Source: Mongoliibacter ruber (lineage in GTDB: Bacteria > Bacteroidota > Bacteroidia > Cytophagales > Cyclobacteriaceae). From it: DNA of 64,000 bases. The notes beneath the pieces were generated by a model. That model was not told the DNA's origin. It made no database searches and saw only the letters and a list, made by a program, of their open reading frames with translations. Of this stretch, positions 1 through 64,000 are shown piece by piece. The position numbers and the translations under genes were made by a program. How positions within the stretch are numbered: position 1 is the first letter of the stretch; each line of letters begins with the position of its first letter. The stretch covers positions 267,108-331,107 of the forward strand of contig NZ_PVTR01000001.1 of the NCBI RefSeq assembly GCF_003003005.1, in the 5' to 3' direction.

Positions 1-199
1 AATCCAGATCTATACAATGAAATATTTTCTTCATTGATTCATTTTTAATGAGTCGCTTTGCCATTTCCAAGGCGTAAACTCCATTGGCGAAGTATTTGGA
101 TTGGAAGTATTCAGGTTGCTTTTTCAATTTGGCCAAACTGGTATGTGTAATTACTTCCGTTGCCGTTTCTGGATATATATTTATTTTTAGATTTTCCAT
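1..199 (-). CDS. hypothetical protein, 5' part only (ORF runs off window start)
   Basis: ATG at 197-199 on minus strand, reading frame open to position 1 (>=66 codons: MENLKINIYPETATEV...); not in ORF track because truncated. Confidence 0.3.
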   Translation of the reverse strand, partial: MENLKINIYPETATEVITHTSLAKLKKQPEYFQSKYFANGVYALEMAKRLIKNESMKKIFHCIDLD

Positions 200-245
200 T
201 TTGTTATGAGTTTGAGTAAAAAAAAAGAAGGCTTGCGCCTCGTCT

Positions 246-935
246 CTAAATCAATCCTTCATCAGCGAAACTGAAGTAGGCTATGTCTGTGAATATCACA
301 TGATCCAATACAGGCACTTCCAGAAACTTGCCTACTTCCTTCAACCTGGTGGTAAGCCTTCTATCCTGTTCTGATGGCTTGAGATTGCCTGATGGATGGT
401 TATGCACAAGTATGATACTGCTGGCAAGGTGATCAAGGGCGTGTTTGAAAATCAGTTTAGGATCAGCCACCGTTCCTGATGTGCCCCCACTGCTGATCTT
501 AATATGTCTCATGATTTCATTATTCCTCTTCATTAAAAGGATGTAAAAATGCTCTACTACTTCATCTTGTAAGAAGGGTTTGAAATAGTGAAAGACGGAT
601 GCTGATGAATGTACTATTACCTTTTTTACAGGCGGTTCCATTTTCCTTCTGCGACCAAGTTCTAAGGCTGATATTATTGCAGAAGCTTTTGCTATGCCCA
701 TTCCTTCGTATTTCAGAAGATTGCTTGCGCCCATTCGTGCCAGTTCTGATATCTGGTAATTACAATCTGCAAAAATCCTTTGGGCAAGTGGTACTTCTAT
801 CTGCGCGATAATCGACAAAAGTTCAGAGTCAGACAGTGCGCTTCTTCCTTTTTCGTAAAGTGTAGCTGTCGGTTCATTCAAGGCATTCCAGTCAATCCTT
901 TTCATAATCATTTTGCAGTCTTTACCCTCCCGCAT
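246..935 (-). CDS. radC: RadC-like JAB/MPN (JAMM) domain protein
   Basis: C-terminal HNHPSG...SEQD JAMM-type motif and overall RadC/UPF0758 layout; alternative in-frame ATG at 909-911 preceded by GGGAGGG. Confidence 0.8.
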   Translation of the reverse strand: MREGKDCKMIMKRIDWNALNEPTATLYEKGRSALSDSELLSIIAQIEVPLAQRIFADCNYQISELARMGASNLLKYEGMGIAKASAIISALELGRRRKMEPPVKKVIVHSSASVFHYFKPFLQDEVVEHFYILLMKRNNEIMRHIKISSGGTSGTVADPKLIFKHALDHLASSIILVHNHPSGNLKPSEQDRRLTTRLKEVGKFLEVPVLDHVIFTDIAYFSFADEGLI

Positions 936-939
936 CGAG

Positions 940-1060
940 CTCTAATGTGAGCCGGACTGACATGGGGAGGGGCAACTGAAAGCAAGGTGGACCGGAATAA
1001 AGCCTCTCCTATTTACTTTCTATTTATGCCGGAATACCTTGGATGATCTATGGAAAAAGT
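940..1060. promoter_or_regulatory. conserved non-coding block, copy A (homologous to 16120-16290), directly 5' of radC on minus strand
   Basis: shared cores with copy B: GAAaGCAAGGTGGAcCGGAATAAAgCCTCTCC, CTATTTATGCCGgAaTACCTTG, CCTCCCGCATcGAG; no credible ORF. Confidence 0.4.
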
Positions 1061-1210
1061 TCGGACTTGTGTTGCCCTGTACCCATAACTTTGGTGCACA
1101 TTATAGGCTCGGGTCTACTCGGCTTAGGGATAGAAGCGGTAGCCCACAGGCCGTAAGCGAAGCGAGCGGACGAGGACTACAAGCGGATAGCCCGACCTTT
1201 GGGAAGCCCC

Positions 1211-1241
1211 AAATAAAAAAGCCTTCCATAATGAAAGGCTT
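1211..1241 (-). terminator. rho-independent terminator for the 1270..1617 gene
   Basis: 7-bp stem AAGCCTT/AAGGCTT (1219-1225/1235-1241) followed on minus strand by TTTTATTT. Confidence 0.6.
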
Positions 1242-1269
1242 CTTAACTTATAAGTGAAGTGTGAATCTG

Positions 1270-1617
1270 TTACAATAAGAAGACGTTGCCGCACGAACCA
1301 GGATCATAATGTTTATCTAGCCTTGCGTTGCTTTCTAAGCTTCGTCTCAGATTGTTCAGTTCATCAGCATTTGTCGCCATTCCTCTGATAAGAGTCTCAG
1401 GAAAGAGGGCCTCGCAATACTGGTGAGCTGTGGTGTTAGATAGGTAAGCGGTGGACTTGACGGTAACATCGAAGCCAGCAATTGCCAACACATTCATGTG
1501 ATGGTCATGTGATACATCGATACTGGTCGTCTGGTCATCAAAATCCGCTGCCAGTCCCGGGCTGAAATTCACGATCATCCCGATCGCAAAAATCATCAAT
1601 AGAAGTAGTTTTTTCAT
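1270..1617 (-). CDS. hypothetical secreted protein
   Basis: ATG verified at 1615-1617; N-terminal hydrophobic signal-like segment MKKLLLLMIFAIGMIVNFSPGLAA. Confidence 0.55.
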   Translation of the reverse strand: MKKLLLLMIFAIGMIVNFSPGLAADFDDQTTSIDVSHDHHMNVLAIAGFDVTVKSTAYLSNTTAHQYCEALFPETLIRGMATNADELNNLRRSLESNARLDKHYDPGSCGNVFLL

Positions 1618-1737
1618 TGATAGAGGTTATGTGAATTATGTGAGACTCTAATTTGGCTAAGAAGTCCAAAAAGGTGTAGGACAAAAAAAAGCATCCCTAT
1701 TGGAATGCATTTTAAGAGTGATAGCCCCAGTAATTAT

Positions 1738-1974
1738 TTACTCATTCGAGTCTTTTTTATCAGTTCTCCTGCGGGTGGTCTTGGCTGGCTCTGCCTTGGC
1801 GGGTGCTTTCCTGAGGTAAGGAAATCCGATGGCCAGCAGCTGCTCTGCCTTCGCCGCATTGATTTTGCTAAGATCCACCATTCCCAGCTTAGTGCCGCAA
1901 AGCCCCGGAACGATGCCTACTACAAGGTAGGCACCGTCGAGGATAGGGGTGGTTTTTGGCTTTTTAGCTGACAT
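1738..1974 (-). CDS. hypothetical protein
   Basis: ATG at 1972-1974; co-oriented with neighbours; competing plus-strand ORF 1705..1971 judged antisense artefact. Confidence 0.4.
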   Translation of the reverse strand: MSAKKPKTTPILDGAYLVVGIVPGLCGTKLGMVDLSKINAAKAEQLLAIGFPYLRKAPAKAEPAKTTRRRTDKKDSNE

Positions 1975-1976
1975 GA

Positions 1977-2519
1977 TTAGACAGCAGGGGTGAATGGAAG
2001 CGCATCAATAAACAACGGCGGGTAGAATATTGACCTTACGGTGAACATCGTCATCTTTTCCCCGGCTACTTCGCCTGGTACTTCGATGCTGCCTTCATCT
2101 ATCTCTGCCCACAATCCCGGTGTACCCAAGATCAGGAACTGTCCTCCCATCAATGGCTTGAATCCCACTACCAAAGGTCTGTTCCTGTTGGCTCTCAACC
2201 ATCCGCAAAGGTGGCTGTTCATGGCATTCTTCATGATGGTAAGCGTATTTTCAAAGCTTTTCGCTCCTCTGGCTCCTACGAGTTGAGAAGAGAAAGCATT
2301 TTTTTCAAGAGATCCTTCAAACTTGTGGAATTGCTTTGTTGATTTCATCACAAAGGCAGAAGCGCCTAAATCAACATAATCCTTGGACGCTGTGCCGGCA
2401 CTCAGGTCGGGAAGGTCAGGAAATGTTTCAATGTCGTGATATGCAGCAATGGCCACTTCTACCTGTAAACCGGCAGATTCCTCAAGCTCAATCTCTCCTA
2501 CAAAATCGTATAAGTTCAT
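1977..2519 (-). CDS. hypothetical protein (head-morphogenesis module)
   Basis: ATG at 2517-2519, tightly packed downstream of capsid gene. Confidence 0.5.
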   Translation of the reverse strand: MNLYDFVGEIELEESAGLQVEVAIAAYHDIETFPDLPDLSAGTASKDYVDLGASAFVMKSTKQFHKFEGSLEKNAFSSQLVGARGAKSFENTLTIMKNAMNSHLCGWLRANRNRPLVVGFKPLMGGQFLILGTPGLWAEIDEGSIEVPGEVAGEKMTMFTVRSIFYPPLFIDALPFTPAV

Positions 2520-2529
2520 GGCTGTTGGA

Positions 2530-2895
2530 TTAAAGTTTGACTACTATGGTGGAGTTTTTCTCTACCAGTTTTTTGCAGAGTGCCAGGTCTGCTGCGATGT
2601 CAGATGGAGACAATGCCCCATCTTTGGTGCGCATGCCTTTGGTGACCCTGTACTTTTCTTTACCGATGGTGATCACCGGACCTTTGTTTTCTTTGGAACC
2701 GCTATCCTTAAGCTGATCCTTCAATTCCTCGACATACTCTTTCGCATCAGCTACCTCATTTTTGGCTTCTTCGAGTTCTTTTGCAAGCTTCTCGTTTTCG
2801 GCTTTAAGGGCAGTATTTTCTGCGGTAAGGGTGTCGATTATTTCTTCTGGAGAAGGAGCGGCAGTTGGTGCCGCTCCTGTTTTTTTATTGCTCAT
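2530..2895 (-). CDS. hypothetical coiled-coil protein
   Basis: ATG at 2893-2895, 2 nt after capsid gene; E/K-rich heptad region. Confidence 0.5.
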   Translation of the reverse strand: MSNKKTGAAPTAAPSPEEIIDTLTAENTALKAENEKLAKELEEAKNEVADAKEYVEELKDQLKDSGSKENKGPVITIGKEKYRVTKGMRTKDGALSPSDIAADLALCKKLVEKNSTIVVKL

Positions 2896-2896
2896 C

Positions 2897-3967
2897 TTAG
2901 GCTTGGTCGTTTACGTACAAGTTTTCAAGGTCCCTGAACTGGAAGCCGATCATGTACTTGACGATCGCTTCGTATCCGTGCAGGTTCTCTACTATTTTAC
3001 CGACTTTGTTGGCGTCAGATACCTGGTTCATACCAAGGATCATGTTGCCTTTGTGGGTCATGATGATCCTTCTGGAATCTTTCATCCAAGTCACAGGCTT
3101 GATGGTCAATCGACCTCCTGTACCTTTGAGGATAAATTCTTTTCCTTCCTCGATATCGCTTTTCGCGATTCCCTGACCGGTACCGAATAGCTTGTTGACA
3201 TTGATGGCCAAATCTTCCTGAGCACCAAAGCCCACAGTCGCTACCATGCCTTTGTTTTTGTGTACTTCTGGAATGACAGACCACATGTCCAAGAATGCAT
3301 CATAGGCAGTCGTCTGGTCGTAAGCACCACCAGATCCAGCCACCAAAAGGTTGGTAGCAGCCAGTTCAGATTCGATGATGTGGTGAGGACCGTCGCAGAT
3401 CACTTTGTTATCCACATCTTCCCACTTGACGCCGTGTGTCTCTGGAGATTCACCCGCTAGGGTTTCAGCTTTAGCTCTGTACACGATCTCGTCGAAATAT
3501 ACCAAGTCCCCAATAGCATAGGTCTCAGTGCCATCGAAAGGAGCAATCGTGCCCGGATTGAAAGACAGGTAGAAGTTGTCATTGATCTCTTGCGCGATCC
3601 TTGCAAACTCCTGTTCCCATACCCACTGGCCAAATGGAATTTCCTTCGCATTTGGATCCAGCATCTCAGCCATAAAGGATTCTCTTACTTCTTCCGGGAT
3701 GATCTCGATGATCTTCATCGCACCCTGAGGAGTCAAGATCCTTTCGGACCATTTTCTACCGCCCTTGGCTGTTTTTATGTTCGTGTTCAGACGCCTTACG
3801 CCTCTGTCCACTACCATCTTTTTCAGCGTCCTGGGCGAGCGAACGTTTCTAAGGACATCGATGTCCTTGGCTACGTCCAAGCCGTTCAGCATCTGATGGA
3901 TCAATTTTTTGTCGTATATCTCGACATACTTCTTGATCGCTTCGATGTCAGTTCTTACTTGTGACAT
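2897..3967 (-). CDS. putative phage major capsid protein (HK97-like)
   Basis: 356 aa, directly downstream of ClpP-type prohead protease/scaffold gene; size and position typical of MCP; no motif-level proof. Confidence 0.5.
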   Translation of the reverse strand: MSQVRTDIEAIKKYVEIYDKKLIHQMLNGLDVAKDIDVLRNVRSPRTLKKMVVDRGVRRLNTNIKTAKGGRKWSERILTPQGAMKIIEIIPEEVRESFMAEMLDPNAKEIPFGQWVWEQEFARIAQEINDNFYLSFNPGTIAPFDGTETYAIGDLVYFDEIVYRAKAETLAGESPETHGVKWEDVDNKVICDGPHHIIESELAATNLLVAGSGGAYDQTTAYDAFLDMWSVIPEVHKNKGMVATVGFGAQEDLAINVNKLFGTGQGIAKSDIEEGKEFILKGTGGRLTIKPVTWMKDSRRIIMTHKGNMILGMNQVSDANKVGKIVENLHGYEAIVKYMIGFQFRDLENLYVNDQA

Positions 3968-4016
3968 GTTGGTGGTTGTTAGTTGGTTTAGTTTTCAAAT
4001 GGATGTAGGGAATGGC

Positions 4017-5246
4017 TTATTGGCCTATTCCCATTTCTGCTCTTTGTCTTTTGATTTCCACATCTGTCTCAGAAGTGAAATTGACAGCGCCTTCTTCTCC
4101 ATCGATCTTGTCAGGATCATCGGATTTTGCGTTGACTGGCTTCACGCCGCTCTTGCGATAGGCTTCGACAGTTACCTTGAGGTTTTTGACCTCAGTGTCC
4201 AGCTTTCCTTTTTCGGTAGAGAGCGTCTCTTTTTCCTCAGTCAATGAAGAGACAAGTGTCTCGGCGTTGGCTTTTTCGGTAGAGAGGTTTGTGATCTCTT
4301 CGGAAAGTGTGGCAGTGGCTTCGGTAATCCTGTTCTGGACTTCCTCATCGGTGAATTTTTCACCGGCATCGTGGTACGCCTGAAGCTCGGCCTTGATGGC
4401 AGCGAGATCTTCGGCGGTCACAGTCTCCTTGGAAAGGAGAGAAAGTGAGTTTTCGAAATTCATATCTGTATTGGTGGGATTTGGTGTCGGAGTGGGTGCA
4501 GGCGGATCCTGCCCTTCCTGCTTGGCAGGGGTCAGCGTGAAAGTCTTTCTGAGGTGGTTGGTAATGCGGGTGATCAGTGACTCTTCGCTGTGCTGTTCTT
4601 TTTTGTAGAGATTCATCACCTCCCCAAAAGCCATGTTGGTAATGTTTGAAGGAGGCGCATCCTCAGACTCGTAGTCTTCTATCTCGTTTACAAATCCTGC
4701 TTCCTTGGCTTCTTCAGCAGTGAGGAAATGATCTTTGCCATCGAAATATTTGTCTTGGATGTCCTCTTTGGACTGGCCGGAGATGGAGGCGAGGCGATCA
4801 ATGATCACTCCTTCGTACTTTTCCATCATATCTGCGGTATCGCGCATCTTGTCAGCATTACCAAAGGCAATTCCGCTGGCGCGGTGGATCATCAGAAAAG
4901 CATTCTTCGCCGTGTGGATAGTCTTACCTGCGAGTAGGATATAGCCCCCAGCGGAAGCGGCCAGACCGTCATTGTAGGTATGGACATCCTTCTTGCTGTT
5001 GGCGATGACATTGAAAATCGGGAAAGCGTGGTACAGGTAACCTCCAGGGCTGTTGATGTAGATGTTGATCCTATCGAAGTCTTTTTCAAGCTTCTTGAAT
5101 TCACTGACAAACTTGTCAGCCTGGTTTTTCATCTTATAGGTGTCCAGATCAAAGTCGGGAATCGCACCGTATAGCATGATATCGACAGAGGACTTGTCTT
5201 CTGCCTTATTGAAAATCTCGTAAAAACCGGTAGTCTGCTTGCTCAT
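4017..5246 (-). CDS. ClpP-family (S14) prohead protease fused to acidic coiled-coil scaffold-like C-terminus
   Basis: N-terminal ClpP core (NSPGGY...AASAGGYILLAGK...MIHRASG) then Pro/Thr linker and E/K-rich coiled coil. Confidence 0.8.
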   Translation of the reverse strand: MSKQTTGFYEIFNKAEDKSSVDIMLYGAIPDFDLDTYKMKNQADKFVSEFKKLEKDFDRINIYINSPGGYLYHAFPIFNVIANSKKDVHTYNDGLAASAGGYILLAGKTIHTAKNAFLMIHRASGIAFGNADKMRDTADMMEKYEGVIIDRLASISGQSKEDIQDKYFDGKDHFLTAEEAKEAGFVNEIEDYESEDAPPSNITNMAFGEVMNLYKKEQHSEESLITRITNHLRKTFTLTPAKQEGQDPPAPTPTPNPTNTDMNFENSLSLLSKETVTAEDLAAIKAELQAYHDAGEKFTDEEVQNRITEATATLSEEITNLSTEKANAETLVSSLTEEKETLSTEKGKLDTEVKNLKVTVEAYRKSGVKPVNAKSDDPDKIDGEEGAVNFTSETDVEIKRQRAEMGIGQ

Positions 5247-5308
5247 CTTGCGCTTTGTTTAGCACAAGATGTGGATTGATAGGGGTCGGGTATAGGACGT
5301 TTTTTGGC

Positions 5309-5716
5309 CTAAATGAGGGGAATCTGAAGGGAAAGGGAGATAATAGTTTCGCGGTTGTCTGCATTGCCGGCACCGGAATCACGGGTGTATTGGAAGGTCA
5401 TCGGTGTATCGTCCGAACCTAAAAAGTGCCGCTCTCCGTTGGCGGTAGTGAGGTAAGCCATCACTTCTTTTCCTGCAAACTGAGAGTGGTAATCTGAATC
5501 CCTGGGAATGGTACTTCTCACAGCAAAGGAAATGACATCACCCTGATCAGTGTCGTTGGATTCTTCTCTGATATCGGATCGCTCTAATACCAGTGGGGCT
5601 TCTTTGAAAAAATCAATCAGGTCCTGTGCAGATGGAAAGCCATCCGTCAAGGTCAGCTGGGGATGGTGGGAAGCGAGTCCTATATATAAGGAGGTGATGA
5701 GGGATATTCTTTCCAT
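5309..5716 (-). CDS. hypothetical protein (signal-peptide-like N-terminus)
   Basis: ATG at 5714-5716; MERISLITSLYIGLAS hydrophobic start. Confidence 0.45.
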   Translation of the reverse strand: MERISLITSLYIGLASHHPQLTLTDGFPSAQDLIDFFKEAPLVLERSDIREESNDTDQGDVISFAVRSTIPRDSDYHSQFAGKEVMAYLTTANGERHFLGSDDTPMTFQYTRDSGAGNADNRETIISLSLQIPLI

Positions 5717-5755
5717 GAGGGAAATTTACAAAGTGTATTTTTTTACCTCTTGACA

Positions 5756-6190
5756 CTACCAAAGTGGCAATATGTTGCGCATTTGCTCTTTATTCTTGTA
5801 GCGTTGCCATTGCTTGTAAGCAGTATCAGGTTCCAGTTCTTCAAATGAAATGTCGTATTTGTCCATAAACTTTCTGATGGCTTCGGTTGCTTCCATCCCC
5901 CCTTCCACAGCTGCCTCTATGTAGAGCAGCATTTTTGTTTTGAATTCGTTTTCCATCATTCGGGAAAGAGTGTACAACTTATATATGGAGAGGTATTTAC
6001 ATACGACTGTTATTCTGACTTGACTATCTGTGGTATTTTCTATGTATTGGCGGATCTGATCGGGGTTGCGTTGTTTGTAGGGACTGCAAAAAATCATCTG
6101 GGTGATGTTGAGGTGTTTGGAATAGCCATAGTCCCGCTTGAGCATTTTTTTCACAGGCTTAGATACCGGAATTTCGTAGGCTTTCATCAT
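5756..6190 (-). CDS. hypothetical protein
   Basis: ATG at 6188-6190; 144 aa. Confidence 0.5.
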   Translation of the reverse strand: MMKAYEIPVSKPVKKMLKRDYGYSKHLNITQMIFCSPYKQRNPDQIRQYIENTTDSQVRITVVCKYLSIYKLYTLSRMMENEFKTKMLLYIEAAVEGGMEATEAIRKFMDKYDISFEELEPDTAYKQWQRYKNKEQMRNILPLW

Positions 6191-6248
6191 ACGTGAAAAA
6201 TACTTTGTATTATCATAAGAATGTAGGACAAATAAAGACCCTATTTTA

Positions 6249-6533
6249 TTAGAGATTATACGTCTTGATAAATGCTTCCCTTACCTTCTTGTCGATGGCA
6301 AAGTAATCTTTGAGCGCAGTCAGGTAATCATCCTCCGTAGCCGGGACAGCGATGGTCTCCATTATTTCGAGTGCGGTAGATTCGTGTTTGAATACATCAC
6401 ATCCCCTGGCATGTAGAAATGAACCGTCATTCTGTGCAGTCACAGAGACGAAATAGAGTAATGCTTTTCCCGAAATAGACATTTCTAATTTGTAGGTTTT
6501 GCGTTGGGAATCGCTACGGAAGTACTTTGCCAT
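6249..6533 (-). CDS. hypothetical protein
   Basis: track ORF starts at a TTG; first ATG at 6531-6533 (MAKYFRSD...) with TAcaaTTTT -7-like box just upstream. Confidence 0.5.
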   Translation of the reverse strand: MAKYFRSDSQRKTYKLEMSISGKALLYFVSVTAQNDGSFLHARGCDVFKHESTALEIMETIAVPATEDDYLTALKDYFAIDKKVREAFIKTYNL

Positions 6534-6619
6534 AAAATTGTATTTTTCCAATGAGGTCAAAAAATGGGGTAGTAAGTAATAATTACATGTAAAATAAGTG
6601 ATTTTTTCGTGAATTAAAA

Positions 6620-6880
6620 AAACGTGTTACAAATGTTACATTTGTAGTATTTCCCCCTATCCTATTGATATTCTGAAATTTAGGTATGTAACATTTTTAT
6701 CAAAAAATGTTACAAGTCTGTAGTATTTGTTGACATTGTTACATGCAATATGATTGCAGGTAACAAACATTTGTTGACAAGACTGTCATTTTGTTGACAT
6801 GTGTTGACATGGAAAACCCTTGTTTATTGGCTTTATTACCCTATTTTTAAAAAATGTAACAAATGTAACAAATGTAACGC
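6620..6880. promoter_or_regulatory. repeat-dense intergenic control region upstream of the RM gene
   Basis: TGTTACA x2 direct (6625-6640); 28-bp palindrome TGTAACATTTTTatcaAAAAATGTTACA (6687-6714); TTGTTGACA x4 (6727-6809); (AAATGTAAC)x3 tandem (6852-6878); TGTAGTATTT x2. Confidence 0.5.
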
Positions 6881-6977
6881 CTTTTTTGAGCGGTGAAATT
6901 TGGTCTAAAACCAAAGCAGACATTTAACATTTTAGTTATAGTACTTTGTAAAGATTGTAACCTTTTTACCTTAACAG

Positions 6978-9900
6978 ATGAGTTTGGAATTGAACGATTA
7001 CATTGGTAATCTGAATAGGCGTTACCGTTTGGGCAATGCCACAGAGCATACTTTTAGAGGAGACCTGCAAAACCTGATCGAAACCCTCGTTCCTGGTGTA
7101 GCTGCTACCAACGAACCAAAGCGGATCAAGTGCGGTGCTCCGGATTATGTCATCACCAAAAAAGATATTCCCATTGGATACATAGAAGCCAAGGATATTG
7201 GAGTCGATCTCAGGTCTAAGGTTTTGAAAGAACAGTTTGACCGGTATAGGGAATCTTTGGAGAACCTGATCATTACAGATTACCTCGATTTCCATTTCTA
7301 TATCAATGGCGAATTGGTGAAGACCATTGCCATAGCAGAAATAAAATCGAATGGGATATCCCCTCTTCCAGCCTTTTTTGAAGAATTTACAGATTTGATC
7401 AGGAGTTTCTGTTCATTCTCCGGACAGACCATCAGAAGTCCGAAGAAACTTGCCGAAATGATGGCGGGTAAAGCAAAGCTTCTTGCCAGGATAATAGAGA
7501 ACTCTCTGAATTCGGATGCATCTGAAGAAGTGGACAGTTCATTGAAAGATCAATACACTGCCTTTCAGCAGATATTGATCAATGATATCAAGACAAATGA
7601 ATTTGCCGATGTATATGCCCAGACGATTGCCTATGGAATGTTTGCTGCACGGCTGTATGATCAGACCTTGGATACCTTCTCCAGAAAAGAAGCTGCAGAA
7701 CTTATTCCAAAATCCAATCCTTTCCTACGGAGGCTCTTCCAATATATAGCTGGATATGATTTGGATGAAAGGATTGTATGGATAGTGGATGCATTAGCGG
7801 ATATTTTCCGTGCCACGGATGTTGCTTCTCTGCTCAAAAACTTTGGGAAGTCAACCAAACAGGAAGATCCTATCATACATTTTTATGAAACTTTCCTTGC
7901 CAACTATGACCCAAAGCTAAGAAAGGCCCGTGGAGTCTGGTACACACCAGAACCGGTGGTAGATTTTATCGTGCGGGCAGTAGATGATATTCTCAAGACT
8001 GAATTTGATCTTCCTGATGGACTGGCCGATACCAGTAAAACAAAAATTAAGGTAGCCATTCCTACTCATGACCACAGGTTTAAGGGCGGTATGCGTGAAA
8101 TAGAGCAGGAATTGCACAGGGTTCAGATACTGGATCCGGCCACTGGCACGGGTACTTTCCTCGCAAAGGTGATAGACCATATCCATCAGACGAAGTTTGC
8201 GAATCAAAAAGGAATATGGTCCCAGTATGTGGAAAATCACCTTATCCCAAGGCTTAACGGATTTGAGTTGCTCATGGCTTCTTATGCCATGGCCCATCTT
8301 AAGCTTGACCTTTTGCTGATGGAAAGCGGATATAAACCAAGCAAGAGTCAAAGATTCCGAGTATATCTGACCAATAGTTTGGAAGAACATCATAAAGACA
8401 CAGGAACTCTTTTTGCCAGCTGGCTTAGTGCAGAAGCCAACGAAGCCAATCAGATTAAGCGGGATACTCCTGTGATGTGTATCATTGGAAACCCTCCCTA
8501 TAGTGGTGAGAGTGCCAATAAAGGCGAATGGATAATGAAGCTTATGGAGGATTACAAAAAAGAGCCCGGAGGAAAGGAGAAGCTTAAAGAAAGAAACCCT
8601 AAATGGATCAATGATGATTATGTAAAGTTTTTACGCTATGGTCAGCATTTTATTGAAAAGAATGGAAGTGGCGTACTAGCCTTTATCAATCCTCATGGAT
8701 TTTTGGACAATCCAACATTTAGAGGAATGCGTTGGAATCTGCTAAAAACCTATGATAAGATTTATACTATTGATCTTCATGGGAATAGTAAAAAGAAAGA
8801 AACAGCACCTGATGGATCGATTGATCAAAATGTTTTTGATATTCAGCAAGGAGTCTCAATAAATCTCTTTATAAAAACAGGTAATAAAAAGTTAAATGAT
8901 TTAGGTAAACTATTTCATTTTGATCTATTTGGTAAACGAGAGATGAAATATGATTTTTTGAAGAAAAATTCCTTGAGATCTATTTCTTATAAAGAAATAC
9001 CAATAAATATTCCTTTGCATTTTTTTGTTGATAAAGATTTTGAATCGAAAAAACAATACGACAATGGATTTTCCATTTCAAAAATTTTCGAATCAAATAG
9101 TGTGGGTATTGTAACGGCAAGAGATCATTTTACCATTCATTCAACAAAAAATGAGTTGAAAAGTACAATAGAGCTATTTATGAGTTTAGAGGATGAAATA
9201 GCTCGTACAAAATTTAAATTGGGAAAAGACGTTAGGGATTGGCAAATTAATTTTGCAAAAAAAGATTTAGAAAAAAACTATCCTCATCAAGGGGTAATAA
9301 CCCAAATTAGCTATCGGCCATTTGATTTAAGATGGACTTTTTACACTGGGAAATCCAAAGGATTTCATTGCTATCCGAGAACAGAAGTAATGAAAAACTT
9401 CACAAAAGAAAATATTGGATTAGTATATAAATTAGGTAATAGCGAAGAAAAGTCCGCCTCAGTCATGGTTTCAAAAAACATGATTGATTTTAGAAGTTGG
9501 TCAAGACCTGGAATGCAAGGAGGAGATTACATTGCTCCGTTGTTTTTATATGACGAAATTGACGATCTTTTTACTAAAAGTAAGTTTTCAAGAGAACCCA
9601 ATCTTAACCCCAAAATCCTTAAAGAAATCGAAAAGGCATTAGGCTTGGGATTTATAGCAGAGCGACCTGAAGGAGATGGAGTTTGTTATGCAGATAGTGG
9701 TGAACTGCGAACTGAGTATAGACAATCATTTGCACCAATTGACCTTCTGGATTACATCTATGCAGTATTGCATAGCCCTGCATATAGGGAGAAGTACAAA
9801 GAGTTTTTAAAGATTGATTTTCCGAGAGTCCCCTACCCTACGGATCAGGAAAGTTTCTGGAAGTTGGTAGAGCTGGGAGGCCAGATCAGAAAACTCCATC

Positions 9901-10208
9901 TGATGGAATCTTCCGATCTACAAAGATTGGATACCGGATATCCGGAGGATGGAGATAATGTGGTAGAAAAACCACATTACAAGAATGGCCAGGTACATAT
10001 AAATGCTACCCAATATTTTGAGAATGTACCACAGGTGGCTTGGGAATTTTACATTGGAGGATATCAGCCAGCACAGAAGTGGCTTAAAGACCGTAAAGGT
10101 CGGCAGCTATCCTATGAGGATATCCTTCACTACCAAAAGATCATTAAAGCCCTTCAGGAAACAGATAGGTTGATGAAGGAGATTGATGAGGTTGGGTCGG
10201 TTTCTTAA
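6978..10208 (+). CDS. MmeI-like Type IIL/IIG restriction-modification enzyme (PD-ExK nuclease + gamma-class N6-adenine MTase + TRD in one chain)
   Basis: N-terminal PDYV...IEAKD (PD-ExK); DPATGTGTFL (AdoMet motif I); IIGNPPYSG (motif IV, ~8493-8504); 1076 aa. Confidence 0.85.
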   Translation: MSLELNDYIGNLNRRYRLGNATEHTFRGDLQNLIETLVPGVAATNEPKRIKCGAPDYVITKKDIPIGYIEAKDIGVDLRSKVLKEQFDRYRESLENLIITDYLDFHFYINGELVKTIAIAEIKSNGISPLPAFFEEFTDLIRSFCSFSGQTIRSPKKLAEMMAGKAKLLARIIENSLNSDASEEVDSSLKDQYTAFQQILINDIKTNEFADVYAQTIAYGMFAARLYDQTLDTFSRKEAAELIPKSNPFLRRLFQYIAGYDLDERIVWIVDALADIFRATDVASLLKNFGKSTKQEDPIIHFYETFLANYDPKLRKARGVWYTPEPVVDFIVRAVDDILKTEFDLPDGLADTSKTKIKVAIPTHDHRFKGGMREIEQELHRVQILDPATGTGTFLAKVIDHIHQTKFANQKGIWSQYVENHLIPRLNGFELLMASYAMAHLKLDLLLMESGYKPSKSQRFRVYLTNSLEEHHKDTGTLFASWLSAEANEANQIKRDTPVMCIIGNPPYSGESANKGEWIMKLMEDYKKEPGGKEKLKERNPKWINDDYVKFLRYGQHFIEKNGSGVLAFINPHGFLDNPTFRGMRWNLLKTYDKIYTIDLHGNSKKKETAPDGSIDQNVFDIQQGVSINLFIKTGNKKLNDLGKLFHFDLFGKREMKYDFLKKNSLRSISYKEIPINIPLHFFVDKDFESKKQYDNGFSISKIFESNSVGIVTARDHFTIHSTKNELKSTIELFMSLEDEIARTKFKLGKDVRDWQINFAKKDLEKNYPHQGVITQISYRPFDLRWTFYTGKSKGFHCYPRTEVMKNFTKENIGLVYKLGNSEEKSASVMVSKNMIDFRSWSRPGMQGGDYIAPLFLYDEIDDLFTKSKFSREPNLNPKILKEIEKALGLGFIAERPEGDGVCYADSGELRTEYRQSFAPIDLLDYIYAVLHSPAYREKYKEFLKIDFPRVPYPTDQESFWKLVELGGQIRKLHLMESSDLQRLDTGYPEDGDNVVEKPHYKNGQVHINATQYFENVPQVAWEFYIGGYQPAQKWLKDRKGRQLSYEDILHYQKIIKALQETDRLMKEIDEVGSVS

Positions 10209-10219
10209 AGTTAAATTTC

Positions 10220-11062
10220 ATGAATAAAGATCAATTGTTAAAAGTGATAGAATCTACAATTGTATCTATCTCTGCCTCTATCCCAATAGCAGCTACTTTT
10301 GCAACTGGATATACAGAATATAGAAACAGTTTACAAGAGCGAAATGTAAAAGAGATAATTTACACCCTCTTTAAGAGCCTTAAATCTTTAGAGGAAAGAG
10401 TTGATAAGGAATATCTAAAATCAGGAGATTTTAAGTCTTTAACAATGAAAGTATGTTTGCATGGTATGGATGAGATTCATGAAGAAAAAAGAAAGTATCT
10501 ATCTTATTTTTTAGCAAACTCTTGTGTTGTTGAAAATTCAAAAGATTTGATTAAAAATTCAGTTTTAGAAACCTTAATGAGGTTGAGCAAATTTGATTTA
10601 ATAGTTCTTAATGTATTATTTGAAGGAGTTAAAGGGGATTTTGGCGAGGTAATTAGAGGGAAAAAAAAATTCGATCTAAACTTTGCCTTTTTGATTTTTG
10701 AAGAAAGCTATGTTACTGGACTTTTACCTCAATATAATGAACTAGATATAAGAATTACCCTTCATTATTTAGAATCAATAGGTGTTATCGAAAATGCAAT
10801 TTCAAGAACATTCAACAGAAATTTTTCAATCGATATCGATGATTATCTTCGATCTAAAAGATTGGATGAAATAATGAATCGGATCCTTGAATTACAGTCA
10901 AGTTTGATGACAACTAATAAAAAAATCGAATTAAGAGAATTAGAAAAGGAACAAAAAGAACTGGTCGGTTTTAACAATCAGATTGAAAAGAATTATAATA
11001 AGCCATATATTATAACAAGTCTTGGGGTTAAAGTTCTGGATTATATTTCCATGATTGAATAA
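10220..11062 (+). CDS. hypothetical protein, RM-island partner
   Basis: ATG at 10220, 11 nt after RM stop; 280 aa, helical, no recognisable motif; very AT-rich. Confidence 0.6.
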   Translation: MNKDQLLKVIESTIVSISASIPIAATFATGYTEYRNSLQERNVKEIIYTLFKSLKSLEERVDKEYLKSGDFKSLTMKVCLHGMDEIHEEKRKYLSYFLANSCVVENSKDLIKNSVLETLMRLSKFDLIVLNVLFEGVKGDFGEVIRGKKKFDLNFAFLIFEESYVTGLLPQYNELDIRITLHYLESIGVIENAISRTFNRNFSIDIDDYLRSKRLDEIMNRILELQSSLMTTNKKIELRELEKEQKELVGFNNQIEKNYNKPYIITSLGVKVLDYISMIE

Positions 11063-11067
11063 AAAAA

Positions 11068-12552
11068 ATGAAAGAAGTCAATTTACTTTCAGTACTTAAT
11101 GCGGATAAAAGTTTGTCAGAGCCTTTACGATCTAATTTTTTTGAACATTACGGAATAAAAGAAAAATTAGGTGAATTCCAAGATTTAGATGTCTTAGTCA
11201 ATGAATTATTGGTTCATAGATTGGAAATATCCATGTTAGATTCATTTTATTTGGGATATTTAATTCCTCAAATAAGTAAAGAATTTGATTTATTAAGAAT
11301 TGGTGATTCAAATATTATTAACATCGAATTAAAGTCTGTAAATACTGGAGAAGCTATTTTAAAACAACTTCTAAGAAATAAATATTATTTGAGTTTTTTT
11401 AAAAAAGATATTAGACTTTTCAGTTTTGTTTCGAGTGAAAAAAAATTATACACACTAGAAAGAAATTCCGAATTAAAAGAATTTGATATTAAAGAATTAG
11501 CAAAATTATTGCATCGGCAAAAAATTGAAGAAGTTGAAAATATTGATAAACTTTTTAATCCCTCAAATTATTTAGTCTCTCCGTTTAATTCAACAAATAA
11601 TTTTTTAGAAAAGAAGTATTTCTTGACTGGGCAACAGGAAGAGTTCAAAAAATCAATTTTATTAGGAATAAATATGGCAGAAGCATCCTATTTCTCCATT
11701 TCTGGTGAGGCAGGAACTGGAAAAACTTTGTTGATTTATGACATAGCGAGAGAATTGAAGGAAAATAATAAAAGGGTTTTAATTGTTCATGTTGGAAATT
11801 TAAATGAAGGCCACTTTTTTTTAATCGATGCATTTCAATGGGAAATAATTTCAATTAAACAGTACAAAGAAACGGATTTTAGCACCTATGACTTAGTCAT
11901 AATTGATGAAACTCAGAGGATTTATCCTAAACAATTAAGGGATATTATTAGCAAAATCGATGCAATTGGAAATAATTGTATTTTCTCTCATGATATTAAA
12001 CAGGTATTGCAAAAAAGTGAAGAGGAAAATAATATTCCAGAACTAATAAAAAAAGAAACTAAAGCTCAGTCTTTTCGACTTTCAAAAAAAATACGAAGTA
12101 ACCTCCATATAACATCCTTCATAAGTTCACTTTTTAATAAAAGCATAAATAATAAAGCTATAGATAAAAGTTGCATTGAGATAAAGTTTTTTGATAGTTA
12201 TCAAGTAACAAAAGCTTATTTAAATTTTAAAACGGAAAAAGGATGGAAAGCTATAAATTACACACCTTCAAGTTTTAATAAATATCCATACGATTCATAT
12301 GCTATAGATTTTACAGAAAGTGTTCACGGTGTAATTGGTCAAGAATTCGACAAAGTAATAGCAGTAATTGACGATCACCTTAGTTATGAAGGGAATGAGC
12401 TGGGAACTGTAAAAAGAGGGAAAAAATTTTATTATAGTTTAGATAAAATGCTTTTTCAAACAATGACCAGAGCAAAAAATAAGTTGTGTATTGTAATAAT
12501 TAATAATCCTTCGGTTTTGGATAGGTGCTTGTCAATTTTAAATGGACAATAA
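11068..12552 (+). CDS. P-loop NTPase with SF1-helicase-like core and NERD-like N-terminal region (DUF2075/Nhi-like)
   Basis: Walker A GEAGTGKT, Walker B LVIIDETQ, helicase-motif-VI-like VHGVIGQEFDKVIAV, N-terminal D-x6-ELK; starts 5 nt after upstream gene. Confidence 0.65.
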   Translation: MKEVNLLSVLNADKSLSEPLRSNFFEHYGIKEKLGEFQDLDVLVNELLVHRLEISMLDSFYLGYLIPQISKEFDLLRIGDSNIINIELKSVNTGEAILKQLLRNKYYLSFFKKDIRLFSFVSSEKKLYTLERNSELKEFDIKELAKLLHRQKIEEVENIDKLFNPSNYLVSPFNSTNNFLEKKYFLTGQQEEFKKSILLGINMAEASYFSISGEAGTGKTLLIYDIARELKENNKRVLIVHVGNLNEGHFFLIDAFQWEIISIKQYKETDFSTYDLVIIDETQRIYPKQLRDIISKIDAIGNNCIFSHDIKQVLQKSEEENNIPELIKKETKAQSFRLSKKIRSNLHITSFISSLFNKSINNKAIDKSCIEIKFFDSYQVTKAYLNFKTEKGWKAINYTPSSFNKYPYDSYAIDFTESVHGVIGQEFDKVIAVIDDHLSYEGNELGTVKRGKKFYYSLDKMLFQTMTRAKNKLCIVIINNPSVLDRCLSILNGQ

Positions 12553-12565
12553 AATTCATGTTACT

Positions 12566-14131
12566 TCAAGATAAACTTTTAACGCACTGTCCGATTATCC
12601 ACTCCTGCACCGGTGGTGTGACGGCATTGCCACATTGCTTTACCTGGTCACGCTGATTGCCGAGTATGATGTAGTCAATATCGAAAGCCATGGAAGCCTT
12701 GACCTCAGGAGCTTTGATCATTCGGTAATAGCAATCTTCAATCAGGGGTTTTTGGTAGTTGATGAGGTAGGATCTGTCACGGGTGTTTACTGTACCGATT
12801 GGCTCAGATATCTTGGAAGCCTGATGACTGCCGTAATAGTATTGGATAAAGCTGCTCCAAGATTCATGTGTGACTATGCCATTGTTGATATTACTCGTCT
12901 GTGCCGGCATAGATTCGGTTGAAGGTTTTGACATGGATTTCCCTTTGTTCTGGACAACCAAGGGAACTCCCATCAGCGAATGGTTGATTCCTCCTGCAGT
13001 AATGGTTGACATGGGATGATTGGCGGGTTTTGCTTCACCCGTTTTGTTCATCTCAATTATCCATGGAGTCACTAGAGCTGAGGTTTGTCTGGTAGTTTGG
13101 GTAAGAAAAGGATCTGTTACCTTTTTGGCATTTTTCATTTGAGATCCATTTTCTGTTTTGATGACCATTGGAGTGGCTAAAGAATGACTTAAGTCAGTGC
13201 ATTGAGTTCCTATAGGTGATTCTATTGTGCTTTTTACCCTTCCGTTTACTCCGCTTACCTGACGTGTTTGAATTAAAAGCGGATCCACTCCGTACCTGTC
13301 CAATCCCCACTGAATCCTTTTGAGGGTATTGGGTGAAAGCGCCTTTTTCCTTTCTCCGATCTTTGTACCCAAATCGCTCCAATCAATGGCATTGAATGCC
13401 GCATAGTAGTAGGGTTCTACCACTGTGCCATCTTTCGGGCATTTATATTGATATTGGAAGCGGTATTTCCCGAATTTTTTTTGAGGGTTTTTCCAAACCT
13501 GCACGGCGTGGACATCCTTTCCGCAACATGGACAATGTGCCAATGGACGGTAATCAAGGTCAGGAGCTTTGTTTCCTTTCTTCCAGAAAACGACATACAT
13601 CCTATCCCTACTCTGGGGAGTTGGCCAGAAGTGCATGGAATTCAGGTAAAGACATTTGTGCTCATATCCAAGTCGGTGCATGGCTGCCAACCAAACATCG
13701 AATAGTACCCACTGAGTACGGGCTTCCACCACATTTTCGACAATCACAATTTCATAATCATGGTATTCTGCAAATCTGCATACGTCCCACATCGTGGCTC
13801 TGCTCCGTTCGGTGGATGGGTCAATGATTCCCTTGTCAAAAAGGTCGATTGTTGCTTTTACATTTTTGTGACGATTGCCACCTGCTGGACTGTGGGTGGT
13901 GCATTCTGGAGAAGTGATCAGAATATTGGTGCTTGGGTATCTTCTGGGATCACAGGCAGATATATCAGTGCAATCGTGAAGCGTATCGGGAAAATTGCTG
14001 TTGTGGGTATCAATGGCAAGTTTCCAGTGATTCAAAGCCATTTTGACTTCTACTCCTGCTTTTCTTGCTCCCTGCGAACTGCCACCGGCACCGCAAAACT
14101 GGTCTGTTGCTGTTATATATGAGTTCTTCAT
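12566..14131 (-). CDS. dcm: DNA (cytosine-5) methyltransferase, orphan
   Basis: FCGAGG (motif I), IVIVENV (motif VI), QCGNAVTPPV (motif X); motif IV is atypical SPEC rather than PCQ. Confidence 0.8.
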   Translation of the reverse strand: MKNSYITATDQFCGAGGSSQGARKAGVEVKMALNHWKLAIDTHNSNFPDTLHDCTDISACDPRRYPSTNILITSPECTTHSPAGGNRHKNVKATIDLFDKGIIDPSTERSRATMWDVCRFAEYHDYEIVIVENVVEARTQWVLFDVWLAAMHRLGYEHKCLYLNSMHFWPTPQSRDRMYVVFWKKGNKAPDLDYRPLAHCPCCGKDVHAVQVWKNPQKKFGKYRFQYQYKCPKDGTVVEPYYYAAFNAIDWSDLGTKIGERKKALSPNTLKRIQWGLDRYGVDPLLIQTRQVSGVNGRVKSTIESPIGTQCTDLSHSLATPMVIKTENGSQMKNAKKVTDPFLTQTTRQTSALVTPWIIEMNKTGEAKPANHPMSTITAGGINHSLMGVPLVVQNKGKSMSKPSTESMPAQTSNINNGIVTHESWSSFIQYYYGSHQASKISEPIGTVNTRDRSYLINYQKPLIEDCYYRMIKAPEVKASMAFDIDYIILGNQRDQVKQCGNAVTPPVQEWIIGQCVKSLS

Positions 14132-14184
14132 TTTGATTTTAGATTTTAGATTTAAGAATTAAGATTTAAAAAGGGATAATCTTT

Positions 14185-14595
14185 TCAGAGGTCTGCCTCC
14201 ATTACTTTAAGCTCTGCTTCGAGGCTTGCAATTTTATTGATGGTATTGATATAGCGTTGATCCTCCTCAATTGGAAAAAGGGAATCCCATTTGGTGACTA
14301 CTTTTGCCAGTTTGTTTTTGTATTCTGTGACCTTTCCTTTCTTTGCTCTGAGCTTATTAATCTTTTGCTGATCAAGCGTTTTTTGGCTGGATTCACAATG
14401 TCCCCACTTGAATTCTACATGGGCTTTGGGGTGTTGAACCTGAGCTAAAGCAGCCCGGTATTTGAAATACCAATCCCATTTATTACGGATTTCAAATCGC
14501 ATATCATCCCATCTGATGATTTGAAGGAGGTTTCCCCCCTTCTTATCAAAAACCTTGATTAGGACAAAGTGGGCATTATCATATACTGTAATCAT
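14185..14595 (-). CDS. hypothetical protein
   Basis: ATG at 14593-14595 overlapping upstream stop (ATGA). Confidence 0.5.
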   Translation of the reverse strand: MITVYDNAHFVLIKVFDKKGGNLLQIIRWDDMRFEIRNKWDWYFKYRAALAQVQHPKAHVEFKWGHCESSQKTLDQQKINKLRAKKGKVTEYKNKLAKVVTKWDSLFPIEEDQRYINTINKIASLEAELKVMEADL

Positions 14596-16100
14596 GATTG
14601 CCCTCCTTTCTTTGGCTCAAACAATGGATATCCTTTGATTCGGGATATTTCCTGATTGAATCTGGCCCATACGTTTTCGTCTTTGAACTTGAAGTGGATG
14701 GTGCCTTTTTTGTATCCTTTGATCTCGAAAAATTCCCAGTCAAACCACTGCCCAAATTCTACCTGTGGCAATCTTTTGCAGTCTGGATTTTTCTCCAAGT
14801 AGGAAAGCATATCTGATTCATTTCTGAAATAGACCGGATATGCCCTGAATTTTACGCTTTGATCCAGTAGAACTTGGCCCTCTCTTTCCACCATAAATTC
14901 ATGGTTGCACCGATCATACAGCGATATGGATTTGTTGTAATCCTTTCCTGTGATGTAGCATAGGGCTTTGAGTAGGTCCTCTATTTTTTCCAAGTTGTGT
15001 GAACCGTACCTAACAGCAAATTTTCCACTCCAGCTTATCTCGGTCAATCCGTCCAGGATGAATTTTTGATTGACCAGGTAATGGCTATTGGTTTTCCATC
15101 CTTCGACTGCATACCTGTTTTCATGGTAGTGCTTTGTGATGCGGTCAAATACATCTTCCAATGCCCGATCCATTCTTGACCTTTGTGTACCCACTATCAT
15201 TTGGATCATGGCATAGATATTCTTCATCGTGAAGGGTATCTTTTGCTGCGTCTCTACAAATTTGTTGATGTCATCCTTCACTGATTTGGTGACATACTTC
15301 CCCATGTTCATCTTATCCAGCACATAGTTCCAAGCGGATTTTTGCAGATCTTTTTTGAATTCCTCACGGGTGGTCTTGGCTTCGTCTGTGGTCAGGTTGA
15401 GACCTATTTTGGATTTGTAGAAAGTTTTGGTAAGCTCATTCATCCGGACAGCAGCATTAAGCTGTTCATCGAAGATTTTGACCGATCCGACATACCTTCC
15501 TACTATATCCCGGACAAAGTTGTAGCGCTGCAATCCTTCCACTTGCGCTTCTTCCTCCTCATCCATAAAGAATCCTTCAAACTCGCTTTCTCCGGATTTT
15601 GGTTTTCTGAGGATGATATAAGCCACTTCCACACCTGTCTTTCGTTCCGCATTGGAAAAGCAGTCACCCAGATAATCCATCTGTCCATAATCATCTATGA
15701 TCCTCTTGAGCACTTTTCTTGTTCTGTTGTAGATGTTGGCCACGGTTTCCCAATTGCAAAGTGCCCTGATCTCGCAGCCTTCGGGAGCAATTTCCCAAGC
15801 ATGAAGGATATGCCGTGCATCTTCACTAAATGGAGGATTCATTATTATGTGTGAAATATGGCTTATCTGAGCGCTTTTAACTTTGAAGAAATCATCCTCG
15901 ATTACCCTGCATTTGAGCATAGCGCGGAGTTTGGGTTCTTTTTCAGAGGCAATTACTTCTGCGCCTCGGATAAGACAATAATCCACCATATTTCCAGAAC
16001 CTGCATGAGGCTCCAGTATTTTGGATTCTGGGAAAGCAATCCCTTCGGTGATCCGCTCGATGACTGCTTCGGGTGTTGGGTAAAAGTCTGAGTTAAACAT
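14592..16100 (-). CDS. N6-adenine DNA methyltransferase with ~330-aa C-terminal domain of unknown function
   Basis: FYPTPEAV, EPHAGSGN (motif I), NPPF (motif IV) in first ~110 aa; remainder unassigned. Confidence 0.7.
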   Translation of the reverse strand: MFNSDFYPTPEAVIERITEGIAFPESKILEPHAGSGNMVDYCLIRGAEVIASEKEPKLRAMLKCRVIEDDFFKVKSAQISHISHIIMNPPFSEDARHILHAWEIAPEGCEIRALCNWETVANIYNRTRKVLKRIIDDYGQMDYLGDCFSNAERKTGVEVAYIILRKPKSGESEFEGFFMDEEEEAQVEGLQRYNFVRDIVGRYVGSVKIFDEQLNAAVRMNELTKTFYKSKIGLNLTTDEAKTTREEFKKDLQKSAWNYVLDKMNMGKYVTKSVKDDINKFVETQQKIPFTMKNIYAMIQMIVGTQRSRMDRALEDVFDRITKHYHENRYAVEGWKTNSHYLVNQKFILDGLTEISWSGKFAVRYGSHNLEKIEDLLKALCYITGKDYNKSISLYDRCNHEFMVEREGQVLLDQSVKFRAYPVYFRNESDMLSYLEKNPDCKRLPQVEFGQWFDWEFFEIKGYKKGTIHFKFKDENVWARFNQEISRIKGYPLFEPKKGGQS

Positions 16101-16119
16101 ATTTTTTGTAATGCCTGCT

Positions 16120-16290
16120 TTATCCTCCCGGCATGGAGACTAAGTGATAAAATGAAAGCACCTTATCACGAAGTCTCAAGGACTGAAGGCAAGGTGGAAC
16201 GGAATAAAACCTCTCCCCCGAGCTATCGGGGCCCTTCCTATTTATGCCGTAGTACCTTGTGTGGATTTGATGTCAGTTAGGACCTGTGTC
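16120..16290. promoter_or_regulatory. conserved non-coding block, copy B (homologous to 940-1060), directly 5' of the 502-aa MTase
   Basis: shares three conserved cores with copy A in same order and orientation. Confidence 0.4.
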
Positions 16291-16346
16291 CTTGATGCGA
16301 GTAAATTTGTGTGTTCATAGTATCACCACTTTCTTGATTTCAGATT

Positions 16347-16934
16347 TCAGATTGGGTTCAGTTCAGAAGTTTCAAATGATTCTTCATTGATAGGTTCAAT
16401 AGTTTTCAGATATTTTTTATTGAGATTTAAATTGATAATCTGACCTTTTATTCCCGATTTGATCAGAGAATTGAAATTTGATTCGTTGAAAGCAATAAGT
16501 ACTGAAGGGCCTCCAGAATTTGCCTTTGCCTTAATTCCTTCAACCGTATAAAAGCTTAGTCTACCTCTGATGAAAAGCATACCATAAGCTTTTTCCCAAG
16601 CCCAATCAAAAAAGGTAGTTGTTTCAGTTCTTGCAAAAATTAAAGCAATACCATTTTTGTGAGCTGCCAGCTTTTCTAGCCAAACTTTTGATTGGTCACC
16701 GTACGGGGGATTACACCATACTCTTCCAAACCAGTCTTTAGTAAGCCCATTTTCCACTTTGGAAAAATGGGTTGAAGCAGTATCCCATGGTCGGTTAATA
16801 GGCGAGCATGGATCAAGATCAAAAGGACCTAATGCATTAATAATTTCGGGTGGTGTTAGCCATTCATCATTCTTCATTTTGGAAGATTGATGAGACCCTA
16901 TTCCGTTTTTTTTCTTGTTTCTTGGCTCTAGCAT
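16347..16934 (-). CDS. dam: phage-type DNA N6-adenine methyltransferase (Dam, T1/pfam05869-like)
   Basis: WCNPPYGD catalytic motif and family-typical flanks. Confidence 0.85.
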   Translation of the reverse strand: MLEPRNKKKNGIGSHQSSKMKNDEWLTPPEIINALGPFDLDPCSPINRPWDTASTHFSKVENGLTKDWFGRVWCNPPYGDQSKVWLEKLAAHKNGIALIFARTETTTFFDWAWEKAYGMLFIRGRLSFYTVEGIKAKANSGGPSVLIAFNESNFNSLIKSGIKGQIINLNLNKKYLKTIEPINEESFETSELNPI

Positions 16935-16936
16935 TT

Positions 16937-17179
16937 TTAAGTTCTTTTCTTCAGAGTATCCAATTTTTCCTTTAATTCTTTGAGGGATTGTAATGCGTCA
17001 ATCACTTCGTTCATACCGTTGATGGCATCATTTAACTCACTATCTTTGGCAGCTTCGACTTTGTGAAAGTTGACTTTATCAAGGATTTGTTCTTTGGCTT
17101 GTTCGATACTATTGGCGAGTACTTTTGACTTCATTTTCTTTCCAAAAAACTCGAAGTAAACTTCATATTCCTGTAGCAT
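16937..17179 (-). CDS. hypothetical coiled-coil protein
   Basis: ATG 17177-17179; stop abuts Dam start. Confidence 0.45.
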   Translation of the reverse strand: MLQEYEVYFEFFGKKMKSKVLANSIEQAKEQILDKVNFHKVEAAKDSELNDAINGMNEVIDALQSLKELKEKLDTLKKRT

Positions 17180-17190
17180 GGTATGGGATT

Positions 17191-17487
17191 TTAGAGGGTA
17201 GACGAAAGTTTCTTTAGTCCTTCATTGAAGTCTTTCATCATTGCTTCGATGTTCTGATTTATATCAGCATCTCTCTGAACCTCCAGTTCATCTATGTACA
17301 GATCAAGGGCGCAGATATATCGGTAGAGTTCAGGGCTTTTTGTAAACATTCTGTGAATGTCTCCCAAGCCAGTTTCTCTGGGCACAAAGTCCTCAATCTT
17401 TGGTCTTGGTGGATTTGAACAGGTTGTATTGTTTTTCCTTGTGGTATCGTCCATATTTTCTATTTGTGATGTGCTGTGAGCGGTCAT
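17191..17487 (-). CDS. hypothetical protein (start uncertain; overlaps HNH gene as drawn)
   Basis: internal Met codons would shorten it to ~17454 or ~17349 and remove the overlap. Confidence 0.35.
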   Translation of the reverse strand: MTAHSTSQIENMDDTTRKNNTTCSNPPRPKIEDFVPRETGLGDIHRMFTKSPELYRYICALDLYIDELEVQRDADINQNIEAMMKDFNEGLKKLSSTL

Positions 17488-17713
17488 GGTTTAGATGGCA
17501 TCGCTGACAGAGAGCCGCCAAATTGCTGAACCGGTTGTTACTTCTGTCCCGGTCGATGTGAGCTACGGTCAGGATCACTTTGGATCCAGTGTCTGGGTGA
17601 GGCTGGTAGTTAACAGCGCCACACCATTCACAGTGATTCTTTGCGCGTTGAAACCGTATCAGTCTACTGATCAGGCTCCATTTGGGATGGTATTTGGAGT
17701 AGTCTATGGGCAT
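17393..17713 (-). CDS. HNH endonuclease
   Basis: HCEWCG...H-x3-D...N...CQRCHLNHD zinc-finger/HNH layout. Confidence 0.8.
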   Translation of the reverse strand: MPIDYSKYHPKWSLISRLIRFQRAKNHCEWCGAVNYQPHPDTGSKVILTVAHIDRDRSNNRFSNLAALCQRCHLNHDRSQHITNRKYGRYHKEKQYNLFKSTKTKD

Positions 17714-17764
17714 GTTCGATTTTAGATTGGGGTGGTTAGTGAAGACAAAACCACGGAGTTAATT

Positions 17765-18328
17765 TTAAGAATCAAACAACTGCCAGTCCTCAGCAAGCAT
17801 GTCAGTCTGGGATGCGAGCCAGCCATTGACCATGGTGCCATCGGCTGCTTTCATGCAGATGTAGGAGGTGAATTTTACTTTTGAATTTGGCAAGGCTTGG
17901 CTCTTTGATATCACGCCTGTTTCCTCATTCATCCATGGGTCTCTTTTGGCATAATAATTTTTGAGACTTTGAGGAAGAGACTTTACTTTCTCAACTATAA
18001 AATCAACATCCAATTCATCCTCCGGCCTAATGAAGAGGAACATCCCTTTGCCGTTCCATCCTTTTCGAGTGACCAGTTTTCCTGCCTTTAGTGCGCAGAT
18101 GGCCCAACCGAAGTCAAGACCTTCAGCTATTTCCCAGTCCGTCCTTTGTTGTAATGCCAGGCGATGTGCAGCAGTATGGTTTTCCGATATCCAAGGGATA
18201 ACTATGTCACCTTCCTTGGTCAGCCCCAAGACTTCGCCGTCTTCGTCCATAAACCAGTATCCTCTCCATTCTGGGAGTCTTACTTTTTTTCCATCTTCGA
18301 GGGCATTCATTATTCCTTCGTAAGTCAT
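17765..18328 (-). CDS. tandem DUF2829-like phage protein
   Basis: two repeats each with A/EdGKKVrxxxWxGxxxF (LEDGKKVRLPEWRGYWF; KAGKLVTRKGWNGKGMF). Confidence 0.65.
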   Translation of the reverse strand: MTYEGIMNALEDGKKVRLPEWRGYWFMDEDGEVLGLTKEGDIVIPWISENHTAAHRLALQQRTDWEIAEGLDFGWAICALKAGKLVTRKGWNGKGMFLFIRPEDELDVDFIVEKVKSLPQSLKNYYAKRDPWMNEETGVISKSQALPNSKVKFTSYICMKAADGTMVNGWLASQTDMLAEDWQLFDS

Positions 18329-18372
18329 GATTTTAAAATTTAGATTTAAGATTTAGTGTTGATAATAATTTG

Positions 18373-18795
18373 TCAGTTCAAAAGCTTGAAGCCGCCTTTT
18401 TCTATTTCTTTATAAAGGGTATTGCCAGATTTGGTGACGGTATATGGTAAGAATACCTCAGCCATAGCAGCTACTTCTGCCTCTACTATTGCGACTTGGG
18501 CTTCTACCCAATCTTTCACTATTCGCCATGAGACTTTGATAGCTTGTTCTTTTGTGCAGAGATTTCTGGGCACCTTTTTATTTTTCTCCATTGCTCTCAA
18601 TACTCCACTATAGTTTGCAGGAAGTGAATAGACTGTCATTTGATCATTCACAATCAAACAAAAGGTGACAGCGATAGGGATACCGTCTTCATAGTCACAT
18701 ACTATTTTATTTGCCCCATGAGCAACCAGTATTTTCTGTATCTCACCAATGGTTTTGATCGAATCTATTTTAGTGGTGTAATTGAGTATGGCCAT
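18373..18795 (-). CDS. hypothetical protein
   Basis: ATG 18793-18795. Confidence 0.5.
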   Translation of the reverse strand: MAILNYTTKIDSIKTIGEIQKILVAHGANKIVCDYEDGIPIAVTFCLIVNDQMTVYSLPANYSGVLRAMEKNKKVPRNLCTKEQAIKVSWRIVKDWVEAQVAIVEAEVAAMAEVFLPYTVTKSGNTLYKEIEKGGFKLLN

Positions 18796-18808
18796 TTAGA
18801 TTTGAGGT

Positions 18809-19156
18809 TTAAGATTTTGGAAACTCGACTTGATCTTTATCGACTATCAGGATTTTTTCTACCTGATCGGGGCTCAACTCTGAGTCGAAGGATTCTGTCC
18901 TGATCTTGCTGGTCAGTTTGTCCCGCATTTTCTTGACATTGAACAGTCTCCTGACGTTTTGCCCGTAGGACTTGGTAGGTCGGCGGTCAAAGAACTGGGG
19001 GTACTTTTTGAGGATCTCCATTTTCTCTTTTTCATCCATAGGGATTTTTTTCACGGTGGAGATATAGACCTTTCTGACATCTTCGGGAAATGTCTCGTAG
19101 GTTTCCTGTGAGATGTCTTCCCTCAGGTGGTAGGTGTAGTGTTTGAATCTGCTCAT
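18809..19156 (-). CDS. hypothetical protein
   Basis: track ORF begins at TTG 19201; first ATG at 19154-19156 removes overlap with primase gene. Confidence 0.45.
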   Translation of the reverse strand: MSRFKHYTYHLREDISQETYETFPEDVRKVYISTVKKIPMDEKEKMEILKKYPQFFDRRPTKSYGQNVRRLFNVKKMRDKLTSKIRTESFDSELSPDQVEKILIVDKDQVEFPKS

Positions 19157-19167
19157 TGAAATTATTT

Positions 19168-21696
19168 TTAAAATGGTGCTGGTCCTTTTCTTTGATCCCA
19201 AAGCTCTTCCTGTTTGTACTGCTTATTGTCAAGGGGTTGGGCTTCGGCAAACTCCTTGGTTTTCTTTTCTTCTTTGCTGTCCTCTTCTTCATGTTTGCTG
19301 AATTCGAACGGTGCTCTGAATTCCTGGTATTCTACAGGAGTGAGCCAATCATCTGGCTTGAAGAGGTAATGCCTTTGGGTTTCCTCTATGTAGGCTATCC
19401 TAGGTTCATTGTCAGAATCGAAACCATTGATATGCGTAGGCAGCTTACACCTTCCCGGAGACAGGTACTTCATGCCTTTTTTCTCCTCCAGATAATACTT
19501 CAGTTCCTTTTCATCTATCCTGTATTTGCTCAGTGCCGGATCATTGAGGTATTTGAGCATGGTCTTTCTATTGACCCTAATGGATGGAAGCTTGTAGGTG
19601 AGGAAAAGGTCTTTGATCCAGTTTTCTACCACCACATCAAGTCTGGCCTTGGTGACTTCGATGATCTTCCGCATTTGATCGGTTTCGAAGTCTTTGGGGT
19701 CAAACCACAGCCTTGAGGTTTTCTTGTGGAAGATTTTTCGGTTTGAAAGAAAGCTGATCCAAGCGGGGATTTCTGTTTTGAGCTTATTCTCCAAGTCTGG
19801 ATCCTCTTTGTCGGTCTTTTTTACTTTGACCACAAACCAACGGGTATCTTCCTCCTCCATTTTCATCAGGTTGTCCGCGTCATTGGAACAGATAATCAGA
19901 TGCCCGAAATATGGAATAGGCTTCACGTCGATTCCTTTGAGTTCCATGAATATCTCCTTGGCGGTAACCATCTGCTTGAGCCTTTCCCGTTCCGCTTTTT
20001 TCTCGACATCCAAGAAACCTTCATCAAGGCCGATGATAAACTTGGAAGCCCAGTGGGCGTTGAAGTTTTTCTTGAACTGGTCATTGTTCAGCACGATGCC
20101 ATTGCCATTGTACACCATGCACAGCCATTCGAGAAAAGTGGACTTTCCTGTCTTTTGGTCCTTGGATACCAGGCAGGGAACAAAGGTCTTTTGGGTGGGA
20201 TGTTGATGGAGAATGGTCAGGTAGTCCAATGCTATGGTGAATTGATCGCCCTTGTAAGCCGTTTCTTTGTACACTTTTTCCTCTTCATCCCATTCCACTT
20301 TTCCTTCTCCTTGGAATAGGTGTTTGACAAAGCCAAGTGTAGTGTCAATCCTGCCCGGCTTTGGATCCCACATCAAAGGTTCCATCAGGTTGTAGCAGCC
20401 GTATATTGTCCTTCGGTATCCTTTGGGGTCCCAAGAGGGCAGCGAAAAGAATCCGTCAAAACGTGGGATATCCTTATTGATCATCTGCTCTGCCTGGTGC
20501 TTGGGATAATCCCTTTTTATTTCAGTCACAGACCATTTTTCAATCCTTTCTTCCGTGATTCCTCTGTGGTTGGGCAGGCGGACTCGCTTGATCCAGTTGA
20601 TTCCTATTCTGGCGAATCGGTCTGCTTCTTCCGACTTGACATATTTTAGCTCCTCTCCTGTCCACTCGTACTTAGTGCGGTTGAAGATGAAAGGCCTACT
20701 GCCAATATATTCCTTATAGATGGCGTAGAAATCAGACTGATTGTTAGTGCCGAAATAGCGGTATATCCCCGAAGTCTGACCGTCAGTAAGTGGCAATCCA
20801 TCAAAGTAGGTTTTCGCAAAGTGCAGCTGCGAAAGGTCATCCATGATCTGCTGCTGCTTAGCCGGCAGCGAGACCAAAAGATCATCCAAGCCCTTAGTAT
20901 GCTCATACATTTTGGTCTTGAGGTGCATAAAGTAGACATGCGTGAGGTTGACGCTTTTGTCTTCAATGAGCAGGTGAAGACTGTTGCGGAAATTTGCCAC
21001 TGCATTGGCAAAAGACATGGGGCGTGTCCTTAGGTCTTTGTTGTCTTTCCACTTGACAGTAAGGGTATCTGCGTCAAGGAGCATGACAATATTTTTGACT
21101 TCACAGTCCAGAATAATCTGCTGTATGATTTCATTGATTTCCCGACGGTGGTTGGTGTCTCCTCCATAAAAGCCGTGAATACCTGGAATGCCGACAAATT
21201 CCCAGTTTTCCATTTCCCCGATTTTGTCCTTGACCATCCAAGCTTTGAAAGCCTTGAACTCCCCTTCCACCAAGACCAGAGTTTCAATTTTCTTATCCGT
21301 ATTATATGCCTTGATCACCCCGGGGGTGAGATAAGGGACCAGCGGAGAGCCTTTTTCCTGATGGTACTTGGCAGTGTGGATATTACCGTCCTTTTCATAG
21401 GTATTTTCTTTGGTCAGACGGATTCGGGAAAAGTTCTTAGACCACTTCAGTCCATCAGGTTTCCAGTCAATCGGGTAACCGGTGGGCAGGAAGTAATTGA
21501 TCTGAATTCCTTTTTCATGGATTTCAAATGCCTTGTTTTCTTTGGTTTTGGTGGTGCGTATCCAAGCTGAATTTTCTCCATGCTCATAGTCCGGACTGGT
21601 GATCGTATTGATCTCCTCGGTAATGCCGAGGCCGCGGAGTCGCTCCTCGTAATATAATTTTGCTTCATCGGGTATGGTGGTTTTCGGATTGCTCAT
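19168..21696 (-). CDS. phage/plasmid primase-helicase (P4 Primase_C / D5-like SF3 NTPase domain)
   Basis: 842 aa; C-terminal half has KDQKTGKST Walker A and IIGLDEGF Walker B in P4-primase C-terminal context. Confidence 0.7.
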   Translation of the reverse strand: MSNPKTTIPDEAKLYYEERLRGLGITEEINTITSPDYEHGENSAWIRTTKTKENKAFEIHEKGIQINYFLPTGYPIDWKPDGLKWSKNFSRIRLTKENTYEKDGNIHTAKYHQEKGSPLVPYLTPGVIKAYNTDKKIETLVLVEGEFKAFKAWMVKDKIGEMENWEFVGIPGIHGFYGGDTNHRREINEIIQQIILDCEVKNIVMLLDADTLTVKWKDNKDLRTRPMSFANAVANFRNSLHLLIEDKSVNLTHVYFMHLKTKMYEHTKGLDDLLVSLPAKQQQIMDDLSQLHFAKTYFDGLPLTDGQTSGIYRYFGTNNQSDFYAIYKEYIGSRPFIFNRTKYEWTGEELKYVKSEEADRFARIGINWIKRVRLPNHRGITEERIEKWSVTEIKRDYPKHQAEQMINKDIPRFDGFFSLPSWDPKGYRRTIYGCYNLMEPLMWDPKPGRIDTTLGFVKHLFQGEGKVEWDEEEKVYKETAYKGDQFTIALDYLTILHQHPTQKTFVPCLVSKDQKTGKSTFLEWLCMVYNGNGIVLNNDQFKKNFNAHWASKFIIGLDEGFLDVEKKAERERLKQMVTAKEIFMELKGIDVKPIPYFGHLIICSNDADNLMKMEEEDTRWFVVKVKKTDKEDPDLENKLKTEIPAWISFLSNRKIFHKKTSRLWFDPKDFETDQMRKIIEVTKARLDVVVENWIKDLFLTYKLPSIRVNRKTMLKYLNDPALSKYRIDEKELKYYLEEKKGMKYLSPGRCKLPTHINGFDSDNEPRIAYIEETQRHYLFKPDDWLTPVEYQEFRAPFEFSKHEEEDSKEEKKTKEFAEAQPLDNKQYKQEELWDQRKGPAPF

Positions 21697-21865
21697 TGTC
21701 GGGGTATACTTCTGCTTCGAGTTGCTGTATTTCGGTAAAAAGGGCGGTCATTTCTTTGGTCAACTGATCCAGTCGCTGTGAAGGGATGTCAGGATCTTCA
21801 AGGACTTTCTTCCGTTTGGCTTCCAGTTGGGCCTTGAGGTTGGAGAGTTGTATGGATTTATCCAT
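21665..21865 (-). CDS. hypothetical small protein
   Basis: ATG 21863-21865 preceded by AGGAGGTTGACC. Confidence 0.4.
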   Translation of the reverse strand: MDKSIQLSNLKAQLEAKRKKVLEDPDIPSQRLDQLTKEMTALFTEIQQLEAEVYPDNEQSENHHTR

Positions 21866-21909
21866 GGTCAACCTCCTTTCCTGAGAAGCGAGATACGAGA
21901 GGCGAGAGA

Positions 21910-22647
21910 TTAGACATGAGCTACCTCCTCTCCTATTACTTGCAGATGATTTTTGAGAATGGTTTCCTCAGATGGATGGCCAGTGCGGGATAGTTCTCTG
22001 AACTTGATCACCCATACCCAGGGGTTGGCTTGCCAAGAGGCTTGACCGTTGATTGATTTCCAGAGTGTTTTAAAAGAAGATTTTGCATTTGAAAGGTTAT
22101 AGAGATTTGCTTCATAATCGTAATGCCAACCTTTATAGTCTATTCCTTTTCCAAATTGGATACCCTCATCAATCGCATCCTCCTCACTGATATGCTGCAA
22201 TCTCTCTACCTTGACGTCCTCGACCATCAGCCAGATTCGGGCAGCTGCTTTGGGCATATGGATGGAGGGTTTCCATGTAAAATTATTCTTCTCTGTACTT
22301 GCTCTAAATCTTATTCCATTGTCTTCAGGTTTAGAGGCGGTCTGCATATTACACCAAGTCTCCCTCACCCAAAGGAGGTCGCCAGGTTTGCCGTAGGGGC
22401 AAAAGAAATCTAAGCCAGAACTATTAGGATAATTGATATGCTTAAAGAAAAATCTCTCTATTAGTCTTAAATCAAATATCCAATCCGATGGAGTGTTTAT
22501 ATTAAGATAATCAAGTCCTTTTGTTCTTCTAGTCTGCTTTTTCAATCCATGCAGCACAGACTTCACCATTTCTGTTTGGTATAGTATAGGCCTCTCAGTG
22601 ATCAGGTGGCTGTCAAGGAGGAATTGGTTTGGTTTTAGCTTAGCCAT
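21910..22647 (-). CDS. hypothetical protein
   Basis: ATG 22645-22647 preceded by GGGAGGTCTCCA; 245 aa. Confidence 0.5.
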   Translation of the reverse strand: MAKLKPNQFLLDSHLITERPILYQTEMVKSVLHGLKKQTRRTKGLDYLNINTPSDWIFDLRLIERFFFKHINYPNSSGLDFFCPYGKPGDLLWVRETWCNMQTASKPEDNGIRFRASTEKNNFTWKPSIHMPKAAARIWLMVEDVKVERLQHISEEDAIDEGIQFGKGIDYKGWHYDYEANLYNLSNAKSSFKTLWKSINGQASWQANPWVWVIKFRELSRTGHPSEETILKNHLQVIGEEVAHV

Positions 22648-23071
22648 TGGAGACCTCCCTTTCTGCCATTAAATGGATCTCATTGATATAGCGGGAAATG
22701 TTCTTTTCGTCCTCTCTGGCCATGCTCATATAGAGGTTGGCCTTGAGTTCCTGTAGCCTGTAATTGCTGTCCGTGTCTGGAAATTCTTCGAGATAATCTT
22801 CGAGTTCGTATTCCTCCAATTCCAGTTCCTTTATCATTTTGAGAAGTACTTCAATCTGGCTTTCGGCTTTGTTGAGTGCCTGGTGATAGAGCCATAGGGC
22901 AGTACCGATTTCCTCGTCTTTGGCGTCCCTTCCTTCCTTGTATATTGTGAGACTGGGGCCTTGGTCAAGCCGTAGGATCATAAAAAGCCTGTCACCCATA
23001 GGATAGGATTCCAAAGAATCGATGGCGTTGAGCTTGGCGGGGACCTTTTCTATAAGTGCTGAATTAGCCAT
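22640..23071 (-). CDS. hypothetical acidic protein
   Basis: ATG 23069-23071 preceded by AAGGAGGTCACCA; C-terminal ...EREVSNG encodes the next gene's ribosome-binding site. Confidence 0.5.
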   Translation of the reverse strand: MANSALIEKVPAKLNAIDSLESYPMGDRLFMILRLDQGPSLTIYKEGRDAKDEEIGTALWLYHQALNKAESQIEVLLKMIKELELEEYELEDYLEEFPDTDSNYRLQELKANLYMSMAREDEKNISRYINEIHLMAEREVSNG

Positions 23072-23600
23072 TGGTGACCTCCTTTTTCTTAAAGTGTTGA
23101 TCTCTGATGGCTTCAAATTCCTTTGAAGTGATCTCAATGATATTTGGGTCTGTTGGAATGTGCTTGTCATCGAGGAAAAGCAGGATGATATCACAGCATA
23201 TTTCCATATATGGGATAGTGAATTTTCCATATATCCCTTCTTCTATCGATGCTGCTTCAAGGACATAGGAATAATTGCTAGATGGAAGACCTTGCAGAAA
23301 TTCTCTAATTTCTCTTCCAAGCTTGTACCGTGTGTTTGACACAAAGACATCCGGAAGATTGGAGTCCCTTTTCCAGGTCTTAGTGTCCACTTTTTCAGGG
23401 TTTTTGAATACAAAGCCCGAGTAAATCAAAGTCCTTGTAAAAGTCTGATTGGTACTGGTTCCAAAATACTTCTGATAGTCAAGACCTGTTTTTTCTTTGA
23501 TGGCCTTTTTATTGTCCTTGTCTATCTGAAGCTCTCTGGTCCTAAGTGCATGGAGCTTTTTGTATGCAGCACTGCTTTTTCTGGTGACTTTATAAAACAT
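23064..23600 (-). CDS. hypothetical protein
   Basis: ATG 23598-23600 preceded by GGAGGTGAAGG. Confidence 0.5.
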   Translation of the reverse strand: MFYKVTRKSSAAYKKLHALRTRELQIDKDNKKAIKEKTGLDYQKYFGTSTNQTFTRTLIYSGFVFKNPEKVDTKTWKRDSNLPDVFVSNTRYKLGREIREFLQGLPSSNYSYVLEAASIEEGIYGKFTIPYMEICCDIILLFLDDKHIPTDPNIIEITSKEFEAIRDQHFKKKEVTNG

Positions 23601-23931
23601 CCTTCACCTCCATTTCCAGATCGTTCTCCTGATAATCAATTCCACTGTATTCAGTAAGCTTAATCCCCATGCTTCCATCAATCGGGGCAAATCCTTCTTG
23701 ATTCCAGGAATGTATTATCTGATAGTCAGAACTATCACCACCAACTCTTAACACTTCCAAGGCATATTTTTTCAATACTTCATCGATAGGATCTGCTTCC
23801 TTATCATAATCCCATGAAAAAAAATCAAGGGTTTCTCTGGCCATTTCCTCGGTGAATTTTTCGAGATCGACTTCAAATTCAAGCTGTGCTGTATAGAAGT
23901 CATAATTGAAACTGTAAATTTTCTTAGTCAT
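23590..23931 (-). CDS. hypothetical acidic protein
   Basis: ATG 23929-23931 in CCAATGaCTAA start/stop overlap; longer track ORF to 23988 would overlap upstream gene by 65 nt. Confidence 0.4.
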   Translation of the reverse strand: MTKKIYSFNYDFYTAQLEFEVDLEKFTEEMARETLDFFSWDYDKEADPIDEVLKKYALEVLRVGGDSSDYQIIHSWNQEGFAPIDGSMGIKLTEYSGIDYQENDLEMEVKDVL

Positions 23932-24148
23932 TGGGTTGTGGTTTTTTGATTCGATTGAATTCTGATTTTTTGTGAGGATATTTTTCAAGAGAGCACATGT
24001 ATTGCTCAGATGGAAAATCAGGTTTGTTTGCTGCGATCATGGCATCTACCTTTTTTTTGGGAAAGCCTGTGATGTTGAACTGTGCCACCCTTTCACCTGT
24101 ATTGTAGGGCTTGGTGGTGTAGCAGAGGTATTTAAAGTAGTTAGGCAT
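23924..24148 (-). CDS. hypothetical small protein
   Basis: ATG 24146-24148 preceded by GAGGAGGTATCCA. Confidence 0.4.
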   Translation of the reverse strand: MPNYFKYLCYTTKPYNTGERVAQFNITGFPKKKVDAMIAANKPDFPSEQYMCSLEKYPHKKSEFNRIKKPQPND

Positions 24149-24359
24149 TGGATACCTCCTCTCTTTCTTTAAAACATGTAAAAGTCTGAACCATGGTACT
24201 ATGCCGGCAAAGCCTTATTCTTTGGGTAGTGCCATTATAATCTACCGGTATAAATGGCTTAAAATAATGGCAATGCTTGCACGGAGGCTCTGTGATGGAC
24301 TTGAGGGCTTCCAGGTTTTCGGGTTCCTGTTCGGCCTTTTTTCGGATTTCCTCAAACAT
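24141..24359 (-). CDS. hypothetical small Cys-rich protein
   Basis: ATG 24357-24359 preceded by GGAGGTCACCG; CKHCHY...C..H cysteine pattern. Confidence 0.45.
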   Translation of the reverse strand: MFEEIRKKAEQEPENLEALKSITEPPCKHCHYFKPFIPVDYNGTTQRIRLCRHSTMVQTFTCFKEREEVSNA

Positions 24360-24609
24360 CGGTGACCTCCATTTCTTCAATGTTCTCAATTGGATATCTT
24401 AATTGCATTAAATCAGGATTTCTATTGGTTACAAAAAAAATACGATCACCAGTTTTAAGTACCGTTTCTGAATAATTCACAAGCTTAGATCCTATCCATA
24501 TACTTTGTTGAAATGGTCCACAATTCACAACTGTACCATCTTTATCTAAATCCCACCACAGAAAATCCTGTCCGTGATCCTCAAAGTGGAGTCTTTTAAT
24601 TTTATCCAT
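24352..24609 (-). CDS. hypothetical small protein
   Basis: ATG 24607-24609 preceded by AAGGAGGTGTCCA. Confidence 0.45.
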   Translation of the reverse strand: MDKIKRLHFEDHGQDFLWWDLDKDGTVVNCGPFQQSIWIGSKLVNYSETVLKTGDRIFFVTNRNPDLMQLRYPIENIEEMEVTDV

Positions 24610-24817
24610 TGGACACCTCCTTTTTCATTTTTGCACTTCTTACTAGGAATAGTTCTTTGTCGGGAGCAAACTCGAAGGTGTTCTTTCCCCATGTGGTTAT
24701 CTTGACGGTATCGGTTACTTCTATCGTATCCACCCAGTATTCTTTGTACACCATGGAGTTGGTTTTGAATACATCTCCGGGCTGTAGTTCTTTGGCTTTT
24801 ATATGTGGTCTGTACAT
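24602..24817 (-). CDS. hypothetical small protein
   Basis: ATG 24815-24817; C-terminus ...KKEVSNG. Confidence 0.45.
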   Translation of the reverse strand: MYRPHIKAKELQPGDVFKTNSMVYKEYWVDTIEVTDTVKITTWGKNTFEFAPDKELFLVRSAKMKKEVSNG

Positions 24818-24984
24818 AGCTGATTTTTTAATTCTTGAAGTTCTTTTTCTTTGATTTCCTTCCAGTGGCGGAGTTTGATGCGGTCTTCCTCCTGAAGCTC
24901 ATGGATATAGCGAAGTTTGTTTTCATAGACCTGTATATCGATTTCCAAAAGGAAGATGCCCGTGTTTACTTCTTCCTGTGTCAT
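24799..24984 (-). CDS. hypothetical small protein
   Basis: ATG 24982-24984. Confidence 0.35.
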   Translation of the reverse strand: MTQEEVNTGIFLLEIDIQVYENKLRYIHELQEEDRIKLRHWKEIKEKELQELKNQLCTDHI

Positions 24985-25274
24985 CTGCGAATCCTTTTGG
25001 TATCACACCAGAAAAAAGCAGGGTACACATCCCTGAGAAGTTCGCGTGTCATATTGAGGTCATTTTCTTCGCAGTACTTGACGATCTTGTTCTGTTCCTG
25101 CATTCTGCCGATCAGTTGACCGGCCATAAAAGCTATCCATCCGGCAAGTGCCATGAAAAATACCAGTAGCATTGCCATTGCTGAAGTTGTAATCATTGTT
25201 GTATGGGTTGAAGTGTGAGAATTGCTTTGAATTTTTCTTTGTTGACTATTCCCTCTCCTGGGACATAGTACCAT
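24981..25274 (-). CDS. hypothetical membrane protein
   Basis: hydrophobic stretch AMAMLLVFFMALAGWIAFMAG. Confidence 0.4.
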   Translation of the reverse strand: MVLCPRRGNSQQRKIQSNSHTSTHTTMITTSAMAMLLVFFMALAGWIAFMAGQLIGRMQEQNKIVKYCEENDLNMTRELLRDVYPAFFWCDTKRIRR

Positions 25275-25618
25275 TGGCCTGAATATGTGCCGGGTTCTCC
25301 AAGTGCGTCCTCAAAAAGGATGAAGACCCTGTCCGGCTCGGCTTTGAGGATGATACCCTCCGTTTTCAGCCCAAGCACTTTTGGAGTTCCGCAGCGCATG
25401 GCCATAAAGAGCAGGAGAAAACCGAAGATGATGGCTGTTACCACTGCCCGAAAACAGCCTTTCCCGCTGTTTTCCAAGCCATCGTCCGTATAATAGGGCT
25501 CTTGAGAATCTATCATTTGTAGGGATGTTTGGATGGATTGCTGCGCTGACGGATGTTGCTTCCCGGTCTGACCGGTACCTGAGTGATTGACTCGGCGCGT
25601 TGGGTTCCTTGGGACCAA
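25193..25618 (-). CDS. hypothetical membrane protein (true start probably internal)
   Basis: hydrophobic stretch VVTAIIFGFLLLFMAM; region 25193-25803 has overlapping ORFs in three frames, so boundaries are uncertain. Confidence 0.3.
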   Translation of the reverse strand: MVPRNPTRRVNHSGTGQTGKQHPSAQQSIQTSLQMIDSQEPYYTDDGLENSGKGCFRAVVTAIIFGFLLLFMAMRCGTPKVLGLKTEGIILKAEPDRVFILFEDALGEPGTYSGQWYYVPGEGIVNKEKFKAILTLQPIQQ

Positions 25619-25799
25619 TTGGTCTTGGTGACAAAGTCAAAATAACCTTCGAGCACTTCTTCTATGCTCACACCTATCTTGCAGTAGTTCTGTCCCAGAT
25701 AAGTGATATCAAGACTATATACTCCTTGCCCATGCACAATGGGCGGCAACTGATATGGGGCTGTGCCCATGATCTGGCCAATCAATACATCTCTGCTTT

Positions 25800-26354
25800 T
25801 CATGGCTTCTGGGATTTATATGCTCTTGGATTGTTGCCGAGGTCGATGCCCTGTCTCTTGGCATACTTGAGTTTATAGCCCTTAAAGCGTTTTTGCTTTT
25901 GGGTCTTTTTCACTACCGCTTTTCCGTTGCGTGGCTTGAAGATGCCATCTGCAAAAGCCGGAGTAGCCATCAAAAAGGAAAGGCAGATTACCAGGGCTTT
26001 TTTCATCATTCGGGAGATATTGAACAGTGGTGCCTCTCCGGTGATGACTACTCTTTTCTTTGCTTTTTTGGGGAATGCTTCTTTGACTTTAATGAATTCG
26101 CCACTGGCCTGGTCACAGATCAGGATCAGGTCGTCTCCGTAAAGGATGATCAATACATGATCACCCTGGTGTTCGTTTCCGTTTTTTTCAGGTCGGCAGA
26201 ACTCTGATTTCCATTCTTCCAGCGTTATGGCCAGCTGGTCAAGGCTGTCAAAGACGTGATCATTTTGAAGGTGTTCCTCAATGGCAAGCAGCCAAGCCTC
26301 CAGGTGTTCAAGTGTGGGATTTGTGAGTTCTGATTTTTCTATTTCTAGTCTCAT
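25800..26354 (-). CDS. hypothetical protein
   Basis: 184 aa co-oriented ORF. Confidence 0.45.
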   Translation of the reverse strand: MRLEIEKSELTNPTLEHLEAWLLAIEEHLQNDHVFDSLDQLAITLEEWKSEFCRPEKNGNEHQGDHVLIILYGDDLILICDQASGEFIKVKEAFPKKAKKRVVITGEAPLFNISRMMKKALVICLSFLMATPAFADGIFKPRNGKAVVKKTQKQKRFKGYKLKYAKRQGIDLGNNPRAYKSQKP

Positions 26355-26581
26355 AATGTAAAAAGGTCAAATGTTTTTTTTCTTGCTCGTCGTACTTTTG
26401 ATCGGAGGGCCTTTGAGGGCTTTTCCGTTTTCCATAAATCAGGTCTGATTTCCTGTGATATCATCACTGCGGATATGAGGCAGATCATGAGGAAAGACAC
26501 AATGAATTTCAGTGTGAATTCCCTGGCTGTCTCAGTCGGGACTGCGAAACCCAGGTGTTGGGCTCTGATTGTAGCGTTCAT
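26351..26581 (-). CDS. hypothetical small membrane protein
   Basis: 4-nt overlap with downstream gene; hydrophobic FIVSFLMICLISAVMI. Confidence 0.35.
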   Translation of the reverse strand: MNATIRAQHLGFAVPTETAREFTLKFIVSFLMICLISAVMISQEIRPDLWKTEKPSKALRSKVRRARKKTFDLFTL

Positions 26582-26846
26582 CTGTTAAAAGTTTAAGTAT
26601 CGGCACGTTGTGATCGGGAAAAAATGCCAATACGATTAGGTCTTCGATTTCATTTTCAATTTCTCTGAGTTCCAAAAGGATCTCCATGATGGATGTTGAC
26701 AAAGCTTTGTCATTATCCGGAGAGCTTGGAGCATCGATAAACTCTTGTTCGAGGGATTTCAATCTGCGCTTGAGCATAATCTCGTCATCGAGCAGTAGCT
26801 TGGAATAGCGAATGTTGATTTCCTCCGGAAGCGGATACTTTTTCAT
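26532..26846 (-). CDS. hypothetical protein
   Basis: co-oriented ORF in early-gene run. Confidence 0.35.
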   Translation of the reverse strand: MKKYPLPEEINIRYSKLLLDDEIMLKRRLKSLEQEFIDAPSSPDNDKALSTSIMEILLELREIENEIEDLIVLAFFPDHNVPILKLLTDERYNQSPTPGFRSPD

Positions 26847-27117
26847 GGTACTTGGTTTTAGCGGTGTTGATGAGTTCTAGCATATCAGCGCGGAGTTTGG
26901 AAAACCTGCTTTCTTCATGAGGAAGGAGCAGGATGATTTCAGACTCCAGCTGCAAGACAGCGTTCAGCTGTACCGTTTCTGACTTTTGGGAGAAAAAATC
27001 CGCCTTGAGGAGGATTTTGCTGATGGCCTTCGCTCTTGCACCATTGAGATAGCCGGTCATTCCATAGGCCTTTTCTCTTGCTTTTGCGAATTTTTTCAGT
27101 TTGGCTAAAGCTCCCAT
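26785..27117 (-). CDS. hypothetical protein
   Basis: co-oriented ORF in early-gene run. Confidence 0.35.
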   Translation of the reverse strand: MGALAKLKKFAKAREKAYGMTGYLNGARAKAISKILLKADFFSQKSETVQLNAVLQLESEIILLLPHEESRFSKLRADMLELINTAKTKYHEKVSASGGNQHSLFQATAR

Positions 27118-27126
27118 AAGTAGATA

Positions 27127-27393
27127 TTACTTAATTAAACCTAATTTTTCAGTCAAACATGACTTTTCTGCAATCTCTCCAACCAATAAATCAGTGTCTA
27201 CCATTTGAAATCCGGAAATCCACTTTTTGATTGATTCCAATTCATGTACATTAATTGGTGTTTTGTTTGTATTTTCTAGCAGTTGAGTGAATCTACGGCG
27301 AGAAATTTCCATTTTTTCAAGAGCCTCTTCAGTTGGTCTAGCTTCTTCAAGTCCTGCTCTTAGCAGTAATTTTTTCAGGTTTGTTTTGATCAT
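27127..27393 (-). CDS. Cro/excisionase-like small HTH protein, first gene of the leftward early operon
   Basis: MEISRRRFTQLLEN HTH-like segment; divergent from XRE gene across a 160-bp switch region. Confidence 0.5.
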   Translation of the reverse strand: MIKTNLKKLLLRAGLEEARPTEEALEKMEISRRRFTQLLENTNKTPINVHELESIKKWISGFQMVDTDLLVGEIAEKSCLTEKLGLIK

Positions 27394-27552
27394 AATGGTA
27401 TTTGATATACAACAATTATGTATTTGTTACGTATCAAAACAAGTAAAAAGTATATATAAAGTCAAGTAATATTAATATATTTTATATATTTTTTGCGTAA
27501 TCAACTGACATTCAATACGCTAATTTTACATAATACAAGTAAAAAGCATTTA
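27394..27552. promoter_or_regulatory. divergent promoter/operator (genetic switch) region
   Basis: very AT-rich; ACAAGTAAAAAG direct repeat at 27439-27450 and 27535-27546, plus a CAAGTAA half-site at ~27461. Confidence 0.5.
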
Positions 27553-27921
27553 ATGAACGATTTCAGAAGCAGGATAGCAGAGGGTTTAAAATCTCTTAGA
27601 CTTCAAAAAAATTACTCTCAGGAGTATATAGCTGAAAAGCTTGGTAAAAGTGATTATACAGGTTATCAACGTATTGAGTCAGGTCGAACAGAATTAAAAT
27701 TTGAAGATGCTTATAAATTAGCGGACATATACAATGTCCCAATGGAAAAAATTTATAATCCGGATCTCAATGAATCCAGTACTTTTTCGGAAGGTTCTGT
27801 AGCTCCCTATGGAAAAAGAGAAGTCCTTCATCTCAACATTTACCTCGATGGCACAGAGACTCAACTTGATAAGCAAATAGAGCTTTTGAAGCGCGTCAAT
27901 TCCTGCATTACATCTGACTAA
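27553..27921 (+). CDS. XRE-family HTH transcriptional regulator (repressor-like)
   Basis: NYSQEYIAEKLGKSDYTGYQRIESG HTH; ATG 27553 chosen because the operator repeat lies inside the longer track ORF. Confidence 0.75.
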   Translation: MNDFRSRIAEGLKSLRLQKNYSQEYIAEKLGKSDYTGYQRIESGRTELKFEDAYKLADIYNVPMEKIYNPDLNESSTFSEGSVAPYGKREVLHLNIYLDGTETQLDKQIELLKRVNSCITSD

Positions 27922-28180
27922 TTGAAACAGTTTCTGAAACAAAAGTAGGTTTTGAAACAGTGAAACAAGATTAAAAAACGCTGTTTTAGGCCGTTTTAAG
28001 GTATATGAAAAAGAATATGCGTGATCCTTCCGAGTGCACTATAAACATCGATTATTGGTTTAAAAACGGCTTTTTTTATAGCTTCACTTTATCATTTAGG
28101 ATTAGAAGTTTGTTGATTAAGTCCATATTTGAGGAAAGAAAGCAATTTTGAATCAAATTATTTGTGATAGCATATAAAAT

Positions 28181-28213
28181 ACCCACTTCTGACAAGAGGT
28201 GGGTATTTTTTTG
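28181..28213. terminator. bidirectional rho-independent terminator
   Basis: ACCCACTTCT-gaca-AGAGGTGGGT hairpin followed by ATTTTTTTG; T-rich on the other strand too. Confidence 0.6.
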
Positions 28214-28367
28214 GTTTATATATAGTCTAAAAATTTACGAATTACACCTATTTTTTTCATCATCCGTGGTGTCACTCCCCTTAAATTAACTTATAACCTA
28301 AACTGAAAAACTCTTACCTTAAAGAATAAAAAAACTATAATTCAAAATGAAATTAAGGATGCAAAAA

Positions 28368-29033
28368 CTATTGGCTTTTCAATTGTTCTTCTAAAAGTTT
28401 AATTTTATGCTCCATGGAAGCAAGTCTTTTTTCCAATGGAGTTTTATCCTTGACAGGACTATAAATTCCAAGCACTTCATAGAGACCTTTAGATTCTTTT
28501 AGGCTAAAGGTTGAATTATCTAGTATGATGCTATTTGGTTTATAGTCATCAACTTTTCCTATTTTATATACGCCATTTGATTGCACTACAAATAGTTTTC
28601 CCACAACCGGCTCATGCGGCACTGCAAAAATTATTTCATCTGGTTTTATATAAGCATTTGCTTCGACTTGATCAGATAAAATGAAAATTAGATTATTTGG
28701 AAAGATTCCCGAATTTTCTCTTGAAAATATCCCTGAAGATAATTGATTAACTGGGTTCTGAATGATTGTTGGTAAACTAAAGCCACTTAATTGATTGACA
28801 GTTACGTTGCTTGAAAGGAGGATATCAGTTGAAAGGTGAAATACTTCTGCTGTTTTCAATATGGTTTCAATTTTTGGTTCTGCCCTTCCCTCTTCATAAG
28901 AACTTATTACACCTCTGCTAACCTCTAGCAAATCTGCCAATTGAGTTTGTGTCAAACCTCTCACATTTCTTATTTTTTTTATGTTTTTACCAAATTTTGA
29001 CATGCCTTTGATTTTCGTAAATTTATGATGCAA
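28368..29033 (-). CDS. cI/LexA-like repressor: XRE HTH N-terminus plus S24-like C-terminal domain
   Basis: RGLTQTQLADLLEVSRGVISSYEEG HTH; ~110-aa C-terminal beta-rich domain; likely true start MSKFGK at ~29003. Confidence 0.6.
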   Translation of the reverse strand: MHHKFTKIKGMSKFGKNIKKIRNVRGLTQTQLADLLEVSRGVISSYEEGRAEPKIETILKTAEVFHLSTDILLSSNVTVNQLSGFSLPTIIQNPVNQLSSGIFSRENSGIFPNNLIFILSDQVEANAYIKPDEIIFAVPHEPVVGKLFVVQSNGVYKIGKVDDYKPNSIILDNSTFSLKESKGLYEVLGIYSPVKDKTPLEKRLASMEHKIKLLEEQLKSQ

Positions 29034-29150
29034 ACAAAATTAGCATTAAATAGCTAATAATAATTGCAAAATTAAAATTTTTATTTATTATTGTAAAACA
29101 GTTGATCTAAATATAATTCATTTTTAAAAAAACCCTATAAAGAGTTGATT

Positions 29151-29540
29151 ATGGAGCATTATTTTAAAATTGTAAAAGAATATGTACTTGAACTTGGTTC
29201 TGTCATCCAATATGAAAATGAGTCTGACAACTTATTGGTAATAGAAAATGAAGATATGGGAGTCAAGAACATGGTGATTGGTGTAGCAACTCCCATCATT
29301 ATTATCGAACAGTACTTGTTCGACTTGAAGGATGAGGCAAATATTTACAAACAGTTGCTTATCAAGAACAGAGACATTGTACACGGTGCATTTGTATTGG
29401 ATGAAACAGGCAAAAAAGTCATTTTCAGAAATACATTGCAGGCAGAAACTTTAGACCTGAAGGAATTGGAAAGTACCATCAATTCGCTCGGCCTTTTGCT
29501 TTCTGAGTATTCAAACGAAATATTATCATTTTCCAAATAA
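29151..29540 (+). CDS. YbjN-like domain protein
   Basis: 129 aa from first ATG (track ORF begins at a TTG 6 nt upstream); alpha/beta pattern typical of YbjN/T3SS-chaperone-like fold. Confidence 0.5.
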   Translation: MEHYFKIVKEYVLELGSVIQYENESDNLLVIENEDMGVKNMVIGVATPIIIIEQYLFDLKDEANIYKQLLIKNRDIVHGAFVLDETGKKVIFRNTLQAETLDLKELESTINSLGLLLSEYSNEILSFSK

Positions 29541-29551
29541 ACCTTACTGTT

Positions 29552-30274
29552 ATGAACGTTTTAAAAAGATTATTCAAAATAGGACAAGCAGAAACCAATT
29601 CAGCCATCGACAAACTAGAAGATCCAATCAAAATGATTGAACAGGGTCTTAGAGACATGCATGAAAATCAAGACCGTGCATTAAAGGCACTTGCGGAAGT
29701 TAAAGCAATGCATATTAGAAGAAGCAGGGAACTAAAGGAATCCATCAGTCAAGAAGAAGACCTTCAGAACAAGTCTGTCTTACTCCTGAAAAAAGCACAG
29801 ACGGGTGAGCTGGACAAAACAGAAGCTGACAATTTTGTTAAAGAAAACCTAAGAAGAAAGGCCAAATTAAGCCAGGAAATCAAATTGATAACAGAAGATG
29901 TCAGCAACCTGGAAAAACAAGTGGCAAGTCTTGAACAAAATGTAAACAGAATCAAAGCAGGGATCAAACAGTGGGAAAATGAGCTTGGTACCCTGAGAGC
30001 AAGAATCAAAGTTAGTAGCGCCACTCAGAAGATCAACAAACAGATGACCAATATGGATAGCACAAGTGTGGTGTCTATGTTAGAGCGTATGAAAGACAAA
30101 GTCATACAAGATGAAGCTCTGGCAGAGGCTTATGGAGAAATGGCTGAAAGCAGTATTACACATGAGGAAAAGCTTAAAAAAGCCCTGGAAGATATTTCTG
30201 TAGAGGATGAATTGGCCCAAATGAAAAGAAACATGGGACTCTCCGATTCAAAGGAACAGTCAGAAAATACTTGA
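29552..30274 (+). CDS. pspA: PspA/IM30 (ESCRT-III superfamily) protein
   Basis: N-terminal ...AIDKLEDPIKMIEQGLRDMHEN... matches PspA/Vipp1 helix alpha1-2; 240-aa coiled coil. Confidence 0.85.
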   Translation: MNVLKRLFKIGQAETNSAIDKLEDPIKMIEQGLRDMHENQDRALKALAEVKAMHIRRSRELKESISQEEDLQNKSVLLLKKAQTGELDKTEADNFVKENLRRKAKLSQEIKLITEDVSNLEKQVASLEQNVNRIKAGIKQWENELGTLRARIKVSSATQKINKQMTNMDSTSVVSMLERMKDKVIQDEALAEAYGEMAESSITHEEKLKKALEDISVEDELAQMKRNMGLSDSKEQSENT

Positions 30275-30341
30275 GTAAACCAAGTGTTCAAGAAATTAAA
30301 GACTGTCCAGCAAAACAAATCTTTCAAACTAACAGCGCAAC

Positions 30342-30974
30342 ATGGAAAGACTAATTGAAATATCTTTTGCCCCAGCCAATTTCATACTAACCCTCCTGGG
30401 GATTATCATGCTGATTTATTGGCTTGTAGTCATCTTCACAGGTTTTGATTTTGAAGTGGCGGATCTGGATGCAGAAGCTGATCTGAGCAACCCAGAGGTG
30501 GGTGTTGCTGAAGGACAGGGGTTTTGGAATGCATTTATGGAGTTTTTCTATATCGGAGAATTGCCTGTCATGTTTATCATTTCCATTGTCGTATTCACCA
30601 TGTGGCTGATCAATGTAAATGTGACCGCAGTATTTGGAATTTCGGATAGTCTTTTGGGATTCTTGGTGTACATTCCAGGGTTGGTGGTTAGCATGCTCGT
30701 CACAAAAGTAGTTGCCAGACCCTTTGTAAAACTGTATGGGCATTTCAATCACAAAGGTGAAGTTGCAATAGATTTTATAGGAAAAACAGGACGTGTAGTC
30801 TCCCCTATAGGAAAAAACAAAATCGGTCAGATCGAAATACAGATTGAAAGTGATGTCGTAAAGGTCTACGCCAAATCGATTGATGAGGACTTTATTAAGT
30901 TCAATGAGACAGTCATCATTTTGGAAGAGTCCTCGGATAAAAAATATTTTTTAGCTCAAAAATATCAACTATAA
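30342..30974 (+). CDS. NfeD/YqiJ-like membrane protein with C-terminal OB-fold-like domain
   Basis: three or four TM helices then ~70-aa beta-rich C-terminus; immediately upstream of a flotillin gene, as for nfeD/yqiJ. Confidence 0.55.
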   Translation: MERLIEISFAPANFILTLLGIIMLIYWLVVIFTGFDFEVADLDAEADLSNPEVGVAEGQGFWNAFMEFFYIGELPVMFIISIVVFTMWLINVNVTAVFGISDSLLGFLVYIPGLVVSMLVTKVVARPFVKLYGHFNHKGEVAIDFIGKTGRVVSPIGKNKIGQIEIQIESDVVKVYAKSIDEDFIKFNETVIILEESSDKKYFLAQKYQL

Positions 30975-30988
30975 ACCAATAAAATCTT

Positions 30989-33013
30989 ATGATGGAATCA
31001 TTTTATGTAATAGCAGGAATAAGTGTAGTCGTGCTATTAGGGCTATTTGTTTGGCTCATTTCAATGTACAAAAAAGTTAGCCAAGGCCGTGTATTAGTTC
31101 GGACAGGTCAGGGTGGTGTAAGGATATTCTTCAATGCAGGATTGGTGGTACCAATCCTGCACAAAGAAGAAATCATGGACATCTCAGTCAAAAAGCTGGA
31201 AATCTCCAGAATGACGAAAGATGGTCTGATCTGCAAGGACAACATGAGAGCTGACATAAAAGTGGCCTTCTTTGTCCGCGTCAACAAATCTGTTCAGGAT
31301 ATCATTAATGTAGCCCAGACCATCGGATGCGCCAGGGCCTCTGATCATGAGACACTTGAAAGTTTGTTTGAAGCCAAGTTTTCGGAAGCATTAAAAAGTG
31401 TGGGGAAAAAATTTGAATTTATAGAGCTTTATGAAGCTAGGAGAGAATTCAGGGACGAAATTATCGACATCATTGGTACAGATCTAAACGGATACGTGCT
31501 TGATGACTGTGCAATTGACTATTTGGAACAAACCAAAGTAGAAAATCTGGACCGGGACAATATCCTTGATGCTGAAGGTATCAAAAAAATCACAGAGCTG
31601 ACTGCTGCACAAAACATCAAAGCTAACTTGATCAGAAGAGATGAAGAGAAAATCATAAAAAAGCAAGATGTAGAAGCTAGAGAAGCAATTTTGGAGTTGG
31701 AAAAACAACTCAAAGAAAAAGAAGAATCCCAAAGACGTGAAATTGAAACCATAAAGGCCCGAGAGCAGGCAGAGATTGACAAAGTAACATCTCAGGAAAG
31801 GCTTAAGTCAGAGGAAGTACGTATCCGTACTGAAGAGCAGTTGCAAATCCAAGAAGAAAACAAACTTCGACAGGTAATTATTGCATCCAAGAACAAAGAA
31901 CGAGCAGAGGCTGTAGAAACCGAAAGGGTGAAAAAAGACCGTGATATTGAAGCCACAGAACGTGAGCGAGTAGTTGCCCTTGCTCAAATTGAAAAAGAGA
32001 AGGCCGTTGAAATTGAAAAGAAAAACATTCAGGATGCCATTAGGGAGCGAGTAGCTATGGAAAAGACTGTAGTGGAAGAGCAGGAGAAAATCAAAGATGT
32101 AGAAGCACTAAAAGAGGCACATAGACAGAAAGATGTCGCCTTAATAATTGCTTCTAAAGAGGCTGAGAAAAACCTGATTGAAGAAGTGAAAGCTGCAGAA
32201 TCCAAAGAAAAATCTGCCAAGCACGAAGCAGCTAAAATCATCATCGAGGCCAATGCACGCAAAGATGCAGCTGATAAGGAGTCTGATGCAAGAAAAATCA
32301 TTGCCGAGGCAAAAGCCAAAGAAGAAGCTACCATTGGTATGTCAGAAGCACAAGTGATGCATGCTAAAGCTGATGCTATGGAACGTCAGGGAACTGTAGA
32401 TGCCATAGTAATTGAGAAAGTGGCTGAAGCGAAAAGAAAAGAAGGATTGGCAGAGGCTGAAGTAATTCAAGAAAAAGCTATTGCAGAGGCGAAAGGTATT
32501 CAGGAAAAAGCAGGTGCTATGAAGCAACTCAATGATGCTGGGAAAGAGCATGAAGAATTCCGATTGAAGCTTCAAAAGGAAAAAGATGTCGAGTTAGCAC
32601 AAATCAGCATTCAAAAAGATATCGCAGATGCGCAGGCGAAAGTACTTTCAGAAGCATTTAAAACTGCTAAGATTGACATTGTCGGAGGAGACAACACCTT
32701 CTTTGATAATCTTATCAAGCAGATTTCTACCGGAAAAGGAATTGATAAAATGGTTGAAAACTCAACTACCATCACACAATTTAAGGATGCACTTATAGGA
32801 AACGGTATCGACGATACGCCTACGGACTTGATAGAGAAAATAAGAAGCATTGCCCACAAATACGGCATAACCACAGAGGACCTCAAAAACATCTCGATTG
32901 CTGCTCTAATAGCACAAATTCAGATGAAAGCAAGCGATGAGGATAAAGGCTTTTTGGCAAGCATGCTGACCATGGCTAAAGGAATGGGAGTAGAAAACAG
33001 GAGGATCTTATAA
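30989..33013 (+). CDS. flotillin/YqiK-like SPFH (band-7) protein with long E/A/K-rich coiled coil
   Basis: N-terminal TM then SPFH core (GQGGVRIFFNAGLVVPILHKEEIMDISVKKLEI...) and ~350-aa EA repeats. Confidence 0.85.
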   Translation: MMESFYVIAGISVVVLLGLFVWLISMYKKVSQGRVLVRTGQGGVRIFFNAGLVVPILHKEEIMDISVKKLEISRMTKDGLICKDNMRADIKVAFFVRVNKSVQDIINVAQTIGCARASDHETLESLFEAKFSEALKSVGKKFEFIELYEARREFRDEIIDIIGTDLNGYVLDDCAIDYLEQTKVENLDRDNILDAEGIKKITELTAAQNIKANLIRRDEEKIIKKQDVEAREAILELEKQLKEKEESQRREIETIKAREQAEIDKVTSQERLKSEEVRIRTEEQLQIQEENKLRQVIIASKNKERAEAVETERVKKDRDIEATERERVVALAQIEKEKAVEIEKKNIQDAIRERVAMEKTVVEEQEKIKDVEALKEAHRQKDVALIIASKEAEKNLIEEVKAAESKEKSAKHEAAKIIIEANARKDAADKESDARKIIAEAKAKEEATIGMSEAQVMHAKADAMERQGTVDAIVIEKVAEAKRKEGLAEAEVIQEKAIAEAKGIQEKAGAMKQLNDAGKEHEEFRLKLQKEKDVELAQISIQKDIADAQAKVLSEAFKTAKIDIVGGDNTFFDNLIKQISTGKGIDKMVENSTTITQFKDALIGNGIDDTPTDLIEKIRSIAHKYGITTEDLKNISIAALIAQIQMKASDEDKGFLASMLTMAKGMGVENRRIL

Positions 33014-33165
33014 GATTCTCCTATCTTACCCATTTCCATCAAAACCATCCTGGACTTGACGACAACTATTTATTGATTTGTCAAAGTTTAGAAAATTAAG
33101 CCTTGGTTTTCATTTTAGTCTGTTAAATAACCCAACCAGTTTTATTATAACTTTTATCCATTAAT

Positions 33166-36100
33166 ATGGAAACGAATATAGAAAGAGGTACTTACGAAAT
33201 CATACAAGGCCGTCTCCAACAGCAACGGTCCCAACTGATCGAAAGGCTGCAAAAACTTAATAGAGAAAGGCAACAAATATTTGGCGCCGTTGATTTTAAA
33301 CTGCTCTCAAATGTCCGTATCAATACCCAGCACAATTGTATTGCGAGGGATATTGTGTCCGTTGGCGGAATATGTCTTTTCGGATATAATGTCCGTCTTG
33401 GTCTGAAATCAGTCCTGGAAGTTGCAGATGTATTTAGTGCCTTCCGCTTTACAGAAAACGAATTTCACCCCCTCTCTCTGGATATTATTCAGGACAAAAG
33501 TTTTGCTGATGAACTACAAAACCTATATAAATTTTATAGGTATACCCAGTTTTCCAGATTTTTTGTCAAAGGAAATTTTCTCTATATGGTTTTTCAGCTT
33601 TCGGAAAGTCCTACAGATATCAAAGCTTTTAAATGGTTGATCGAAGAGGAAAAGCTTCAGTTCCTAAATTCCAGAAGTGCTGCGGAAGTCACTTTTCCAT
33701 TACAACACGAATTTGAATGGGTGAGAGCTACCCGTGACATGCAGAGAATTGGAAAAAACCCTCATGTTTCAGTGGTAGATAAGGTATTTGTAGAGACTAC
33801 CAAAGGTAACTTGACCATCAAAGTAGAAGACAATACAGATGACGGATTGGGGATATACTCTGAAGATGTGGAACATGCCGATCAGTCTTTGGATGATGGT
33901 GAAATACATTATTGCGACTTGGGAAACCTTGTACTGTTAAAAATTCGCCCTTATTTAGAAAGTGACCGATATTTTATTTTTAATCATCGAATTAAAAATG
34001 TGGTAAGAGTGGATACTCTCAGGGATGCCGGAATCCTTTTACCAGATGATCAAGGCATCATGCTTTCCAATGGTTATTATTTACAGACTGGGGAAAATAA
34101 GATTTTTGACAGAAAAATTGAAGGAGTCAAGTTTTTAAGAAAAATACAGTCTCCAAATGGAGAAGATTACCTTTTTATCTTCTACGAAGAAAAAAACCAT
34201 GACTTTGTGATTCTGTCCTATAATGTCATAGAACAGACAGTAAAAACCCCGATTTTCTGTAATGGCTTCACTCTTTTCAATGACGGTGAACTTTGCTATT
34301 TTAATACAGAAAAAGACCCGAGTAAGCATCACCTGATTCAAATATGGCAAACTCCCTATACCAAGGAGCTCTTACCAAACGAGGCTTTCAAGGATCATGA
34401 ACTTTACAAAATTGGCAATCGGCCAATTGTAAAAGCCATGGCCGAAATCCAAGAACTTGTTGTTTTGCTGAATAAAGAAGACAGTTATAATGGCTTGTAT
34501 GAAGATATTGAAAAACGAAGTCAAAGCATTCTGGACGGTTACTTTTGGTTGAAAAACAATGCCCCGGAAGGACTACAGCAACCCTTACAACAAGTTAAGG
34601 AAATAGCCCTTTCAGCCATTGATGAGTATGAAAAAGTAGTCCAAATCAGAGAAAATACGGTCGCTACTTCGAATAAGGTCAAAGAAAAAGTAGAGAAAAT
34701 ACTTTTTGACACACGTAGCGCCAATTTTGACAGCCTTGACAAATATGTTTCATTGCTTTCGCAGATGAGGGGAATTCGAGGTGAGATTATCGGACTCAAA
34801 AATCTGCGGTACATAGACATGGAAATGGTGGATCAGCTTGAAGATCAGATGTCTAAAAGATCAGAAGAGCTATCCAAAGGTTGTGTACAGTTTTTGTTGC
34901 AAGACAATGCTCTTGAGTATTATCAGACTCAAATGGAACAATTGACGGAGTCAGTTGGAGGGCTGTCCAAGGTCATAGATGCTAAGGAATTGGAAAAGGA
35001 ATTAAATGCCCTTTCTCTACAGTTAGAGTTGTTGATTGATATAGTAAACAACCTTAATGTAGAGGACACTGCGCATTCCACCCAAATCATTGAAAACATT
35101 TCCTTGATTTTTGCCCAACTTAATCAGCAAAGGGTTGCCCTTAACAACCGAAGAAGGCAGCTTGGAGAACGGGAAGCCAGAGCTGATTTCCAAGCACAAA
35201 TGACCTTATTTGAACAATCTATAGTCAACTATTTAGACTTGGCCAATGATCCGGTCAAATGTGACGAATACCTCACAAAGCTTTCAATACAGCTAGAAGA
35301 ACTGGAAGGACGTTTTGTTGATTTTGATGAATTTATAGACAAAATAAGTGAAAAAAGGGAATCAGTTTATGCTGCTTTTGAATCCAAAAAAGTCAACCTA
35401 ACTGAAGCTCGAAATCGCAGAACCAACTCTCTATTCAGTTCCGCTGAACGTATCTTGAAAAGTATTAAATCACGGGCCGGAAGTTTTGAAACAGATGTTG
35501 AAATTAACGGCTATTTTGCATCAGATCTGATGATTGAAAAGGTACGTGATGTGGCTTCGCAGTTACAGCAGTTGGATGATGCAGCCAAGTCAGAGGATTT
35601 ACTGTATCAACTGCAGGTATTACAACAAGAATCCATACGTGCATTAAAAGATAGAAATGAGCTTTTTGAAGATGGTAATCAAGTCATCAAACTTGGGGAA
35701 TACCGCTTTGCTGTCAATCAGCAAAAACTAGACCTTACTTTGGTGATAAAAGAGCGCCAATATTATTTTCACCTTACAGGAACCTCCTATTACGAACAAG
35801 TAAATGCTCCTGAAATCGAGGCTTTGAAAGACCTATGGGAACAGGAACTGCCCTCAGAAAATCAGACGGTTCATAGAACAGAATACTTGGCTTGGCAGGT
35901 TTTTCATACGCTCGATAAAAGCAAACCATTAACAGAAGCCGAATTAATAAGTAGTATAGCGAAATATACCTCCAAACATTATGGGGAAGGTTATGTCAAA
36001 GGCGTACATGATCAAGACGCCCTGTTGATCTTGAAAACGCTGCTTGAAAAAGACAGAGACCTAGGGTTACTCCGCTTTGCTGCCGATACCAGAGTATTGG

Positions 36101-38022
36101 CACAACTTTTCTGGCATTTCTTTGCTGAGGATCAAAAGGCTTTTTTCAAAAAACAGTTTGTCTTCCTCAACTTGCTCAAACAAGCTTTTAGCCACTCACG
36201 GGAGGAGCTACACTTACTGGAAACACTCAGGAAAGCCATTTCACAATTTTCTAAAGCACACAAATTATTTGAAAGTACCGATCCATATCAGGCTGCTCTA
36301 TATTTGGCAGAAGAACAGGCATCAGAAGGCGTTGTGATGGAGGCTAATGCATTTGACTTGCTTCAAAACTTCAAAAAGGAACTGAAATCAAAAAATGCAG
36401 ACTTAACTTTTACTGAAGCACAACAAGAGATCGCAGCATTCCCAGCTGAAGTCTGGCATCTATCAAGGCAATGGCTCAGTACCTATGCTGAAAACCAACA
36501 ACTTTCACTCCCTGATAGCATTTTGGATGAAGCCACAGCGTATATAGTTACCAAAGCTGCAAACATTCAAAGTGTTCAACAAATTTCAGGTAAAGCCAGT
36601 CTAGAAGGGCTAAAAGAAGCCATAGGTCAACAGGATGGAGAAGAGAATCTTTACCAATTCGATTACCATGACTTTACCCGTAGACTAAAGCATTTTACAG
36701 AAGAAATTCAACCCAGATATCAGCAATTGCAGAGTTTGAAACACCAGCTAATTTTGCAGAAAAGACAAGCTCTTCGTTTGCATGAATTCCAAACGCAAGT
36801 TCTGACCAGTTTTGTACGAAATAAGTTGATCAACCAGGTATACTTCCCTTTGATCGGAGCCAATTTCGCCAAACAGTTGGGGGCATTTGGCGCAGACAAA
36901 CGAACCGACCGGTCAGGGATGCTGCTGCTTATTTCCCCTCCTGGATATGGCAAAACCACCCTGATGGAATATGTAGCAGATCGCTTGGGATTAATTTTTA
37001 TGAAGATAAACGGTCCTTCCATAGGGCATGAAATCACCTCGGTGGATCCTTCAGAAGCAAGAAATGCCGCGACTAGACAGGAACTACAGAAACTGAACTT
37101 GGCATTTGAAATGAGTGACAATGTGATGCTCTACCTGGACGATATTCAGCATTGTAATCCGGAATTTCTTCAAAAGTTCATTTCTCTCGCAGATGGACAA
37201 AGAAAGATAGAGGGTGTTTTTAACGGCGTTTCTAAAACTTATGATTTCAGAGGCAAGCGCTTCTGTGTGGTTATGGCAGGTAATCCCTATACCGAAAGTG
37301 GGGATAAATTCCAGATCCCAGATATGTTGTCAAACAGGGCTGATATTTACAACTTAGGTGACACCGCATCCAATAGAGCTGATTTGTTCAAGCTGAGCCT
37401 AATAGAAAATGGATTAACTTCCAATTCCCACCTCAAATCCATTACCCAGTATGGGTTGGATAATTTATATAAACTGGTGGAATTTATAGAAAGCGAACAA
37501 CAACAGTTGCCTGATTTGGAGGGCAACATAACCTCCCAAGAAATCCAAGATTGTGTGCAAGTATTGCGAAAAACGATGGTTATCAGAGATGTTGTATTGA
37601 AGGTCAATGCCCAATACATTGCTTCTGCAGCCATGTCCGATGACTATAGAACTGAGCCACCGTTCAAGCTACAGGGTTCTTATCGGGATATGAATAAGCT
37701 GATGGGTCAAGTAGTACCGATTTTGAATGATGGTGAAATAACTCAATTGCTGTTGGACCATTATCAAAACGAATCCCAGACATTGACTTCCGATGCTGAA
37801 TCCAATTTATTGAAATTATCCGAAATGATGGATTTGCTAGATCCCAAAAAACTAGCCAGATGGGAAGCTATTAAAACTGCATTTGTTCGAAACAACCGGG
37901 TTAAAGGCATGGGAGATTCTGACAGGATGGCACAGGTAATTGGTCAAATGACTCTGTTTGTTGAAGGTTTGGAGGGCATAAAGAATGCTCTAAATCAATT
38001 CAACAAAAATGATAAATTATAA
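33166..38022 (+). CDS. giant (1618 aa) protein: beta-rich N-terminal region, ~700-aa helical region, AAA+ (AAA_5/MoxR-like) ATPase module
   Basis: Walker A LISPPGYGKTTL (~36940), Walker B MLYLDDIQ, sensor-1-like VVMAGNPY; ATG 33166 verified. Confidence 0.7.
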   Translation: METNIERGTYEIIQGRLQQQRSQLIERLQKLNRERQQIFGAVDFKLLSNVRINTQHNCIARDIVSVGGICLFGYNVRLGLKSVLEVADVFSAFRFTENEFHPLSLDIIQDKSFADELQNLYKFYRYTQFSRFFVKGNFLYMVFQLSESPTDIKAFKWLIEEEKLQFLNSRSAAEVTFPLQHEFEWVRATRDMQRIGKNPHVSVVDKVFVETTKGNLTIKVEDNTDDGLGIYSEDVEHADQSLDDGEIHYCDLGNLVLLKIRPYLESDRYFIFNHRIKNVVRVDTLRDAGILLPDDQGIMLSNGYYLQTGENKIFDRKIEGVKFLRKIQSPNGEDYLFIFYEEKNHDFVILSYNVIEQTVKTPIFCNGFTLFNDGELCYFNTEKDPSKHHLIQIWQTPYTKELLPNEAFKDHELYKIGNRPIVKAMAEIQELVVLLNKEDSYNGLYEDIEKRSQSILDGYFWLKNNAPEGLQQPLQQVKEIALSAIDEYEKVVQIRENTVATSNKVKEKVEKILFDTRSANFDSLDKYVSLLSQMRGIRGEIIGLKNLRYIDMEMVDQLEDQMSKRSEELSKGCVQFLLQDNALEYYQTQMEQLTESVGGLSKVIDAKELEKELNALSLQLELLIDIVNNLNVEDTAHSTQIIENISLIFAQLNQQRVALNNRRRQLGEREARADFQAQMTLFEQSIVNYLDLANDPVKCDEYLTKLSIQLEELEGRFVDFDEFIDKISEKRESVYAAFESKKVNLTEARNRRTNSLFSSAERILKSIKSRAGSFETDVEINGYFASDLMIEKVRDVASQLQQLDDAAKSEDLLYQLQVLQQESIRALKDRNELFEDGNQVIKLGEYRFAVNQQKLDLTLVIKERQYYFHLTGTSYYEQVNAPEIEALKDLWEQELPSENQTVHRTEYLAWQVFHTLDKSKPLTEAELISSIAKYTSKHYGEGYVKGVHDQDALLILKTLLEKDRDLGLLRFAADTRVLAQLFWHFFAEDQKAFFKKQFVFLNLLKQAFSHSREELHLLETLRKAISQFSKAHKLFESTDPYQAALYLAEEQASEGVVMEANAFDLLQNFKKELKSKNADLTFTEAQQEIAAFPAEVWHLSRQWLSTYAENQQLSLPDSILDEATAYIVTKAANIQSVQQISGKASLEGLKEAIGQQDGEENLYQFDYHDFTRRLKHFTEEIQPRYQQLQSLKHQLILQKRQALRLHEFQTQVLTSFVRNKLINQVYFPLIGANFAKQLGAFGADKRTDRSGMLLLISPPGYGKTTLMEYVADRLGLIFMKINGPSIGHEITSVDPSEARNAATRQELQKLNLAFEMSDNVMLYLDDIQHCNPEFLQKFISLADGQRKIEGVFNGVSKTYDFRGKRFCVVMAGNPYTESGDKFQIPDMLSNRADIYNLGDTASNRADLFKLSLIENGLTSNSHLKSITQYGLDNLYKLVEFIESEQQQLPDLEGNITSQEIQDCVQVLRKTMVIRDVVLKVNAQYIASAAMSDDYRTEPPFKLQGSYRDMNKLMGQVVPILNDGEITQLLLDHYQNESQTLTSDAESNLLKLSEMMDLLDPKKLARWEAIKTAFVRNNRVKGMGDSDRMAQVIGQMTLFVEGLEGIKNALNQFNKNDKL

Positions 38023-38511
38023 AATATCTATAGCTTGAAAGCATCAATGCCTAAGCAATTGAGTCATTATACATGATTAAAATTCAGACCTTAAATACTT
38101 AAGATCGCATGAGAAGCGGGCAGCTTAAACAATGCTATAACATCCAACTCAGTATCCAAGGTTGCTTTTGGTCAACTATATACCTTGTACCAAAAAAAAA
38201 TACGATGCCACAACATTCATCCCACTTAAGAATACCTACAGGCAGATATGCGGGACTTACCCCGAAACACTGACTACTGATGGGGGTATGTAAGCCAAGA
38301 AAATGGGAAGTATTAGCAAAATTTATTTCCCATTTAAATGAATTGATTTGAACACTCAAAAATCACCCCCATACTTATAGAGAACTCCTCATAGTCCTAA
38401 ATATTTGGTTTAGATTTTATCAATTTCCATGAACATTATATAGGCTAACCCTTACACAGAAATCTAAACTGCTGTACCAGTGATTACTACTAAACCAATT
38501 ATAGGTAGAAT

Positions 38512-40560
38512 TTAAGTTATAGAGGAGTTTTCCATTGCATTTACTCCTTGACTAAGATTTGATGTAGTGATTTTAATAATACTATTCAGTAAAATATTTT
38601 TATCCAAGATACCTGGCCCAACATTGACGATATTACCTTCACAATTCACAAGATTATTCCCAGTGAACTGAAACATCTTTTGGGTATTTATTTCAAATTT
38701 CCCACCCATACAATTATTATAATTGAATCTGTTTGCAAACCCAAAACGGCTACCGTAGAAATTACGAATATCAAATGGACGCTCGCAATTGTTGAAGTTA
38801 TTCTTATAAATATTGTTCCCAATAGCATAGTTGAAAAATTCAGGATTTGTCACTCCAAAACTCCCGAATCCAGCTAGATGCATTCCATGCTTGCATCCAT
38901 CGACGGTATTGTTTTCTACATTGCAGTAAAAACTGGCACCCCAAAGACTGATACCATGTCCCGGTTGTCCACTGGCTGGTATTGCACCATAGACTATGTT
39001 ACCAGATATGTCACAATTGTATGCGCCGGTAAACAAAGCGACTTCTGTCCCTTTTGACAGTTTTGATTTATCTAAACTTGCCTTTAAAAAAAGTCTATAA
39101 GTAGTACGCCCTTCAAAATTAATCACTTCTGATCTCTCAATAAGGGATGTGGTTAACTCCAATGCACCAGATTCAATCAAAAACAGGAAATTTTTCGGGT
39201 CATCAATTTGATCAGCATTTATTGTTCTATGCTCAAAACCTCCCCCATTATCCTTTTGTTGAACAAAAATCAATTGCTGAAGGTCAATGATTCTACCTAC
39301 GACAAAATCTCCCTTCATCCAATCTCTTACATTTTCGATTTTTGTTCTTGCTATTACCGGAAACAATCCAAGATTATTTCCAAAAGCATCAATTGAAATA
39401 CTTTCTTCTGTACAGTTCTTTACCTCATTATCCCTGATTTTTACATTTCTTAATAACTTTCTCCTTTGAGTTGCTACCTGAATACCAGTGGTCCCATTTT
39501 TTACTTTATTTTTTGACACATCACATGCACCAATGAAATCATTTACCCGAATCGGATGCGAAGACGATTCTATATTCATATCACAGTATTGAATTTCCAC
39601 ATTATTTGCTGTACCCACCCAAATACCACAATAGACGCTATCGGCATTAATTTTTACACCATGACAATATATATTTGATTTTGAATGATTAACATTGATA
39701 AGATAAGTTGATGATGTAGTAATGGTCTTGAAATTCAATTCAACGTTCTTAAGATAAAAATCCCTATCCAAATGTCTGCTTCCCGTTGAAGGAATAATGT
39801 TGTGCAAAGTCAGGTTTTCGAGCTTGCTATCGATTGAGGCGATAATGTCAGGATTAGTGCTGACACCGATCAATACCGAATTGCCCGACCCTTTTATTTT
39901 CAATGGTTGCTGATCAAAGAAAAGTGTATTGAGTCCATGCCCTTGTAAATGAATAAAAGTGCCATTCGGAACCAGCACTTCGCAACCGCATAAATTGTAT
40001 TTATTCAAATCATCTGCTGAAATAAAACCAATTGCATTTTCAAGTACGAATGAACCATTGTTATTTTTCAATATATGAGGTGATATTGACTGTATGCTAA
40101 AAGTAGTAGGTTGACCGTTGGTCAAAATATTGTTATAAGTCACATCACCTTTCTCTGTAGGATATAAAATATAATACACTTTCTCATTACTATTTTCAAT
40201 GACTATTCTACTATGATAAGTATCCTTGAATGTATAGCCATGAACTTGTGAATCGATTGACCTTGCCCCTAGTGAAGTGATATCAATAGTCCCGGCAAGG
40301 CCTTCAGAGGTAGGTTGAAGGCTTGAATGAGGATTAGGTTCCGGATTTGAATGAGACGCCTGTACAGGAACTGATTGGGAAATAGGCACAGGAATAACGG
40401 CAGGATTTGGTTCTGGCTGTTTTGAATGAGTTTCAATATTATCAACCAACTCTTTTAAGGTTTTAAGCCTTGAAGTAATATCATTCGCCAGATTTACTAT
40501 AGTGTCAGCATCTACTCTGATTGTCTCTGCATTTTGAATAATTCTTTCTTTATTGTTCAT
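38512..40560 (-). CDS. right-handed parallel beta-helix protein with N-terminal coiled coil and Pro-rich linker (tailspike- or lyase-like)
   Basis: repeated N/G/V-rich beta-helix rungs (NNTVDGCKHGMHLAG, IYKNNFNNCERPFDIRNF...); no signal peptide; flanked by ~500-bp AT-rich non-coding DNA. Confidence 0.6.
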   Translation of the reverse strand: MNNKERIIQNAETIRVDADTIVNLANDITSRLKTLKELVDNIETHSKQPEPNPAVIPVPISQSVPVQASHSNPEPNPHSSLQPTSEGLAGTIDITSLGARSIDSQVHGYTFKDTYHSRIVIENSNEKVYYILYPTEKGDVTYNNILTNGQPTTFSIQSISPHILKNNNGSFVLENAIGFISADDLNKYNLCGCEVLVPNGTFIHLQGHGLNTLFFDQQPLKIKGSGNSVLIGVSTNPDIIASIDSKLENLTLHNIIPSTGSRHLDRDFYLKNVELNFKTITTSSTYLINVNHSKSNIYCHGVKINADSVYCGIWVGTANNVEIQYCDMNIESSSHPIRVNDFIGACDVSKNKVKNGTTGIQVATQRRKLLRNVKIRDNEVKNCTEESISIDAFGNNLGLFPVIARTKIENVRDWMKGDFVVGRIIDLQQLIFVQQKDNGGGFEHRTINADQIDDPKNFLFLIESGALELTTSLIERSEVINFEGRTTYRLFLKASLDKSKLSKGTEVALFTGAYNCDISGNIVYGAIPASGQPGHGISLWGASFYCNVENNTVDGCKHGMHLAGFGSFGVTNPEFFNYAIGNNIYKNNFNNCERPFDIRNFYGSRFGFANRFNYNNCMGGKFEINTQKMFQFTGNNLVNCEGNIVNVGPGILDKNILLNSIIKITTSNLSQGVNAMENSSIT

Positions 40561-41072
40561 TTTTCAAATCAGTTGTTTTTCGGTTTTTACTTCCGACTAG
40601 CTCCTGCACAAAAAATTAAATCCTAACGTCCAATCGGCTTTCTTTTTTTAGATTTTTAACATTTTTTTAATTTAATATATTTTTTTTAAAGTCCAATTTG
40701 GGAACGTTACGATTTTTCAAACAATATACTGTCAACAGTAGCACTCATTAAATTTTTATACTTGTCACATTCTGAAATTGTTATTCAAATAAGGGTATTG
40801 CCTTTTAACTAGGTTTCCACTTAAAGCTATATATTTCTGCAATAATACCAGTAAGCATGGGACTTTCTTGTGCTCATCATTTAGTTACATATAGAAATTT
40901 GTGACCAATTTTAATGGTTAAGATGCGGGTAATTATAAAAAACATTTTACAGTCTTGTGTATCTAATTGGTAATTTGATTTTTATCAAGCTGTTCACTGA
41001 TTTTGATCAGGGTTTTGGGGTAATTTTTCACCTACTTTTACTCATGAAATTTAACCCAAACAGATAGAAACC

Positions 41073-41909
41073 ATGAAAAAAATCCTAATTCCTACCGACT
41101 TTTCCGCCTGTGCAAAAACAGCTGAATCATATGGGATGGCATTAGCCAAACAGATCAAAGCGGAATTGGTCTTTCTCCATATCATCATCACACCAGTAAA
41201 CTGGTCTAAGCTGACCAAAGAGCAGGAAAATTTATTTCCTGAAACCAAAGAAAAAATTAGTAATGCCAAAATGGAGTTGAAATCCCTGATCGAACAAGCT
41301 GAAAAATCCGGCATCAAAGCAACAAAGCTACTGGTCTTCAATAGTGGCAATGAGAAAATTCATCAGTTTATCGATTCCGAAAAAATAGACCTTGTGGTAA
41401 TGGGTTCTCACGGCCAATACGGCTTCAAAGAGCATGTGTTAGGGACAAATACCTACAGTATGCTAAGAAGGGCTGAAATACCTGTCATAGTTGTCAAAGA
41501 GGAAAACCCTAAAGCGGCAATTAAGAACCTGGTATTCGCTACTAACTTTAAAGAGGAAACAGGGACCTCCTTTGCCCATATTGAAAGAATGGCTGAAGAA
41601 CTTGGTGCAAAATTACACATACTCTTTGTGAACACACCGACATACTTCATGGAGACCAATGATATTCTTTCAGTTGGCAATTCTTACTTAAGTGAATTTG
41701 GCAACTATAATTATGATATTACAATAATTGATGCATTCAAGGAAGAAAGAGGTATACTCCAGTTTGCGGAAAAATTAGATGCTGATGGCATTGCAGTGAT
41801 AACATTTGGGAAGTCTGATTTGATGCAATACTTCTCTCCTAGCATTACTGAAAACCTTATTGCCATGACTGAATTACCAGTGATAAGTATTAGAAAAACA
41901 AAAAAATAG
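41073..41909 (+). CDS. tandem universal stress protein (UspA family)
   Basis: two Usp-like halves (MKKILIPTDFSACAKTA...; NLVFATNFKEETG...). Confidence 0.8.
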   Translation: MKKILIPTDFSACAKTAESYGMALAKQIKAELVFLHIIITPVNWSKLTKEQENLFPETKEKISNAKMELKSLIEQAEKSGIKATKLLVFNSGNEKIHQFIDSEKIDLVVMGSHGQYGFKEHVLGTNTYSMLRRAEIPVIVVKEENPKAAIKNLVFATNFKEETGTSFAHIERMAEELGAKLHILFVNTPTYFMETNDILSVGNSYLSEFGNYNYDITIIDAFKEERGILQFAEKLDADGIAVITFGKSDLMQYFSPSITENLIAMTELPVISIRKTKK

Positions 41910-41939
41910 TTTGCAGAATAAGTAGAATCTGTGGTATTA

Positions 41940-41969
41940 AAGCAACTTCATTTTGGAGTTGCTTTTTTT
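41940..41969 (+). terminator. rho-independent terminator after usp
   Basis: GCAACT/AGTTGC stem (41942-47/41957-62) followed by TTTTTTT. Confidence 0.6.
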
Positions 41970-41970
41970 A

Positions 41971-42000
41971 AATAAAAAAGCGGGAGAAACTCTCCCGCTC
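41971..42000 (-). terminator. rho-independent terminator after the 42106..42993 gene
   Basis: perfect 9-bp stem AGCGGGAGA/TCTCCCGCT, T-run on minus strand. Confidence 0.6.
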
Positions 42001-42105
42001 TTTATATGAAAACTAAACCAACTATTATTTAACTACCACAATTAAAACAAAAATAGCACTTAAATATAAAATTCAAAATTTTTATCAAAAAAGGTAAACA
42101 GATAC

Positions 42106-42993
42106 CTATTTTTTGTTACTCACTTTATATAAAATGCCCAATGCCAGAGCTTGGCTATATTGAATTCCAGGATCCATATCGATATCATAAACATTAATAC
42201 TAGTCAAAGTAACATCAACAAATTCTGTGATTTTTGCAATCACAGTAATATCCAATCTATGATCAATTGTATTGAAAGCTAGTGTTTCGTAATTGGCGAA
42301 TAGCTGATACCTGGTGTTGATAGCAAAATTTTCAGTGATTGCCTTATTGTAAGTCATGAAAACTTGTGCTGCAAGCCACTCAGTTCTTATTTTACTTCCA
42401 ATTGGTACACCATAATTTTCAGGTACATTATCAGCTATAGTGAGGTTGTTGACAAAGGTAAGTCTTGGAGATATGGGAGCAATTCTAAGCGCAAACTCAT
42501 CATTAGGCTTATATTCTGCACCAAAACCCGTCATTAGGAAGGCTGGTGCGAAAAAACTTGAAATTAGCGTTGGTTCATCAGGCCCGTAATCAAAGCCATC
42601 AGCGAATTGAGTTATAAAATTAAGAGAACCAAAGTAATTCCATTTGTCTGAAATTTTATACCCCACTTTGGAATCGAAGAATATCCTATCATTTGATTTC
42701 CTCAATTCTTGACCTTCATTTTTGACTACTCCAAAAATCATTTCTAGCTGATTATCCCAAGTCCATTTATCTTTGGCATAATTAGCATTTCCTGTCAATA
42801 ATGACCCGAAGGCGACTGAGTTGACACCACCTGCTTTCCAATTACCACTGAAGGAGGCTTGGTTGAAGTTCAACCCAAAACTTAATCCCGAATCCCAATA
42901 AGTAGTATCCTGAACTATATCACTATCTAAATCTTGAGCGGAGGCCTGGTAGATTAAAACAAAACAAAAACATACAAGTAGAACTTTTTTCAT
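42106..42993 (-). CDS. outer-membrane beta-barrel protein (hypothetical)
   Basis: signal peptide MKKVLLVCFCFVLIYQASAQ; alternating amphipathic strands; aromatic C-terminus. Confidence 0.55.
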   Translation of the reverse strand: MKKVLLVCFCFVLIYQASAQDLDSDIVQDTTYWDSGLSFGLNFNQASFSGNWKAGGVNSVAFGSLLTGNANYAKDKWTWDNQLEMIFGVVKNEGQELRKSNDRIFFDSKVGYKISDKWNYFGSLNFITQFADGFDYGPDEPTLISSFFAPAFLMTGFGAEYKPNDEFALRIAPISPRLTFVNNLTIADNVPENYGVPIGSKIRTEWLAAQVFMTYNKAITENFAINTRYQLFANYETLAFNTIDHRLDITVIAKITEFVDVTLTSINVYDIDMDPGIQYSQALALGILYKVSNKK

Positions 42994-43146
42994 CGTAAAT
43001 AATTTAAGTTAAAGAATTATTCAAAGTAAATAATTAATCTAAAGAATTTGAAATGCGTAAACATAATACTAAAAAAAAATAATAAGTACCTTCTGTTCTA
43101 TTCACCATTCAATAAATAAAGGCATAAAACCCATATCTCCTATAAA

Positions 43147-43713
43147 ATGCTTAACCACCAAACTTTCAAAATCGTGTTATTCCTTTCTGTTTTAGCTCTC
43201 AGTAGTTGCAGCTCTATTGAAATGTTCAAAGAAAAAACCGAATTTGCTCCCTATAAGAAATACTCCACATTTGCCATATTAAATAAAGAGTTTGACCAAA
43301 AAGGTTTTAATGATCCATTTTTGGACGCTTTAGTTTTGGATGGACTTGAATTCTTGTTGGCAGAACAAGGCTTGGTATATGATGCAAATGAACCGGAAAT
43401 TATCCTGAGATATACATCTAATGAAGATCCTCGGCAAAAGGAAATAGTAAATAACAGAATGCCCATGTGGGGATTTAGGGTTTGGGATCCTTGGATGTAT
43501 GATCCTAGATTTATGAATCAATCACCTGTAAGCACGAAAAACTATGAATTGCTGCAACTTATCGTCGATTTTATAGATCCCAAAAATGACAAAATGCTAA
43601 TGAGACTTACAGCTGTCTCAGAAGTGACTTCAGTGAAAGACAAAAGAAAAAAAGTGAAAAAATCAGTTCAAAAAGTAGTTGAAACCTATACTGCACATAT
43701 CAAAGTCAATTAG
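43147..43713 (+). CDS. lipoprotein (DUF4136-like)
   Basis: lipobox LALSSC; ~188 aa. Confidence 0.5.
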   Translation: MLNHQTFKIVLFLSVLALSSCSSIEMFKEKTEFAPYKKYSTFAILNKEFDQKGFNDPFLDALVLDGLEFLLAEQGLVYDANEPEIILRYTSNEDPRQKEIVNNRMPMWGFRVWDPWMYDPRFMNQSPVSTKNYELLQLIVDFIDPKNDKMLMRLTAVSEVTSVKDKRKKVKKSVQKVVETYTAHIKVN

Positions 43714-43730
43714 TTTAAACCCCTATCATT

Positions 43731-44045
43731 ATGGAAAAAAAATTCAATTCACTTAGAGATTTTTACCCATATTACCTTTCCGAACACCTAAATCCCACGT
43801 GTAGAAAGCTACATTTCATAGGCACAGCTTTACTTTTTGTTATCTTGGCTTATGCCCTTTTCACAGCCAACTACTTGTTTCTACTTCTAATACCTGTGGT
43901 CGGATATGGGTTTGCTTGGGTTGGACATTTTTTCTTCGAAAAAAATAAACCAGCAACTTTTCAATACCCTTTTTACAGTCTTGCTTCTGATTTTATCCTC
44001 TTTTTTGACTTATTGATTGGTAAACAAAAGTTCAATCCTGATTAA
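43731..44045 (+). CDS. DUF962 (Mpo1-like) membrane protein
   Basis: FYPYYLSEHLNPTCRKLHFIGT start and two TM helices. Confidence 0.55.
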   Translation: MEKKFNSLRDFYPYYLSEHLNPTCRKLHFIGTALLFVILAYALFTANYLFLLLIPVVGYGFAWVGHFFFEKNKPATFQYPFYSLASDFILFFDLLIGKQKFNPD

Positions 44046-44145
44046 TTATTTTTATATACAAAAAAACGTTATTTAAATATTGGATATAAAAAACAATATG
44101 CTATTTTTGTAATTATATTTTTGCATTTCAAATTAATAAAATTGC

Positions 44146-44508
44146 ATGTTGATGGTAAGGATAGTTCTAATAGACGATGATCCAATAAGTACATTCGTGA
44201 CAGAAAAGCTGATTTCTAAAAATATCAGATTCCCTCATCAGATATTTAAATACGATAGCGCCGTAAACGCTCTAAAAGAAATGGATAATATTCAACCTAA
44301 TTATCTATTTCTAGATTTGAATATGCCGGAAATGACTGGATGGGACTTTTTAGAAGAATTTGAACCCTGTCAATCATCCCCGGAAGTTTATATTCTCAGT
44401 AGTTCTGTTGATGAAAGAGATATTGATAAAGCAAGAAATTATTCAGTCGTCAAAAAATATCTTTCTAAACCTCTTATCAAAAAATACATTAAAACCATCT
44501 TCAACTGA
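44146..44508 (+). CDS. single-domain response regulator (CheY-like receiver)
   Basis: VLIDDD...LDLNMPEMTGWDFL...SKP receiver signature. Confidence 0.75.
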   Translation: MLMVRIVLIDDDPISTFVTEKLISKNIRFPHQIFKYDSAVNALKEMDNIQPNYLFLDLNMPEMTGWDFLEEFEPCQSSPEVYILSSSVDERDIDKARNYSVVKKYLSKPLIKKYIKTIFN

Positions 44509-44751
44509 TTTACTTTTTGCTGTTGGTATCAATTTCTGATTGATACTTTATCCATGATGTAATTATTTAACTTTTACTAAAATCAACTTCCACTACTTTC
44601 TTATCCTTAGGAGAGCAATACGGCGTGCACTAAAACTGTTTTTTACTTTATCAGATTTTATTATGGCAGGATAGTCTTACTTTTTTTTTAAACGAACAAA
44701 CAAGTGAAGCTTCAAATTGGTTAATTTTAAGAGTAATTAATTGAAACCATT

Positions 44752-45225
44752 ATGGCGAAACCAAGCGAACACCTAATAGAAGCTTTTAGAAAAACTATTT
44801 ACAAACTAAAACACAATGCTCCATATCAGTGGGGACACATGGGAGCGTGCAATTGTGGTAATTTAGCCCAAGAACTTACAAAACTCAGCAAAGGTGAAAT
44901 TCACAGCTTTGCAATGCAGAAATCGGGTGATTGGAACGATCAATTAGTCGATTATTGTCCTACCAGCGGTTATCCTATGGATTTGATGATAAGCAGAATG
45001 ATTGAGGCTGGCCTCACAATTGATGAGTTGAAACACCTAGAGACCTTATCTGATCAAAGAATACTTGAAAAGATTCCTTTTGAAAGAAGAATGAAGATGA
45101 AAAAAAATTCAAAGGAAGATGTAATTCTATATATGGAAACATGGTTAGGAATCATTGAGGAAGCATTTTTGAAAAATATTGAAATTCAACTTCCTGAAAA
45201 TAAAAGGTTAAAATCTTTTGCTTAA
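44752..45225 (+). CDS. hypothetical protein
   Basis: 157 aa; no motif recognised. Confidence 0.45.
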   Translation: MAKPSEHLIEAFRKTIYKLKHNAPYQWGHMGACNCGNLAQELTKLSKGEIHSFAMQKSGDWNDQLVDYCPTSGYPMDLMISRMIEAGLTIDELKHLETLSDQRILEKIPFERRMKMKKNSKEDVILYMETWLGIIEEAFLKNIEIQLPENKRLKSFA

Positions 45226-45307
45226 AAGAGTAACAAAAAATAAACTTTCGGAGTATTAGCGTAAAACAATCCTTTTAATATATTTGGGAAAATAATTTAA
45301 TCACGCT

Positions 45308-45505
45308 ATGGAAGAATTCGACGACGATTTTGATGAGTTTGATGACACTGAAGATGATGATGAGTTTGCAGAAGAATTTCAGGATGAAGTCTATGACCTA
45401 GATGAAGATTCTGAGTTTCTTGATGACAACATCATAGACTTCGATGATGATGACCTTGAAGAAGACTTCGACGATGATGATCTCGAAGATGATCTTGACG
45501 ATTAA
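45308..45505 (+). CDS. hyper-acidic small protein (65 aa, ~60% Asp/Glu)
   Basis: MEEFDDDFDEFDDTEDDDEF...; terminator immediately downstream. Confidence 0.45.
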   Translation: MEEFDDDFDEFDDTEDDDEFAEEFQDEVYDLDEDSEFLDDNIIDFDDDDLEEDFDDDDLEDDLDD

Positions 45506-45526
45506 ATGAAACTAATCTCAAACTGA

Positions 45527-45558
45527 AAAGCAGGTTATATTTAATCTGCTTTTTTTAT
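45527..45558 (+). terminator. rho-independent terminator
   Basis: AAAGCAG/CTGCTTT stem followed by TTTTTTTATTTT. Confidence 0.55.
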
Positions 45559-45626
45559 TTTCCCTTTGAAGGCTTAATGTTGTCCCGTATATTTCGGAAA
45601 ATTTATAGAACTAAAAACACAAAAAT

Positions 45627-45767
45627 ATGACCTTGTTAGAAATATTTAGCTCTCCGATTGCTTCCGGTGCCCAAACTTTTATCCTGATCGTATGCATCTT
45701 GATTGGACTTGGAGCAGGAATCAGCGCTATTGACGTAAAAAACACTAAAGAACCAAAAGAAAAATAA
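45627..45767 (+). CDS. unannotated small membrane protein (~46 aa)
   Basis: MTLLEIFSSPIASGAQTFILIVCILIGLGAGISAIDVKNTKEPKEK; bracketed by two terminators; below track length cut-off. Confidence 0.3.
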   Translation: MTLLEIFSSPIASGAQTFILIVCILIGLGAGISAIDVKNTKEPKEK

Positions 45768-45768
45768 A

Positions 45769-45795
45769 AGAGGTCGATAAGACCTCTTTTTTTAT
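45769..45795. terminator. bidirectional rho-independent terminator
   Basis: AGAGGTC-gataa-GACCTCT followed by TTTTTTT; T-rich on other strand. Confidence 0.65.
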
Positions 45796-45805
45796 AAATG
45801 ATTTT

Positions 45806-47389
45806 TTAATGGACATTGCCCATCAACTTTCTTATGGGCTTGCTAATCAAGAGTAATAAGAGCCCTGCACCAACAGCAATAGATACAATCAGAAAATACT
45901 GGCTGGGCATTTCAGCCAAAGCATCTTCTGTGCCCCCACTTACTTCTCCTGAGATCAAACCTGCAAAGAGATTTCCCAAAGCAACTGAGATGAACCACAT
46001 GCCCATCATTTGGCCTTGAAATTTCTTAGGGGCCAGTTTAGTAGTAAGACTTAGTCCAACAGGACTCAGGCTCAACTCTCCAAAAGTATGGAGCATATAA
46101 GTAAACACCAGCCAAGTCGGTGCTGCTAATTCTCCTGATGCAGCAATCTTAGCTGCAAAATACATCACCAAGAAGCCCAAACCGAGTAAAATCAAGCCAA
46201 AAGCAAATTTTGCTGGTGAACTTGGTTCAAGATTTCTCCTGCCTAACCACACCCACATAGCCCCAAAAAACGGAGCGAATATGATGATGAACATCGAGTT
46301 GATGGATTGAAAATAACCGGTAGGTATTTCCCAGCCTAAAAACGATCTGTCTGTAAATCTTTCTGCAAAAAGATTCAGCGTACTTCCTGCTTGTTCAAAG
46401 CCTGACCAAAACAAGGCTGAAAATAAAATTACAATTACTATCGCACCTGTCTTTTTCTTTTCGTCCGACGTAAGCCCTCCAAAAGCAAAAACATAGGCAA
46501 AATATACTACTGTAATCACTCCTATAATCTTATACGATAACCTAGCGATACCAAAAGCATCAATTTCTACAAAACCGGTAAAAACTATTGCAACCAACAA
46601 AAACAATGCAACGACAAAAGCCAATCCACCCCTTTTCATCGATTTCAATTTTCTTTCCTCGGATTCACCTTGAGGAGGCAATAGTTCTCCTTTACCTTCT
46701 AGGGTTCCCAATGACATCTTATATTGAATCAAACCTATCACCATACCAAGTCCAGCCAATCCAAAACCGAAATGCCAATCGTATACTGCTACAGTGGAAC
46801 AAGCTATAGGCGCTATGAATGCCCCTAGGTTGATACCCATATAGAAGATAGAAAAACCCGCATCCCTTTTAGTACTGCCATCTGGATACAGTTGGCCTAC
46901 TATCGAACTGATATTTGGCTTCAGCAAGCCTGTACCGACAACAATCAGAATCAATCCCAGGAAAAATGAATTGGTATCCAAGCTATCCAATGAGTTTTTT
47001 TGGAGGGATTCTCCGAAAAGGCTGAATATGCCGGGAAGTGCCATTGTAAAATGCCCTATAGCTATAATGATCCCACCATACCAAACTGTCTTTTTCAATC
47101 CAAACAACCTATCCGCAAACCATCCCCCTGGCAAGGCTAGCAAATATACCCCCATAGTGTAAAGACCATAGATAGCACCTGAGGTCCTATCATCAAATCC
47201 TAAGCCTCCATCAATCACCGCTGTGGTCATAAAGAGGATTAGCAAAGCCCGCATTCCATAATAACTGAACCTTTCCCACATTTCTGTGAAAAACAGGGTC
47301 ATTAAGCCCTTGGGATGACCAAAAATAGTTGGCCCAGGAAATAATTCTAAATTTCCGTCTGTAGGAACCTTTCCAAATTTATTTTCCAA
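45806..47389 (-). CDS. dtpT: POT/PTR2-family proton-dependent oligopeptide transporter
   Basis: ExxERFxYYG (WERFSYYGMRALLILF), GGWFADRLFG, FYMGINLGAF motifs; 527 aa. Confidence 0.85.
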   Translation of the reverse strand: MENKFGKVPTDGNLELFPGPTIFGHPKGLMTLFFTEMWERFSYYGMRALLILFMTTAVIDGGLGFDDRTSGAIYGLYTMGVYLLALPGGWFADRLFGLKKTVWYGGIIIAIGHFTMALPGIFSLFGESLQKNSLDSLDTNSFFLGLILIVVGTGLLKPNISSIVGQLYPDGSTKRDAGFSIFYMGINLGAFIAPIACSTVAVYDWHFGFGLAGLGMVIGLIQYKMSLGTLEGKGELLPPQGESEERKLKSMKRGGLAFVVALFLLVAIVFTGFVEIDAFGIARLSYKIIGVITVVYFAYVFAFGGLTSDEKKKTGAIVIVILFSALFWSGFEQAGSTLNLFAERFTDRSFLGWEIPTGYFQSINSMFIIIFAPFFGAMWVWLGRRNLEPSSPAKFAFGLILLGLGFLVMYFAAKIAASGELAAPTWLVFTYMLHTFGELSLSPVGLSLTTKLAPKKFQGQMMGMWFISVALGNLFAGLISGEVSGGTEDALAEMPSQYFLIVSIAVGAGLLLLLISKPIRKLMGNVH

Positions 47390-47677
47390 AATACTAGAGT
47401 TAGTTAAATCAAAATTTTTTATTGGCTACAATGATAACTCAAATTTTTGAAATCTACTATTCTAAAAATCCACTATGATAAGGGGTTTTTTGATTGCCAA
47501 ACAACAACTTTTAAGCATTTTTATTCTATATGACTATTCTGATTTATATTCTATAATAATTTAGCAAAAAAACTTTCCGTAATCGATTGAAACGCTTAAT
47601 TAAGCCTGTTCTTTGTTTTTATTAAAATATAATGAGTTATCTTTGAAAGCATAATTTTAGACTATAAAAATAACCTT

Positions 47678-49285
47678 ATGAGTACACAAGAACTCGAAAG
47701 TCAAGCTATGCCTAAAAGCTTATCAGATTTAGGGATTGAAACCTCTAAAAAAGTTTTTTGGAATCTTCAACCTGCAGAATTGGTAGAACATGCAATCAAA
47801 AATCAAGAAGGTGTCTTAACAGATACAGGAGCATTGATGGCTGACACAGGTGCATTTACCGGACGTTCGCCAAAAGATCGTTTTATTGTAAAAGATGAGC
47901 TTACCAGAGACAGTATTTGGTGGGGAGATATTAACATTCCAATAGAGGAACAGAAATTTGATCAGATTTATAGCAAGATGCTTGACTTCATAAAGGACAA
48001 AGACCTTTATGTAAGAGATGCTTATGCTGGTGCAGATCAAAAATACCGTCTCAATATAAGGGTAATCAACACCTTGGCATGGCATAACATGTTTTGTTAT
48101 AACATGTTTTTAAGGCCTTCAAAAGATGAACTAGAAAACTTCAGTAATGAGTTTACCATCATTTGTGCTCCTGATTTCAAAAGCGATCCAAGTGAAGATG
48201 GTACACGTCAAGAGAATTTTGCAATCATCAATTTGAGTAAAAAAATACTTTTAATAGGAGGTACAGCTTATGCTGGAGAGATGAAAAAAGGAATTTTTTC
48301 CGTTTTGAACTTTATACTTCCCCACAAGCACAGTGTACTTTCAATGCATTGCTCGGCCAACGTTGGAAAAAATGGTGACAGTGCAATCTTCTTTGGACTT
48401 TCTGGCACTGGAAAAACTACTTTATCCGCAGATCCAAACAGAGGACTGATTGGCGATGATGAGCATGGCTGGAATGAAGAATCCATCTTCAACTTCGAAG
48501 GAGGATGTTACGCTAAGGTCATCGACTTGACTAGAGAAAAGGAACCGGAAATATGGGATGCCATTAGATTTGGTGCTATAGTAGAAAATACGCGTTTCCT
48601 GCCAAATACAAGAACTGTAGATTATACCAATAAAGAGGTGACTGAAAATACAAGGACCTCCTACCCGATCGAACATATTTTCAATGCCATAACACCATCA
48701 AAAGCGGGTATCCCCAAAAATATTTTCTTCCTTACTGCGGATGCATTTGGAGTCATACCTCCTATTTCCAAACTCAATAAAAGTCAGGCGATGTATCACT
48801 TTATATCAGGCTATACCGCAAAAGTAGCTGGAACTGAAGTTGGTGTAGTAGAACCTAAAACAACTTTCTCTGCATGTTTTGGGGCTGCATTCCTTCCTCT
48901 CCATCCAACAAAGTACGCGGCTTTATTCGGTGAGAAAATGGAAAAACATCAAGTCAATGTGTGGTTGATCAATACTGGATGGACTGGTGGACCTTACGGA
49001 GTAGGCAAAAGGATGAAACTTGCCTATACAAGGGCAATGATCACAGCTGCACTCAACGGTGAACTGGATCATGTTTCTTACCGTCAACATAGCGTTTTCG
49101 GAGTTTCTATTCCTGAAAGCTGTCCAAACGTTCCAGTTGATGTATTGAGCCCAAGAGCTACTTGGTCAGATAGAGAAGCGTATGACAAAAAAGCCAGGGA
49201 GCTTGGAACGGAATTTATCAAAAACTTCGAAAAATACAGCGATTACGCTACTGAGGATATTTTGGCAGGTGCGCCAAAATTTTAG
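47678..49285 (+). CDS. pckA: phosphoenolpyruvate carboxykinase (ATP)
   Basis: FFGLSGTGKTTLSADP kinase-1a loop and full-length collinearity. Confidence 0.95.
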   Translation: MSTQELESQAMPKSLSDLGIETSKKVFWNLQPAELVEHAIKNQEGVLTDTGALMADTGAFTGRSPKDRFIVKDELTRDSIWWGDINIPIEEQKFDQIYSKMLDFIKDKDLYVRDAYAGADQKYRLNIRVINTLAWHNMFCYNMFLRPSKDELENFSNEFTIICAPDFKSDPSEDGTRQENFAIINLSKKILLIGGTAYAGEMKKGIFSVLNFILPHKHSVLSMHCSANVGKNGDSAIFFGLSGTGKTTLSADPNRGLIGDDEHGWNEESIFNFEGGCYAKVIDLTREKEPEIWDAIRFGAIVENTRFLPNTRTVDYTNKEVTENTRTSYPIEHIFNAITPSKAGIPKNIFFLTADAFGVIPPISKLNKSQAMYHFISGYTAKVAGTEVGVVEPKTTFSACFGAAFLPLHPTKYAALFGEKMEKHQVNVWLINTGWTGGPYGVGKRMKLAYTRAMITAALNGELDHVSYRQHSVFGVSIPESCPNVPVDVLSPRATWSDREAYDKKARELGTEFIKNFEKYSDYATEDILAGAPKF

Positions 49286-49317
49286 TCAATTGACACTTTA
49301 GAGTATAACCCAAATGA

Positions 49318-49346
49318 CAGGAGTGCTTCGGCACTCCTTTTTTATT
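49318..49346 (+). terminator. rho-independent terminator after pckA
   Basis: GGAGTGC-ttcg-GCACTCC followed by TTTTTTATT. Confidence 0.7.
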
Positions 49347-49397
49347 CTTTCTTGCTTTACTAGTAGAAATGAATTGCTAATTTTGAAAAAAAATAAA

Positions 49398-49835
49398 ATG
49401 AAAAAAGCTGAAATACTTACCGAAAAAGGCACAATGCTAGTAGAGTTTTACGAGCAAGATGCCCCAAAAACTGTCGAAAATTTTATTAACCTTTCAAAAG
49501 ATGGATTTTATGATGGACTTACTTTTCACCGCGTAATCCCAAACTTTGTGATTCAAGGTGGCTGTCCAAAAGGAAATGGTACAGGTGGACCAGGTTACAA
49601 AATTGATTGTGAATTGAACGGAGACAATCAGTATCATGAAAAAGGAGTGCTTTCAATGGCTCATGCTGGTAGAAATACTGGGGGATCACAGTTTTTCATA
49701 TGCCATAGCAGAGACAATACCAGTCACTTGGACAGAAACCACACCTGTTTTGGAAAAGTGATAGAGGGTCTTGAAATTATCGATGACATCCGACAGGGAG
49801 ATAAAATAGAGAAGATCACCATAATTGAAGAATAA
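49398..49835 (+). CDS. ppiB: cyclophilin-type peptidyl-prolyl cis-trans isomerase
   Basis: [31 protein letters not shown]; start moved to MKKAEIL because the pckA terminator lies inside the longer track ORF. Confidence 0.9.
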
Positions 49836-49843
49836 CAATTTGA

Positions 49844-49874
49844 AAGGCTGTTGAAAGACAGCCTTTTTTGTTTT
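49844..49874 (+). terminator. rho-independent terminator after ppi gene
   Basis: AAGGCTGT/ACAGCCTT stem followed by TTTTGTTTT. Confidence 0.6.
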
Positions 49875-51159
49875 ACCCAAACAGTGCTCCAGCTATGGTT
49901 GCAGTCATCAAACAGGCTAAAGTAGCTGCCAGTAATGCGTGCATTCCCAGCTTTGAAAGATTTCCTTGTTGGTTGGGTGCGATGCTTCCAATACCTCCAA
50001 CTTGAATTGCTATCGAACTGAAATTTGAGAAACCACAAAGTGCATAGGTTGCAATCACCACTGACTTTGGAGATAGACCGCCCGCACTTTTCATCTCTGC
50101 CAAACTCAAATAGGCTACAAATTCATTGATTACCGTTTTTTGACCTAGTAAGGAACCTACTTGAAGTGAATCTGACCACTCTACACCAATTACCCATGCA
50201 AAAACCCTGAAAATTTGACCTAATAAGTATTCCAATGAGAATCCGGCAAACTGTCCGTTTGTAGAGGACACCACATAAGCATTCAATCCTGTGTACTCAC
50301 CTATCAATCCTGAAAGGATATAATTCAAAGCAGCAATCACAGCAATAAATGCCAGAAGCATACCACCTACGTTTAATGCCAATTTCAAACCTTCGGAAGC
50401 ACCGATTGACATTGCATCAATCAAGTTTACTCCCATGTTTTCACCACTGACCTCGAGTTTGTCATTGACGACCTCTTTATCAGTTTCCGGTATAATGATC
50501 TTAGAAATGACAATTGCTGCCGGAGCATTCATAATACTGGCACCAAGAAGGTATGCCGCAAAACGACTTTGTTCCTCTAAACTATCTCCTCCCAAAAAGG
50601 CAACATATCCTGCCAACACCCCACCTGCAATAGTTGCCATTCCTCCAGTCATGAGACACATGAGCTCAGACCGGGACATTGTAGGTATAAATGGTCTTAC
50701 CAAGAGCGGGGCTTCAGTTTGACCAAGGAAAATATTTCCTGCGGCAGAGAGACTTTCAGGTCCTGATAATCTCATGGTACGGGACATCACCCAAGCAATG
50801 ACAAACACCACCTTTTGCAATACTCCCAGATAATATAGACCAGAAGAAACTGTAGAGAAGAAAATAATAGTAGGAAGTACCTTAAATGCGAAAATGAATC
50901 CAAAAGTATCCGTAGCTAAGTCCCCAAAAATAAATAAAGCTCCGTCTTCAGAAAAGCTCAACAACTTTACAAATGCCCTACTGACAACGGCAAAAATCCT
51001 TGCAACGAAATCAACTTTTGTAATCAAAAAACCAAATATGGCCTGTAACACCACTCCTATTCCGACCAATCTCCAATCGACTGCTTTTTTATTGGCAGAA
51101 AATAAAAAGGCGAAAGCTAGAATAACAATGATACCAATGAAACCTCTAAGATAATCCAT
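49873..51159 (-). CDS. nupC: concentrative nucleoside transporter (NupC/CNT family)
   Basis: 428-aa polytopic protein with CNT-family length and helix organisation. Confidence 0.8.
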   Translation of the reverse strand: MDYLRGFIGIIVILAFAFLFSANKKAVDWRLVGIGVVLQAIFGFLITKVDFVARIFAVVSRAFVKLLSFSEDGALFIFGDLATDTFGFIFAFKVLPTIIFFSTVSSGLYYLGVLQKVVFVIAWVMSRTMRLSGPESLSAAGNIFLGQTEAPLLVRPFIPTMSRSELMCLMTGGMATIAGGVLAGYVAFLGGDSLEEQSRFAAYLLGASIMNAPAAIVISKIIIPETDKEVVNDKLEVSGENMGVNLIDAMSIGASEGLKLALNVGGMLLAFIAVIAALNYILSGLIGEYTGLNAYVVSSTNGQFAGFSLEYLLGQIFRVFAWVIGVEWSDSLQVGSLLGQKTVINEFVAYLSLAEMKSAGGLSPKSVVIATYALCGFSNFSSIAIQVGGIGSIAPNQQGNLSKLGMHALLAATLACLMTATIAGALFG

Positions 51160-51230
51160 AAGGAGGGTGCAGAATGGTTAAATAATAAATGAGCCGATTG
51201 AACTTTTGACAATATTGGAAGCAATAATCT

Positions 51231-51265
51231 CTTTAAAAAAGAAAAGCCTGGATAAACCAGGCTTT
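51231..51265 (-). terminator. rho-independent terminator after the 51266..51877 gene
   Basis: AAGCCTGG-ataaa-CCAGGCTT followed on minus strand by TTCTTTTTTAAA. Confidence 0.55.
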
Positions 51266-51877
51266 CTAATTTCTCCTGTTGATTTCGTCCCTTATTCTCG
51301 CAGCCTTTTCATAATCTTCATTATTGATAGCCTTGTCCAAGAGTTGATTCAATTTATCTAAACTGAAATCTTTCAGGGAATCAGAACTTTTACTTGAACT
51401 TGAAGCAGAAGCAGGAGTTTTTTTGGATTTCCCACTCTTTTCATGCTCTCGTCGTTCATCTTCTTCATTAAATTCTATACCTGCTTCTGACATTACTTTT
51501 TTAGAGCAATAAATTGAGGCGTCAAATCTAACCGCTATAGCAATAGCATCAGAGGGACGGGCATCTATTTCTACAGTTTTATTGGAATCTTTACACACGA
51601 TTTTTGCGTAAAACACCCCTTCTCTCATATCTGAAATCAGAATATGATCTATAGAATAGTTAAAATTTGAGGAAAAAGATTTAAAAAGATCATGGGTCAT
51701 TGGCCTATTGGGAATGATTTTTTCAATCTCAATAGCAATGGCCTGAGCTTCAAACATCCCAATTACGATTGGCAATCTTCGAATACCACCCACTTCACCC
51801 ATCACGAGTGTAAATGATCCTGATTGGGAATGATTTGATGATAATCCAAGAATTTCAAGTTCTACAGTTTGATCCAC
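51266..51877 (-). CDS. bifunctional nuclease (BFN/DUF151) with C-terminal UVR motif
   Basis: BFN core; C-terminal DYEKAARIRDEINRR UVR-like helix. Confidence 0.7.
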   Translation of the reverse strand: MDQTVELEILGLSSNHSQSGSFTLVMGEVGGIRRLPIVIGMFEAQAIAIEIEKIIPNRPMTHDLFKSFSSNFNYSIDHILISDMREGVFYAKIVCKDSNKTVEIDARPSDAIAIAVRFDASIYCSKKVMSEAGIEFNEEDERREHEKSGKSKKTPASASSSSKSSDSLKDFSLDKLNQLLDKAINNEDYEKAARIRDEINRRN

Positions 51878-51882
51878 AGGTT

Positions 51883-52851
51883 TTATTTTATGGCTTTTAC
51901 AGCTTCAATTAATTTAGGTAAAACCTCAAATGCGTCCCCAACAATCCCATAATCTGCGGCTTTGAAAAATGGAGCCTCTGGGTCTTTGTTTATGACAACA
52001 ATATATTTAGAGGAATTTACTCCCGCAAGATGTTGAATAGCCCCCGAAATTCCAACTGCTAGGTACAAAGTAGGTGCAACTTTTACTCCAGTCTGTCCTA
52101 CGTGCTCATGATGTGGCCTCCAGCCAATGTCAGAAACAGGCTTAGAGCAACCTGTTGCAGCTCCTAACTCTTTTGCCAATTCCTCTATCATTCCCCAGTT
52201 TTCAGGGCCTTTCATTCCACGACCTCCAGATACTACAACATCAGCTTCGGGTAATAGAATTTCTCCTTCGGCTTTGTCCGTTGAAGTGATTTTTGCAGCA
52301 AAATTTTCATCCGCAATCGATAAACTCACCTTTTCAACTGTAGCTTCAGGACCGTTTGTCAAAAGATCTACAGCATTCTTTTTAACTGCTAATATTTTAT
52401 GGTCTTTATTTACAGTGGTCTCGGCAAATGCTTTTCCTGTGTAAATGCTCCTTTTGACCTTATAACCTCCAGTAGTGTCAGGAAGGTCAACAACGTTGGA
52501 AACCAATCCTGCATCCAGTTTTACAGCAAGTCTTGCAGCCACAGCATCTCCTAAAGATGACTTGGACAACACCAAGGTATTTGCTCCTACTTGCTTGTAG
52601 ACCTGCGCTACAGCATCAGCATGCGCCTGAATTACTCCGGCATCCAAATTTCCATCAGCTACATGCATCACTTTTGATGCTCCAGCTGTACCTGCTATTG
52701 CCAAAGCTTCATCAGAAATTGATCCTAAAGCCAATGCAATTACTTCACCTCCTGAGGTTTTATCCGCTAGGGCTTTACCAAAAGAAACAGCCTCTAAACT
52801 TGTTTTCTTAACCGAACCTTCAGCGTGTTCTATATATACTAAAATTGACAT
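51883..52851 (-). CDS. etfA: electron transfer flavoprotein alpha subunit
   Basis: FAD-binding C-terminus PELYLAVGISGAIQHLAG; paired with etfB. Confidence 0.9.
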   Translation of the reverse strand: MSILVYIEHAEGSVKKTSLEAVSFGKALADKTSGGEVIALALGSISDEALAIAGTAGASKVMHVADGNLDAGVIQAHADAVAQVYKQVGANTLVLSKSSLGDAVAARLAVKLDAGLVSNVVDLPDTTGGYKVKRSIYTGKAFAETTVNKDHKILAVKKNAVDLLTNGPEATVEKVSLSIADENFAAKITSTDKAEGEILLPEADVVVSGGRGMKGPENWGMIEELAKELGAATGCSKPVSDIGWRPHHEHVGQTGVKVAPTLYLAVGISGAIQHLAGVNSSKYIVVINKDPEAPFFKAADYGIVGDAFEVLPKLIEAVKAIK

Positions 52852-52886
52852 ATCTATCTTATTTTCAATTTATTAAATATTTTTAA

Positions 52887-53624
52887 TTAAAGCACTTTTG
52901 CTTCATTTTTCAAAAGTTTCACAAGCTCTTCCACATTGTCTTTGTCGACTAATTTGACAGAACCTTTAGCTGGTGGAAGTTTGAAAGCTGTCACGTCCGT
53001 TGCTACTTCACTATCCACAGCTTCCACCACATTCAAGGGTTTGGTACGGGCTGACATGATTCCCCTCATGTTTGGGATTTTCCATTCGGCTATTGGTTCT
53101 TGGCAGCCTGCGATCAAAGGTAATTTTGCTTCAAGATATTCTTTTCCACCTTCGATTTCTCTTGCCATTTTGACTGTCTCTCCTTCCACATCAAGTTTCA
53201 TAACAGGAGAGATTGAAGGCATTCCCAACAACTCACCTACCATTCCATGAACCATTCCTCCATTAAAATCGATTGACTCTCTACCCATAAGGATAAGATC
53301 ATAACTATTTTCTTTCGCAATAGCGGCAATCTGTCTTGCAACAAAAAGTGCGTCTGTTGGAAAAGCATTTACACGGATAGCGTCATCAGCACCGATAGCA
53401 AGCGCTTTTCTCAAAGTAGGCTCTGTGTCGGCTTCACCTACATTCAAAACAGTCAAAGAGGCACCCAATGCATCTTTAAGCTCTACCGCTCTGGCAAGGG
53501 CATAATCGTCATATGGACCTATTATAAACTGAACGCCACTTTTATCAAACTTGGTGTCGTTGTCAGTAAACTGAATTTTGGATGTAGTATCCGGTACGTG
53601 TGTAATACAAACAAGAATTTTCAT
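52887..53624 (-). CDS. etfB: electron transfer flavoprotein beta subunit
   Basis: MKILVCITHVPDT... EtfB N-terminus; 245 aa. Confidence 0.9.
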   Translation of the reverse strand: MKILVCITHVPDTTSKIQFTDNDTKFDKSGVQFIIGPYDDYALARAVELKDALGASLTVLNVGEADTEPTLRKALAIGADDAIRVNAFPTDALFVARQIAAIAKENSYDLILMGRESIDFNGGMVHGMVGELLGMPSISPVMKLDVEGETVKMAREIEGGKEYLEAKLPLIAGCQEPIAEWKIPNMRGIMSARTKPLNVVEAVDSEVATDVTAFKLPPAKGSVKLVDKDNVEELVKLLKNEAKVL

Positions 53625-53697
53625 CTATGAATATTTAGGTTATTTATTTTTAAATTGCGTGAATTTAGTCATTAGACCATAATTAAAAAAAGATTTC

Positions 53698-54036
53698 ATG
53701 AGCAAAATGTCCCGTCTGGAAATGCTTAAATCGTTTGCAGAACAAGAACCACAAAATCCTTTCAATTGGTATGCTTTGGCCTTGGAGTTCAAAGAGCTTG
53801 ATGTTGAAAAGACAGCTGAATACTTTTCTAAACTTCTTGAAGAATTCCCAGACTACTTGGCAACTTACTATCAGGCAGCTGAATTTTTTGCGGAAATAGA
53901 CCAGCTCTCACTCGCCAACTCTATCTATCTCAAAGGCATTGCTCTTGCTGAAAAACAACAATCTGCCAACACCCTTAGAGAACTCAAAAACAGCTATCAA
54001 AATTTTCTGTTTGAATATGACTTTGAAGACGATTAG
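53698..54036 (+). CDS. hypothetical helical (TPR-like) protein
   Basis: 112-aa all-helical ORF. Confidence 0.4.
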   Translation: MSKMSRLEMLKSFAEQEPQNPFNWYALALEFKELDVEKTAEYFSKLLEEFPDYLATYYQAAEFFAEIDQLSLANSIYLKGIALAEKQQSANTLRELKNSYQNFLFEYDFEDD

Positions 54037-55073
54037 GAAACTTGAATTACCAATTTCCCTAACTGATTGCCTGATTTCATCTTATTAAAAGCTGCCACAG
54101 AATTCTCCAAGGAGAAAACCTCATCTACAATAGGCTTAAGCCTGTTTTCGTCTACAAATTTCAACATGTTGAGGAAGTCAGTATCTGAGCCCATAGTACT
54201 GCCTATCAATTTGATCTGATTCCAGAATACTTTCCTTGTGTTAAATCCTTTAGGATTGCCCTGAGTAGCCCCATAAAATACAATTCTAGCTCCAGGTGCG
54301 CTTGCATTGATCAAATTATCTAAGGTGTCTCCCATTGCACTATCTATAATCAAATCAAAACCACCTGTTTCTTTCAAGGCATCTTTTACCCAATTTTCAT
54401 GGTTGTAGTTGTACACCCCTGAGACGCCAAGCTTTTTAGCTTCCTCAAGTTTGCTATCACTGCTGCTGCTCGTGTAAACTTCTGCACCTAATGAAAGCGC
54501 AAACTGAACAGCCATCTGTGCTACTCCACCACCAAAGCCGGTGACCAATATCTTTTTGGAAGCTTTTGCCTTTCCTTGAACAATCAGAGCCCTATAAGCT
54601 GTAACTCCAGCCAAGGGAAGTGCCGCCGCTTCATGCCAATTCATGTGTAGTGGCTTATGATGCAATCTGTCTGAAGCAACAACCAGATATTGAGCTATCG
54701 TACCATTATCTGGCATTCCTAAAATCCTGAAATCACTTCCCTGAGCCCTTTGGTTTTCACCCCAATGCATTGCAGGATTAATGATGACCTCTTGACCGAT
54801 CCACTTACTATCTACTTGACCACCTACCTCTTTGACTATTCCTGCACCATCGGAGCCTAAAATCACTCCATCTTTTAAATTTGGATATAACCCTTGCCTA
54901 CACCATTCATCCCGGTGATTCAAAGCGGCTGATTTGATCTGGATCAAAACCTGATCTACATTCAAATCAGGAAGTGATACATCTGAGATTTTAATCGCAT
55001 CAGGTAATTCCCTGTCTAAAACTAAAGCTTTCAATATATTTGGATGTATAAAGTTGAAAATAACAAGCTCCAT
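54033..55073 (-). CDS. zinc-type alcohol dehydrogenase/quinone oxidoreductase (MDR superfamily)
   Basis: GroES-like N-domain plus Rossmann GxGxxG (VTGFGGGVAQ). Confidence 0.75.
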   Translation of the reverse strand: MELVIFNFIHPNILKALVLDRELPDAIKISDVSLPDLNVDQVLIQIKSAALNHRDEWCRQGLYPNLKDGVILGSDGAGIVKEVGGQVDSKWIGQEVIINPAMHWGENQRAQGSDFRILGMPDNGTIAQYLVVASDRLHHKPLHMNWHEAAALPLAGVTAYRALIVQGKAKASKKILVTGFGGGVAQMAVQFALSLGAEVYTSSSSDSKLEEAKKLGVSGVYNYNHENWVKDALKETGGFDLIIDSAMGDTLDNLINASAPGARIVFYGATQGNPKGFNTRKVFWNQIKLIGSTMGSDTDFLNMLKFVDENRLKPIVDEVFSLENSVAAFNKMKSGNQLGKLVIQVS

Positions 55074-55159
55074 TTTTGGAGCCAGCGCTAAAACTACAAA
55101 ATTAACACCCCGCTAAAAGTAAAAGTTTTGATTATACCTTTAAATTCAAAAAGAAGGTA

Positions 55160-56749
55160 CTAAAAAGGGGCTGGTTCATTGCTTCCTACTCCACCTGGAA
55201 AAGAAGAATCGTTATCACCTCCGTTGGCTTTACTTTGCAACCTGATGGTATTGCCAGACTCAAATTCCTGACCACTTGCCGCTGACGGAAACTTATTGCC
55301 ATAGAGTGCATCTTGGGGTTGGTAAGCAACATTCATTTCCAAATCAGTAAACTTGGTATACTTTCCTATAAATCTAAGTTTAACATTTTCAAGAGAACCA
55401 TTTCTATGTTTTGCAATGATCACTTCTCCTACTCCTAAAGTAGAATTGCTGTTTTCATCCTCTGTGATACCATAGTATTCAGGCCGGTAAAGGAACATTA
55501 CCATATCAGCATCCTGCTCAATGGCGCCAGACTCCCTCAAATCTGAGAGTTGAGGTCTTTTATCACCACCTCTTGTTTCTACAGCCCTTGAAAGCTGTGA
55601 AAGGGCAATAACAGGAATACTCAGTTCCTTTGCAATTTTCTTCAAAGCCCTGGAGATACTTGCAATTTCCTGTTCCCTGTTCCCTCCAGGTCCACCGGAT
55701 TTGGAATCTCCCGACATCAACTGCAGATAATCAATTACCACCATTTGAATATCGTGCTGGGCTTTTAGTTTTCTACATTTTGCCCTCAATTCCAAGATAG
55801 AAAGTGCTGGGGTATCATCTACAAACAAAGGTGACTTAGAAAGTTTTCCTGTTTTATGAATCAACTGTTCCCACTCATAATCAGCTAAATTACCTTTTTT
55901 TATTTTTTCTGAGTCAAGTTCAGCTTCAGAAGAAATTAACCTGTTGACCAACTGCACAGACGACATCTCCAAAGAGAAAATGGCTACAGGCCGGTTGTGA
56001 TCTACAGCTGCATTTCTAAGTACTGACAATACAAATGCTGTTTTCCCCATTGCGGGACGTGCTGCTATGATCACAAGATCTGATTTCTGCCAACCGGAAG
56101 TAACCCTGTCTAAAGCTGTAAATCCACTTGGAACACCCGTAAGCCCATCTTTTTGCCCCTTTTTTGACTCCAGTTCAACAATGGCCTCTTTCATAATATC
56201 CCTCAGGTTAGAGTAATTCTTCCTGATATTTTTCTCAGATATTTCAAAAAGCGATTGCTCCATTTTGTCAAGCAATTCAAAAACGTCAGTGGTGTCTTCA
56301 TAGGCATCTTTCTGAATCTCCGAAGCAATACTGATCATTTCCCTTTTCATGGACTGCTCCGTAATGATTCTGGCATGGAATTCAATATTGGCGGCAGAAG
56401 ATACTCTTGAAGTAAGTTCGGTGATGAAAAATGCACCACCTGCAAGCTCCAACTGACCATTTTTCCTAAGCTGATTGGTGACAGTCAGCAAGTCGATTGG
56501 TTGGCTATCTCCGAAAAGATCCAAAATAGCTGAATAGATAGCTTTATGCGCTTCTTTATAAAAACTTTCAGGCTTAAGGATATCTACTACCGAAGTTAAA
56601 GCATCCTTTTCCAGCATCAAGGCTCCCAATACAGCTTCCTCAAGATCAATGGCTTGGGGGGGTAACTTCCCCATTCCAGAACTTAAATTTAAATCAGGTT
56701 TCCTTTTGCCTGTAGGTCTGTTGCTGTTGCTGAATGTATTCTCTGCCAT
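55160..56749 (-). CDS. dnaB: replicative DNA helicase DnaB
   Basis: Walker A ARPAMGKTAF, RecA-like C-domain; first ATG at 56747-56749 (track ORF starts at TTG) with TTACATTTG -7 box upstream. Confidence 0.9.
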   Translation of the reverse strand: MAENTFSNSNRPTGKRKPDLNLSSGMGKLPPQAIDLEEAVLGALMLEKDALTSVVDILKPESFYKEAHKAIYSAILDLFGDSQPIDLLTVTNQLRKNGQLELAGGAFFITELTSRVSSAANIEFHARIITEQSMKREMISIASEIQKDAYEDTTDVFELLDKMEQSLFEISEKNIRKNYSNLRDIMKEAIVELESKKGQKDGLTGVPSGFTALDRVTSGWQKSDLVIIAARPAMGKTAFVLSVLRNAAVDHNRPVAIFSLEMSSVQLVNRLISSEAELDSEKIKKGNLADYEWEQLIHKTGKLSKSPLFVDDTPALSILELRAKCRKLKAQHDIQMVVIDYLQLMSGDSKSGGPGGNREQEIASISRALKKIAKELSIPVIALSQLSRAVETRGGDKRPQLSDLRESGAIEQDADMVMFLYRPEYYGITEDENSNSTLGVGEVIIAKHRNGSLENVKLRFIGKYTKFTDLEMNVAYQPQDALYGNKFPSAASGQEFESGNTIRLQSKANGGDNDSSFPGGVGSNEPAPF

Positions 56750-57039
56750 GGAAACAAATGTAACGGCTTTATACAAGAGTTTTTAAACAAGTTATTCACT
56801 AGATATCCACATTAACTTAATAACGATTGATTATCAGTTCTATATGAATTTTTCTCCAAACTTTATTTTAAACTTGATAACAATGGGATCTCATTTTTTC
56901 AAAGTAATCAGAAAATCAAAATGCAACCATTTTTTAATAACAGAAAATATAAAAGGAGAAGATACTTTTGAGATTTTAAAAAAAATGGTCCAGTCTCTTC
57001 TACCATATGCTTACATTTGAGTTTCAATTTTTACCCAAC

Positions 57040-58404
57040 ATGAATAAGAAATATCATTTTATTGCCATTGGTGGGGCGGTAATGCATAACCTCGCACTTG
57101 CTCTACATCAAAAAGGATACACCGTAAGTGGTTCAGATGATGAAATATATGAACCTTCTAGATCAAGGTTGCAAAATGCGGGTATCTTGCCTCAAGAAAA
57201 AGGCTGGTTCCCCGAAAAAATCAATCAGGACCTAGATGGCATTATATTGGGGATGCATGCCCGGATAGATAATCCCGAACTGGTCAAAGCTAGAGAACTA
57301 AATATCCCAGTATTTTCTTTCCCTGAGTTTATCTACGAACAAAGTAAGGATAAAAAGCGTGTGGTGATATCAGGATCTCATGGCAAAACCACTATCACTT
57401 CGATGATTTTGCATGTGCTGAATTTCCACAAAATGGAATTTGACTACCTGGTAGGTGCACAGATAGAAGGGTTTGACCTGATGGTAAGCCTTTCCAATGC
57501 ACCGGTCATTATCATTGAAGGTGACGAGTATCTCACCTCTCCACTCGACAGAAGACCCAAGTTTTTCCATTATTTTCATGATATACTCCTTATGAGTGGC
57601 ATTGCTTGGGATCATTTCAATGTGTTCCCAACATTTGAAAACTACAAGGAACAGTTTGAAAGATTGGTGGAAATGACGCCGGATAGCGGTACTTTTATTT
57701 ACTGCAATGAGGATCCGTACGTAAGAGAGATAGGCGAAAAAAAATCCAAAGAGAAATTTTCGCTTATTCCATATAAAGCACATCCATTTCTAATCAAAGA
57801 TGGTCAAACATTATTGATGGCAAATGATGGGGAGATGCCTATACATATTTTTGGTGAGCACAACCTGCAAAATCTGATGGGAGCTTTGGAAATTTGCCTT
57901 GCTTTGGGACTAACGAAAGAGCAGTTTTATCTAGCAATCAAAAGTTTCAAAGGAGCAGCTAAAAGACAGGAAGTATTGGCTAGTTCCGATAATAGCATAT
58001 TTTACAGGGATTTTGCACATGCTCCATCCAAACTAAAGGCGACTACAGATGCAGTAAAAAACCAGTTTCCTGACCGAAAACTTATAGCTGTACAGGAATT
58101 ACACACTTACAGTTCTTTGAATAAAGACTTTGTAGTCAATTATTCGGGCACTATGGATGCCGCAGATGTGGCGATTGTCTATTTAAATCCAAAAGCTGTA
58201 TCTTTGAAGAAGCTGGAACTTATGGATGAAGCTACCTTAAGGACTGCCTTTAATAGAGAGGACTTGATACTTTTTACTGAAATAGAAAAATTGAAATCCT
58301 ATCTTGAAGCCCAGAAATATGACGCCACAAACCTTTTGCTTATGAGCTCTGGAAATTATGATGACATGGACCTGAGTGTATTGAAATCAAAAATTAACAA
58401 ATAA
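57040..58404 (+). CDS. mpl: Mur-ligase-family protein, Mpl-like
   Basis: ISGSHGKTTITSMI Mur-ligase P-loop; TTACATTTG -7 box at 57011-57019 supports start at 57040. Confidence 0.8.
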   Translation: MNKKYHFIAIGGAVMHNLALALHQKGYTVSGSDDEIYEPSRSRLQNAGILPQEKGWFPEKINQDLDGIILGMHARIDNPELVKARELNIPVFSFPEFIYEQSKDKKRVVISGSHGKTTITSMILHVLNFHKMEFDYLVGAQIEGFDLMVSLSNAPVIIIEGDEYLTSPLDRRPKFFHYFHDILLMSGIAWDHFNVFPTFENYKEQFERLVEMTPDSGTFIYCNEDPYVREIGEKKSKEKFSLIPYKAHPFLIKDGQTLLMANDGEMPIHIFGEHNLQNLMGALEICLALGLTKEQFYLAIKSFKGAAKRQEVLASSDNSIFYRDFAHAPSKLKATTDAVKNQFPDRKLIAVQELHTYSSLNKDFVVNYSGTMDAADVAIVYLNPKAVSLKKLELMDEATLRTAFNREDLILFTEIEKLKSYLEAQKYDATNLLLMSSGNYDDMDLSVLKSKINK

Positions 58405-58412
58405 ATTTTGAC

Positions 58413-59219
58413 ATGAATTTAAAACTAAAAAACCCTATCGCATTTTTTGACATTGAGTCCACAGGGATAAACATTTCTACCGACAGAATTGTAGAAATAT
58501 CCATTCTTAAACTTCACCCTGATGGTAAAAAAGAAATCAAGACGGAATTGATTAATCCTACCATACCTATTCCCAAAGAGACTTCATTGATTCATGGTAT
58601 ATATGATGCCGATGTCAAAGACTCTCCTACTTTTAAAGAATTAGCAAGAGATTTACATCAATTTTTGGCGGGTGCTGACCTATCCGGTTTTAATGTACTG
58701 AAGTTTGATATTCCAATATTGGTAGAAGAGTTTTTGAGGGCAGGGATTGATTTTGATATCGAAAAAAGGAGTATTCTGGACTCTCAGAAAATCTTTTTTA
58801 TGATGGAAAAAAGAAACCTTACTGCCGCTTACAAATTCTATTGTGGGAAAAGTCTGGAAAATGCGCATTCAGCTGAGGCTGATACAATTGCTTCTTATGA
58901 GGTCTTTGAAGCCCAGATAGAAAGGTATTTAGGGGAGGAAGCAGAAGACTTACAAGGAAACAAGGTTGGTGTTTTTGAAAATGACATGAAAAAAATCCAT
59001 GCCATTCTCAACGAAAAGATGGTAGACTTGGCAGGGAGGTTTATTTTCAATGATGAGGGGGTTGAGTGCTTCAATTTCGGGAAACATAAGGGTAAACCCA
59101 TTGCTCAAGTATTGAAAGAAGAGCCTGGATACTATGATTGGATGATGAAAGGTGATTTCCCATTGGATACCAAAAGGAAATTTACACAAGTGAAGCTTCG
59201 AGAATTCCAACAACGCTAG
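58413..59219 (+). CDS. DEDD-family 3'-5' exonuclease (DNA pol III epsilon-like)
   Basis: Exo I FFDIESTG; later H-x4-D (HSAEADT). Confidence 0.8.
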   Translation: MNLKLKNPIAFFDIESTGINISTDRIVEISILKLHPDGKKEIKTELINPTIPIPKETSLIHGIYDADVKDSPTFKELARDLHQFLAGADLSGFNVLKFDIPILVEEFLRAGIDFDIEKRSILDSQKIFFMMEKRNLTAAYKFYCGKSLENAHSAEADTIASYEVFEAQIERYLGEEAEDLQGNKVGVFENDMKKIHAILNEKMVDLAGRFIFNDEGVECFNFGKHKGKPIAQVLKEEPGYYDWMMKGDFPLDTKRKFTQVKLREFQQR

Positions 59220-59305
59220 GAAGCATTGTGCATTCCTAATGCTTGTGCGGTTGAATCGTCAAGAAGGAATAAGATAATATAAAGGCATTTTATAAACTGC
59301 ATATA

Positions 59306-59341
59306 AAGAAAAAAACCTGCCAAAATTGGCAGGTTTTTTTT
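59306..59341. terminator. bidirectional rho-independent terminator
   Basis: AAACCTGCC-aaaatt-GGCAGGTTT followed by TTTTTTTT; T-rich on other strand. Confidence 0.65.
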
Positions 59342-60146
59342 ATCTCTTTTGGCTTCTTTCGTAGTATTCCATAGCCTGAGGCATATTATTATTGAGTTGA
59401 TCGATCCTTCTGTTTGGACCAGGGTGGGTGGATAAAAATTCAGGTGGACTTTCACCAGAACTCGCATTACTCATTCTTGTCCAAAACTCAGGAGCATCTC
59501 TTGGGTCATACCCGGCCAAAGCCATAAAATTCAACCCCAATTGATCAGCTTCCAATTCATGTCTTCTTGAAAATTTAAGCATTCCTAGTTGTCCTCCTAC
59601 ACCAAAAGCCTGAAGGAAAAGATTCTGCGTCAAAGATGGGTTTTGACCCATAGCCGCCTGAACTCCTCCCAATAGCCCATTGAGCAACATACCATTAGAC
59701 ATTCTTTCTCGACCATGATGCGCTATAGCATGTGCTACTTCATGTCCCATTACAACAGCAATACCTGTTTCATCTTCGCAAATCGGGATAATACCAGTGT
59801 AAAAAGCAACCTTTCCCCCAGGCATACACCAAGCATTGACAATATCTTCCTGAATAAGATTAAACTCCCAAGCAAAACCTTCTAAGGTTTCATCATAGCC
59901 TTTCTCTTTGAGATAAACTTCTACCGCATCGGCTATCCTTCTGCCCACTCTCAATACCATCTGACCTTCTGATGTGTTGGTCACCACCCTACTCTCTGCA
60001 AGCACTTGATCGTACTGTTCGTATGCGAGTGGCAACAATTCTTCATTCCCGATAAGGGCAAGTTGATTTCTTCCGCTGAGAGGAACTCTTGCACATGAAT
60101 AGATTAAAAGTCCAAGCGCAAACAAAAAACTTATTTTTTTCAACAT
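59340..60146 (-). CDS. M48-family zinc metallopeptidase (lipoprotein)
   Basis: HEVAHAIAHH HExxH motif; lipobox LIYSCA; start moved to MLKKISF (ATG 60144-60146). Confidence 0.8.
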   Translation of the reverse strand: MLKKISFLFALGLLIYSCARVPLSGRNQLALIGNEELLPLAYEQYDQVLAESRVVTNTSEGQMVLRVGRRIADAVEVYLKEKGYDETLEGFAWEFNLIQEDIVNAWCMPGGKVAFYTGIIPICEDETGIAVVMGHEVAHAIAHHGRERMSNGMLLNGLLGGVQAAMGQNPSLTQNLFLQAFGVGGQLGMLKFSRRHELEADQLGLNFMALAGYDPRDAPEFWTRMSNASSGESPPEFLSTHPGPNRRIDQLNNNMPQAMEYYERSQKR

Positions 60147-60242
60147 ATTGATTGATTTTTTCCCGAAAATGACCAAAAAAGGTGCCATTTCAAATTAGTC
60201 CATTTAATTTTTCGCTAAATTAAAAACTTAATTTATTTACCT

Positions 60243-60722
60243 ATGAACGAAGAGGCAAAAAAGTATTTAAAGAGAATGACCAATCCATTCATATTTTGGT
60301 GGGCAATGTTTTTCAAACTTCCCTCGGCTGTTTTCTGGAGGCTAAAAGTCAAGTCCTTGGACCTCAATTCATGTACAGTTACCATCCCCTATTTTTGGAG
60401 GAGTCAAAATCCCTTCAATTCAATTTATTTTGCTGCAATGGCAGGTGCTGCTGAATTAAGTACCGGAGCTCTTTGTCAATTGGCCATGGCCGGAAAAGGA
60501 AAGTTCAGCATGCTAGTAGTGGATTTTAGAGCTGAATATTACAAGAAAGCAAATCAAAGAATTGCCTTCTCATGCACTCAAGGTGATGAACTTTGCCAAT
60601 TGATCGATTTTCTAGAAGTAGATGAGAGTGATAAATTGACCACGGTATCAACAGGGGTTTCCCCAAGTGGAGAAATTGTGGCAAAGTTTTATGTTACTTG
60701 GTCTTTTAAAAGAAAAGCTTAA
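60243..60722 (+). CDS. hotdog-fold-like (DUF4442-type) protein
   Basis: size and pattern only; weak. Confidence 0.4.
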   Translation: MNEEAKKYLKRMTNPFIFWWAMFFKLPSAVFWRLKVKSLDLNSCTVTIPYFWRSQNPFNSIYFAAMAGAAELSTGALCQLAMAGKGKFSMLVVDFRAEYYKKANQRIAFSCTQGDELCQLIDFLEVDESDKLTTVSTGVSPSGEIVAKFYVTWSFKRKA

Positions 60723-61522
60723 TCTCTGAACCTACTATTTCTAGGATCAATCGGGTTTCTTCTATCCAATTGAAGTGGTTCTTCTTTTCTATACCTTGTT
60801 CTTTGATTGAGAAAATCAGTCAACATCTGTTCCACCCTTTCCCAATCCATATCCAAAAATTGATGATCTAAATTGGCCATATTAAATTCAATGATCAAAT
60901 CATCCATATCTCTGTCAGTCAGATTATACTCCAACTTGAGTGCCTGCATAACAGAATCCGATTGGATCAGGTCAAGGTAATCTTTCTGTCTTGCCAAAAA
61001 TGTCAACTTCTTGGCATATTGACGTTTTTGTCTCTCACTTTTCATAAAATACGAAATTGGACCATCGATAGTCAGACCAGGCATCAAGCTTTCATTATCT
61101 GCAAGTCCCATGTAAACTTTCCCAGGTCCTGTAGCCCTGTCTCCTAAGGAACGCATGGAAGATTGGTTTCCTGCCTTGAATGGAATCACCAACCTCTCAC
61201 CATACAAATCAAACATAGGGAGAGTTCTGGCATCAAGATAGATGTCTGTAAAAATGTGTGTATCTTCTCCAACCACCATTTTTTTGGGAATGTAATAGTC
61301 TCTCCTGAAAAGGAGGCTGTCTCCTTTTTGTCCCTTTACCCTGAAGTACCCTCTTTCATTGGTGATAATACTGTCTTTTTTATCCAGGTTTATTACCCAG
61401 ACATTGTCCAAAAAATTCCGATCCATTCCCTCTACCACATTTCCAGTGATCACCTGTGCTTGTGCTTGGGCAATCAAAGAAATACCCAGGAAGAATAATA
61501 TGATATATTTCGCTTTCAACAT
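60719..61522 (-). CDS. hypothetical secreted protein
   Basis: signal peptide MLKAKYIILFFLGISLIAQAQA. Confidence 0.5.
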   Translation of the reverse strand: MLKAKYIILFFLGISLIAQAQAQVITGNVVEGMDRNFLDNVWVINLDKKDSIITNERGYFRVKGQKGDSLLFRRDYYIPKKMVVGEDTHIFTDIYLDARTLPMFDLYGERLVIPFKAGNQSSMRSLGDRATGPGKVYMGLADNESLMPGLTIDGPISYFMKSERQKRQYAKKLTFLARQKDYLDLIQSDSVMQALKLEYNLTDRDMDDLIIEFNMANLDHQFLDMDWERVEQMLTDFLNQRTRYRKEEPLQLDRRNPIDPRNSRFRD

Positions 61523-61674
61523 TCTAAATTACCAACACACATTGTAGCTAAAAAATTTATCAGGTTAAAAATTATTAATCCATTCAATTATCGGAAATCA
61601 TTCCCTGTTTTATCAAAATTTCCAATAAAAGTACCCATAAGATTATTGCTATCCATTTAATACTTGTATTTTGA

Positions 61675-62592
61675 ATGCCATTGTCCAACAACTCTTTTGG
61701 CTTCATGAAAATGACAAAATCACATAGCATAAGCAGGTATGCGCCGACTCCAAGTGGATATTTACACTTTGGAAATATTTACTCTTTTATACTCACTTAC
61801 CATATTGCAAAAAAGGAAAATGCCAAAACCCTTCTCCGAATAGATGACTTGGACAAGGAGCGAACTAAGAATAATTTCCTCCATGATATTTTTAACACCC
61901 TTGATTTTTTAGAGATTCCTTATGATTTGGGACCTAAAAATTTTTCTGATTTTAAATCCAATTATTCTCAGTTGTCGAGAATGAGCTTGTACAAAGAGGC
62001 TTTGGAAAACTTAAAAACAAAAAAGTTGATTTTTGCCTGTGACTGTAGCCGAAAAAAGATCCTAAAATCAAATCCAAAAGGTTTCTACAATGGTTTTTGC
62101 AGAAATAAGAAACTTGATTTCAACAAGTCTGATGCTGCTTGGAGGGTCGCAACTCCAAAAGATATAGAAGTTAACCTCAATGATTATTCAGGAGTAACTG
62201 TCTCAGGAAAGCTGCCATCACTTTTAAGTGATTTTATTGTTAGGAAAAAAGATGGTTTCCCATCCTATCAACTGGCATCCTTGGTAGATGACCTACATTT
62301 TGGTGTTGACCTCATTGTCAGAGGAAAAGATCTCTATGGCTCAAGCTTGGCGCAGGTATATTTGGCTGATATTATGGGCAAAAACGATTTTCCAAAAAGT
62401 ACATTCTATCACCATCAGATTATCAAAAATGAAAACAAAGAAAAACTTTCCAAATCGGCAGGCAGCACCTCCGTTTTTTATTTGAGAAATCAGGGTAAAA
62501 AGAAAAGTGAAGTATATCAGGCTTTGGCAGAATTACTAGGTTTGCAAGGAACATTCACGCAACTGCAAGACTTCAGCATCTTGGTAAAATAA
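61675..62592 (+). CDS. gluQ: glutamyl-Q tRNA(Asp) synthetase
   Basis: HIGH-like YLHFGN, KLSKS-like KLSKSAGS, truncated GluRS catalytic domain length (305 aa). Confidence 0.8.
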   Translation: MPLSNNSFGFMKMTKSHSISRYAPTPSGYLHFGNIYSFILTYHIAKKENAKTLLRIDDLDKERTKNNFLHDIFNTLDFLEIPYDLGPKNFSDFKSNYSQLSRMSLYKEALENLKTKKLIFACDCSRKKILKSNPKGFYNGFCRNKKLDFNKSDAAWRVATPKDIEVNLNDYSGVTVSGKLPSLLSDFIVRKKDGFPSYQLASLVDDLHFGVDLIVRGKDLYGSSLAQVYLADIMGKNDFPKSTFYHHQIIKNENKEKLSKSAGSTSVFYLRNQGKKKSEVYQALAELLGLQGTFTQLQDFSILVK

Positions 62593-62594
62593 AA

Positions 62595-62620
62595 AAGCCG
62601 ATCATATCGACCGGCTTTTT
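62595..62620 (+). terminator. rho-independent terminator after gluQ (moderate)
   Basis: AAGCCG...CGGCTT stem followed by TTTTT. Confidence 0.45.
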
Positions 62621-62693
62621 AAATCTATTTTTTCAAATCTTCCCGCTATCGGGACTAGAATCTTAAATCTAAAATCTAAATCTAAAATTTAAA

Positions 62694-63977
62694 TCAATAC
62701 TTAGCAGGTATGCCATCACCTGGCAAACTCATTTTGATAAACTCTCTGATATCTTCGTTGGAATTAGCCAAATCTTCAGCTCTCAAATACATCATATGTC
62801 CTGATCTATATCCTTTGAAGTGTAACCTATCTTGCATTTTTCCAGCTGGATCCATTTGCCACATGTTGTATTTGGCATTAAAATAATCAGTACCACCATC
62901 AAAATATCCTGACTGAGTCATTACGTGCATGTATGGATTTTGCAACATGGCTTGAGCCAATTGCCTACCGGTGTTTTCATTACTTCTATCCCATGGGTGA
63001 ACTGGACCAAATAGGTTGTAAGTCAAGTCAGTATCATACTTCAAGATGTTTTTAGCATAATAGTTCATGGCTGGTGAAAAAGCATGGTTCCATGAAGTAA
63101 GGGCTGGATCATAATCATAACGCTCTCCAGCATCTGTTTGATCTATGCCTCTATATCTGCTGTCCAATCTACCAATTGTCAGGCCTTGATCTCTCATAAC
63201 TTCTTTCCAGTAATAGCTCGTAGGAACTGCCAATGCATGCTCTAAAATCACTTTTTCACTAAGACCAGTATAATATGACATTTTTTTAGCAATTTCTTTT
63301 CTTTCAGCTGGATCCAAAGTACCTCCTTTAGATAAGGCAGGAATCAAGACGTCAAGCGTATATGCCTCTACTTCAGGAATGATTTCATCCAAATCTTTGC
63401 TCTGTAGCTCTGAAGGCAGCACTTTATGGTACCAAGAAGTTGCTGCAAAATACGGCAAGTAATTAGCCGCAGCTACAGGCCCACTTCTATCTAAGCCCAT
63501 TCCTGTTGGAGAAACCAAGATTACCCCGTTGAGGTACATCCAATGTGCGTTTTGTAATTCATGTGCCATTCCGGCAACTCTTGTAGTACCATAACTTTCG
63601 CCAATAAGATACTTTGGTGATTGCCATCTGTTATTACGTGTAGTGAATGTCTTTACCCAATCAGAAAGGTATTTGATGTCACTGTTGATACCAAAAAAGG
63701 TCGATCTCGGTTCGTCTTTGTCTACCACTCTAGAGTAACCGGTATTTACTGGATCTATATATACAATATCAGCTACATCCAAAATAGAATGTGGGTTTTT
63801 GCTGACACCATAAGGCTGTAAAGGATTCCCTTCATCATCAATATTCAATTTGTAAGGACCAGTGTAAGCCAAATGCATCCAAAGAGAACCTGAACCAGGA
63901 CCTCCATTGAAAGAGTACACCAAAGGTCTTCTTGCCTTGTCAGTTACGTCAGTTCTTTCGTAATAAGTGTAAAACAA
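62694..63977 (-). CDS. S10-family serine carboxypeptidase
   Basis: FNGGPGSGS and GESYG(T) serine-nucleophile motifs. Confidence 0.75.
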   Translation of the reverse strand: MFYTYYERTDVTDKARRPLVYSFNGGPGSGSLWMHLAYTGPYKLNIDDEGNPLQPYGVSKNPHSILDVADIVYIDPVNTGYSRVVDKDEPRSTFFGINSDIKYLSDWVKTFTTRNNRWQSPKYLIGESYGTTRVAGMAHELQNAHWMYLNGVILVSPTGMGLDRSGPVAAANYLPYFAATSWYHKVLPSELQSKDLDEIIPEVEAYTLDVLIPALSKGGTLDPAERKEIAKKMSYYTGLSEKVILEHALAVPTSYYWKEVMRDQGLTIGRLDSRYRGIDQTDAGERYDYDPALTSWNHAFSPAMNYYAKNILKYDTDLTYNLFGPVHPWDRSNENTGRQLAQAMLQNPYMHVMTQSGYFDGGTDYFNAKYNMWQMDPAGKMQDRLHFKGYRSGHMMYLRAEDLANSNEDIREFIKMSLPGDGIPAKY

Positions 63978-64000
63978 AGTCGCTATTGGCTCACCAGCCT

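What the first reader, a model, noticed from the sequence alone, without database searches (positions are those of the whole stretch)
940..1060. Two diverged copies of a ~130-nt conserved non-coding block, each ending at the start codon of a minus-strand gene (radC; 502-aa N6-MTase at 16120-16290)
Seen in sequence: copy A (940-1060) and copy B (16120-16290) share three cores in the same order and orientation - GAArGCAAGGTGGAmCGGAATAAArCCTCTCC, CTATTTATGCCGnAnTACCTTG and CCTCCCG(G)CATsGAG - separated by variable spacers. Neither contains a credible ORF. Both sit immediately 5' of a gene on the minus strand. Inference: a duplicated promoter-plus-leader (cis-regulatory RNA) of the element, or a small ncRNA family. 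As ~15-kb-apart direct repeats they could also mediate deletion of the intervening capsid/RM segment.
Basis: seen in the sequence. Interest (0 to 1): 0.55.

Follow-up and report, generated by a model that had tools for sequence, protein, structure and literature searches.

The report
Fold-back single-strand promoter of Bacteroidota mobile elements
The two repeated non-coding blocks belong to a large, apparently undescribed family in Bacteroidota mobile DNA; their shape and position suggest (untested) a promoter that works only while the DNA is single-stranded, switching on anti-defence genes when the element enters a new cell.

Summary
A third copy lies just left of the window.

They are members of a family found in more than 120 species genomes, almost all Bacteroidota, and in about 10 viral contigs. 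No Rfam family matches.

The anatomy, read on the + strand (antisense to radC and the methyltransferase), is:
- a conserved apical hairpin (CAAGGTG-GA-CGGAATAAA ... TTTATGCCG-A-TACCTTG) with a covarying basal stem, an invariant G·T pair and purine-rich internal loops;
- a covarying outer stem;
- a Bacteroidota -7 promoter box (TAnnTTTG), predicted to sit in a small bubble;
- a lower stem formed with the far flank.

The box is perfect in 59 of 136 copies on this strand, against 0-2 of 136 on control strands.

The genes driven are RadC, DUF932, ParB-like, DUF6943, DUF6876, ArdC, SSB and methyltransferases, the classic conjugative leading-region set. Relaxase or coupling-protein genes are co-directional with them in 12 of 12 loci.

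Best explanation (about 0.6): an Frpo-like fold-back promoter on the transferred DNA strand, built around the Bacteroidota sigma-factor box. It is not an RNA leader.

Its presence in a tailed prophage is unexplained.

The parts
936..1111 (+). Copy A, whole fold-back unit (the structured strand is +, the template strand of radC)
   Evidence: The DNA-parameter fold pairs 936-954 with 1092-1111, 962-966 with 1082-1086, and 970-976 with 1071-1077, and contains hairpin 983-1041. Family model R2 scores 968-1079 at 71.1 bits on the + strand.
983..1041 (+). Copy A apical conserved hairpin: CAAGGTG/TACCTTG, CCGG/CCGG, ATAAA/TTTAT, with internal loops G-A / A-A and A / G
   Evidence: Family covariation is 98.9% paired, with 7 pairs changed on both sides.
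970..976 (+). Copy A outer stem, 5' half (GGGCAAC)
   Evidence: Pairs with 1071-1077. The stem covaries between copies: CAAGGAC/GTCCTTG in B, CATCCAC/GTGGATG in the third copy, AGCAGGCCGAT/ATCGGCCTGCT in L001.
1071..1077 (+). Copy A outer stem, 3' half (GTTGCCC)
1086..1093 (+). Copy A Bacteroidota -7 promoter box TAACTTTG. Bases 1087-1091 are unpaired, between the outer and lower stems.
1092..1111 (+). Copy A lower stem, 3' half. It pairs with 936-954 and would act as the 'downstream duplex' of the folded promoter.
906..945 (-). Predicted 5' UTR of radC if transcription starts opposite about 1097-1101 (template positions about 944-949).
   Evidence: Inferred from the fold and from the usual box-to-start distance. 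The core is conserved in 5 phage copies.
246..905 (-). radC (RadC-like JAB domain), the gene driven by copy A
   Evidence: Pfam PF04002, 1e-38. The 219-aa product starting at 905 is the one on public record.
1208..1250 (-). Intrinsic terminator of the preceding minus-strand gene (1270-1617), which isolates the radC cassette from upstream transcription
   Evidence: Read in sequence: AAGAAGCCTTTCATTATGGAAGGCTTTTTTATTT on the - strand. Terminator-like alignments appear.
16144..16326 (+). Copy B, whole fold-back unit
   Evidence: The constrained DNA fold (-29.7 kcal/mol) pairs 16144-16161 with 16309-16326 and 16176-16183 with 16288-16295, and contains hairpin 16190-16259. A competing local hairpin at 16136-16177 gives the MFE of -34.3 kcal/mol. 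R2 scores 16175-16296 at 73.2 bits.
16190..16259 (+). Copy B apical conserved hairpin, with an extra apical stem CCCCGA/TCGGGG (16216-16231)
16302..16309 (+). Copy B -7 box TAAATTTG, unpaired in the promoter-like fold
14592..16100 (-). DUF4942 / DNA-methyltransferase-like gene driven by copy B
   Evidence: PF13708, 6.5e-31. PHROG DNA-methyltransferase families match the N-terminus.

Best explanation
Each block is proposed to be a promoter that exists only when the DNA is single-stranded.

How it would work:
- On the strand that serves as template for the downstream gene (the window's + strand), about 175 nt fold back on themselves.
- A lower stem and a GC-rich outer stem are formed between the two flanks.
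- Between these two stems sits a 5-7 nt bubble. Its 3' side carries the Bacteroidota sigma-A '-7' box, TAnnTTTG.
- A highly conserved hairpin caps the structure. Its 3' arm always ends in TTG and may supply the -33 element or a protein-recognition site.
- Host RNA polymerase would bind this pre-opened mimic of a duplex promoter. It would transcribe the 5' flank of the same strand, producing the sense mRNA of radC, the methyltransferase and similar genes.
- Once the complementary strand is synthesised, the hairpin is lost. The box then points away from the gene, so expression stops.

In conjugative elements this would give a burst of anti-defence and establishment proteins from the incoming transferred strand, as Frpo/ssi promoters do in F and ColIb-P9.

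Shown here: the family, the covarying structure, the position and strand of the box, the gene association, and co-orientation with relaxase genes.

Inferred: that the structure forms in DNA rather than RNA, that RNA polymerase uses it, where transcription starts, and which strand is transferred.
For: 1. Family. Of these, 111 matches were confirmed by a covariance model.

2. Structure.
- The apical hairpin is 98.9% paired, with 7 pairs changed on both sides.
- All 7 outer-stem pairs covary.
- Observed values exceed all 500 shuffles and all slid registers on four of the five whole-structure measures; for 'further standard pair types', 36 of 500 shuffles reached the observed value.

3. Strand.
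- G·T is invariant in 93 of 96 copies (it would be A·C on the gene strand), and the internal-loop purines are invariant.
- The third copy of the window's element adds a CGG/CTG G·T pair and a third type at the covarying pair (A-T, C-G, G-C).

4. Promoter box.
- A perfect TAnnTTTG lies 15-45 nt 3' of the hairpin on the motif strand in 59 of 136 copies.
- Controls: 2 of 136 on the opposite strand, 0 of 136 on the gene-sense strand between motif and gene, 9 of 136 in shuffles.
- By flank cluster: 24 of 57 against 2, 0 and 0.
- TAnnTTTG is the -7 box conserved in Flavobacterium and Bacteroides (PMC7641319).

5. Bubble. In 59 copies, the DNA-parameter probability of pairing with the left flank is 0.53-0.67 just before the box, 0.17-0.23 inside it and 0.5-0.6 after it. 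Duplex energy between the flanks is -11.1 kcal/mol against -7.6 for shuffles, p about 1e-12. L057 and window copy A are textbook folds.

6. Genes.
- An opposite-strand ORF starts within 300 nt in 93 of 126 cases, with a median distance of 54 nt.
- Their families are RadC 21, DUF932 14, ParB-like 11, DUF6943 5, DUF6876 5, ArdC 4, SSB 3, DUF4942 and C5 methyltransferase.
- This gene set, encoded on the T-strand with Frpo promoters, is what defines plasmid leading regions (PMC11541004).

7. Transfer genes. Relaxase or coupling-protein homologues are co-directional with the driven genes in 12 of 12 loci and downstream of them in 10 of 12. In L056 and L018 the order is motif, RadC, relaxase, coupling protein.

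8. Local promoters. In the window, radC and the methyltransferase have no canonical box on their own strand. Such boxes do occur where operon starts are expected: 6867/6876, 27947 and 29074.
Against: - Nothing here shows transcription or an ssDNA state. RNA and DNA cannot be told apart by covariation.
- The window's element is a tailed-phage-like prophage (portal-like gene, ClpP protease, cI-like repressor). Such an element enters cells as dsDNA, yet it keeps three copies.
- The distance from the hairpin's TTG to the box is bimodal (about 15-24 nt and about 30-44 nt), so its role as a -33 element is uncertain.
- The lower stem is weak in the Flavobacteriaceae subtype.
- Copy B prefers a competing local hairpin by 4.6 kcal/mol.
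- Which strand is transferred is inferred from the usual rule that the relaxase gene enters last. It was not mapped.
- The search pattern fixed the inner hairpin sequence, so its invariance is partly due to how the copies were collected.
- Many copies are related to each other, which inflates the raw counts.
Confidence: 0.6

Rival explanations
1. A single-strand initiation site or single-strand origin. The folded strand would be recognised by primase or RNA polymerase to make the primer for complementary-strand synthesis, as with ssi sites or ssoA of rolling-circle plasmids. Expressing the neighbouring gene would not be its purpose. This rival is not exclusive: Frpo does both.
For: The structure is strand-specific and strongly conserved, and it sits on the presumed transferred strand. 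The apical hairpin is far more conserved than a promoter would need. Several copies per element would suit discontinuous priming. The title of Masai & Arai, as cited, names both transcription and primer synthesis for Frpo.
Against: The tight positioning is not required for priming: a median of 54 nt upstream of a start codon, always in the gene-driving orientation, and preceding one specific class of genes. In the Aquimarina plasmid the apex is replaced while the flanks and the box region are kept.
Confidence: 0.12
2. A cis-regulatory leader RNA in the gene sense. The complement of the structure would fold in the 5' UTR of radC, the methyltransferase and similar genes, and would control termination, translation or stability.
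For: All Watson-Crick pairs also form on the complementary strand. Folding the - strand as RNA gives the same hairpin. A GGAG-containing small hairpin lies close to the start codons of the phage copies.
Against: - The invariant G·T becomes A·C (93 of 96), and the loop purines become pyrimidines.
- No TAnnTTTG lies upstream of the motif on the gene strand (2 of 136), so there is no promoter to make such a leader.
- Copy A and both L005 copies are preceded by terminators.
- This reading would leave the perfect -7 consensus on the other strand as a coincidence.
Confidence: 0.08
3. A motif-strand RNA: a small or antisense RNA transcribed across the block on the + strand and acting on the 5' end of the neighbouring mRNA.
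For: The strand-specific features fit an RNA of this strand as well as they fit ssDNA. A Flavo-1-like element lies on the same strand just downstream of copy A.
Against: - No promoter box lies 5' of the structure on that strand (2 of 136 in the 70 nt upstream).
- The box that does exist lies 3' of the hairpin, so the hairpin would not be transcribed from it.
- No terminator-like site is enriched on the motif strand beyond the box, relative to the gene-sense strand of the same stretch (17 against 19 of 135).
- This reading does not explain why the conserved unpaired bubble spells the promoter consensus.
Confidence: 0.07
4. An ordinary dsDNA promoter pointing away from radC, with the conserved inverted repeat as an upstream operator. 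It would drive a short rightward transcript, for example the Flavo-1-like RNA at 1113-1201.
For: The box and the TTG lie on the + strand with sigma-A-like spacing of about 20 nt in the Flavobacteriaceae subtype. In the window and in L005 a Flavo-1-like sequence follows.
Against: - An operator model predicts conserved sequence, not compensatory changes, and no G·T asymmetry.
- It gives no reason for the two flanks to pair around the box.
- The rightward transcript would usually run antisense into the end of the preceding gene (76 of 132).
- Flavo-1 is not generally adjacent: 1 hit in 19 loci, and that one is 1.1 kb away.
Confidence: 0.06
5. A mobile repeat with no regulatory role, either a MITE or a recombination site such as an attC-like cassette boundary.
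For: It is multi-copy, has a fold-back shape, sits between gene cassettes, and is shared by ICE-like regions, a plasmid relative and phages.
Against: Its orientation relative to the flanking genes, and its distance to the start codon, are fixed. The outer stems vary freely and show no R'/R'' (GTTRRRY) consensus. No integron integrase or transposase is consistently nearby.
Confidence: 0.03

Closest known systems
Frpo / ssi single-stranded DNA promoters of enterobacterial conjugative plasmids (F Frpo1/Frpo2 = ssp1a/b, ssp2; ColIb-P9 ssi)
   Same: - A long fold-back on the transferred (template) strand, upstream of leading-region genes such as ssb, anti-restriction genes and methyltransferases.
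- The fold reconstitutes the host sigma factor's promoter.
- Several diverged copies occur per element.
- It is silent once the DNA is double-stranded (PMC9849209, PMC11541004, PMC13478746).
   Different: - There is no detectable sequence similarity: blastn of a family member and of a Flavobacteriaceae-type copy against 72,556 plasmids found no enterobacterial plasmid.
- The promoter element is the Bacteroidota -7 box TAnnTTTG, not sigma-70 -35/-10 hexamers.
- The box is predicted to lie in a bubble rather than within the duplex.
- The structure carries a conserved apical hairpin that has no described Frpo counterpart.
- It also occurs in prophages.
- Function is untested here.
radC RNA motif (RF01754), STAXI motif and Pedo-repair motif (RF01715) of Weinberg et al. 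2010
   Same: These are conserved structured elements found next to radC, ssb, anti-restriction, integrase or methyltransferase genes of mobile DNA. For STAXI the authors themselves considered a single-stranded DNA role (PMC2864571).
   Different: They have different sequences and structures and occur in different taxa: radC in Proteobacteria, Pedo-repair in Pedobacter only. None scores on the window or on 19 family loci, including two Pedobacter loci, at gathering thresholds. None appears at E<=10 around the two copies.
Single-strand origins (ssoA and similar) of rolling-circle plasmids and ICEs
   Same: These are strand- and orientation-specific folded ssDNA recognised by host RNA polymerase as a promoter (own knowledge).
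   Different: An sso makes a short primer and is not positioned to express a downstream gene. The family here sits at a fixed short distance upstream of ORFs.
Phage 'morons' (autonomous promoter-gene-terminator cassettes)
   Same: In the window, radC is a stand-alone unit between a terminator and the next gene, in the middle of phage structural genes. DUF6943 has its own copy too.
   Different: Morons use ordinary dsDNA promoters. Here the only promoter box points the wrong way unless the strand folds back.

Membership tests
Frpo/ssi-type ssDNA promoters (functional class) | Lies upstream of establishment or anti-defence genes, on the strand that is their template (the transferred strand) | tested here: met
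   An opposite-strand ORF starts within 300 nt in 93 of 126 cases. The gene families are RadC, DUF932, ParB-like, ArdC, SSB and methyltransferases. Relaxase or coupling-protein genes are co-directional in 12 of 12 loci. Identity with the transferred strand is inferred from the rule that the relaxase enters last; it was not mapped.
Frpo/ssi-type ssDNA promoters (functional class) | The single strand folds into a long stem-loop that rebuilds the host promoter elements | tested here: met
   The stems covary. The host-type -7 box TAnnTTTG sits on the non-template arm between two stems. The -33 element is uncertain.
Frpo/ssi-type ssDNA promoters (functional class) | RNA polymerase initiates on the ssDNA form and not on the dsDNA form; expression in recipients is early and transient | not testable with these tools
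   This needs in vitro transcription or transconjugant RNA-seq.
Frpo homologues (sequence family of F/ColIb-P9) | Sequence similarity to known Frpo/ssi | tested here: not met
   blastn (word 11) of family members against PLSDB, which holds the F-like plasmids, gave no match for L057 and only an Aquimarina and a chance Halobacillus hit for the Flavobacteriaceae type. No Frpo reference sequence was aligned directly.
Rfam families radC (RF01754), Pedo-repair (RF01715), Flavo-1 (RF01705) and all others | Covariance-model score at or above the gathering threshold over the block | tested here: not met
   There were 0 matches in the window. Nothing overlapped the conserved cores meaningfully at E<=10. 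Nothing lay on the motif in 19 family loci. A sub-threshold Flavo-1 match (25.5 bits against 42) lies beside copy A at 1113-1201, not on it.
Integron attC sites | R''/R' core sites (RYYYAAC / GTTRRRY) at the base of an imperfect hairpin, with an integron integrase nearby | tested here: not met
   Outer stems differ freely between copies (GGGCAAC, CAAGGAC, CATCCAC, AGCAGGCCGAT and others). No integrase family appears among the neighbours.
MITE / transposable fold-back element | Insertion in either orientation relative to genes, with target-site duplications | tested here: not met
   Orientation relative to the downstream ORF is fixed: 93 cases against 23. All two-copy loci are co-oriented. Target-site duplications were not searched for.

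The most novel reading that the evidence does not exclude
The family is a genuinely new class of strand-specific fold-back promoter that is not restricted to conjugation. The same cassette (promoter plus anti-defence gene) circulates between ICEs, plasmids and tailed phages of Bacteroidota. In phages it would fire from transient single-stranded or cruciform DNA, for example replication intermediates. The conserved apical hairpin would be a docking site for a dedicated protein such as SSB, primase or a sigma/anti-sigma-like factor. On this reading, ssDNA-gated transcription would be a general entry and replication sensor of mobile DNA across phyla, and Flavo-1 may be a second such element.
Probability: 0.2. 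Interest if true: 0.9.

Novelty: new variant of a known kind. Interest (0 to 1): 0.78.

Why it matters
- **Extends the known range.** Single-strand promoters are known experimentally only from a few enterobacterial plasmids, and they have been searched for with sigma-70 hexamers or by similarity to Frpo. A structurally defined family built on the Bacteroidota promoter code would show the strategy is ancient or convergent across phyla.
- **A practical marker.** A covariance model plus the box would locate leading regions, transferred strands and unannotated anti-defence genes (DUF932, DUF6943, DUF6876 and others) in Bacteroidota ICEs, including relatives of gut and marine organisms.
- **A testable system.** It offers a compact way to study how sigma-A of Bacteroidota recognises a pre-melted -7 element.
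- **An open question.** Its presence in prophages asks whether ssDNA-gated expression also operates outside conjugation.

Tried and rejected
- **Rfam.** Searches of the whole window at gathering thresholds, of both copies at E<=10, and of 19 family loci gave no family on the block.
- **BLAST against phage records.** Copy A gave no match.
- **Simple exact patterns in IMG/VR.** They found only one relative. The gapped pattern was needed.
- **BLAST against plasmids.** The only result was a relative with a different apex in Aquimarina plasmid NZ_CP053591.1. The family model finds no canonical copy there.
- **Look-up of RadC by exact sequence.** It failed with starts at 935 and 911 and succeeded with 905.
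- **Flavo-1 as the product of the box.** The idea that the motif is simply the promoter of a Flavo-1 sRNA was rejected, because Flavo-1 is rarely adjacent.
- **Terminators before the motif.** A crude terminator scan shows no general enrichment upstream of the motif on the gene strand (19 against 17 of 135). The 'terminator before every cassette' picture therefore holds for the window's copy A and for L005 but cannot be generalised.
- **attC and MITE readings.** Both were rejected (see the membership tests).
- **Small neighbouring proteins.** The small secreted proteins next to the Flavo-1 elements in the window and in L041 are not homologous beyond the signal peptide.
Full report
**1. The observation**

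The two blocks are real. The first two cores each match exactly twice in the 64-kb window, at 982-1009 / 16189-16216 and at 1020-1041 / 16238-16259. None is expected from shuffles. The third core lies at 926-940 and 16125-16139.

Both blocks precede minus-strand genes:
- RadC: PF04002, 1e-38. The start on public record is ATG 905.
- A 502-aa DUF4942 / methyltransferase-like protein starting at 16100.

No Rfam family matches, either at gathering thresholds or at E<=10 around the copies.

**2. The surroundings**

Window 1 to about 29 kb is a temperate-phage-like element whose genes run on the minus strand:
- a cI-like repressor (28368-29033);
- a DUF5906 primase-helicase (19168-21696);
- a Tad2 anti-Thoeris homologue;
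- HNH, Dam, [copy B], the DUF4942 methyltransferase and a C5 methyltransferase;
- a plus-strand Type ISP restriction island (6978-12552);
- ClpP-type protease and structural genes;
- a terminator (1208-1250), [copy A] and radC.

The public contig that holds this element (L127) continues to the left. It carries a third copy (86.5 bits) directly upstream of a DUF6943 gene, followed by a portal-like gene. From about 41 kb onwards the window is Bacteroidota chromosome.

**3. A large family**

Two related viral contigs carry the block. In L001 it lies upstream of a C5 methyltransferase. In L005 two diverged copies flank a radC gene.

Almost all are Bacteroidota: Flavobacteriia, Chitinophagia, Cytophagia, Sphingobacteriia and a few Bacteroidia. 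A covariance model confirmed 111 matches.

The same pattern finds 14 stretches in IMG/VR, representing about 10 viral contigs.

A model built only from the genome hits scores the window copies at 71 and 73 bits on the + strand and at 16-20 bits on the - strand. It finds no further copy in the window.

**4. Anatomy and covariation**

Read on the window's + strand, each unit consists of the following.

(a) An apical hairpin: CAAGGTG-GA(M)-CGG-A-ATAAA ... loop ... TTTAT-G-CCG-(K)AR-TACCTTG.
- The three inner basal pairs change in a compensatory way across lineages: CAAGGTG/TACCTTG, CAAGGAG/TTCCTTG, CAAAAGG/TCTTTTG, CAAGAGG/TCTCTTG, AAAGAAG/TTTCTTT and AATGAAG/TTTCATT.
- The loop is variable. Copy B has an extra stem there.

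(b) An outer stem that differs in every lineage but stays complementary: GGGCAAC/GTTGCCC in A, TCAAGGAC/GTCCTTGA in B, CATCCAC/GTGGATG in the third copy and AGCAGGCCGAT/ATCGGCCTGCT in L001.

On 96 sequences, the hairpin is 98.9% paired with 7 pairs changed on both sides, and all 7 outer-stem pairs covary. Four of the five whole-structure measures exceed all 500 shuffles and all slid registers; for 'further standard pair types', 36 of 500 shuffles reached the observed value.

Two caveats apply. The alignment was fitted to the model, and the search pattern forced the inner hairpin to be invariant.

**5. Which strand**

- The closing pair of the basal stem is G·T in 93 of 96 copies. It would be A·C on the gene strand.
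- The internal loops are invariant purines on this strand: A/A, R/R and A/G.
- The third copy adds a CGG/CTG G·T pair.
- In the outer stem, G·T outnumbers A·C only modestly, 43 against 28.

**6. A promoter box on the 'wrong' strand**

Directly after the 3' half of the outer stem, on the motif strand, lies the Bacteroidota -7 box TAnnTTTG:
- TAACTTTG at 1086-1093;
- TAAATTTG at 16302-16309;
- TAAATTTG in the third copy.

This box is the promoter element conserved in Flavobacterium and Bacteroides (PMC7641319).

| Location scanned | Copies with a perfect box (of 136) |
|---|---|
| Motif strand, right flank | 59 |
| Opposite strand, same flank | 2 |
| Gene-sense strand, between motif and gene | 0 |
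| Motif strand, left flank | 2 |
| Shuffled right flank | 9 |

Counting one representative per flank cluster gives 24 of 57 against 2, 0 and 0.

In the window, minus-strand boxes occur only where operon starts are expected (6867/6876, 27947, 29042/29074). None precedes radC or the methyltransferase.

**7. The box sits in a bubble of a long fold-back**

The sequence after the box pairs with the far left flank. Duplex energy is -11.1 kcal/mol against -7.6 for shuffles, p about 1e-12. The effect is strong in Chitinophagaceae-type copies and weak in the Flavobacteriaceae type.

Averaged over the 59 perfect-box copies, the DNA-parameter probability of pairing with the left flank is:
- 0.53-0.67 in the 9 nt before the box;
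- 0.17-0.23 at box positions 2-6;
- 0.5-0.6 in the 12 nt after it.

L057 shows the full architecture in its minimum-energy fold. So does window copy A: 936-954/1092-1111, 962-966/1082-1086, 970-976/1071-1077 and hairpin 983-1041. Copy B can adopt the same fold at -29.7 kcal/mol, but a local hairpin at 16136-16177 gives -34.3 kcal/mol.

**8. What it drives**

- In 93 of 126 testable cases, an ORF of at least 80 aa on the opposite strand starts within 300 nt of the 5' side of the motif. The median distance is 54 nt.
- Only 23 of 132 have a same-strand ORF starting on the other side.

The 92 distinct downstream proteins fall into these families:

| Family | Members |
|---|---|
| RadC | 21 |
| DUF932 | 14 |
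| ParB_N + HTH_ParB | 11 |
| DUF6943 | 5 |
| DUF6876 | 5 |
| ArdC | 4 |
| SSB | 3 |
| DUF4942 | 1 |
| C5 methyltransferase | 1 |

Upstream neighbours are often the same families, which means the cassettes are arranged in tandem. In viral contigs the driven genes are DUF6943 (8), RadC (5) and ArdC (1).

This is the gene set that defines the leading region of conjugative plasmids. There the genes are encoded so that the transferred strand is their template, and Frpo promoters precede them (PMC11541004).

**9. Link to transfer genes**

Relaxase or coupling-protein homologues occur inside 12 of the 8-kb loci.
- In 12 of 12 they are co-directional with the motif-driven genes.
- In 10 of 12 they lie downstream of them.
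- In L018 and L056 the order is motif, RadC, (about 1 kb), relaxase, coupling protein.

If the relaxase gene enters last, as in the studied systems (own knowledge), the motif strand is the transferred strand. RadC would then be among the first genes to enter.

A complete Aquimarina conjugative plasmid carries a relative with the same flanks, basal stem and box region, but a different apex.

**10. Interpretation**

All of these features together are what a single-strand promoter of the Frpo kind requires (PMC9849209):
- a fold-back on the template strand that rebuilds the host promoter;
- placement before establishment and anti-defence genes;
- several diverged copies per element;
- no activity once the DNA is duplex, because the box then points away from the gene.

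The differences from Frpo are real. There is no sequence similarity. The element uses the Bacteroidota -7 box in a predicted pre-opened bubble instead of sigma-70 hexamers. It has a conserved apical hairpin of unknown role.

I found no description of such an element for Bacteroidota in Rfam or in the searchable literature.

What is not shown:
- that the structure forms in DNA rather than RNA;
- that RNA polymerase uses it;
- where transcription starts;
- which strand is transferred.

**11. The main difficulty**

The window's element is a prophage, which should enter cells as dsDNA, yet it keeps three co-oriented copies. Its relatives keep structure-preserving variants.

Three explanations are possible:
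- the cassettes are captured from ICEs and expressed by read-through;
- the promoter fires on single-stranded replication intermediates or extruded cruciforms;
- the ssDNA model is incomplete.

This difficulty, and the lack of any expression data, keep the confidence near 0.6.

**12. Rivals**

| Rival | Status |
|---|---|
| Priming site (ssi/sso) | Compatible with the structure but does not explain the fixed gene-proximal position. It may coexist with promoter function. |
| Gene-sense leader RNA | Disfavoured by the G·T/A·C asymmetry and by the absence of any upstream promoter. |
| Motif-strand sRNA | Lacks a promoter 5' of the structure. |
| Ordinary outward dsDNA promoter | Explains neither the covariation nor the flank pairing. 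|
| attC or MITE | Fail on fixed orientation and variable stems. |

**13. Verdict**

The blocks are members of a widespread family of Bacteroidota mobile elements that I could not find in Rfam or the searchable literature, and it is best read as a new variant of the single-stranded-DNA promoter.

Noticed in passing
window 1113-1201 (+); L041 5164-5233 (-): A Flavo-1-like sequence (RF01705, 25.5 bits, below the threshold of 42) lies on the motif strand between copy A and the terminator. A bona fide Flavo-1 (63.7 bits) in L041 is also on the motif strand, antisense to its flanking genes, in a locus with two motif copies. Flavo-1 may be another strand-specific element of the same mobile elements rather than an sRNA.
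   Followed up: partly
window 6978-12552 (+): A Type ISP restriction-modification enzyme (1076 aa), a 280-aa ORF and an SF1-helicase-like protein form a plus-strand island inserted into the otherwise minus-strand prophage.
   Followed up: no
window 12566-18328 (-): A dense anti-defence cluster lies in the early region: a Tad2 anti-Thoeris homologue (17765-18328), HNH, a Dam methylase (16347-16934), the DUF4942 methyltransferase and a C5 methyltransferase (12566-14131).
   Followed up: no
window 29552-38022 (+): PspA/IM30, a 674-aa ORF with no Pfam hit and a 1618-aa DUF3686 + DUF7902 + AAA ATPase lie next to the prophage end. They could be a defence or stress island.
   Followed up: no
window 926-940 and 16125-16139; L127 about 12380; L005 about 16350 and about 17040: A small conserved element lies in the predicted 5' UTRs of the phage copies only. 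In the gene sense it reads CUC(C)-N6-7-(G)GAG followed by TAAAG-N-CTGC, 15-30 nt before the start codon. Its role is unknown.
   Followed up: partly
L127 12243-12354 (-), just left of the window: This is the third copy of the element in the same prophage (86.5 bits), upstream of a DUF6943 gene. It carries a new outer stem (CATCCAC/GTGGATG) and a perfect TAAATTTG box.
   Followed up: yes
L141 3935-4110 (Aquimarina sp. TRL1 plasmid NZ_CP053591.1): A conjugative plasmid with a Bacteroidota-type T4SS has the same flanks, basal stem and box region upstream of a DEAD-box helicase and RadC. However, an unrelated insert of about 85 nt replaces the conserved apex. PLSDB types the plasmid as non-mobilizable despite mobC, relaxase, TraG and TraM-recognition genes.
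   Followed up: partly
L134 3602-3665; L138 3324-3386 and 4067-4129: Viral-contig copies in which the basal stem is broken (CAATTGG against TCTCTTG) while the box is intact. They are either decaying copies or a tolerated variant.
   Followed up: no
L010, L055, L075 (Verrucomicrobiae MAGs): Hairpin-1-like sequences with GC-rich apical stems but no TAnnTTTG box, and below the model threshold. They may be relatives adapted to a different promoter code.
   Followed up: no
L022 1881-1962, L035 1040-1121, L062 3407-3488, L009 4424-4510, L087 7224-7296: tRNA genes lie within about 0.2-1 kb of the Flavobacteriaceae two-copy loci, which suggests these cassettes sit near the integration end of tRNA-targeting ICEs.
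   Followed up: no

Follow-up and report, generated by a model that had tools for sequence, protein, structure and literature searches.

A repeat array beside the capsid operon of a Mongoliibacter ruber prophage is a candidate iteron-type replication origin

In the genome of Mongoliibacter ruber, a gap between two divergent genes is packed with short repeated words, and the gene on one side of it belongs to a restriction-modification (RM) island. What do these repeats serve? The initial annotation preferred to see in them a set of operators for a controller of the adjoining RM genes and named an iteron-like array as an alternative. We analyzed the locus in its window, that is, the whole stretch of 64,000 nucleotides to which the coordinates refer unless another lineage is named, and compared it with related prophages.

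All repeat elements previously described are present at the positions given for them, and the array does lie between divergent genes; the left gene starts at ATG 6533 (94-aa product, NCBI annotation) and not at TTG 6560. The TGTTACA copies at 6625 and 6634 are 9 bp apart, the palindrome at 6687–6714 has perfect 12-nt arms and a 4-nt spacer, and a further TGTTACA half-site is found at 6737. The four copies reported in 6727–6809 are TTGTTGACA at 6727, 6771, and 6791 and GTGTTGACA at 6801, the three tandem units at 6852–6878 are AAATGTAAC (TRF: period 9, 3.4 copies), and the duplicated motif is TGTAGTATTT at 6643 and 6719. A total of 13 related words (TGTWACA or the variant TGTTGACA) were counted in 6625–6879: TGTTACA at 6625, 6634, 6708, and 6737; TGTAACA at 6687, 6855, and 6864; TGTAACG at 6873; GGTAACA at 6759; and TGTTGACA at 6728, 6772, 6792, and 6802. 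Since TGTWACA is a quasi-palindrome, each word is nearly identical on both strands. Two elements were absent from the initial annotation, a second palindrome at 6736–6766 (TTGTTACATGCAAT / ATTGCAGGTAACAA) and an overall dyad, the 36-nt arms of which (6617–6652 and 6852–6887) are 81% complementary.

The words are clustered far more tightly than chance would allow. Over the whole 64-kb window, 9 copies of TGTTACA or its complement were counted versus 7.9 expected, which is no window-wide excess, and seven of the nine exact TGTWACA copies fall in 246 bp; the initial observation is confirmed. Second-order Markov simulations of the window (n = 200) gave a maximum of 2 copies per 260 bp versus 7 observed, and shuffles of the gap (n = 5,000) gave a mean of 0.11 and a maximum of 2 versus the same 7. 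Within the 29.5 kb of prophage that the window shows, no other spot is strongly repeat-dense, and the array is single in every genome segment examined. A DNA similarity search with 5700–7300 against GenBank phages returned no match, an Rfam search of the gap gave nothing but sub-threshold chance matches, and literature searches for the words gave no relevant match except OmpR-type consensus sites.

The element that hosts the array is an integrated temperate phage. The prophage occupies the window from position 1 to about 29,000, and chromosomal genes are found from about 29.1 kb. It encodes a cI-like HTH_3 repressor (28368–29033), several methyltransferases, and an 842-aa primase-helicase, the product of an early gene on the minus strand (19168..21696) and the candidate initiator considered below. 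The array separates the early/replication genes from the capsid operon, which is transcribed from the minus strand and comprises p94 (first gene, 6249–6533), p144 (second gene, 5756–6190), p135 (5309–5716), a ClpP-type protease/scaffold gene (4017–5246), and the capsid protein gene (2897–3967). Although adjacent to the array, p94 and p144 are probably not its binding proteins. AF2 models of both (pLDDT 95 and 88, respectively) had no convincing fold match in the PDB. The p144 family has 316 representatives, and a third of them, the long forms, carry a C-terminal helix-turn-helix (HTH) like that of sigma-70 region 4 or DnaA_C. The cI-like repressor was rejected as the word binder since no words occur near its own gene, and the attP reading was rejected since the array is intact in the middle of the integrated prophage.

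Relatives of this phage were found via the capsid protein, p94, and p144 (L001–L003, L005–L008, L011–L017, L035, L054, and L068). All of them have a GTWAC-rich gap of 250–300 bp directly upstream of p94, with 7–13 GTWAC pentamers per 300 bp versus 0.25–0.6 expected. The content of the outer side of the gap varies among relatives, and therefore the RM island is cargo in a recurrent slot. In the window, this cargo lies outside the array on the plus strand (6978..12552) and consists of three genes encoding a 1,076-aa type IIG RM enzyme with HSDR_N, N6_Mtase/MmeI_Mtase, and Type_ISP_C domains (Pfam), a 280-aa protein without assigned function, and a 494-aa SLFN-g3/DUF2075-like ATPase. Its GC content is 27%–38% versus 43%–47% in the phage. 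The slot has no special content in L001 and L014 and holds RadC-like genes in L003, L006, L008, and L012, minus-strand genes without assigned function in L002, co-directional genes of a Type I RM system and McrBC in L011, and the same type IIG gene as the window in L017; cargo of relatives occurs in either orientation.

Regulation of the adjoining RM genes could be suspected from the position of the array, 90–350 bp upstream of the type IIG gene and divergent from it, and from the presence of the same gene at the same place in L017. C-protein operators (C-boxes) are likewise palindromic sites upstream of an RM gene, but the sites found here are far more numerous, are kept without RM genes, and are accompanied by no C gene. 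More than 15 related prophages retain the array, and most of them have no RM genes beside it, whereas the low-GC island is absent there or replaced by other cargo. A Pfam search of the island (6978–12552) revealed neither a small HTH controller gene nor any C-protein-like gene. Since relatives that lack the island or carry other cargo keep the array, it is not an RM controller, and we give the preferred reading of the initial annotation almost no credence.

What is retained instead is the array itself, in a fixed layout. Read in the orientation of the capsid operon, it starts with the block GAAAAAAGGCGTTACAwTGTwACA, continues with an AT-rich stretch and then ATAGGAATAGAG..GGGGTTTT, followed by inner words with the palindrome GTTACATGCAAcAatgTTGCATGTAAC, and ends with the block AATGTAACAwTGTAACrCGTTTTTT. 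In the window, the outer array on the capsid-operon side (6625..6640, plus strand) is composed of two tandem TGTTACA with a 9-bp period, the minus strand reading AATGTAACATTTGTAACACGTTTTTTT, and a block AATGTwACAwTGTAACrCGTTTTTT is kept at this position in all family members. Next come the perfect palindrome TGTAACATTTTT-ATCA-AAAAATGTTACA (6687..6714), which contains two inverted words, with matching inverted pairs at the same place in L003, L012, L014, L015, and L017, and the segment 6728..6766, in which TGTTGACA (6728) precedes the central palindrome TTGTTACATGCAAT-ATG-ATTGCAGGTAACAA. The latter includes TGTTACA (6737) and GGTAACA (6759). The motif GTTACATGCAAcAatgTTGCATGTAAC is kept in L003, L006, L012, L014, L015, and L017, and its version in the lineage L444 is GTTACTGCAACATTGTTGCATGTTAC.

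The cargo side of the array is built around an AT-rich tract (6810..6854), which according to the AT profile reaches 80% A+T and is a candidate DNA-unwinding element. It sits between a run of TGTTGACA on the plus strand and a run of TGTAAC on the minus strand. The former (6772..6809) comprises three words in a single orientation (6772, 6792, and 6802) flanking the tract. TGTTGACA is one base longer than the TGTWACA word; the two are variants of one site, because TGTTGACA and TGTTACA interchange in homologous alignment columns (L014 and L015 among others). The latter, the outer array on the cargo side (6855..6887, minus strand), comprises three tandem TGTAAC(A/G) with a 9-bp period and the boundary word GTAACGCCTTTTTT; its minus strand reads AAAAAAGGCGTTACATTTGTTACATTTGTTACA. 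The boundary word is kept across the family and recurs in unrelated replicons, and the AT-rich stretch followed by ATAGgAATAGAG..GGGGTTTT adjoining the outer array is kept in all relatives. About 50 nt outside the array, and 22–49 nt upstream of the RM start codon, the alignment of relatives revealed another conserved block, AAAGTACtATAACTAAAAtgTTAaA (6929..6956, minus strand). The arrays of L009 and L010 contain a related AAAATAGTACTAA.

With the single exception of L444, family members have the array directly upstream of the capsid operon, and a role in late transcription has to be considered. A putative promoter of this operon, of the Bacteroidota type, was recognized at 6590..6626 on the minus strand; it comprises a T-run/TTG, a 19-nt spacer, and a TAnnTT box (TTATTTTA at 6590–6597), and it lies directly 3' of the proximal word pair. 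Its TA and TT dinucleotides and an upstream TTT are invariant alignment columns, and the 19-nt spacing holds in L001, L005, L007, L014, and L017; a sigma-70 scan is uninformative for a Bacteroidota host. The genes upstream of the operon in relatives end in terminator-like hairpins, so the capsid operon needs its own promoter. The whole array could then be a late-promoter control region, where a phage activator or repressor binds the words and switches the capsid operon on. The conserved TTG-N19-TAnnTT next to the proximal pair, which would be centered at about –45 to –60, the adjacency to the capsid operon in nearly all relatives, the upstream hairpins, and the HTH of the long p144-family forms are all consistent with such control. 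On the other hand, 13 sites spread over 260 bp together with an AT-rich core greatly exceed the needs of a promoter, and no second cluster of sites was found at other promoters of the visible phage. In L009 and L010, the proximal pair is just 33–35 nt from the start codon, too close for a promoter to fit downstream. Word and p144 do not co-vary, and in L444 a compact array of the same words is located away from the capsid operon and adjoins the primase gene. For these reasons, we regard late-promoter control as an unlikely function of the array as a whole. The operators for a dimeric regulator proposed in the initial annotation are conceivable for the two words by the capsid-operon promoter, but they leave the L444 array unexplained. 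Since this promoter probably adjoins the array, a dual role is possible.

The question of which protein recognizes the words was approached through their co-variation with phage proteins. The 842-aa protein, named "primase-helicase family protein" by NCBI, matches Pfam DUF5906 (E-value 5e-18), and a profile built from its family gives a match to the helicase domain in the primase-polymerase of phage NrS-1 (PDB 6K9C/6K9E, E-value 1e-12). It is a fused primase-SF3 helicase with an NrS-1-like SF3 helicase core. Such a primase-helicase is encoded by every relative with a visible early region; in L015, no primase homologue was found in the 10 kb of the contig visible upstream. The distance from the array to the primase gene is 12.3 kb in the window and 3–6 kb in cargo-free relatives.

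The co-variation series comprised five lineages only, namely the window, L442, L443, L444, and the pair L009/L010. L442, with a primase 50% identical and a p144 homologue 21% identical to those of the window, has the same GTWAC words and both boundary blocks. In L443, the primase is 46% identical, the p144 homologue is the second gene after the array, and the architecture is the same with TGTGACA/TGTCACA as words. In L444 (primase 42% identical), the array is compact, begins about 13 nt past the stop codon of the primase gene, and contains three AAATGTAAC, the palindrome TGCAACATTGTTGCA, and the boundary GTTACGCGTTTTTT. The homologues of p144 (16549–17022 in that lineage) and p135 are 4 kb and eight genes downstream of it, and no array was found in front of them. 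L009 and L010, more distant relatives with 45% capsid identity, show this architecture too where the capsid operon starts, but with unrelated words (AGTCCA/TGGACT and AGTWCT); according to the database listing of their contigs, they have no primase homologue, while their p144 homologues are 19%–23% identical. The p144 protein was first favored as the word binder, since divergent p144 and other words go together in L009 and L010. It was dropped because the p144 of L442 is as distant from that of the window as those of L009 (19%) and L010 (23%) and yet is found with the same words, and because the p144 of L444 is separate from the array. Judged from these sequence comparisons, the word type and, in L444, the position of the array follow the primase-helicase and not p144 or the capsid operon.

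These comparisons favor the iteron-like array that the initial annotation had listed as its alternative. We consider it somewhat better than an even chance that 6625–6887 is an iteron-type replication origin of the prophage, served by the phage's own primase-helicase. The primase-helicase would recognize the words in 6625–6887, assemble on the two flanks in opposite orientations, melt the AT-rich tract, and prime bidirectional synthesis; we infer binding, melting, and origin function by analogy with the origins of SaPI and P4. SaPI origins contain 6–12 penta- or hexanucleotide iterons and an AT-rich center, with at least two iterons on each side in opposite directions that are bound by the C-terminal winged helix of the helicase (PMC9371898). 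The layout of the array matches this description. Against a threshold of at least six copies of a 5–8 bp word clustered beyond chance, 13 words were found, and instead of the minimum of two on each side, three plus-strand words (6772, 6792, and 6802) and three minus-strand words (6855, 6864, and 6873) flank 6810–6854 in opposite directions. L017, L443, and others also have flanks of opposite orientation around an AT-rich tract. A candidate initiator-helicase of 842 aa is encoded by the element itself, and across the five lineages the specificity of the words co-varies with it. Only in L444, and not in the window, is the array located directly 3' of the helicase gene, as is typical of SaPI but not of P4.

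The likeness to the origins of SaPI and related PICI elements (pri-rep-ori modules with self-loading Rep helicases) therefore concerns about a dozen iterons of 5–7 bp, their arrangement in two opposite-pointing sets around an AT-rich tract, and the (primase-)helicase encoded by the element itself. PriRep5 of SaPI5 is also a fused primase-SF3-type helicase (PMC9371898), and in L444 the array adjoins the 3' end of the helicase gene as well. There are also differences: the host is a temperate phage of Bacteroidota rather than a Gram-positive satellite, its helicase is of the DUF5906 / NrS-1-like family, and in the window and most relatives the array is found beside the capsid operon, with the helicase gene 3–12 kb upstream. 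The array is also longer and includes two palindromes and two variants of the putative binding word (TGTWACA and TGTTGACA). Its distance of 12 kb from the helicase gene in this genome and the other helicase family are the reasons why we do not file it as a SaPI-type pri-rep-ori module, even if it may work like a SaPI or P4 origin.

In phage P4, the type I iterons TGTTCACC of ori and crr are bound by the C-terminal domain of the alpha primase-helicase. P4 thus combines an octamer-size word in both orientations, a fused primase-SF3 helicase, and cis sites kilobases away from the alpha gene. The prophage resembles it in the repeated word in both orientations, in the fused primase-SF3 helicase, for which binding is putative here, and in sites lying kilobases from the gene of this protein. 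P4 needs two sites, ori and crr, versus the one cluster visible here, and the word and the protein family differ.

Several observations speak against an origin. In the window, 12.3 kb separate the array from the primase gene, and in all family members but L444 it is next to the capsid operon, whereas SaPI origins adjoin rep. Where the capsid operon starts, L009 and L010 still have an array, composed of other words, and thus this position may matter for that operon. Arrays located near Terminase_2 genes in 12 other IMG/VR lineages fit a packaging site equally well.

The distribution of the words in other replicons was therefore inspected together with the packaging alternative. The exact combination AAAAAGGCGTTACA-N2-3-GTWACA was found in 46 metagenome stretches and 15 IMG/VR stretches, some of the matches being coding coincidences without further words. 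Real boundary-word arrays, in contexts confirmed by Pfam, occur in at least nine lineages that are not related to this phage. These arrays lie inside Phage_rep_org_N replisome-organiser genes in two lineages (51% and 26% GC), at the 3' ends of VapE-like, Zn_Ribbon_Prim, RepB_primase, and DUF3631 primase/helicase genes, and upstream of a Terminase_2 gene in a marine group. Triple GTTACA arrays number at least 120 in IMG/VR, and the 89 stretches analyzed represent at least 64 lineages. Two permuted-hexamer controls also gave at least 120, so the count is uninformative and was withdrawn as a sign of a special word; only the contexts and the shared boundary word inform. Among the matches listed, arrays occur at the 3' ends of helicase genes, including pri-rep-like pairs of CHC2-primase and DUF927/Cch, and arrays of this design also adjoin the 3' ends of DUF5906/DUF3854 genes in unrelated phages and satellites. 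Also among the matches listed, arrays are found 90–230 nt upstream of Terminase_2 small-terminase genes in 12 lineages and within 0.6–3 kb of Terminase_6 large-terminase genes in 7 lineages. The contexts fit a junction of replication and packaging modules. They favor an origin where the array adjoins or lies in a replication gene and are ambiguous beside a terminase gene.

Repeated words are also a property of packaging sites, such as the R sites of lambda cosB, pacL/pacR of SPP1, and the pac hexamers of P1. These sites share with the array the short words on both sides of a central segment, the location at the head of the morphogenesis genes, and the single occurrence per genome. The array could accordingly be a cos or pac site, its words bound by a small-terminase-like protein and cleavage taking place between the arrays. 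It lies at the junction of early and head genes, where the cos sites of integrated cos phages are found, and each genome has one. A conserved HNH gene (17393–17713; 76%–81% identical in L002, L003, and L443) precedes the array, an order that we take to resemble the HNH-cos-terS layouts of HK97-like phages. Packaging would also account for the GTTACA arrays just upstream of Terminase_2 genes in at least 12 unrelated lineages and near Terminase_6 genes in at least 7, and the lineage-invariant block next to lineage-specific words recalls the invariant cosN of lambda beside the phage-specific cosB. However, no terminase was recognized beside the array in this family with Pfam, PHROGs, and a PDB sequence search, these libraries covering such phages poorly, and neither p94 nor p144 matched a small-terminase fold. 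The word follows the replication protein, that is, the primase, and not the first proteins of the head operon, and in L444, where the array is found at the primase 3' end, 4 kb separate it from the head genes. The same boundary word is found inside replisome-organiser genes in two lineages, and contig ends do not fall consistently at the array. Altogether, a packaging site seems to us improbable.

The recurrence of the boundary word allows a broader proposal, which we consider rather doubtful. AAAAAGGCGTTACA with GTWACA repeats would be an origin signature common to several phyla with unrelated initiators, and in this phage the origin beside the capsid promoter would couple replication to late transcription. 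The initiators may include DUF5906, VapE-like, DUF3631, RepB_primase, and Zn-ribbon primase-helicases, as well as replisome organisers, and the word may be recognized either by one factor that they share or by DNA-binding domains tuned convergently. A search for a protein common to all boundary-word lineages gave just generic XRE-type repressors.

The repeats are real, conserved, and functional-looking, and a tempting misannotation is corrected, since they are not operators of the RM genes. The recurrent cargo slot, with its type IIG RM, Type I RM and McrBC, and RadC-like genes, is useful in defense-island mining. The capsid, terminase, and replication genes of this prophage family are nearly invisible to current profile libraries. 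A defined origin and its primase-helicase would be usable for Bacteroidota replicons and for tests of how NrS-1-like primase-helicases load. If the proposed function is true, the array and the 842-aa protein would be the first candidate pair of origin and initiator for a widespread family of Cyclobacteriaceae (Bacteroidota) prophages.

A block of the form AAAGTACnnAACTAAAA..TTAGA lies outside the array of GTWAC-type repeat words, the candidate replication origin of the prophage (6929-6956 of the window, minus strand), and is kept in every member of the family. A near copy of it stands directly before the start codon of p94, one of the first two genes of the capsid operon. In two distantly related lineages whose arrays are built of other words, a sequence akin to the AAAGTACnnAACTAAAA block, AAAATAGTACTAA, is found inside the array (L009, 4319-4338; L010, 3128-3160). 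Possible roles of the AAAGTACnnAACTAAAA..TTAGA block are a promoter, a site for a host factor or a cleavage site. Beyond the close relatives, GTWACA repeats preceded by the 14-nt word AAAAAGGCGTTACA recur among loci L023-L083 in at least nine lineages, whose initiators are unrelated and whose GC contents span 26% to 65%. Examples are L027 (8380-8402), L073 (about 6990), L052 (5401-5422) and L043 (12334-12356). In two replisome-organiser genes, AAAAAGGCGTTACA encodes K-K-A-L in the linker. A search for a binding protein common to the AAAAAGGCGTTACA lineages found none.

On its outer side, the array borders a cargo slot that recurs among relatives. In the window (6978-12552), it holds a type IIG restriction-modification (RM) enzyme, followed by a 280-aa protein and an SLFN-g3/DUF2075-like ATPase; the GC content of this island is 27-38%, versus 43-47% for the phage. 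The slot of L017 (3-2372) also contains a type IIG RM enzyme, and in L011 (1668-8654) it is occupied by a Type I RM system together with AAA_13 and McrBC. In other relatives, RadC-like genes are the cargo. A RadC (JAB-domain) gene, at 246-935 in the window, ends the capsid-proximal module in every relative, and in some of them a further RadC-like gene is present directly outside the array.

The capsid operon always has a gene of the p144 family in first or second position, both in the window (5756-6190) and in the relatives (P0071-P0167). In the 1.84-billion library, the family numbers 316 representatives; roughly one-third of these are 240-300 aa long and carry at the C-terminus an HTH similar to sigma-70 region 4 or DnaA domain IV. 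The fold predicted for p144 by AF2 (pLDDT 88) had no match in PDB. In the related phage L444, the interval from the origin-like array to the capsid operon includes a gene for an RVT_1 reverse transcriptase (14881-15837), which could be part of a retron or of a diversity-generating element.

The chromosome beside the prophage end (33166-38022) encodes a 1,618-aa protein with DUF3686, DUF7902 and AAA domains. Its gene is preceded by a PspA gene and two genes, for 210 and 674 aa, without Pfam matches.

In the early region of the related phage L015 (1191-5487), a 918-aa protein with an HNH_4 domain and a weak match to the Cas9 alpha-helical lobe is followed by an SF2 helicase, and this pair is found at the position that the primase-helicase has in relatives. 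The early region of the prophage in the window (12566-16934) contains three DNA-methyltransferase-type genes close together, encoding a C5 methylase (521 aa), a DUF4942-linked methylase (502 aa) and a Dam-like protein (195 aa), with a 136-aa gene among them. A short gap separates the C5 methylase gene, at its start, from the 136-aa gene upstream of it, and contains 5.6 tandem copies of the 7-bp unit ATTTTAG (14130-14169). This group of three methyltransferase-type genes suggests heavy self-modification.

Follow-up and report, generated by a model that had tools for sequence, protein, structure and literature searches.

Three adjacent genes on the plus strand break into a phage-related, minus-strand element in Mongoliibacter ruber, and the question that they raise is whether they make up a new cooperating immunity module or are known kinds of defence gene that stand side by side. 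We analyzed a window of 64,000 nucleotides, by which we mean the whole stretch of DNA under study. Gene 1 (6978-10208, plus strand, 1076 aa), gene 2 (10220-11062, plus strand, 280 aa; WP_106131836) and gene 3 (11068-12552, plus strand, 494 aa) each start with ATG and are separated by 11 nt and 5 nt, respectively, and all other large open reading frames (ORFs) from 1 to ~29 kb of the window lie on the minus strand. This arrangement of three intact, same-strand ORFs is as it was given in a preliminary description of the locus, which also correctly reported genes 2 and 3 to be AT-rich: the GC content is 0.390 in gene 1, 0.286 in gene 2 and 0.272 in gene 3, compared with 0.452 in the left flank, 0.417 in the right flank and 0.392 in the whole window. 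ORFs of 280 and 494 codons at 27-29% GC are far above chance expectation, and strong homologues exist for all three genes. The 5-nt gap between genes 2 and 3 and their similar GC content would also fit a locally co-adapted pair.

With a probability that we put at roughly 80%, a phage-derived element here carries a small defence islet as cargo, and the islet's three immunity genes, each independent and self-sufficient, are probably transcribed together from the upstream region at 6561-6977. The proposal that this is a defence locus is borne out by a restriction-modification (RM) enzyme encoded by gene 1, a member of the Nhi/AbiO family encoded by gene 3 and an Abi_alpha-like protein encoded by gene 2. 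The islet is an ordinary one, with known kinds of system placed side by side, and not a new cooperating module; gene 2 is its one uncharacterized part.

The flanking genes include matches to a head maturation protease (phrog_94, 4e-53), to phrog_874, phrog_1048 and phrog_32703, to a primase and to an HTH repressor. The term "prophage-like", as originally applied to the element, is apt with regard to these phage-type matches but not beyond them: terminase, portal, tail and integrase genes were not found in 1-29 kb of the window, so that prophage status is not established. A search for an "empty-site" relative of the element via its protease returned one viral contig, which has nothing but the protease in common with the element and was thus uninformative; the putative capsid gene had no match among phage genomes, and an exact look-up with the RadC-like gene for DNA to the left of the window gave no record.

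Judged by its domain content, gene 1 is a single-chain, DrdV-like Type IIL/IIG RM enzyme. It matches the PADLOC model REase_MTase_IIG (PDLC03610) with 1206 bits, and it unites on one chain an N-terminal PD-ExK nuclease, a gamma-class N6-adenine methyltransferase (MTase) and a Type ISP-like target recognition domain (TRD), in agreement with the initial view of a self-sufficient one-chain enzyme. The nuclease motif (P55-D56...E70-A-K72; 7140..7193, plus strand), located by a regular expression on the translation, falls inside the HSDR_N match (Pfam, 3e-4, aa 54-117). The MTase core, placed by Pfam (N6_Mtase, 4e-10, aa 380-576) and motif location, is bounded by DPATGTG (motif I, aa 386-392) and NPPY (motif IV, aa 505-508), at 8133..8501 on the plus strand. 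The TRD (aa 702-1068; 9081..10181, plus strand) is covered by PF18135, Type_ISP_C (9e-92, profile positions 1-342 of 342). Of the motifs originally listed, PD-ExK and NPPY are present, whereas a literal FxGxG is absent and the SAM motif I reads DPATGTG; the catalytic motifs (PD-ExK, motif I and NPPY) are all intact. No helicase or translocase family was matched in gene 1 in the Pfam search.

The lineage of the enzyme, as read from these profiles, is that of DrdV and the Type ISP enzymes and not the MmeI family, to which it had been likened. The only MmeI model that reaches gene 1 is MmeI_Mtase (31.7 bits, aa 372-517), that is, the MTase core, and the TRD belongs to Type_ISP_C; MmeI_N, MmeI_hel, MmeI_TRD and MmeI_C are absent from the Pfam matches at E<=1, and no MmeI structure was found among the PDB matches at E<=1e-3. 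The nearest solved structure is DrdV (7LO5, 1e-35), followed by LlaBIII (5e-30) and LlaGI (2e-28). DrdV, a Type IIL enzyme, consists of one chain of 1029 aa in which the MTase and TRD are similar to their Type ISP counterparts; gene 1 likewise encodes one chain, ~1000-1100 aa long, in which an N-terminal nuclease is combined with a gamma-class N6A MTase (NPPY) and a Type ISP-like TRD, although it is only across the MTase and TRD (aa 381-813, E 1e-35) that the two sequences are similar. With LlaGI and LlaBIII, which are Type ISP enzymes, gene 1 shares the MTase-TRD module but lacks their helicase/ATPase domain. By analogy with DrdV, gene 1 would methylate one adenine of an asymmetric site on resident DNA and cut incoming DNA that lacks the modification, a fixed distance away from the site.

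Gene 3 had been described as an "Nhi-like or DUF2075-like" nuclease-helicase within a candidate uncharacterized module. The guess at its affinity was right, but the gene is not uncharacterized: sequence comparison places it, over its full length, in Nhi/AbiO, a single-gene defence family that already has a name. It matches the PADLOC models AbiO (1.2e-171, aa 1-492 versus 1-468 of 468) and Nhi (2.7e-168, aa 1-492 versus 1-470 of 470), and its Pfam matches are SLFN-g3_helicase (3.4e-10) and Viral_helicase1 (2.6e-7), with an N-terminal PD-(D/E)xK nuclease followed by an SF1/DUF2075 helicase. More than 3500 homologues, with a length of ~495 aa, were identified; a genome scan with gene 3 alone gave no matches, and one with the gene 3 alignment did.

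Across 33 homologues, the residues expected of such an enzyme are invariant. In the nuclease motif (E72-F-D74...E87-x-K89; 11281..11334, plus strand), these are E72, D74, E87 and K89. The pattern D-x6-ExK that was noted earlier does exist (D80...E87-x-K89), but the family-invariant aspartate is D74 and not D80. The three helicase motifs were found where they had been placed, namely, Walker A (GEAGTGKT, aa 213-220; 11704..11727, plus strand), with invariant G213, G216, T217, G218 and K219; Walker B or motif II (VIIDETQR, aa 277-284, with VIIDE at 277-281; 11896..11919, plus strand), with invariant D280, E281, Q283 and R284; and a C-terminal motif (HGVIGQEFD, aa 420-428; 12325..12351, plus strand), with invariant H420, G424, Q425 and E426. 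The corresponding family patterns are GxxGTGK, DExQR and HxxxGQE.

The study that described Nhi presents it as one enzyme that unites a PD-(D/E)xK nuclease with a DUF2075 helicase and acts alone experimentally, with homologues in Firmicutes, Bacteroidetes and Proteobacteria, frequently beside methyltransferase genes, and two in phages; the homologues tested there show 32-36% similarity to SERP2475. Gene 3 resembles Nhi (SERP2475, Staphylococcus epidermidis) and AbiO (Lactococcus) in its full-length match, architecture and invariant catalytic residues, and its family is likewise stand-alone in defence islands, plasmids and prophages, where CBASS, a Type I RM system, RES and SLFN_AlbA_2 are among the neighbours. 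It differs in that it is far from the staphylococcal enzyme in sequence and lies on a phage-related element in a host from the Cyclobacteriaceae, 5 nt 3' of an unrelated gene. By analogy with staphylococcal Nhi, the nuclease and helicase of gene 3 would destroy phage replication intermediates and thereby block phage DNA accumulation. The closest tested Bacteroidetes homologue, WP_013870910 (a clade II protein of the Nhi study, with 47% identity at 100% query coverage), did not protect S. aureus when expressed there, so that a defence function in the clade of gene 3 is presumed.

This inactivity in a heterologous host, together with the mosaic GC profile of gene 1 (0.43, 0.31, 0.41), which suggests recombination, could be taken to mean that the islet is decaying cargo in which at least one gene is inactive. 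All three ORFs are, however, intact and of full length for their families, and every catalytic residue is retained, which makes decay the least credible of the explanations that we considered.

Gene 2, in which no motif had been recognized, is predicted to be all-helical: a conserved helix pair at the N-terminus is accompanied by a helical domain and a winged helix. The conserved segment at the N-terminus covers aa 8-40. The winged helix is predicted confidently, and its wing appears to bear a coiled-coil hairpin (aa 202-250). A membrane anchor at the N-terminus was considered and rejected: the Kyte-Doolittle 19-residue maximum of 1.55 is borderline, and the model has the helix pair there. Close relatives are very scarce, the family numbering ~10 members among 5.8 billion clusters. 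Gene 2 had no match in phage genomes by tblastn, a metagenome scan with the family alignment gave no confirmed match, and a Foldseek search against BFVD and PDB gave no significant global match.

Gene 2 is probably a distant relative of Abi_alpha (PF14337), for which the Pfam gathering threshold is 29 bits. Matches to PF14337 were observed in 12 of 60 gene 2 relatives, with a best E of 3e-9 and all below the Pfam cut-off; the matched stretch takes in the greater part of the profile (in one case, positions 6-173 of 196), and the sub-threshold matches extend to P0240-P0244. Homologues 69% identical to gene 2 score 27.1 and 26.2 bits, under the threshold; gene 2 itself (Pfam, E<=1), its relatives at 33-44% identity and the relatives P0124-P0128 gave no match to PF14337. 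Comparison by hhalign of the family profile with one Abi_alpha protein (locus L091, 9086-9910) returned a probability of 0.1%, and the motif order of the two appears alike by eye.

The sole characterized relative is Abiα of Enterococcus faecalis (EF2833), a single-gene abortive-infection protein of 272 aa that is encoded by prophage 6 of strain V583 and causes premature lysis. The likeness to Abiα lies in length (280 versus 272 aa), single-gene organization, carriage by prophages or defence islands and the absence of any known catalytic domain; the difference is that the matches to PF14337 (DUF4393) are all sub-threshold in the family and missing for gene 2, and that hhalign was negative. Gene 2 homologues occur as single genes on prophages or in defence islands: in two loci (L001 and L002), a tRNA-Leu-like gene, identified by eye, stands on one side of the homologue and a DsrE gene on the other; in two others (L088 and L089), the homologue adjoins an integrase; and in L091, it sits within an OLD/CBASS/DpnII island, between an OLD-family ATPase and CBASS.

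From these features we infer the function of gene 2 as a whole: it would be a divergent Abiα-like single-gene protein, most likely a stand-alone abortive-infection or sensor-effector protein, the winged helix of which would bind phage nucleic acid or protein. More tentatively, gene 2 might represent an undescribed, rare single-gene anti-phage family that is missed by current defence-finder models and in which an Abiα-like helical N-domain is joined to a winged helix bearing a coiled-coil hairpin; perhaps, in this element, it also shares a transcript with Nhi and forms a second layer, triggered when Nhi is evaded. A winged helix could also belong to a transcription regulator or another phage accessory protein that is present in the islet by chance and is not an immunity effector. 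We regard this as improbable because the homologues are isolated single genes with no conserved target operon adjoining, one of them occupies the dense defence island of L091, the sub-threshold Abi_alpha matches recur across the family, and the winged helix is only about one-third of the protein, the N-terminal 100 residues being the best conserved.

The preliminary description further held, rightly, that genes 2 and 3 are not accessories of the RM enzyme, and it proposed a separate or cooperating immunity module; the genomic contexts do not sustain a cooperating one. In such a two-gene module, the Nhi-like nuclease-helicase would be licensed or held in check by gene 2, in the role of sensor, regulator or partner; the 5-nt same-strand gap and the similar GC content (0.286 and 0.272) fit this arrangement, and the predicted winged helix could sense nucleic acid. 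The gene 2-gene 3 pair is, however, not conserved. Of the outcomes that the preliminary description had named as refuting it, membership of a named system applies to gene 3 and lack of conservation to the pair. A gene 3 profile search found an Nhi gene in 0 of the 7 loci of the gene 2 family, and among the 106 loci with Nhi homologues (80 genomic and 26 viral), only L074 contains a gene 2 relative, a distant one. There, a gene of the gene 2 superfamily lies upstream of the Nhi homologue on the same strand, but the two are 500 bp apart and differ in GC content (0.40 versus 0.32). No recurrent neighbour emerged from the 80 genomic loci, the largest neighbour family having 5 members in mixed upstream and downstream positions. 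This, with the absence of gene 2 relatives from 105 of the 106 loci, suggests that the gene 3 family needs no obligate partner, and Nhi functions alone in experiment. Nor does AT-richness, which had been read as a sign of acquisition, indicate a joint arrival: Nhi homologues are more AT-rich than their own flanks in 98% of 104 loci, and low GC is a trait of both families wherever they are found, so that it is no proof that genes 2 and 3 arrived together. We therefore consider the two-gene module very unlikely.

Read as an islet of three independent systems, the locus is a further case of a phage-derived element with stacked immunity genes, which would guard both the host and the element itself against rival phages. 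It puts both Nhi/AbiO and a Type IIL enzyme like DrdV in Cyclobacteriaceae and offers a natural setting for the activity of clade II Nhi homologues in a native-like host. The practical value is modest: gene 2 and its ~10 close relatives are compact candidates for studying the action of Abiα-like proteins.

The three genes would probably be transcribed together from the AT-rich, divergent intergenic region 5' of gene 1 (6561..6977, GC 0.285), which is probably the promoter/operator region of both the islet and the minus-strand phage operon. Of the nine copies of the heptamer TGTTACA in the window, 7 fall in 6625-6870; nothing was found in support of these repeats as an RM recognition site or a C-box. 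The region also contains four copies of TTGTTGACA, an imperfect inverted repeat of 36 nt (6617-6652/6852-6887) and TAnnTTTG boxes at 6637 (plus strand), 6867 and 6876 (both minus strand).

The three plus-strand genes of Mongoliibacter ruber (the source organism according to the names attached to exact protein matches) are open reading frames encoding proteins of 1076 aa (gene 1, 6978-10208), 280 aa (gene 2, 10220-11062) and 494 aa (gene 3, 11068-12552). They are separated by 11 and 5 nt, respectively, and all other sizeable open reading frames from window position 1 to about 29 kb lie on the minus strand, which confirms the observation in the preliminary description. The interpretation attached to that observation holds only in part. 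Two outcomes that had been set out in advance as refuting it apply: gene 3 is a member of an already named system, and the proposed pairing of genes 2 and 3 is not conserved. The best-supported reading is that of three independent defence layers carried by one mobile element, in which gene 1 would restrict unmodified DNA, gene 3 would attack phage replication intermediates as a nuclease-helicase, and gene 2 would function as an Abiα-like protein. We infer these activities by analogy with DrdV, Nhi and Abiα. The locus is an ordinary defence islet, in which gene 2 is the sole uncharacterized component.

Gene 1 matches the PADLOC model of Type IIG fused restriction-modification enzymes (PDLC03610) with 1206 bits, and Pfam searches identified an HSDR_N-like nuclease (aa 54-117), an N6_Mtase domain and a complete Type_ISP_C target-recognition domain (TRD; 9e-92) in the same chain, in agreement with the original assignment to self-sufficient Type IIL enzymes. 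The nearest solved structures are 7LO5 (1e-35), LlaBIII and LlaGI. The first of these is DrdV, a single-chain Type IIL enzyme of 1029 aa, with a methyltransferase and TRD that resemble those of Type ISP enzymes. The MmeI domain models recognize the methyltransferase core alone (31.7 bits). Given the IIG score, the Type_ISP_C TRD and DrdV as the closest structure, gene 1 belongs to the DrdV lineage rather than to the MmeI family, to which it had been likened. Gene 1 is also a compositional mosaic, in which the GC content changes from 0.43 to 0.31 and back to 0.41; the low-GC stretch (8501-9500), which runs from just after the NPPY motif into the start of the TRD and is flanked by ends at 0.41-0.43, suggests a recombined or swapped segment.

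Gene 3 had been taken for an Nhi-like or DUF2075-like nuclease-helicase within a candidate uncharacterized defence module. The PADLOC models for AbiO (1.2e-171) and Nhi (2.7e-168), two names that annotation tools give to the same proteins, both match it end to end. Homologues of this length (about 495 aa) number more than 3500 and come from Bacteroidota, Bacillota, Proteobacteria and other lineages. Among them is the Lacinutrix protein WP_013870910, which shares 47% identity with gene 3 (query coverage 100%) and was assayed in the Nhi study as the homologue from clade II Bacteroidetes. Alignment of 33 homologues shows the following residues to be invariant: E72, D74, E87 and K89 of the nuclease, G213 and G216-K219 of Walker A, D280, E281, Q283 and R284 of Walker B, and the C-terminal H420/G424-Q-E426. 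The nuclease motif is accordingly D74...E87-x-K89 and not the one beginning at D80; apart from this residue and the FxGxG of gene 1, which is literally absent (motif I reads DPATGTG), the motifs reported earlier are present. What the analysis shows is family membership and residue conservation. From the full-length matches, the likeness to WP_013870910 and the invariant catalytic residues, we assign gene 3, by sequence, to the Nhi/AbiO system and do not regard it as an uncharacterized NTPase. According to the Nhi paper, Nhi is a single enzyme combining a PD-(D/E)xK nuclease with a DUF2075 helicase that stops phage DNA accumulation, sensitivity to it is affected by a phage single-stranded-DNA-binding protein, and its homologues are often encoded close to methyltransferases and occasionally by phages. 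A caveat is that the Lacinutrix homologue was not protective when assayed in Staphylococcus aureus. Several Nhi homologues lie within a few hundred bases of a viral contig end (L093, L098-L101 and other IMG/VR loci); likewise, Streptococcus Javan phages (H2, H3) have their match at the record end. Such placement is consistent with a moron-like location at the ends of prophages.

Gene 2 itself has no match in Pfam, PADLOC, NCBIfam or PHROGs. A word-indexed search retrieved two relatives only, both with 69% identity, and an exhaustive profile search retrieved 116 representatives, 8 of them below 1e-30. For the two close relatives, matches to Pfam Abi_alpha (PF14337; 5e-6 and 9e-6) span positions 6-173 of the 196-position model and reach 27.1 and 26.2 bits, short of the cut-off of 29. 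This family is matched by 12 of 60 gene-2 relatives (best 3e-9), no other family recurs, and five further relatives found with a close-family profile (P0240-P0244) bear precomputed PF14337 labels. Two results speak against a link to Abi_alpha: family members at 33-44% identity have no PF14337 match, and hhalign comparison of the gene-2 family with one true Abi_alpha protein was negative; by eye, the order of conserved motifs in the two is alike. Abi_alpha is named for Abiα (EF2833), a 272-aa single-gene product of prophage 6 of Enterococcus faecalis V583 that makes infected cells lyse prematurely. We consider it probable (about 0.65) that gene 2 encodes a distant member of the Abi_alpha superfamily.

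The comparative data argue against genes 2 and 3 forming a cooperating module, as previously proposed. Gene-2 relatives are solitary in seven loci, none of which contains a match to the gene-3 profile. They are found just upstream of a DsrE gene (L001, L002), in the former case after a tRNA-Leu-like gene as read by eye, convergent with phage-like genes (L005), adjoining an integrase (L088, L089), and without informative neighbours (L090). In a metagenomic defence island (L091, 3983-11140), the relative P0240 lies between an OLD-family ATPase gene (AAA_15/TOPRIM) and a CD-NTase/TIR-STING pair, followed by a second, stronger Abi_alpha gene and a DpnII-type restriction-modification (RM) system, so that two different Abi_alpha-superfamily genes occupy a single island. 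Conversely, among 106 Nhi-homologue loci (80 genomic and 26 viral), only one, from Rheinheimera sp. YQF-1 (L074), has a gene-2-superfamily gene, namely a distant member of 232 aa located 500 bp upstream of the Nhi homologue, with a GC content of 0.40 versus 0.32 for the Nhi gene; the order there (2839-7476) is umuD/umuC, the 232-aa gene (4759-5457) and the Nhi homologue (5962-7476). Nearest-neighbour clustering of the 80 genomic loci yielded no family larger than 5, and a gene-1-like enzyme does not recur beside the Nhi homologues of the genomic or viral loci. Nhi homologues have CBASS as a neighbour in L003 and, in L004, a Type I RM system together with RES and SLFN_AlbA_2.

The AT-richness of genes 2 and 3 had been taken as a sign of separate acquisition. 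The GC content is 0.390, 0.286 and 0.272 for genes 1 to 3, and 0.452 and 0.417 in the left and right flanks. Across 104 loci, however, the Nhi homologue is lower in GC than the flanking DNA in 98% of cases, with a mean difference of 9.5 points, and four of five gene-2 relatives are at about 0.27-0.29 whatever the host. Low GC is therefore a general mark of both mobile defence families and says nothing on a shared origin of the two genes.

Upstream of the islet, the intergenic region 6561-6977 is AT-rich and rich in repeats. It contains seven of the nine TGTTACA heptamers of the window (within 6625-6870, left copies forward and right copies reverse), an imperfect inverted repeat of 36 nt (6617-6652/6852-6887) and four copies of TTGTTGACA(T) (6726-6810). 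Three TAnnTTTG boxes, which we take to be Bacteroidetes -7-like, overlap the repeats. The region looks like an operator/promoter array that separates the islet from the phage head operon, and genes 1-3 are probably expressed from it.

The flanks are related to phages and encode a ClpP-type head maturation protease (4017-5246; phrog_94, 4e-53), proteins matching phrog_874 (4e-61), phrog_1048 (2e-31) and phrog_32703 (3e-134), and DUF5906 primase-like, HTH_3 repressor-like and RadC-like proteins. Because terminase, portal, tail and integrase genes were not found in window positions 1-29 kb, and the window as a whole contains no tRNA gene, "phage-derived element" is a safer designation than "prophage". 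A 356-aa protein (2897-3967) without matches is possibly a capsid protein; no terminase or portal genes precede it and the protease within 1-6560, and the element could represent an incomplete phage or one resembling a satellite, or could extend past the window start. Three consecutive minus-strand DNA methyltransferase genes adjoin the islet (12566-16934), namely C5 (12566-14131; PF00145), DUF4942 (14592-16100; phrog_32703) and Dam-like (16347-16934; PF05869); as no cognate nuclease was seen for them, they probably serve phage self-protection from host restriction. Just past the repressor-like gene, on the plus strand (29552-38022), a PspA/IM30 gene is followed by open reading frames of 210 and 674 aa, the latter without a Pfam match, and by a 1618-aa DUF3686, DUF7902 and AAA ATPase gene, which may constitute a separate stress or defence operon.

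Follow-up and report, generated by a model that had tools for sequence, protein, structure and literature searches.

Organization of the locus

The window, namely the whole 64,000-nucleotide stretch of DNA analysed here, harbors a real and conserved six-gene membrane-stress module, which encodes a regulator, a chaperone, a PspA family member, a YqiJ-type protein, a flotillin and a 1618-residue ATPase. Its features are as follows.

28176..28209, plus strand: terminator-like hairpin of 15 pairs (5 G-C) followed by a T run
28368..29003, minus strand: XRE/Cro-type HTH regulator, 211 aa from the ATG at 29003 (HTH_3, E 4e-13)
29004..29150, no strand: divergent control region with two copies of GC[T/A]AA-N5-TTwGC
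29151..29540, plus strand: gene 1, CesT/Tir-type chaperone-like protein, 129 aa (PF22550 CesT_Tir_1, E 2e-52, full length)
29552..30274, plus strand: gene 2, PspA/IM30 (ESCRT-III superfamily) protein, 240 aa (PF04012 PspA_IM30, E 2e-37)
30342..30974, plus strand: gene 3, YqiJ/YuaF-type (NfeD-like) membrane protein, 210 aa (hhalign against E. coli YqiJ)
30989..33013, plus strand: gene 4, YqiK-type flotillin (SPFH/Band 7), 674 aa (Band_7 on residues 1-226)
33166..38022, plus strand: gene 5, giant soluble DUF3686-family AAA+ protein, 1618 aa (DUF3686, DUF7902 and AAA/AAA_5 in Pfam)
33301..34350, plus strand: β-propeller domain of gene 5, residues 46-395, within DUF3686 (AlphaFold2 model, all-β)
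34399..35664, plus strand: α-helical (coiled-coil-like) region of gene 5, residues 412-833, including DUF7902 (Pfam, AlphaFold2 model)
36913..37365, plus strand: AAA+ core of gene 5, residues 1250-1400 (Walker A SPPGYGKTT, Walker B DDIQH)

The five plus-strand open reading frames, separated by spacers of 11, 67, 14 and 152 nt, reproduce all the genes, coordinates and spacings of the original prediction. That prediction placed the start of the locus immediately outside a mobile element; however, the conserved divergent regulator gene intervenes and belongs to the module as its sixth gene, so the locus does not begin directly at the element. Flanked by the last mobile-element gene (27493-27921) on one side and the 3' end of the regulator gene on the other, the hairpin probably marks the module boundary. 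In public data, the contig bearing the locus begins at about window position 28010, and no tRNA gene that could mark an integration site is present within the window. No plus-strand terminator-like site was found between the operon genes; the sole such site inside the operon (36081-36102) falls within the coding region of the giant protein and is probably due to chance. A sigma-70 scan, which says little about promoters in Bacteroidota, gave 19 promoter-like sites against 29 in shuffled sequences. The 152-nt spacer 5' of the giant gene could hold an internal promoter, which we count against our preferred explanation.

Hydropathy analysis predicted one N-terminal transmembrane segment in the flotillin and three in the YqiJ-type protein, and none in PspA, the CesT-like protein or the giant protein. 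These predicted topologies are compatible with a module at the membrane face.

CesT-like chaperone and PspA

Gene 1 matches PF22550 along its full length with a score of 176.9 bits (cut-off 27), whereas its match to the YbjN-type chaperone family TY-Chap1 is weak (E 0.01). Its earlier description as YbjN-like is therefore true at the superfamily level, but not beyond it. Gene 2, as predicted, encodes a PspA/IM30 protein, which matches PF04012 over residues 2-227 with 129.3 bits (cut-off 33.9), and shares 25% identity with E. coli PspA (E 1e-10) and 27% with YjfJ (E 4e-7). Against the PspA-proper equivalog (TIGR02977 / PRK10698) it scores 43 bits, below the cut-off of 243; by sequence it is thus a member of the PspA family rather than an orthologue of E. 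coli PspA.

YqiJ-type membrane protein and flotillin

As whole proteins, the products of genes 3 and 4 gave no match in Pfam and NCBIfam scans or in a sequence search of the PDB. The YqiJ-type protein has an acidic loop besides its three hydrophobic segments, and ends in an NfeD-like β domain. Pairwise BLASTP against E. coli YqiJ was not significant and a profile comparison was required: the profile of gene 3 orthologues aligns with YqiJ over its full length (hhalign 95.2%, E 2.8e-8, 179 columns). In addition, 8 of the 21 orthologues match Pfam YqiJ_N, and the protein itself reaches Pfam NfeD below the cut-off (E 0.12, 13 bits). The full-length profile match, together with the three transmembrane segments, bears out the assignment of gene 3 as NfeD-like.

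The flotillin starts with a single transmembrane segment (residues 1-31) and an SPFH domain, from which a long helical stretch rich in Glu and Lys leads to a C-terminal domain. Residues 1-226 match Band_7 with an E-value of 1e-13 (52.2 bits, cut-off 23.6), and 448 residues covering the SPFH domain and coiled coil are 30% identical to E. coli YqiK (E 3e-49), which confirms gene 4 as a flotillin. As the N-terminal segment alone recovers Band_7, the Glu/Lys-rich coiled coil may account for the Pfam miss of the whole protein. The C-terminal 212 residues have no significant Pfam family, even at E-values up to 10.

Giant DUF3686-family AAA+ protein

The giant protein is organized as a β-propeller, a long helical region and an AAA+ module. 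A Foldseek search with the model of the N-terminal 1150 residues retrieved only generic matches: weak ones of the β-propeller to the propellers of prolyl-oligopeptidase and paraoxonase (E ~1e-4), and dynein-like helical ones, with no informative relative for the helical region. No MIT domain was matched in Pfam, and in the model the N-terminus is a helix followed by the β-propeller.

The AAA+ core has a β-hairpin preceding the sensor-1 strand, a sensor-1 residue N1373 and Arg1391. None of these residues, those of Walker A and Walker B included, varies: all are conserved in 79 of 79 sequences of the family, from at least seven phyla. Because Walker B carries Asp-Asp rather than Asp-Glu, the catalytic behavior may be unusual. 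Both structural and profile comparisons place the AAA module nearest to the MoxR / AAA_5 group, and not to the classical clade of Vps4/CdvC; the ATPase thus looks MoxR-like rather than Vps4-like. A VWA-domain protein is the usual partner of MoxR-type ATPases; no gene for such a partner lies at the window locus, and none is conserved at related loci, which we count, like the Asp-Asp Walker B, against our preferred explanation.

NCBI and UniRef name the giant protein 'DNA repair ATPase', in line with the Pfam description of DUF3686. RuvB is among its top Foldseek matches, and some members outside Bacteroidota end in a basic tail. This name is without supporting evidence, and we consider it extremely improbable that the protein is a DNA repair enzyme linked to membrane proteins only incidentally. 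A literature search for DUF3686 found nothing, and no mention of the giant ATPase was found in the YqiK/YqiJ and SPFH literature examined.

XRE regulator and divergent control region

The regulator is transcribed divergently from the five-gene operon, and its reading frame extends upstream to a TTG at 29033. Its orthologues occupy the same position and orientation at 32 of the 33 PspA-containing loci, as well as at three further ones (L001, L043 and L083), among the best-scoring 80 of at least 557 loci. The C-terminal domain is poorly conserved and ends in a helix. Table S3 of Ravi et al. 2024 (PMC11237479) lists this position as '<-cHTH+Protease'. The domain has no Peptidase_S24 match in Pfam or the PDB, and by our reading of the alignment the expected S24 catalytic Ser position is mostly Glu or absent; hence we do not claim a LexA-like self-cleavage for the regulator.

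The promoter region common to the regulator and the operon contains two copies of a pseudo-palindromic motif, GC[T/A]AA-N5-TTwGC, at 29030-29044 and 29053-29067, the second with one mismatch. A promoter-like site (TTGCAA-16-TATTAT, 29064-29091) has its first hexamer partly within this second copy. Among the orthologous intergenic regions, 30 of 34 carry the motif, while shuffled sequences give an expectation of 0.1; it is a candidate operator of the XRE regulator. As it contains a TTTG that resembles the Bacteroidota -33 promoter element, the conserved motif may in part be a promoter rather than an operator.

Conservation of the flotillin-ATPase linkage

Related loci were analysed as the best-scoring 80 of at least 557, and the sample is therefore biased towards Bacteroidota. 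Counts were anchored on the giant gene at the 64 of these loci with at least 5 kb of upstream sequence. On its 5' side, the giant gene is accompanied by flotillin at 61 loci, in each case upstream and co-directional, by YqiJ at 60, by PspA at 33 and by CesT at 32. The arrangement of flotillin (61/64) and YqiJ (60/64) is far beyond chance, which substantiates the predicted conserved, co-directional, membrane-associated module. At three loci (L054, L058 and L061) the giant gene is found without flotillin, and we count these against our preferred explanation. In four very distant members of the giant family (25-28% identity), the giant gene is also immediately preceded by flotillin, with YqiJ present in every case where the contig extends far enough. 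No extra conserved gene was found in the flotillin-to-giant gaps, which reach 600-900 nt at some loci, or 3' of the giant gene.

By contrast, within the same best-scoring 80 of at least 557 loci, linkage to PspA/CesT is restricted to Bacteroidota: it occurs at 33 of 43 loci there and at none of the 21 loci from Planctomycetota, Verrucomicrobiota, Desulfobacterota, Kiritimatiellota, Omnitrophota and Clostridia. Synteny across Bacteroidetes, proposed earlier as a check, thus holds for PspA at most loci and for flotillin near-universally. Since flotillin and YqiJ are near-universal and PspA/CesT are confined to Bacteroidota, the gene neighborhoods define YqiJ, flotillin and the ATPase as the core, with CesT-PspA as an add-on, and tie the giant ATPase to flotillin rather than to PspA.

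This pattern bears on the original prediction that the giant AAA+ protein may remodel a PspA/flotillin scaffold, and on the reading of it as a bacterial counterpart of Vps4 that acts mainly to disassemble or remodel ESCRT-III-like PspA polymers. PspA does share the operon in the window and in most Bacteroidota loci, a PDB search by sequence alone matches the Walker A region to classical AAA proteins (E ~1e-4), and PspA/Snf7-AAA+ couplings have been likened to Snf7-Vps4 (Ravi et al., PMC11237479). ATP-driven remodelling is still a reasonable inference; however, an obligate pairing with an ESCRT-III-family gene is not found (PspA at 33/64 loci, none outside Bacteroidota), so that PspA is not the conserved partner. 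A Vps4 counterpart dedicated mainly to PspA is, in our judgment, rather improbable.

An anti-phage function, by abortive infection or envelope defence, had also been proposed from the neighboring mobile element. The left flank in the window is indeed a mobile element with restriction-modification and helicase genes, and the module occupies differing genomic contexts in two related genomes. However, the 80%-identical locus of Mongoliitalea, the closest genome, shares exactly the six module genes with the window and nothing else, and sits among housekeeping genes, with Peptidase_M14 upstream and FtsW, PBP2, MreC and MreB downstream; the prophage adjacency is thus incidental. Moreover, the five proteins have no PADLOC family match (PADLOC-DB 2.0; best E-values of at least 0.0025, from coiled-coil or P-loop noise), and the triad is deeply conserved with its order kept across at least seven phyla. 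A defence role is accordingly very unlikely.

A proposed model of the module

We favor, with moderate confidence, a self-contained module that would act at the cytoplasmic membrane face under its own XRE-type regulator and consist of two sub-modules. The ancient, obligatory core would comprise the YqiJ (NfeD-like) protein, the YqiK-type flotillin and the giant soluble ATPase, in which a β-propeller and long helical arms are predicted to precede a MoxR-like AAA+ ring module. The N-terminal propeller and helical region may dock onto the flotillin/YqiJ scaffold, and ATP would then drive the assembly, disassembly or reshaping of the scaffold or of a client that it holds. The dyad of CesT-like chaperone and PspA appears to be a Bacteroidota-specific addition, through which the shared regulator would also govern a membrane-repair polymer of the ESCRT-III type together with its holding chaperone, both probably located at the same membrane sites as the core. 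The ATPase would accordingly act on PspA only as a secondary substrate, if at all. The gene identities, synteny, phyletic pattern, ATPase fold class and motif conservation described above are the observations on which this model builds; from there we infer physical interaction, a direction of action, an operator function of the motif and an inducing stress.

Alternatively, the flotillin/YqiJ assembly might regulate or corral the ATPase, in the manner of HflK/C-FtsH, while the giant protein acts on another membrane or cytosolic substrate. The strict linkage of the triad fits this arrangement equally well, the β-propeller could be a substrate-binding domain, and the pairing of SPFH assemblies with an enzyme of their own is well established, as in HflK/C-FtsH and the stomatin-NfeD protease. 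The neighborhood contains no conserved gene that could encode a substrate, yet the present observations suit corralling as well as remodelling of the scaffold; we regard the corralling arrangement as unlikely.

A bolder form of the preferred model, in which the DUF3686 giant is a dedicated ATP-driven flotillin machine, would be the first enzyme known to build, take apart or reshape flotillin/NfeD assemblies, and physically couples flotillin microdomains to PspA/ESCRT-III-type repair in Bacteroidota under one stress-responsive XRE repressor, is possible and offered tentatively. To our knowledge, the role of bacterial flotillins, including how their assemblies are built up and turned over, is still an open question, and we know of no characterized remodelling ATPase dedicated to PspA, the bacterial ESCRT-III relative. 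An ATPase of some 1600 residues, with invariant motifs and conserved behind flotillin and YqiJ in at least seven phyla, is therefore a concrete candidate, open to testing, for the energy-consuming component that has been missing. The locus provides an experimental entry point, with a defined regulator, a candidate operator and mutational targets at K1263, D1325/D1326 and R1391.

Comparison with known systems

Compared to MoxR-type remodellers (CbbQ, NorQ, RavA) and the AAA_5 proteins midasin and dynein, the giant protein lacks the VWA-domain partner, carries a 1250-residue N-terminal extension of propeller and helices, and has DD instead of DE in Walker B. As in the systems of Vps4/CdvC and ESCRT-III (Snf7/CdvB), an AAA+ gene adjoins an ESCRT-III-superfamily gene, here in Bacteroidota only; however, the giant protein has no MIT domain and belongs to another AAA+ clade, and the ESCRT-III partner is dispensable across the giant family. 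HflK/C-FtsH offers an analogy, in that an SPFH scaffold may likewise be coupled to an AAA+ enzyme, but the giant protein has neither a protease domain nor a transmembrane segment, and the flotillin is of the YqiK type rather than HflK/C.

The order of NfeD-like and flotillin genes resembles that of E. coli yqiJ-yqiK and B. subtilis yuaF-floT, and homology of the pair to E. coli YqiK and YqiJ is detectable; in the annotated E. coli yqiJK, by contrast, no giant ATPase, PspA or CesT gene adjoins. Similar to the window, E. coli yjfI-yjfJ has a chaperone-like (CesT-superfamily) gene followed by a PspA-family gene. Nevertheless, the PspA of the window resembles PspA proper no less closely than YjfJ, the chaperone matches YjfI with an E-value of only 0.03, and the yjfI-yjfJ dyad, unlike that of the window, is followed by polyamine-related genes.

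The closest known counterpart is an operon class reported from comparative genomics by Ravi et al. 2024 (mSystems, PMC11237479), in which Table S3 (row ANH61663.1) gives a six-gene layout in Dokdonia donghaensis: <-cHTH (with a protease-like part), CesT_Tir, PspA, YqiJ-YuaF, Band-7+coiled-coil+flotillin, and β-propeller+coiled-coil+AAA ATPase. The window has the same six components in identical order and orientation, the divergent cHTH among them; both loci are from Bacteroidota, and no architectural difference was found. The same study reported that abbreviated operons without PspA are more widespread, and compared PspA/Snf7 couplings with other AAA+ families to Snf7-Vps4. The coupling, regarded earlier as uncharacterized in bacteria, is thus not new, and the window locus is a member of a published, experimentally uncharacterized operon class rather than a new discovery, as earlier work has described both this class and the remodelling idea in general terms. 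Beyond that description, the present analysis contributes four points: counts that identify the triad as the core, assignment of the ATPase to a MoxR-like fold, an Asp-Asp Walker B that does not vary, and conservation of the intergenic motif.

Composition and boundaries of the module

The operon comprises five plus-strand genes, with a divergent regulator gene upstream; the open reading frames of the five and their spacers of 11, 67, 14 and 152 nt are exactly those of the original prediction.

28368-29003, minus strand: XRE-type HTH regulator, 211 aa (HTH_3, E 4e-13)
29151-29540, plus strand: gene 1, CesT/Tir-type chaperone (PF22550, E 2e-52)
29552-30274, plus strand: gene 2, PspA/IM30 protein (profile search, E 2e-37)
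30342-30974, plus strand: gene 3, YqiJ-type protein (orthologue profile against E. coli YqiJ)
30989-33013, plus strand: gene 4, YqiK-type flotillin (Band_7 and E. coli YqiK homology)
33166-38022, plus strand: gene 5, giant protein (DUF3686, DUF7902 and AAA/AAA_5)

Profile searches agreed with the predicted labels of gene 2 (PspA) and gene 5 (AAA+). The labels NfeD-like for gene 3 and flotillin for gene 4 needed testing, because neither whole protein matched anything in Pfam, NCBIfam or PDB sequences. A Pfam search of the segment identified residues 1-226 of gene 4 as Band_7 (E 1e-13), and the protein shares 30% identity over 448 residues with E. coli YqiK (E 3e-49). A 21-sequence orthologue profile of gene 3 gives a full-length alignment with E. 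coli YqiJ (hhalign 95%, E 3e-8), and 8 of these orthologues directly match Pfam YqiJ_N. Gene 1 is YbjN-like at the superfamily level but not beyond, as it is of CesT/Tir type and its profile match to the YbjN-type chaperone family is weak. On this profile and homology evidence, the five labels are thus all upheld. The next gene beyond the operon, convergent with it, codes for a 682-aa protein (38512-40560, minus strand) that has no significant Pfam match and is not kept beside the module in Mongoliitalea.

The left part of the window (1-28000) is taken up by a mobile element that carries genes of defence type (for example, ORFs 4017-5246, 6978-10208, 11068-12552, 12566-14131, 14592-16100 and 19168-21696). 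It codes for a ClpP-like protease, a 1076-aa Type ISP restriction-modification enzyme, an SF1/Schlafen-like helicase, a C5 cytosine methylase, DUF4942 and a DUF5906 primase-like protein; no tRNA gene marking its integration site was found in the 64-kb window. A strong hairpin (28176-28209) lies between the element and the module, and the public contig carrying the locus begins near window position 28010, which fits a boundary there. The five genes had been thought to start immediately outside the element; however, the XRE-type gene lies between, itself outside the element, and is a sixth component of the module. An orthologue with this placement and divergent orientation is found in Mongoliitalea daihaiensis (CP063779.1), in 32 of 33 PspA-bearing related loci and in two further loci (L001 and L043).

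The Mongoliitalea locus, which is 80% identical, is flanked by a Peptidase_M14 gene and the cell-shape cluster FtsW, PBP2, MreC and MreB. It has the six module genes in common with the window and nothing else, both flanks being different, and the module may have moved as one block, by relocation or transfer. Because the flanks differ, only six genes are common and PADLOC found no defence family among the five operon proteins, the prophage adjacency is incidental, and the defence role proposed from it finds no support.

The divergent control region

The 147-nt region between the regulator and gene 1 contains a pseudo-palindromic motif, GC[T/A]AA-N5-TTwGC, which is shared by 30 of the 34 intergenic regions of orthologous loci (0.1 expected from shuffles).

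29030-29044: motif copy 1
29053-29067: motif copy 2, with one mismatch
29064-29091: promoter-like site TTGCAA-16-TATTAT, its first hexamer overlapped by motif copy 2

The motif is the regulator's putative operator, through which the regulator would repress the operon; this reading is not proven, because the TTTG within the motif also resembles the Bacteroidota -33 element. The C-terminal domain of the regulator, labelled "Protease" in a published table (Ravi et al. 2024, PMC11237479), shows low conservation and no match to Peptidase_S24. Alignment of its orthologues revealed Glu at the expected catalytic Ser position in most of them, and the C-terminal half of the window regulator (28368-28760) is degenerate. 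The domain may serve in sensing or dimerisation rather than in catalysis.

Architecture and class of the giant ATPase

The 1618-aa giant protein was modelled by AlphaFold2 as residues 1-1150 (pLDDT 76.8) and 1101-1618 (pLDDT 78.7), which gave the following organization.

9-39: N-terminal helix
46-395: beta-propeller, with generic matches only
412-833: long, continuous helices
840-878: small beta unit
881-1130: helical domain
about 1250-1400: AAA+ core
AAA+ core to 1618: helical C-terminal region

The ATPase, predicted to be Vps4-like, is instead MoxR-like: the MoxR-type proteins CbbQ and NorQ score 16.4 and 16.2, followed by Midasin (13.9), ClpB (13.8) and Dynein (13.3), versus 11.9 and 11.4 for Vps4 (ranks 25 and 39), and the protein has no MIT domain. 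Pfam AAA_5 scores above its cut-off, and a beta-hairpin directly precedes the sensor-1 strand in the model, a feature not known from Vps4 and other classical AAA proteins. All 79 family members share, without variation, Walker A (SPPGYGKTT), Walker B (DDIQH), sensor 1 (MAGNP) and Arg1391, which implies that the enzyme is strongly constrained. Walker B carries Asp-Asp rather than Asp-Glu at residues 1325-1326 (window 37138-37143) in all 79, from at least 7 phyla, and this is a signature of the family.

NCBI and UniRef name the family "DNA repair ATPase", apparently following the Pfam description of DUF3686; its domains, its gene context and the literature searched gave no link to DNA that would support the name. 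Giant proteins outside Bacteroidota (L020, L031, L055, L059, L065 and other loci) bear C-terminal extensions of 66-346 residues with repeats of a helical "DGLExI" motif, many ending in a strongly basic tail; the C-terminal end in L055 resembles ankyrin-type repeats. The lineages with extensions are those without PspA/CesT.

The conserved unit and its membrane topology

More than 4120 relatives of the giant protein were found at E 1e-10 or better, the closest in Mongoliitalea (80%) and Pararhodonellum (77%), which places the source of the window within the Cyclobacteriaceae. Judged by its N-terminal 700 residues, the family is compact, with 252 clusters (50% identity) at E 1e-30 or better; full-length members span 1600-2036 aa. 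The other four proteins were searched for in 80 loci collected around the giant gene (the best 80 of at least 557, biased towards Bacteroidota), 64 of which have at least 5 kb upstream.

Genes immediately upstream of the giant gene and co-directional with it
Flotillin: 61/64 loci
YqiJ: 60/64 loci
PspA: 33/64 loci
CesT: 32/64 loci

Every PspA/CesT case is from Bacteroidota (33 of 43 Bacteroidota loci), and PspA is absent within 10 kb in all 21 of the loci that come from Planctomycetota, Verrucomicrobiota, Desulfobacterota, Kiritimatiellota, Omnitrophota and Clostridia. In four members from the divergent extreme of the family (25-28% identity), flotillin lies directly upstream and YqiJ is there wherever the contig reaches, with PspA absent. 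The related loci showed no further conserved gene between flotillin and the giant gene or beyond the latter. Thus, the conserved unit is YqiJ-flotillin-ATPase, and CesT-PspA together with the XRE regulator is a Bacteroidota elaboration; the ATPase had been cast as the remodeller of a PspA/flotillin scaffold, but its conserved partner is flotillin/YqiJ, not PspA. Four loci (L010:6277-6828, L023:14989-15633, L035:7084-7632 and L078:4687-5235) encode a related protein of ~183 aa directly downstream of the giant gene, and three (L054, L058 and L061), with at least 7 kb upstream, have no flotillin or YqiJ nearby.

TM segments occur in flotillin (a single N-terminal one) and YqiJ (three) but not in PspA, CesT or the giant protein, the last being devoid of any hydrophobic segment. 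By the positive-inside rule, the body of flotillin and the C-terminal domain of YqiJ are probably cytoplasmic, so the five proteins could come together on the inner side of the membrane.

Comparison with published operons

Of the five-gene membrane machine originally predicted, a membrane module with an ATPase stands, whereas the PspA partner, the Vps4 type and the defence role do not. The coupling was also said to be uncharacterised in bacteria; literature searches indeed found no experimental study of the giant ATPase, but the operon class is published (PMC11237479). The window locus is an additional case of this class, which is experimentally untouched. Popp et al. 2022 (PMC9239133) described PspA with Band-7/FloT, NfeD and HTH regulators. 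Ravi et al. 2024 (PMC11237479) reported a four-component operon including the CesT/Tir-PspA dyad and a YqiJ/YuaF 3-TM protein, found abbreviated PspA-less operons to be more widespread, and likened PspA/Snf7-AAA+ couplings to Snf7-Vps4. In their Table S3, the Dokdonia donghaensis entry agrees with the window in all six genes and in gene order, including "<-cHTH+Protease".
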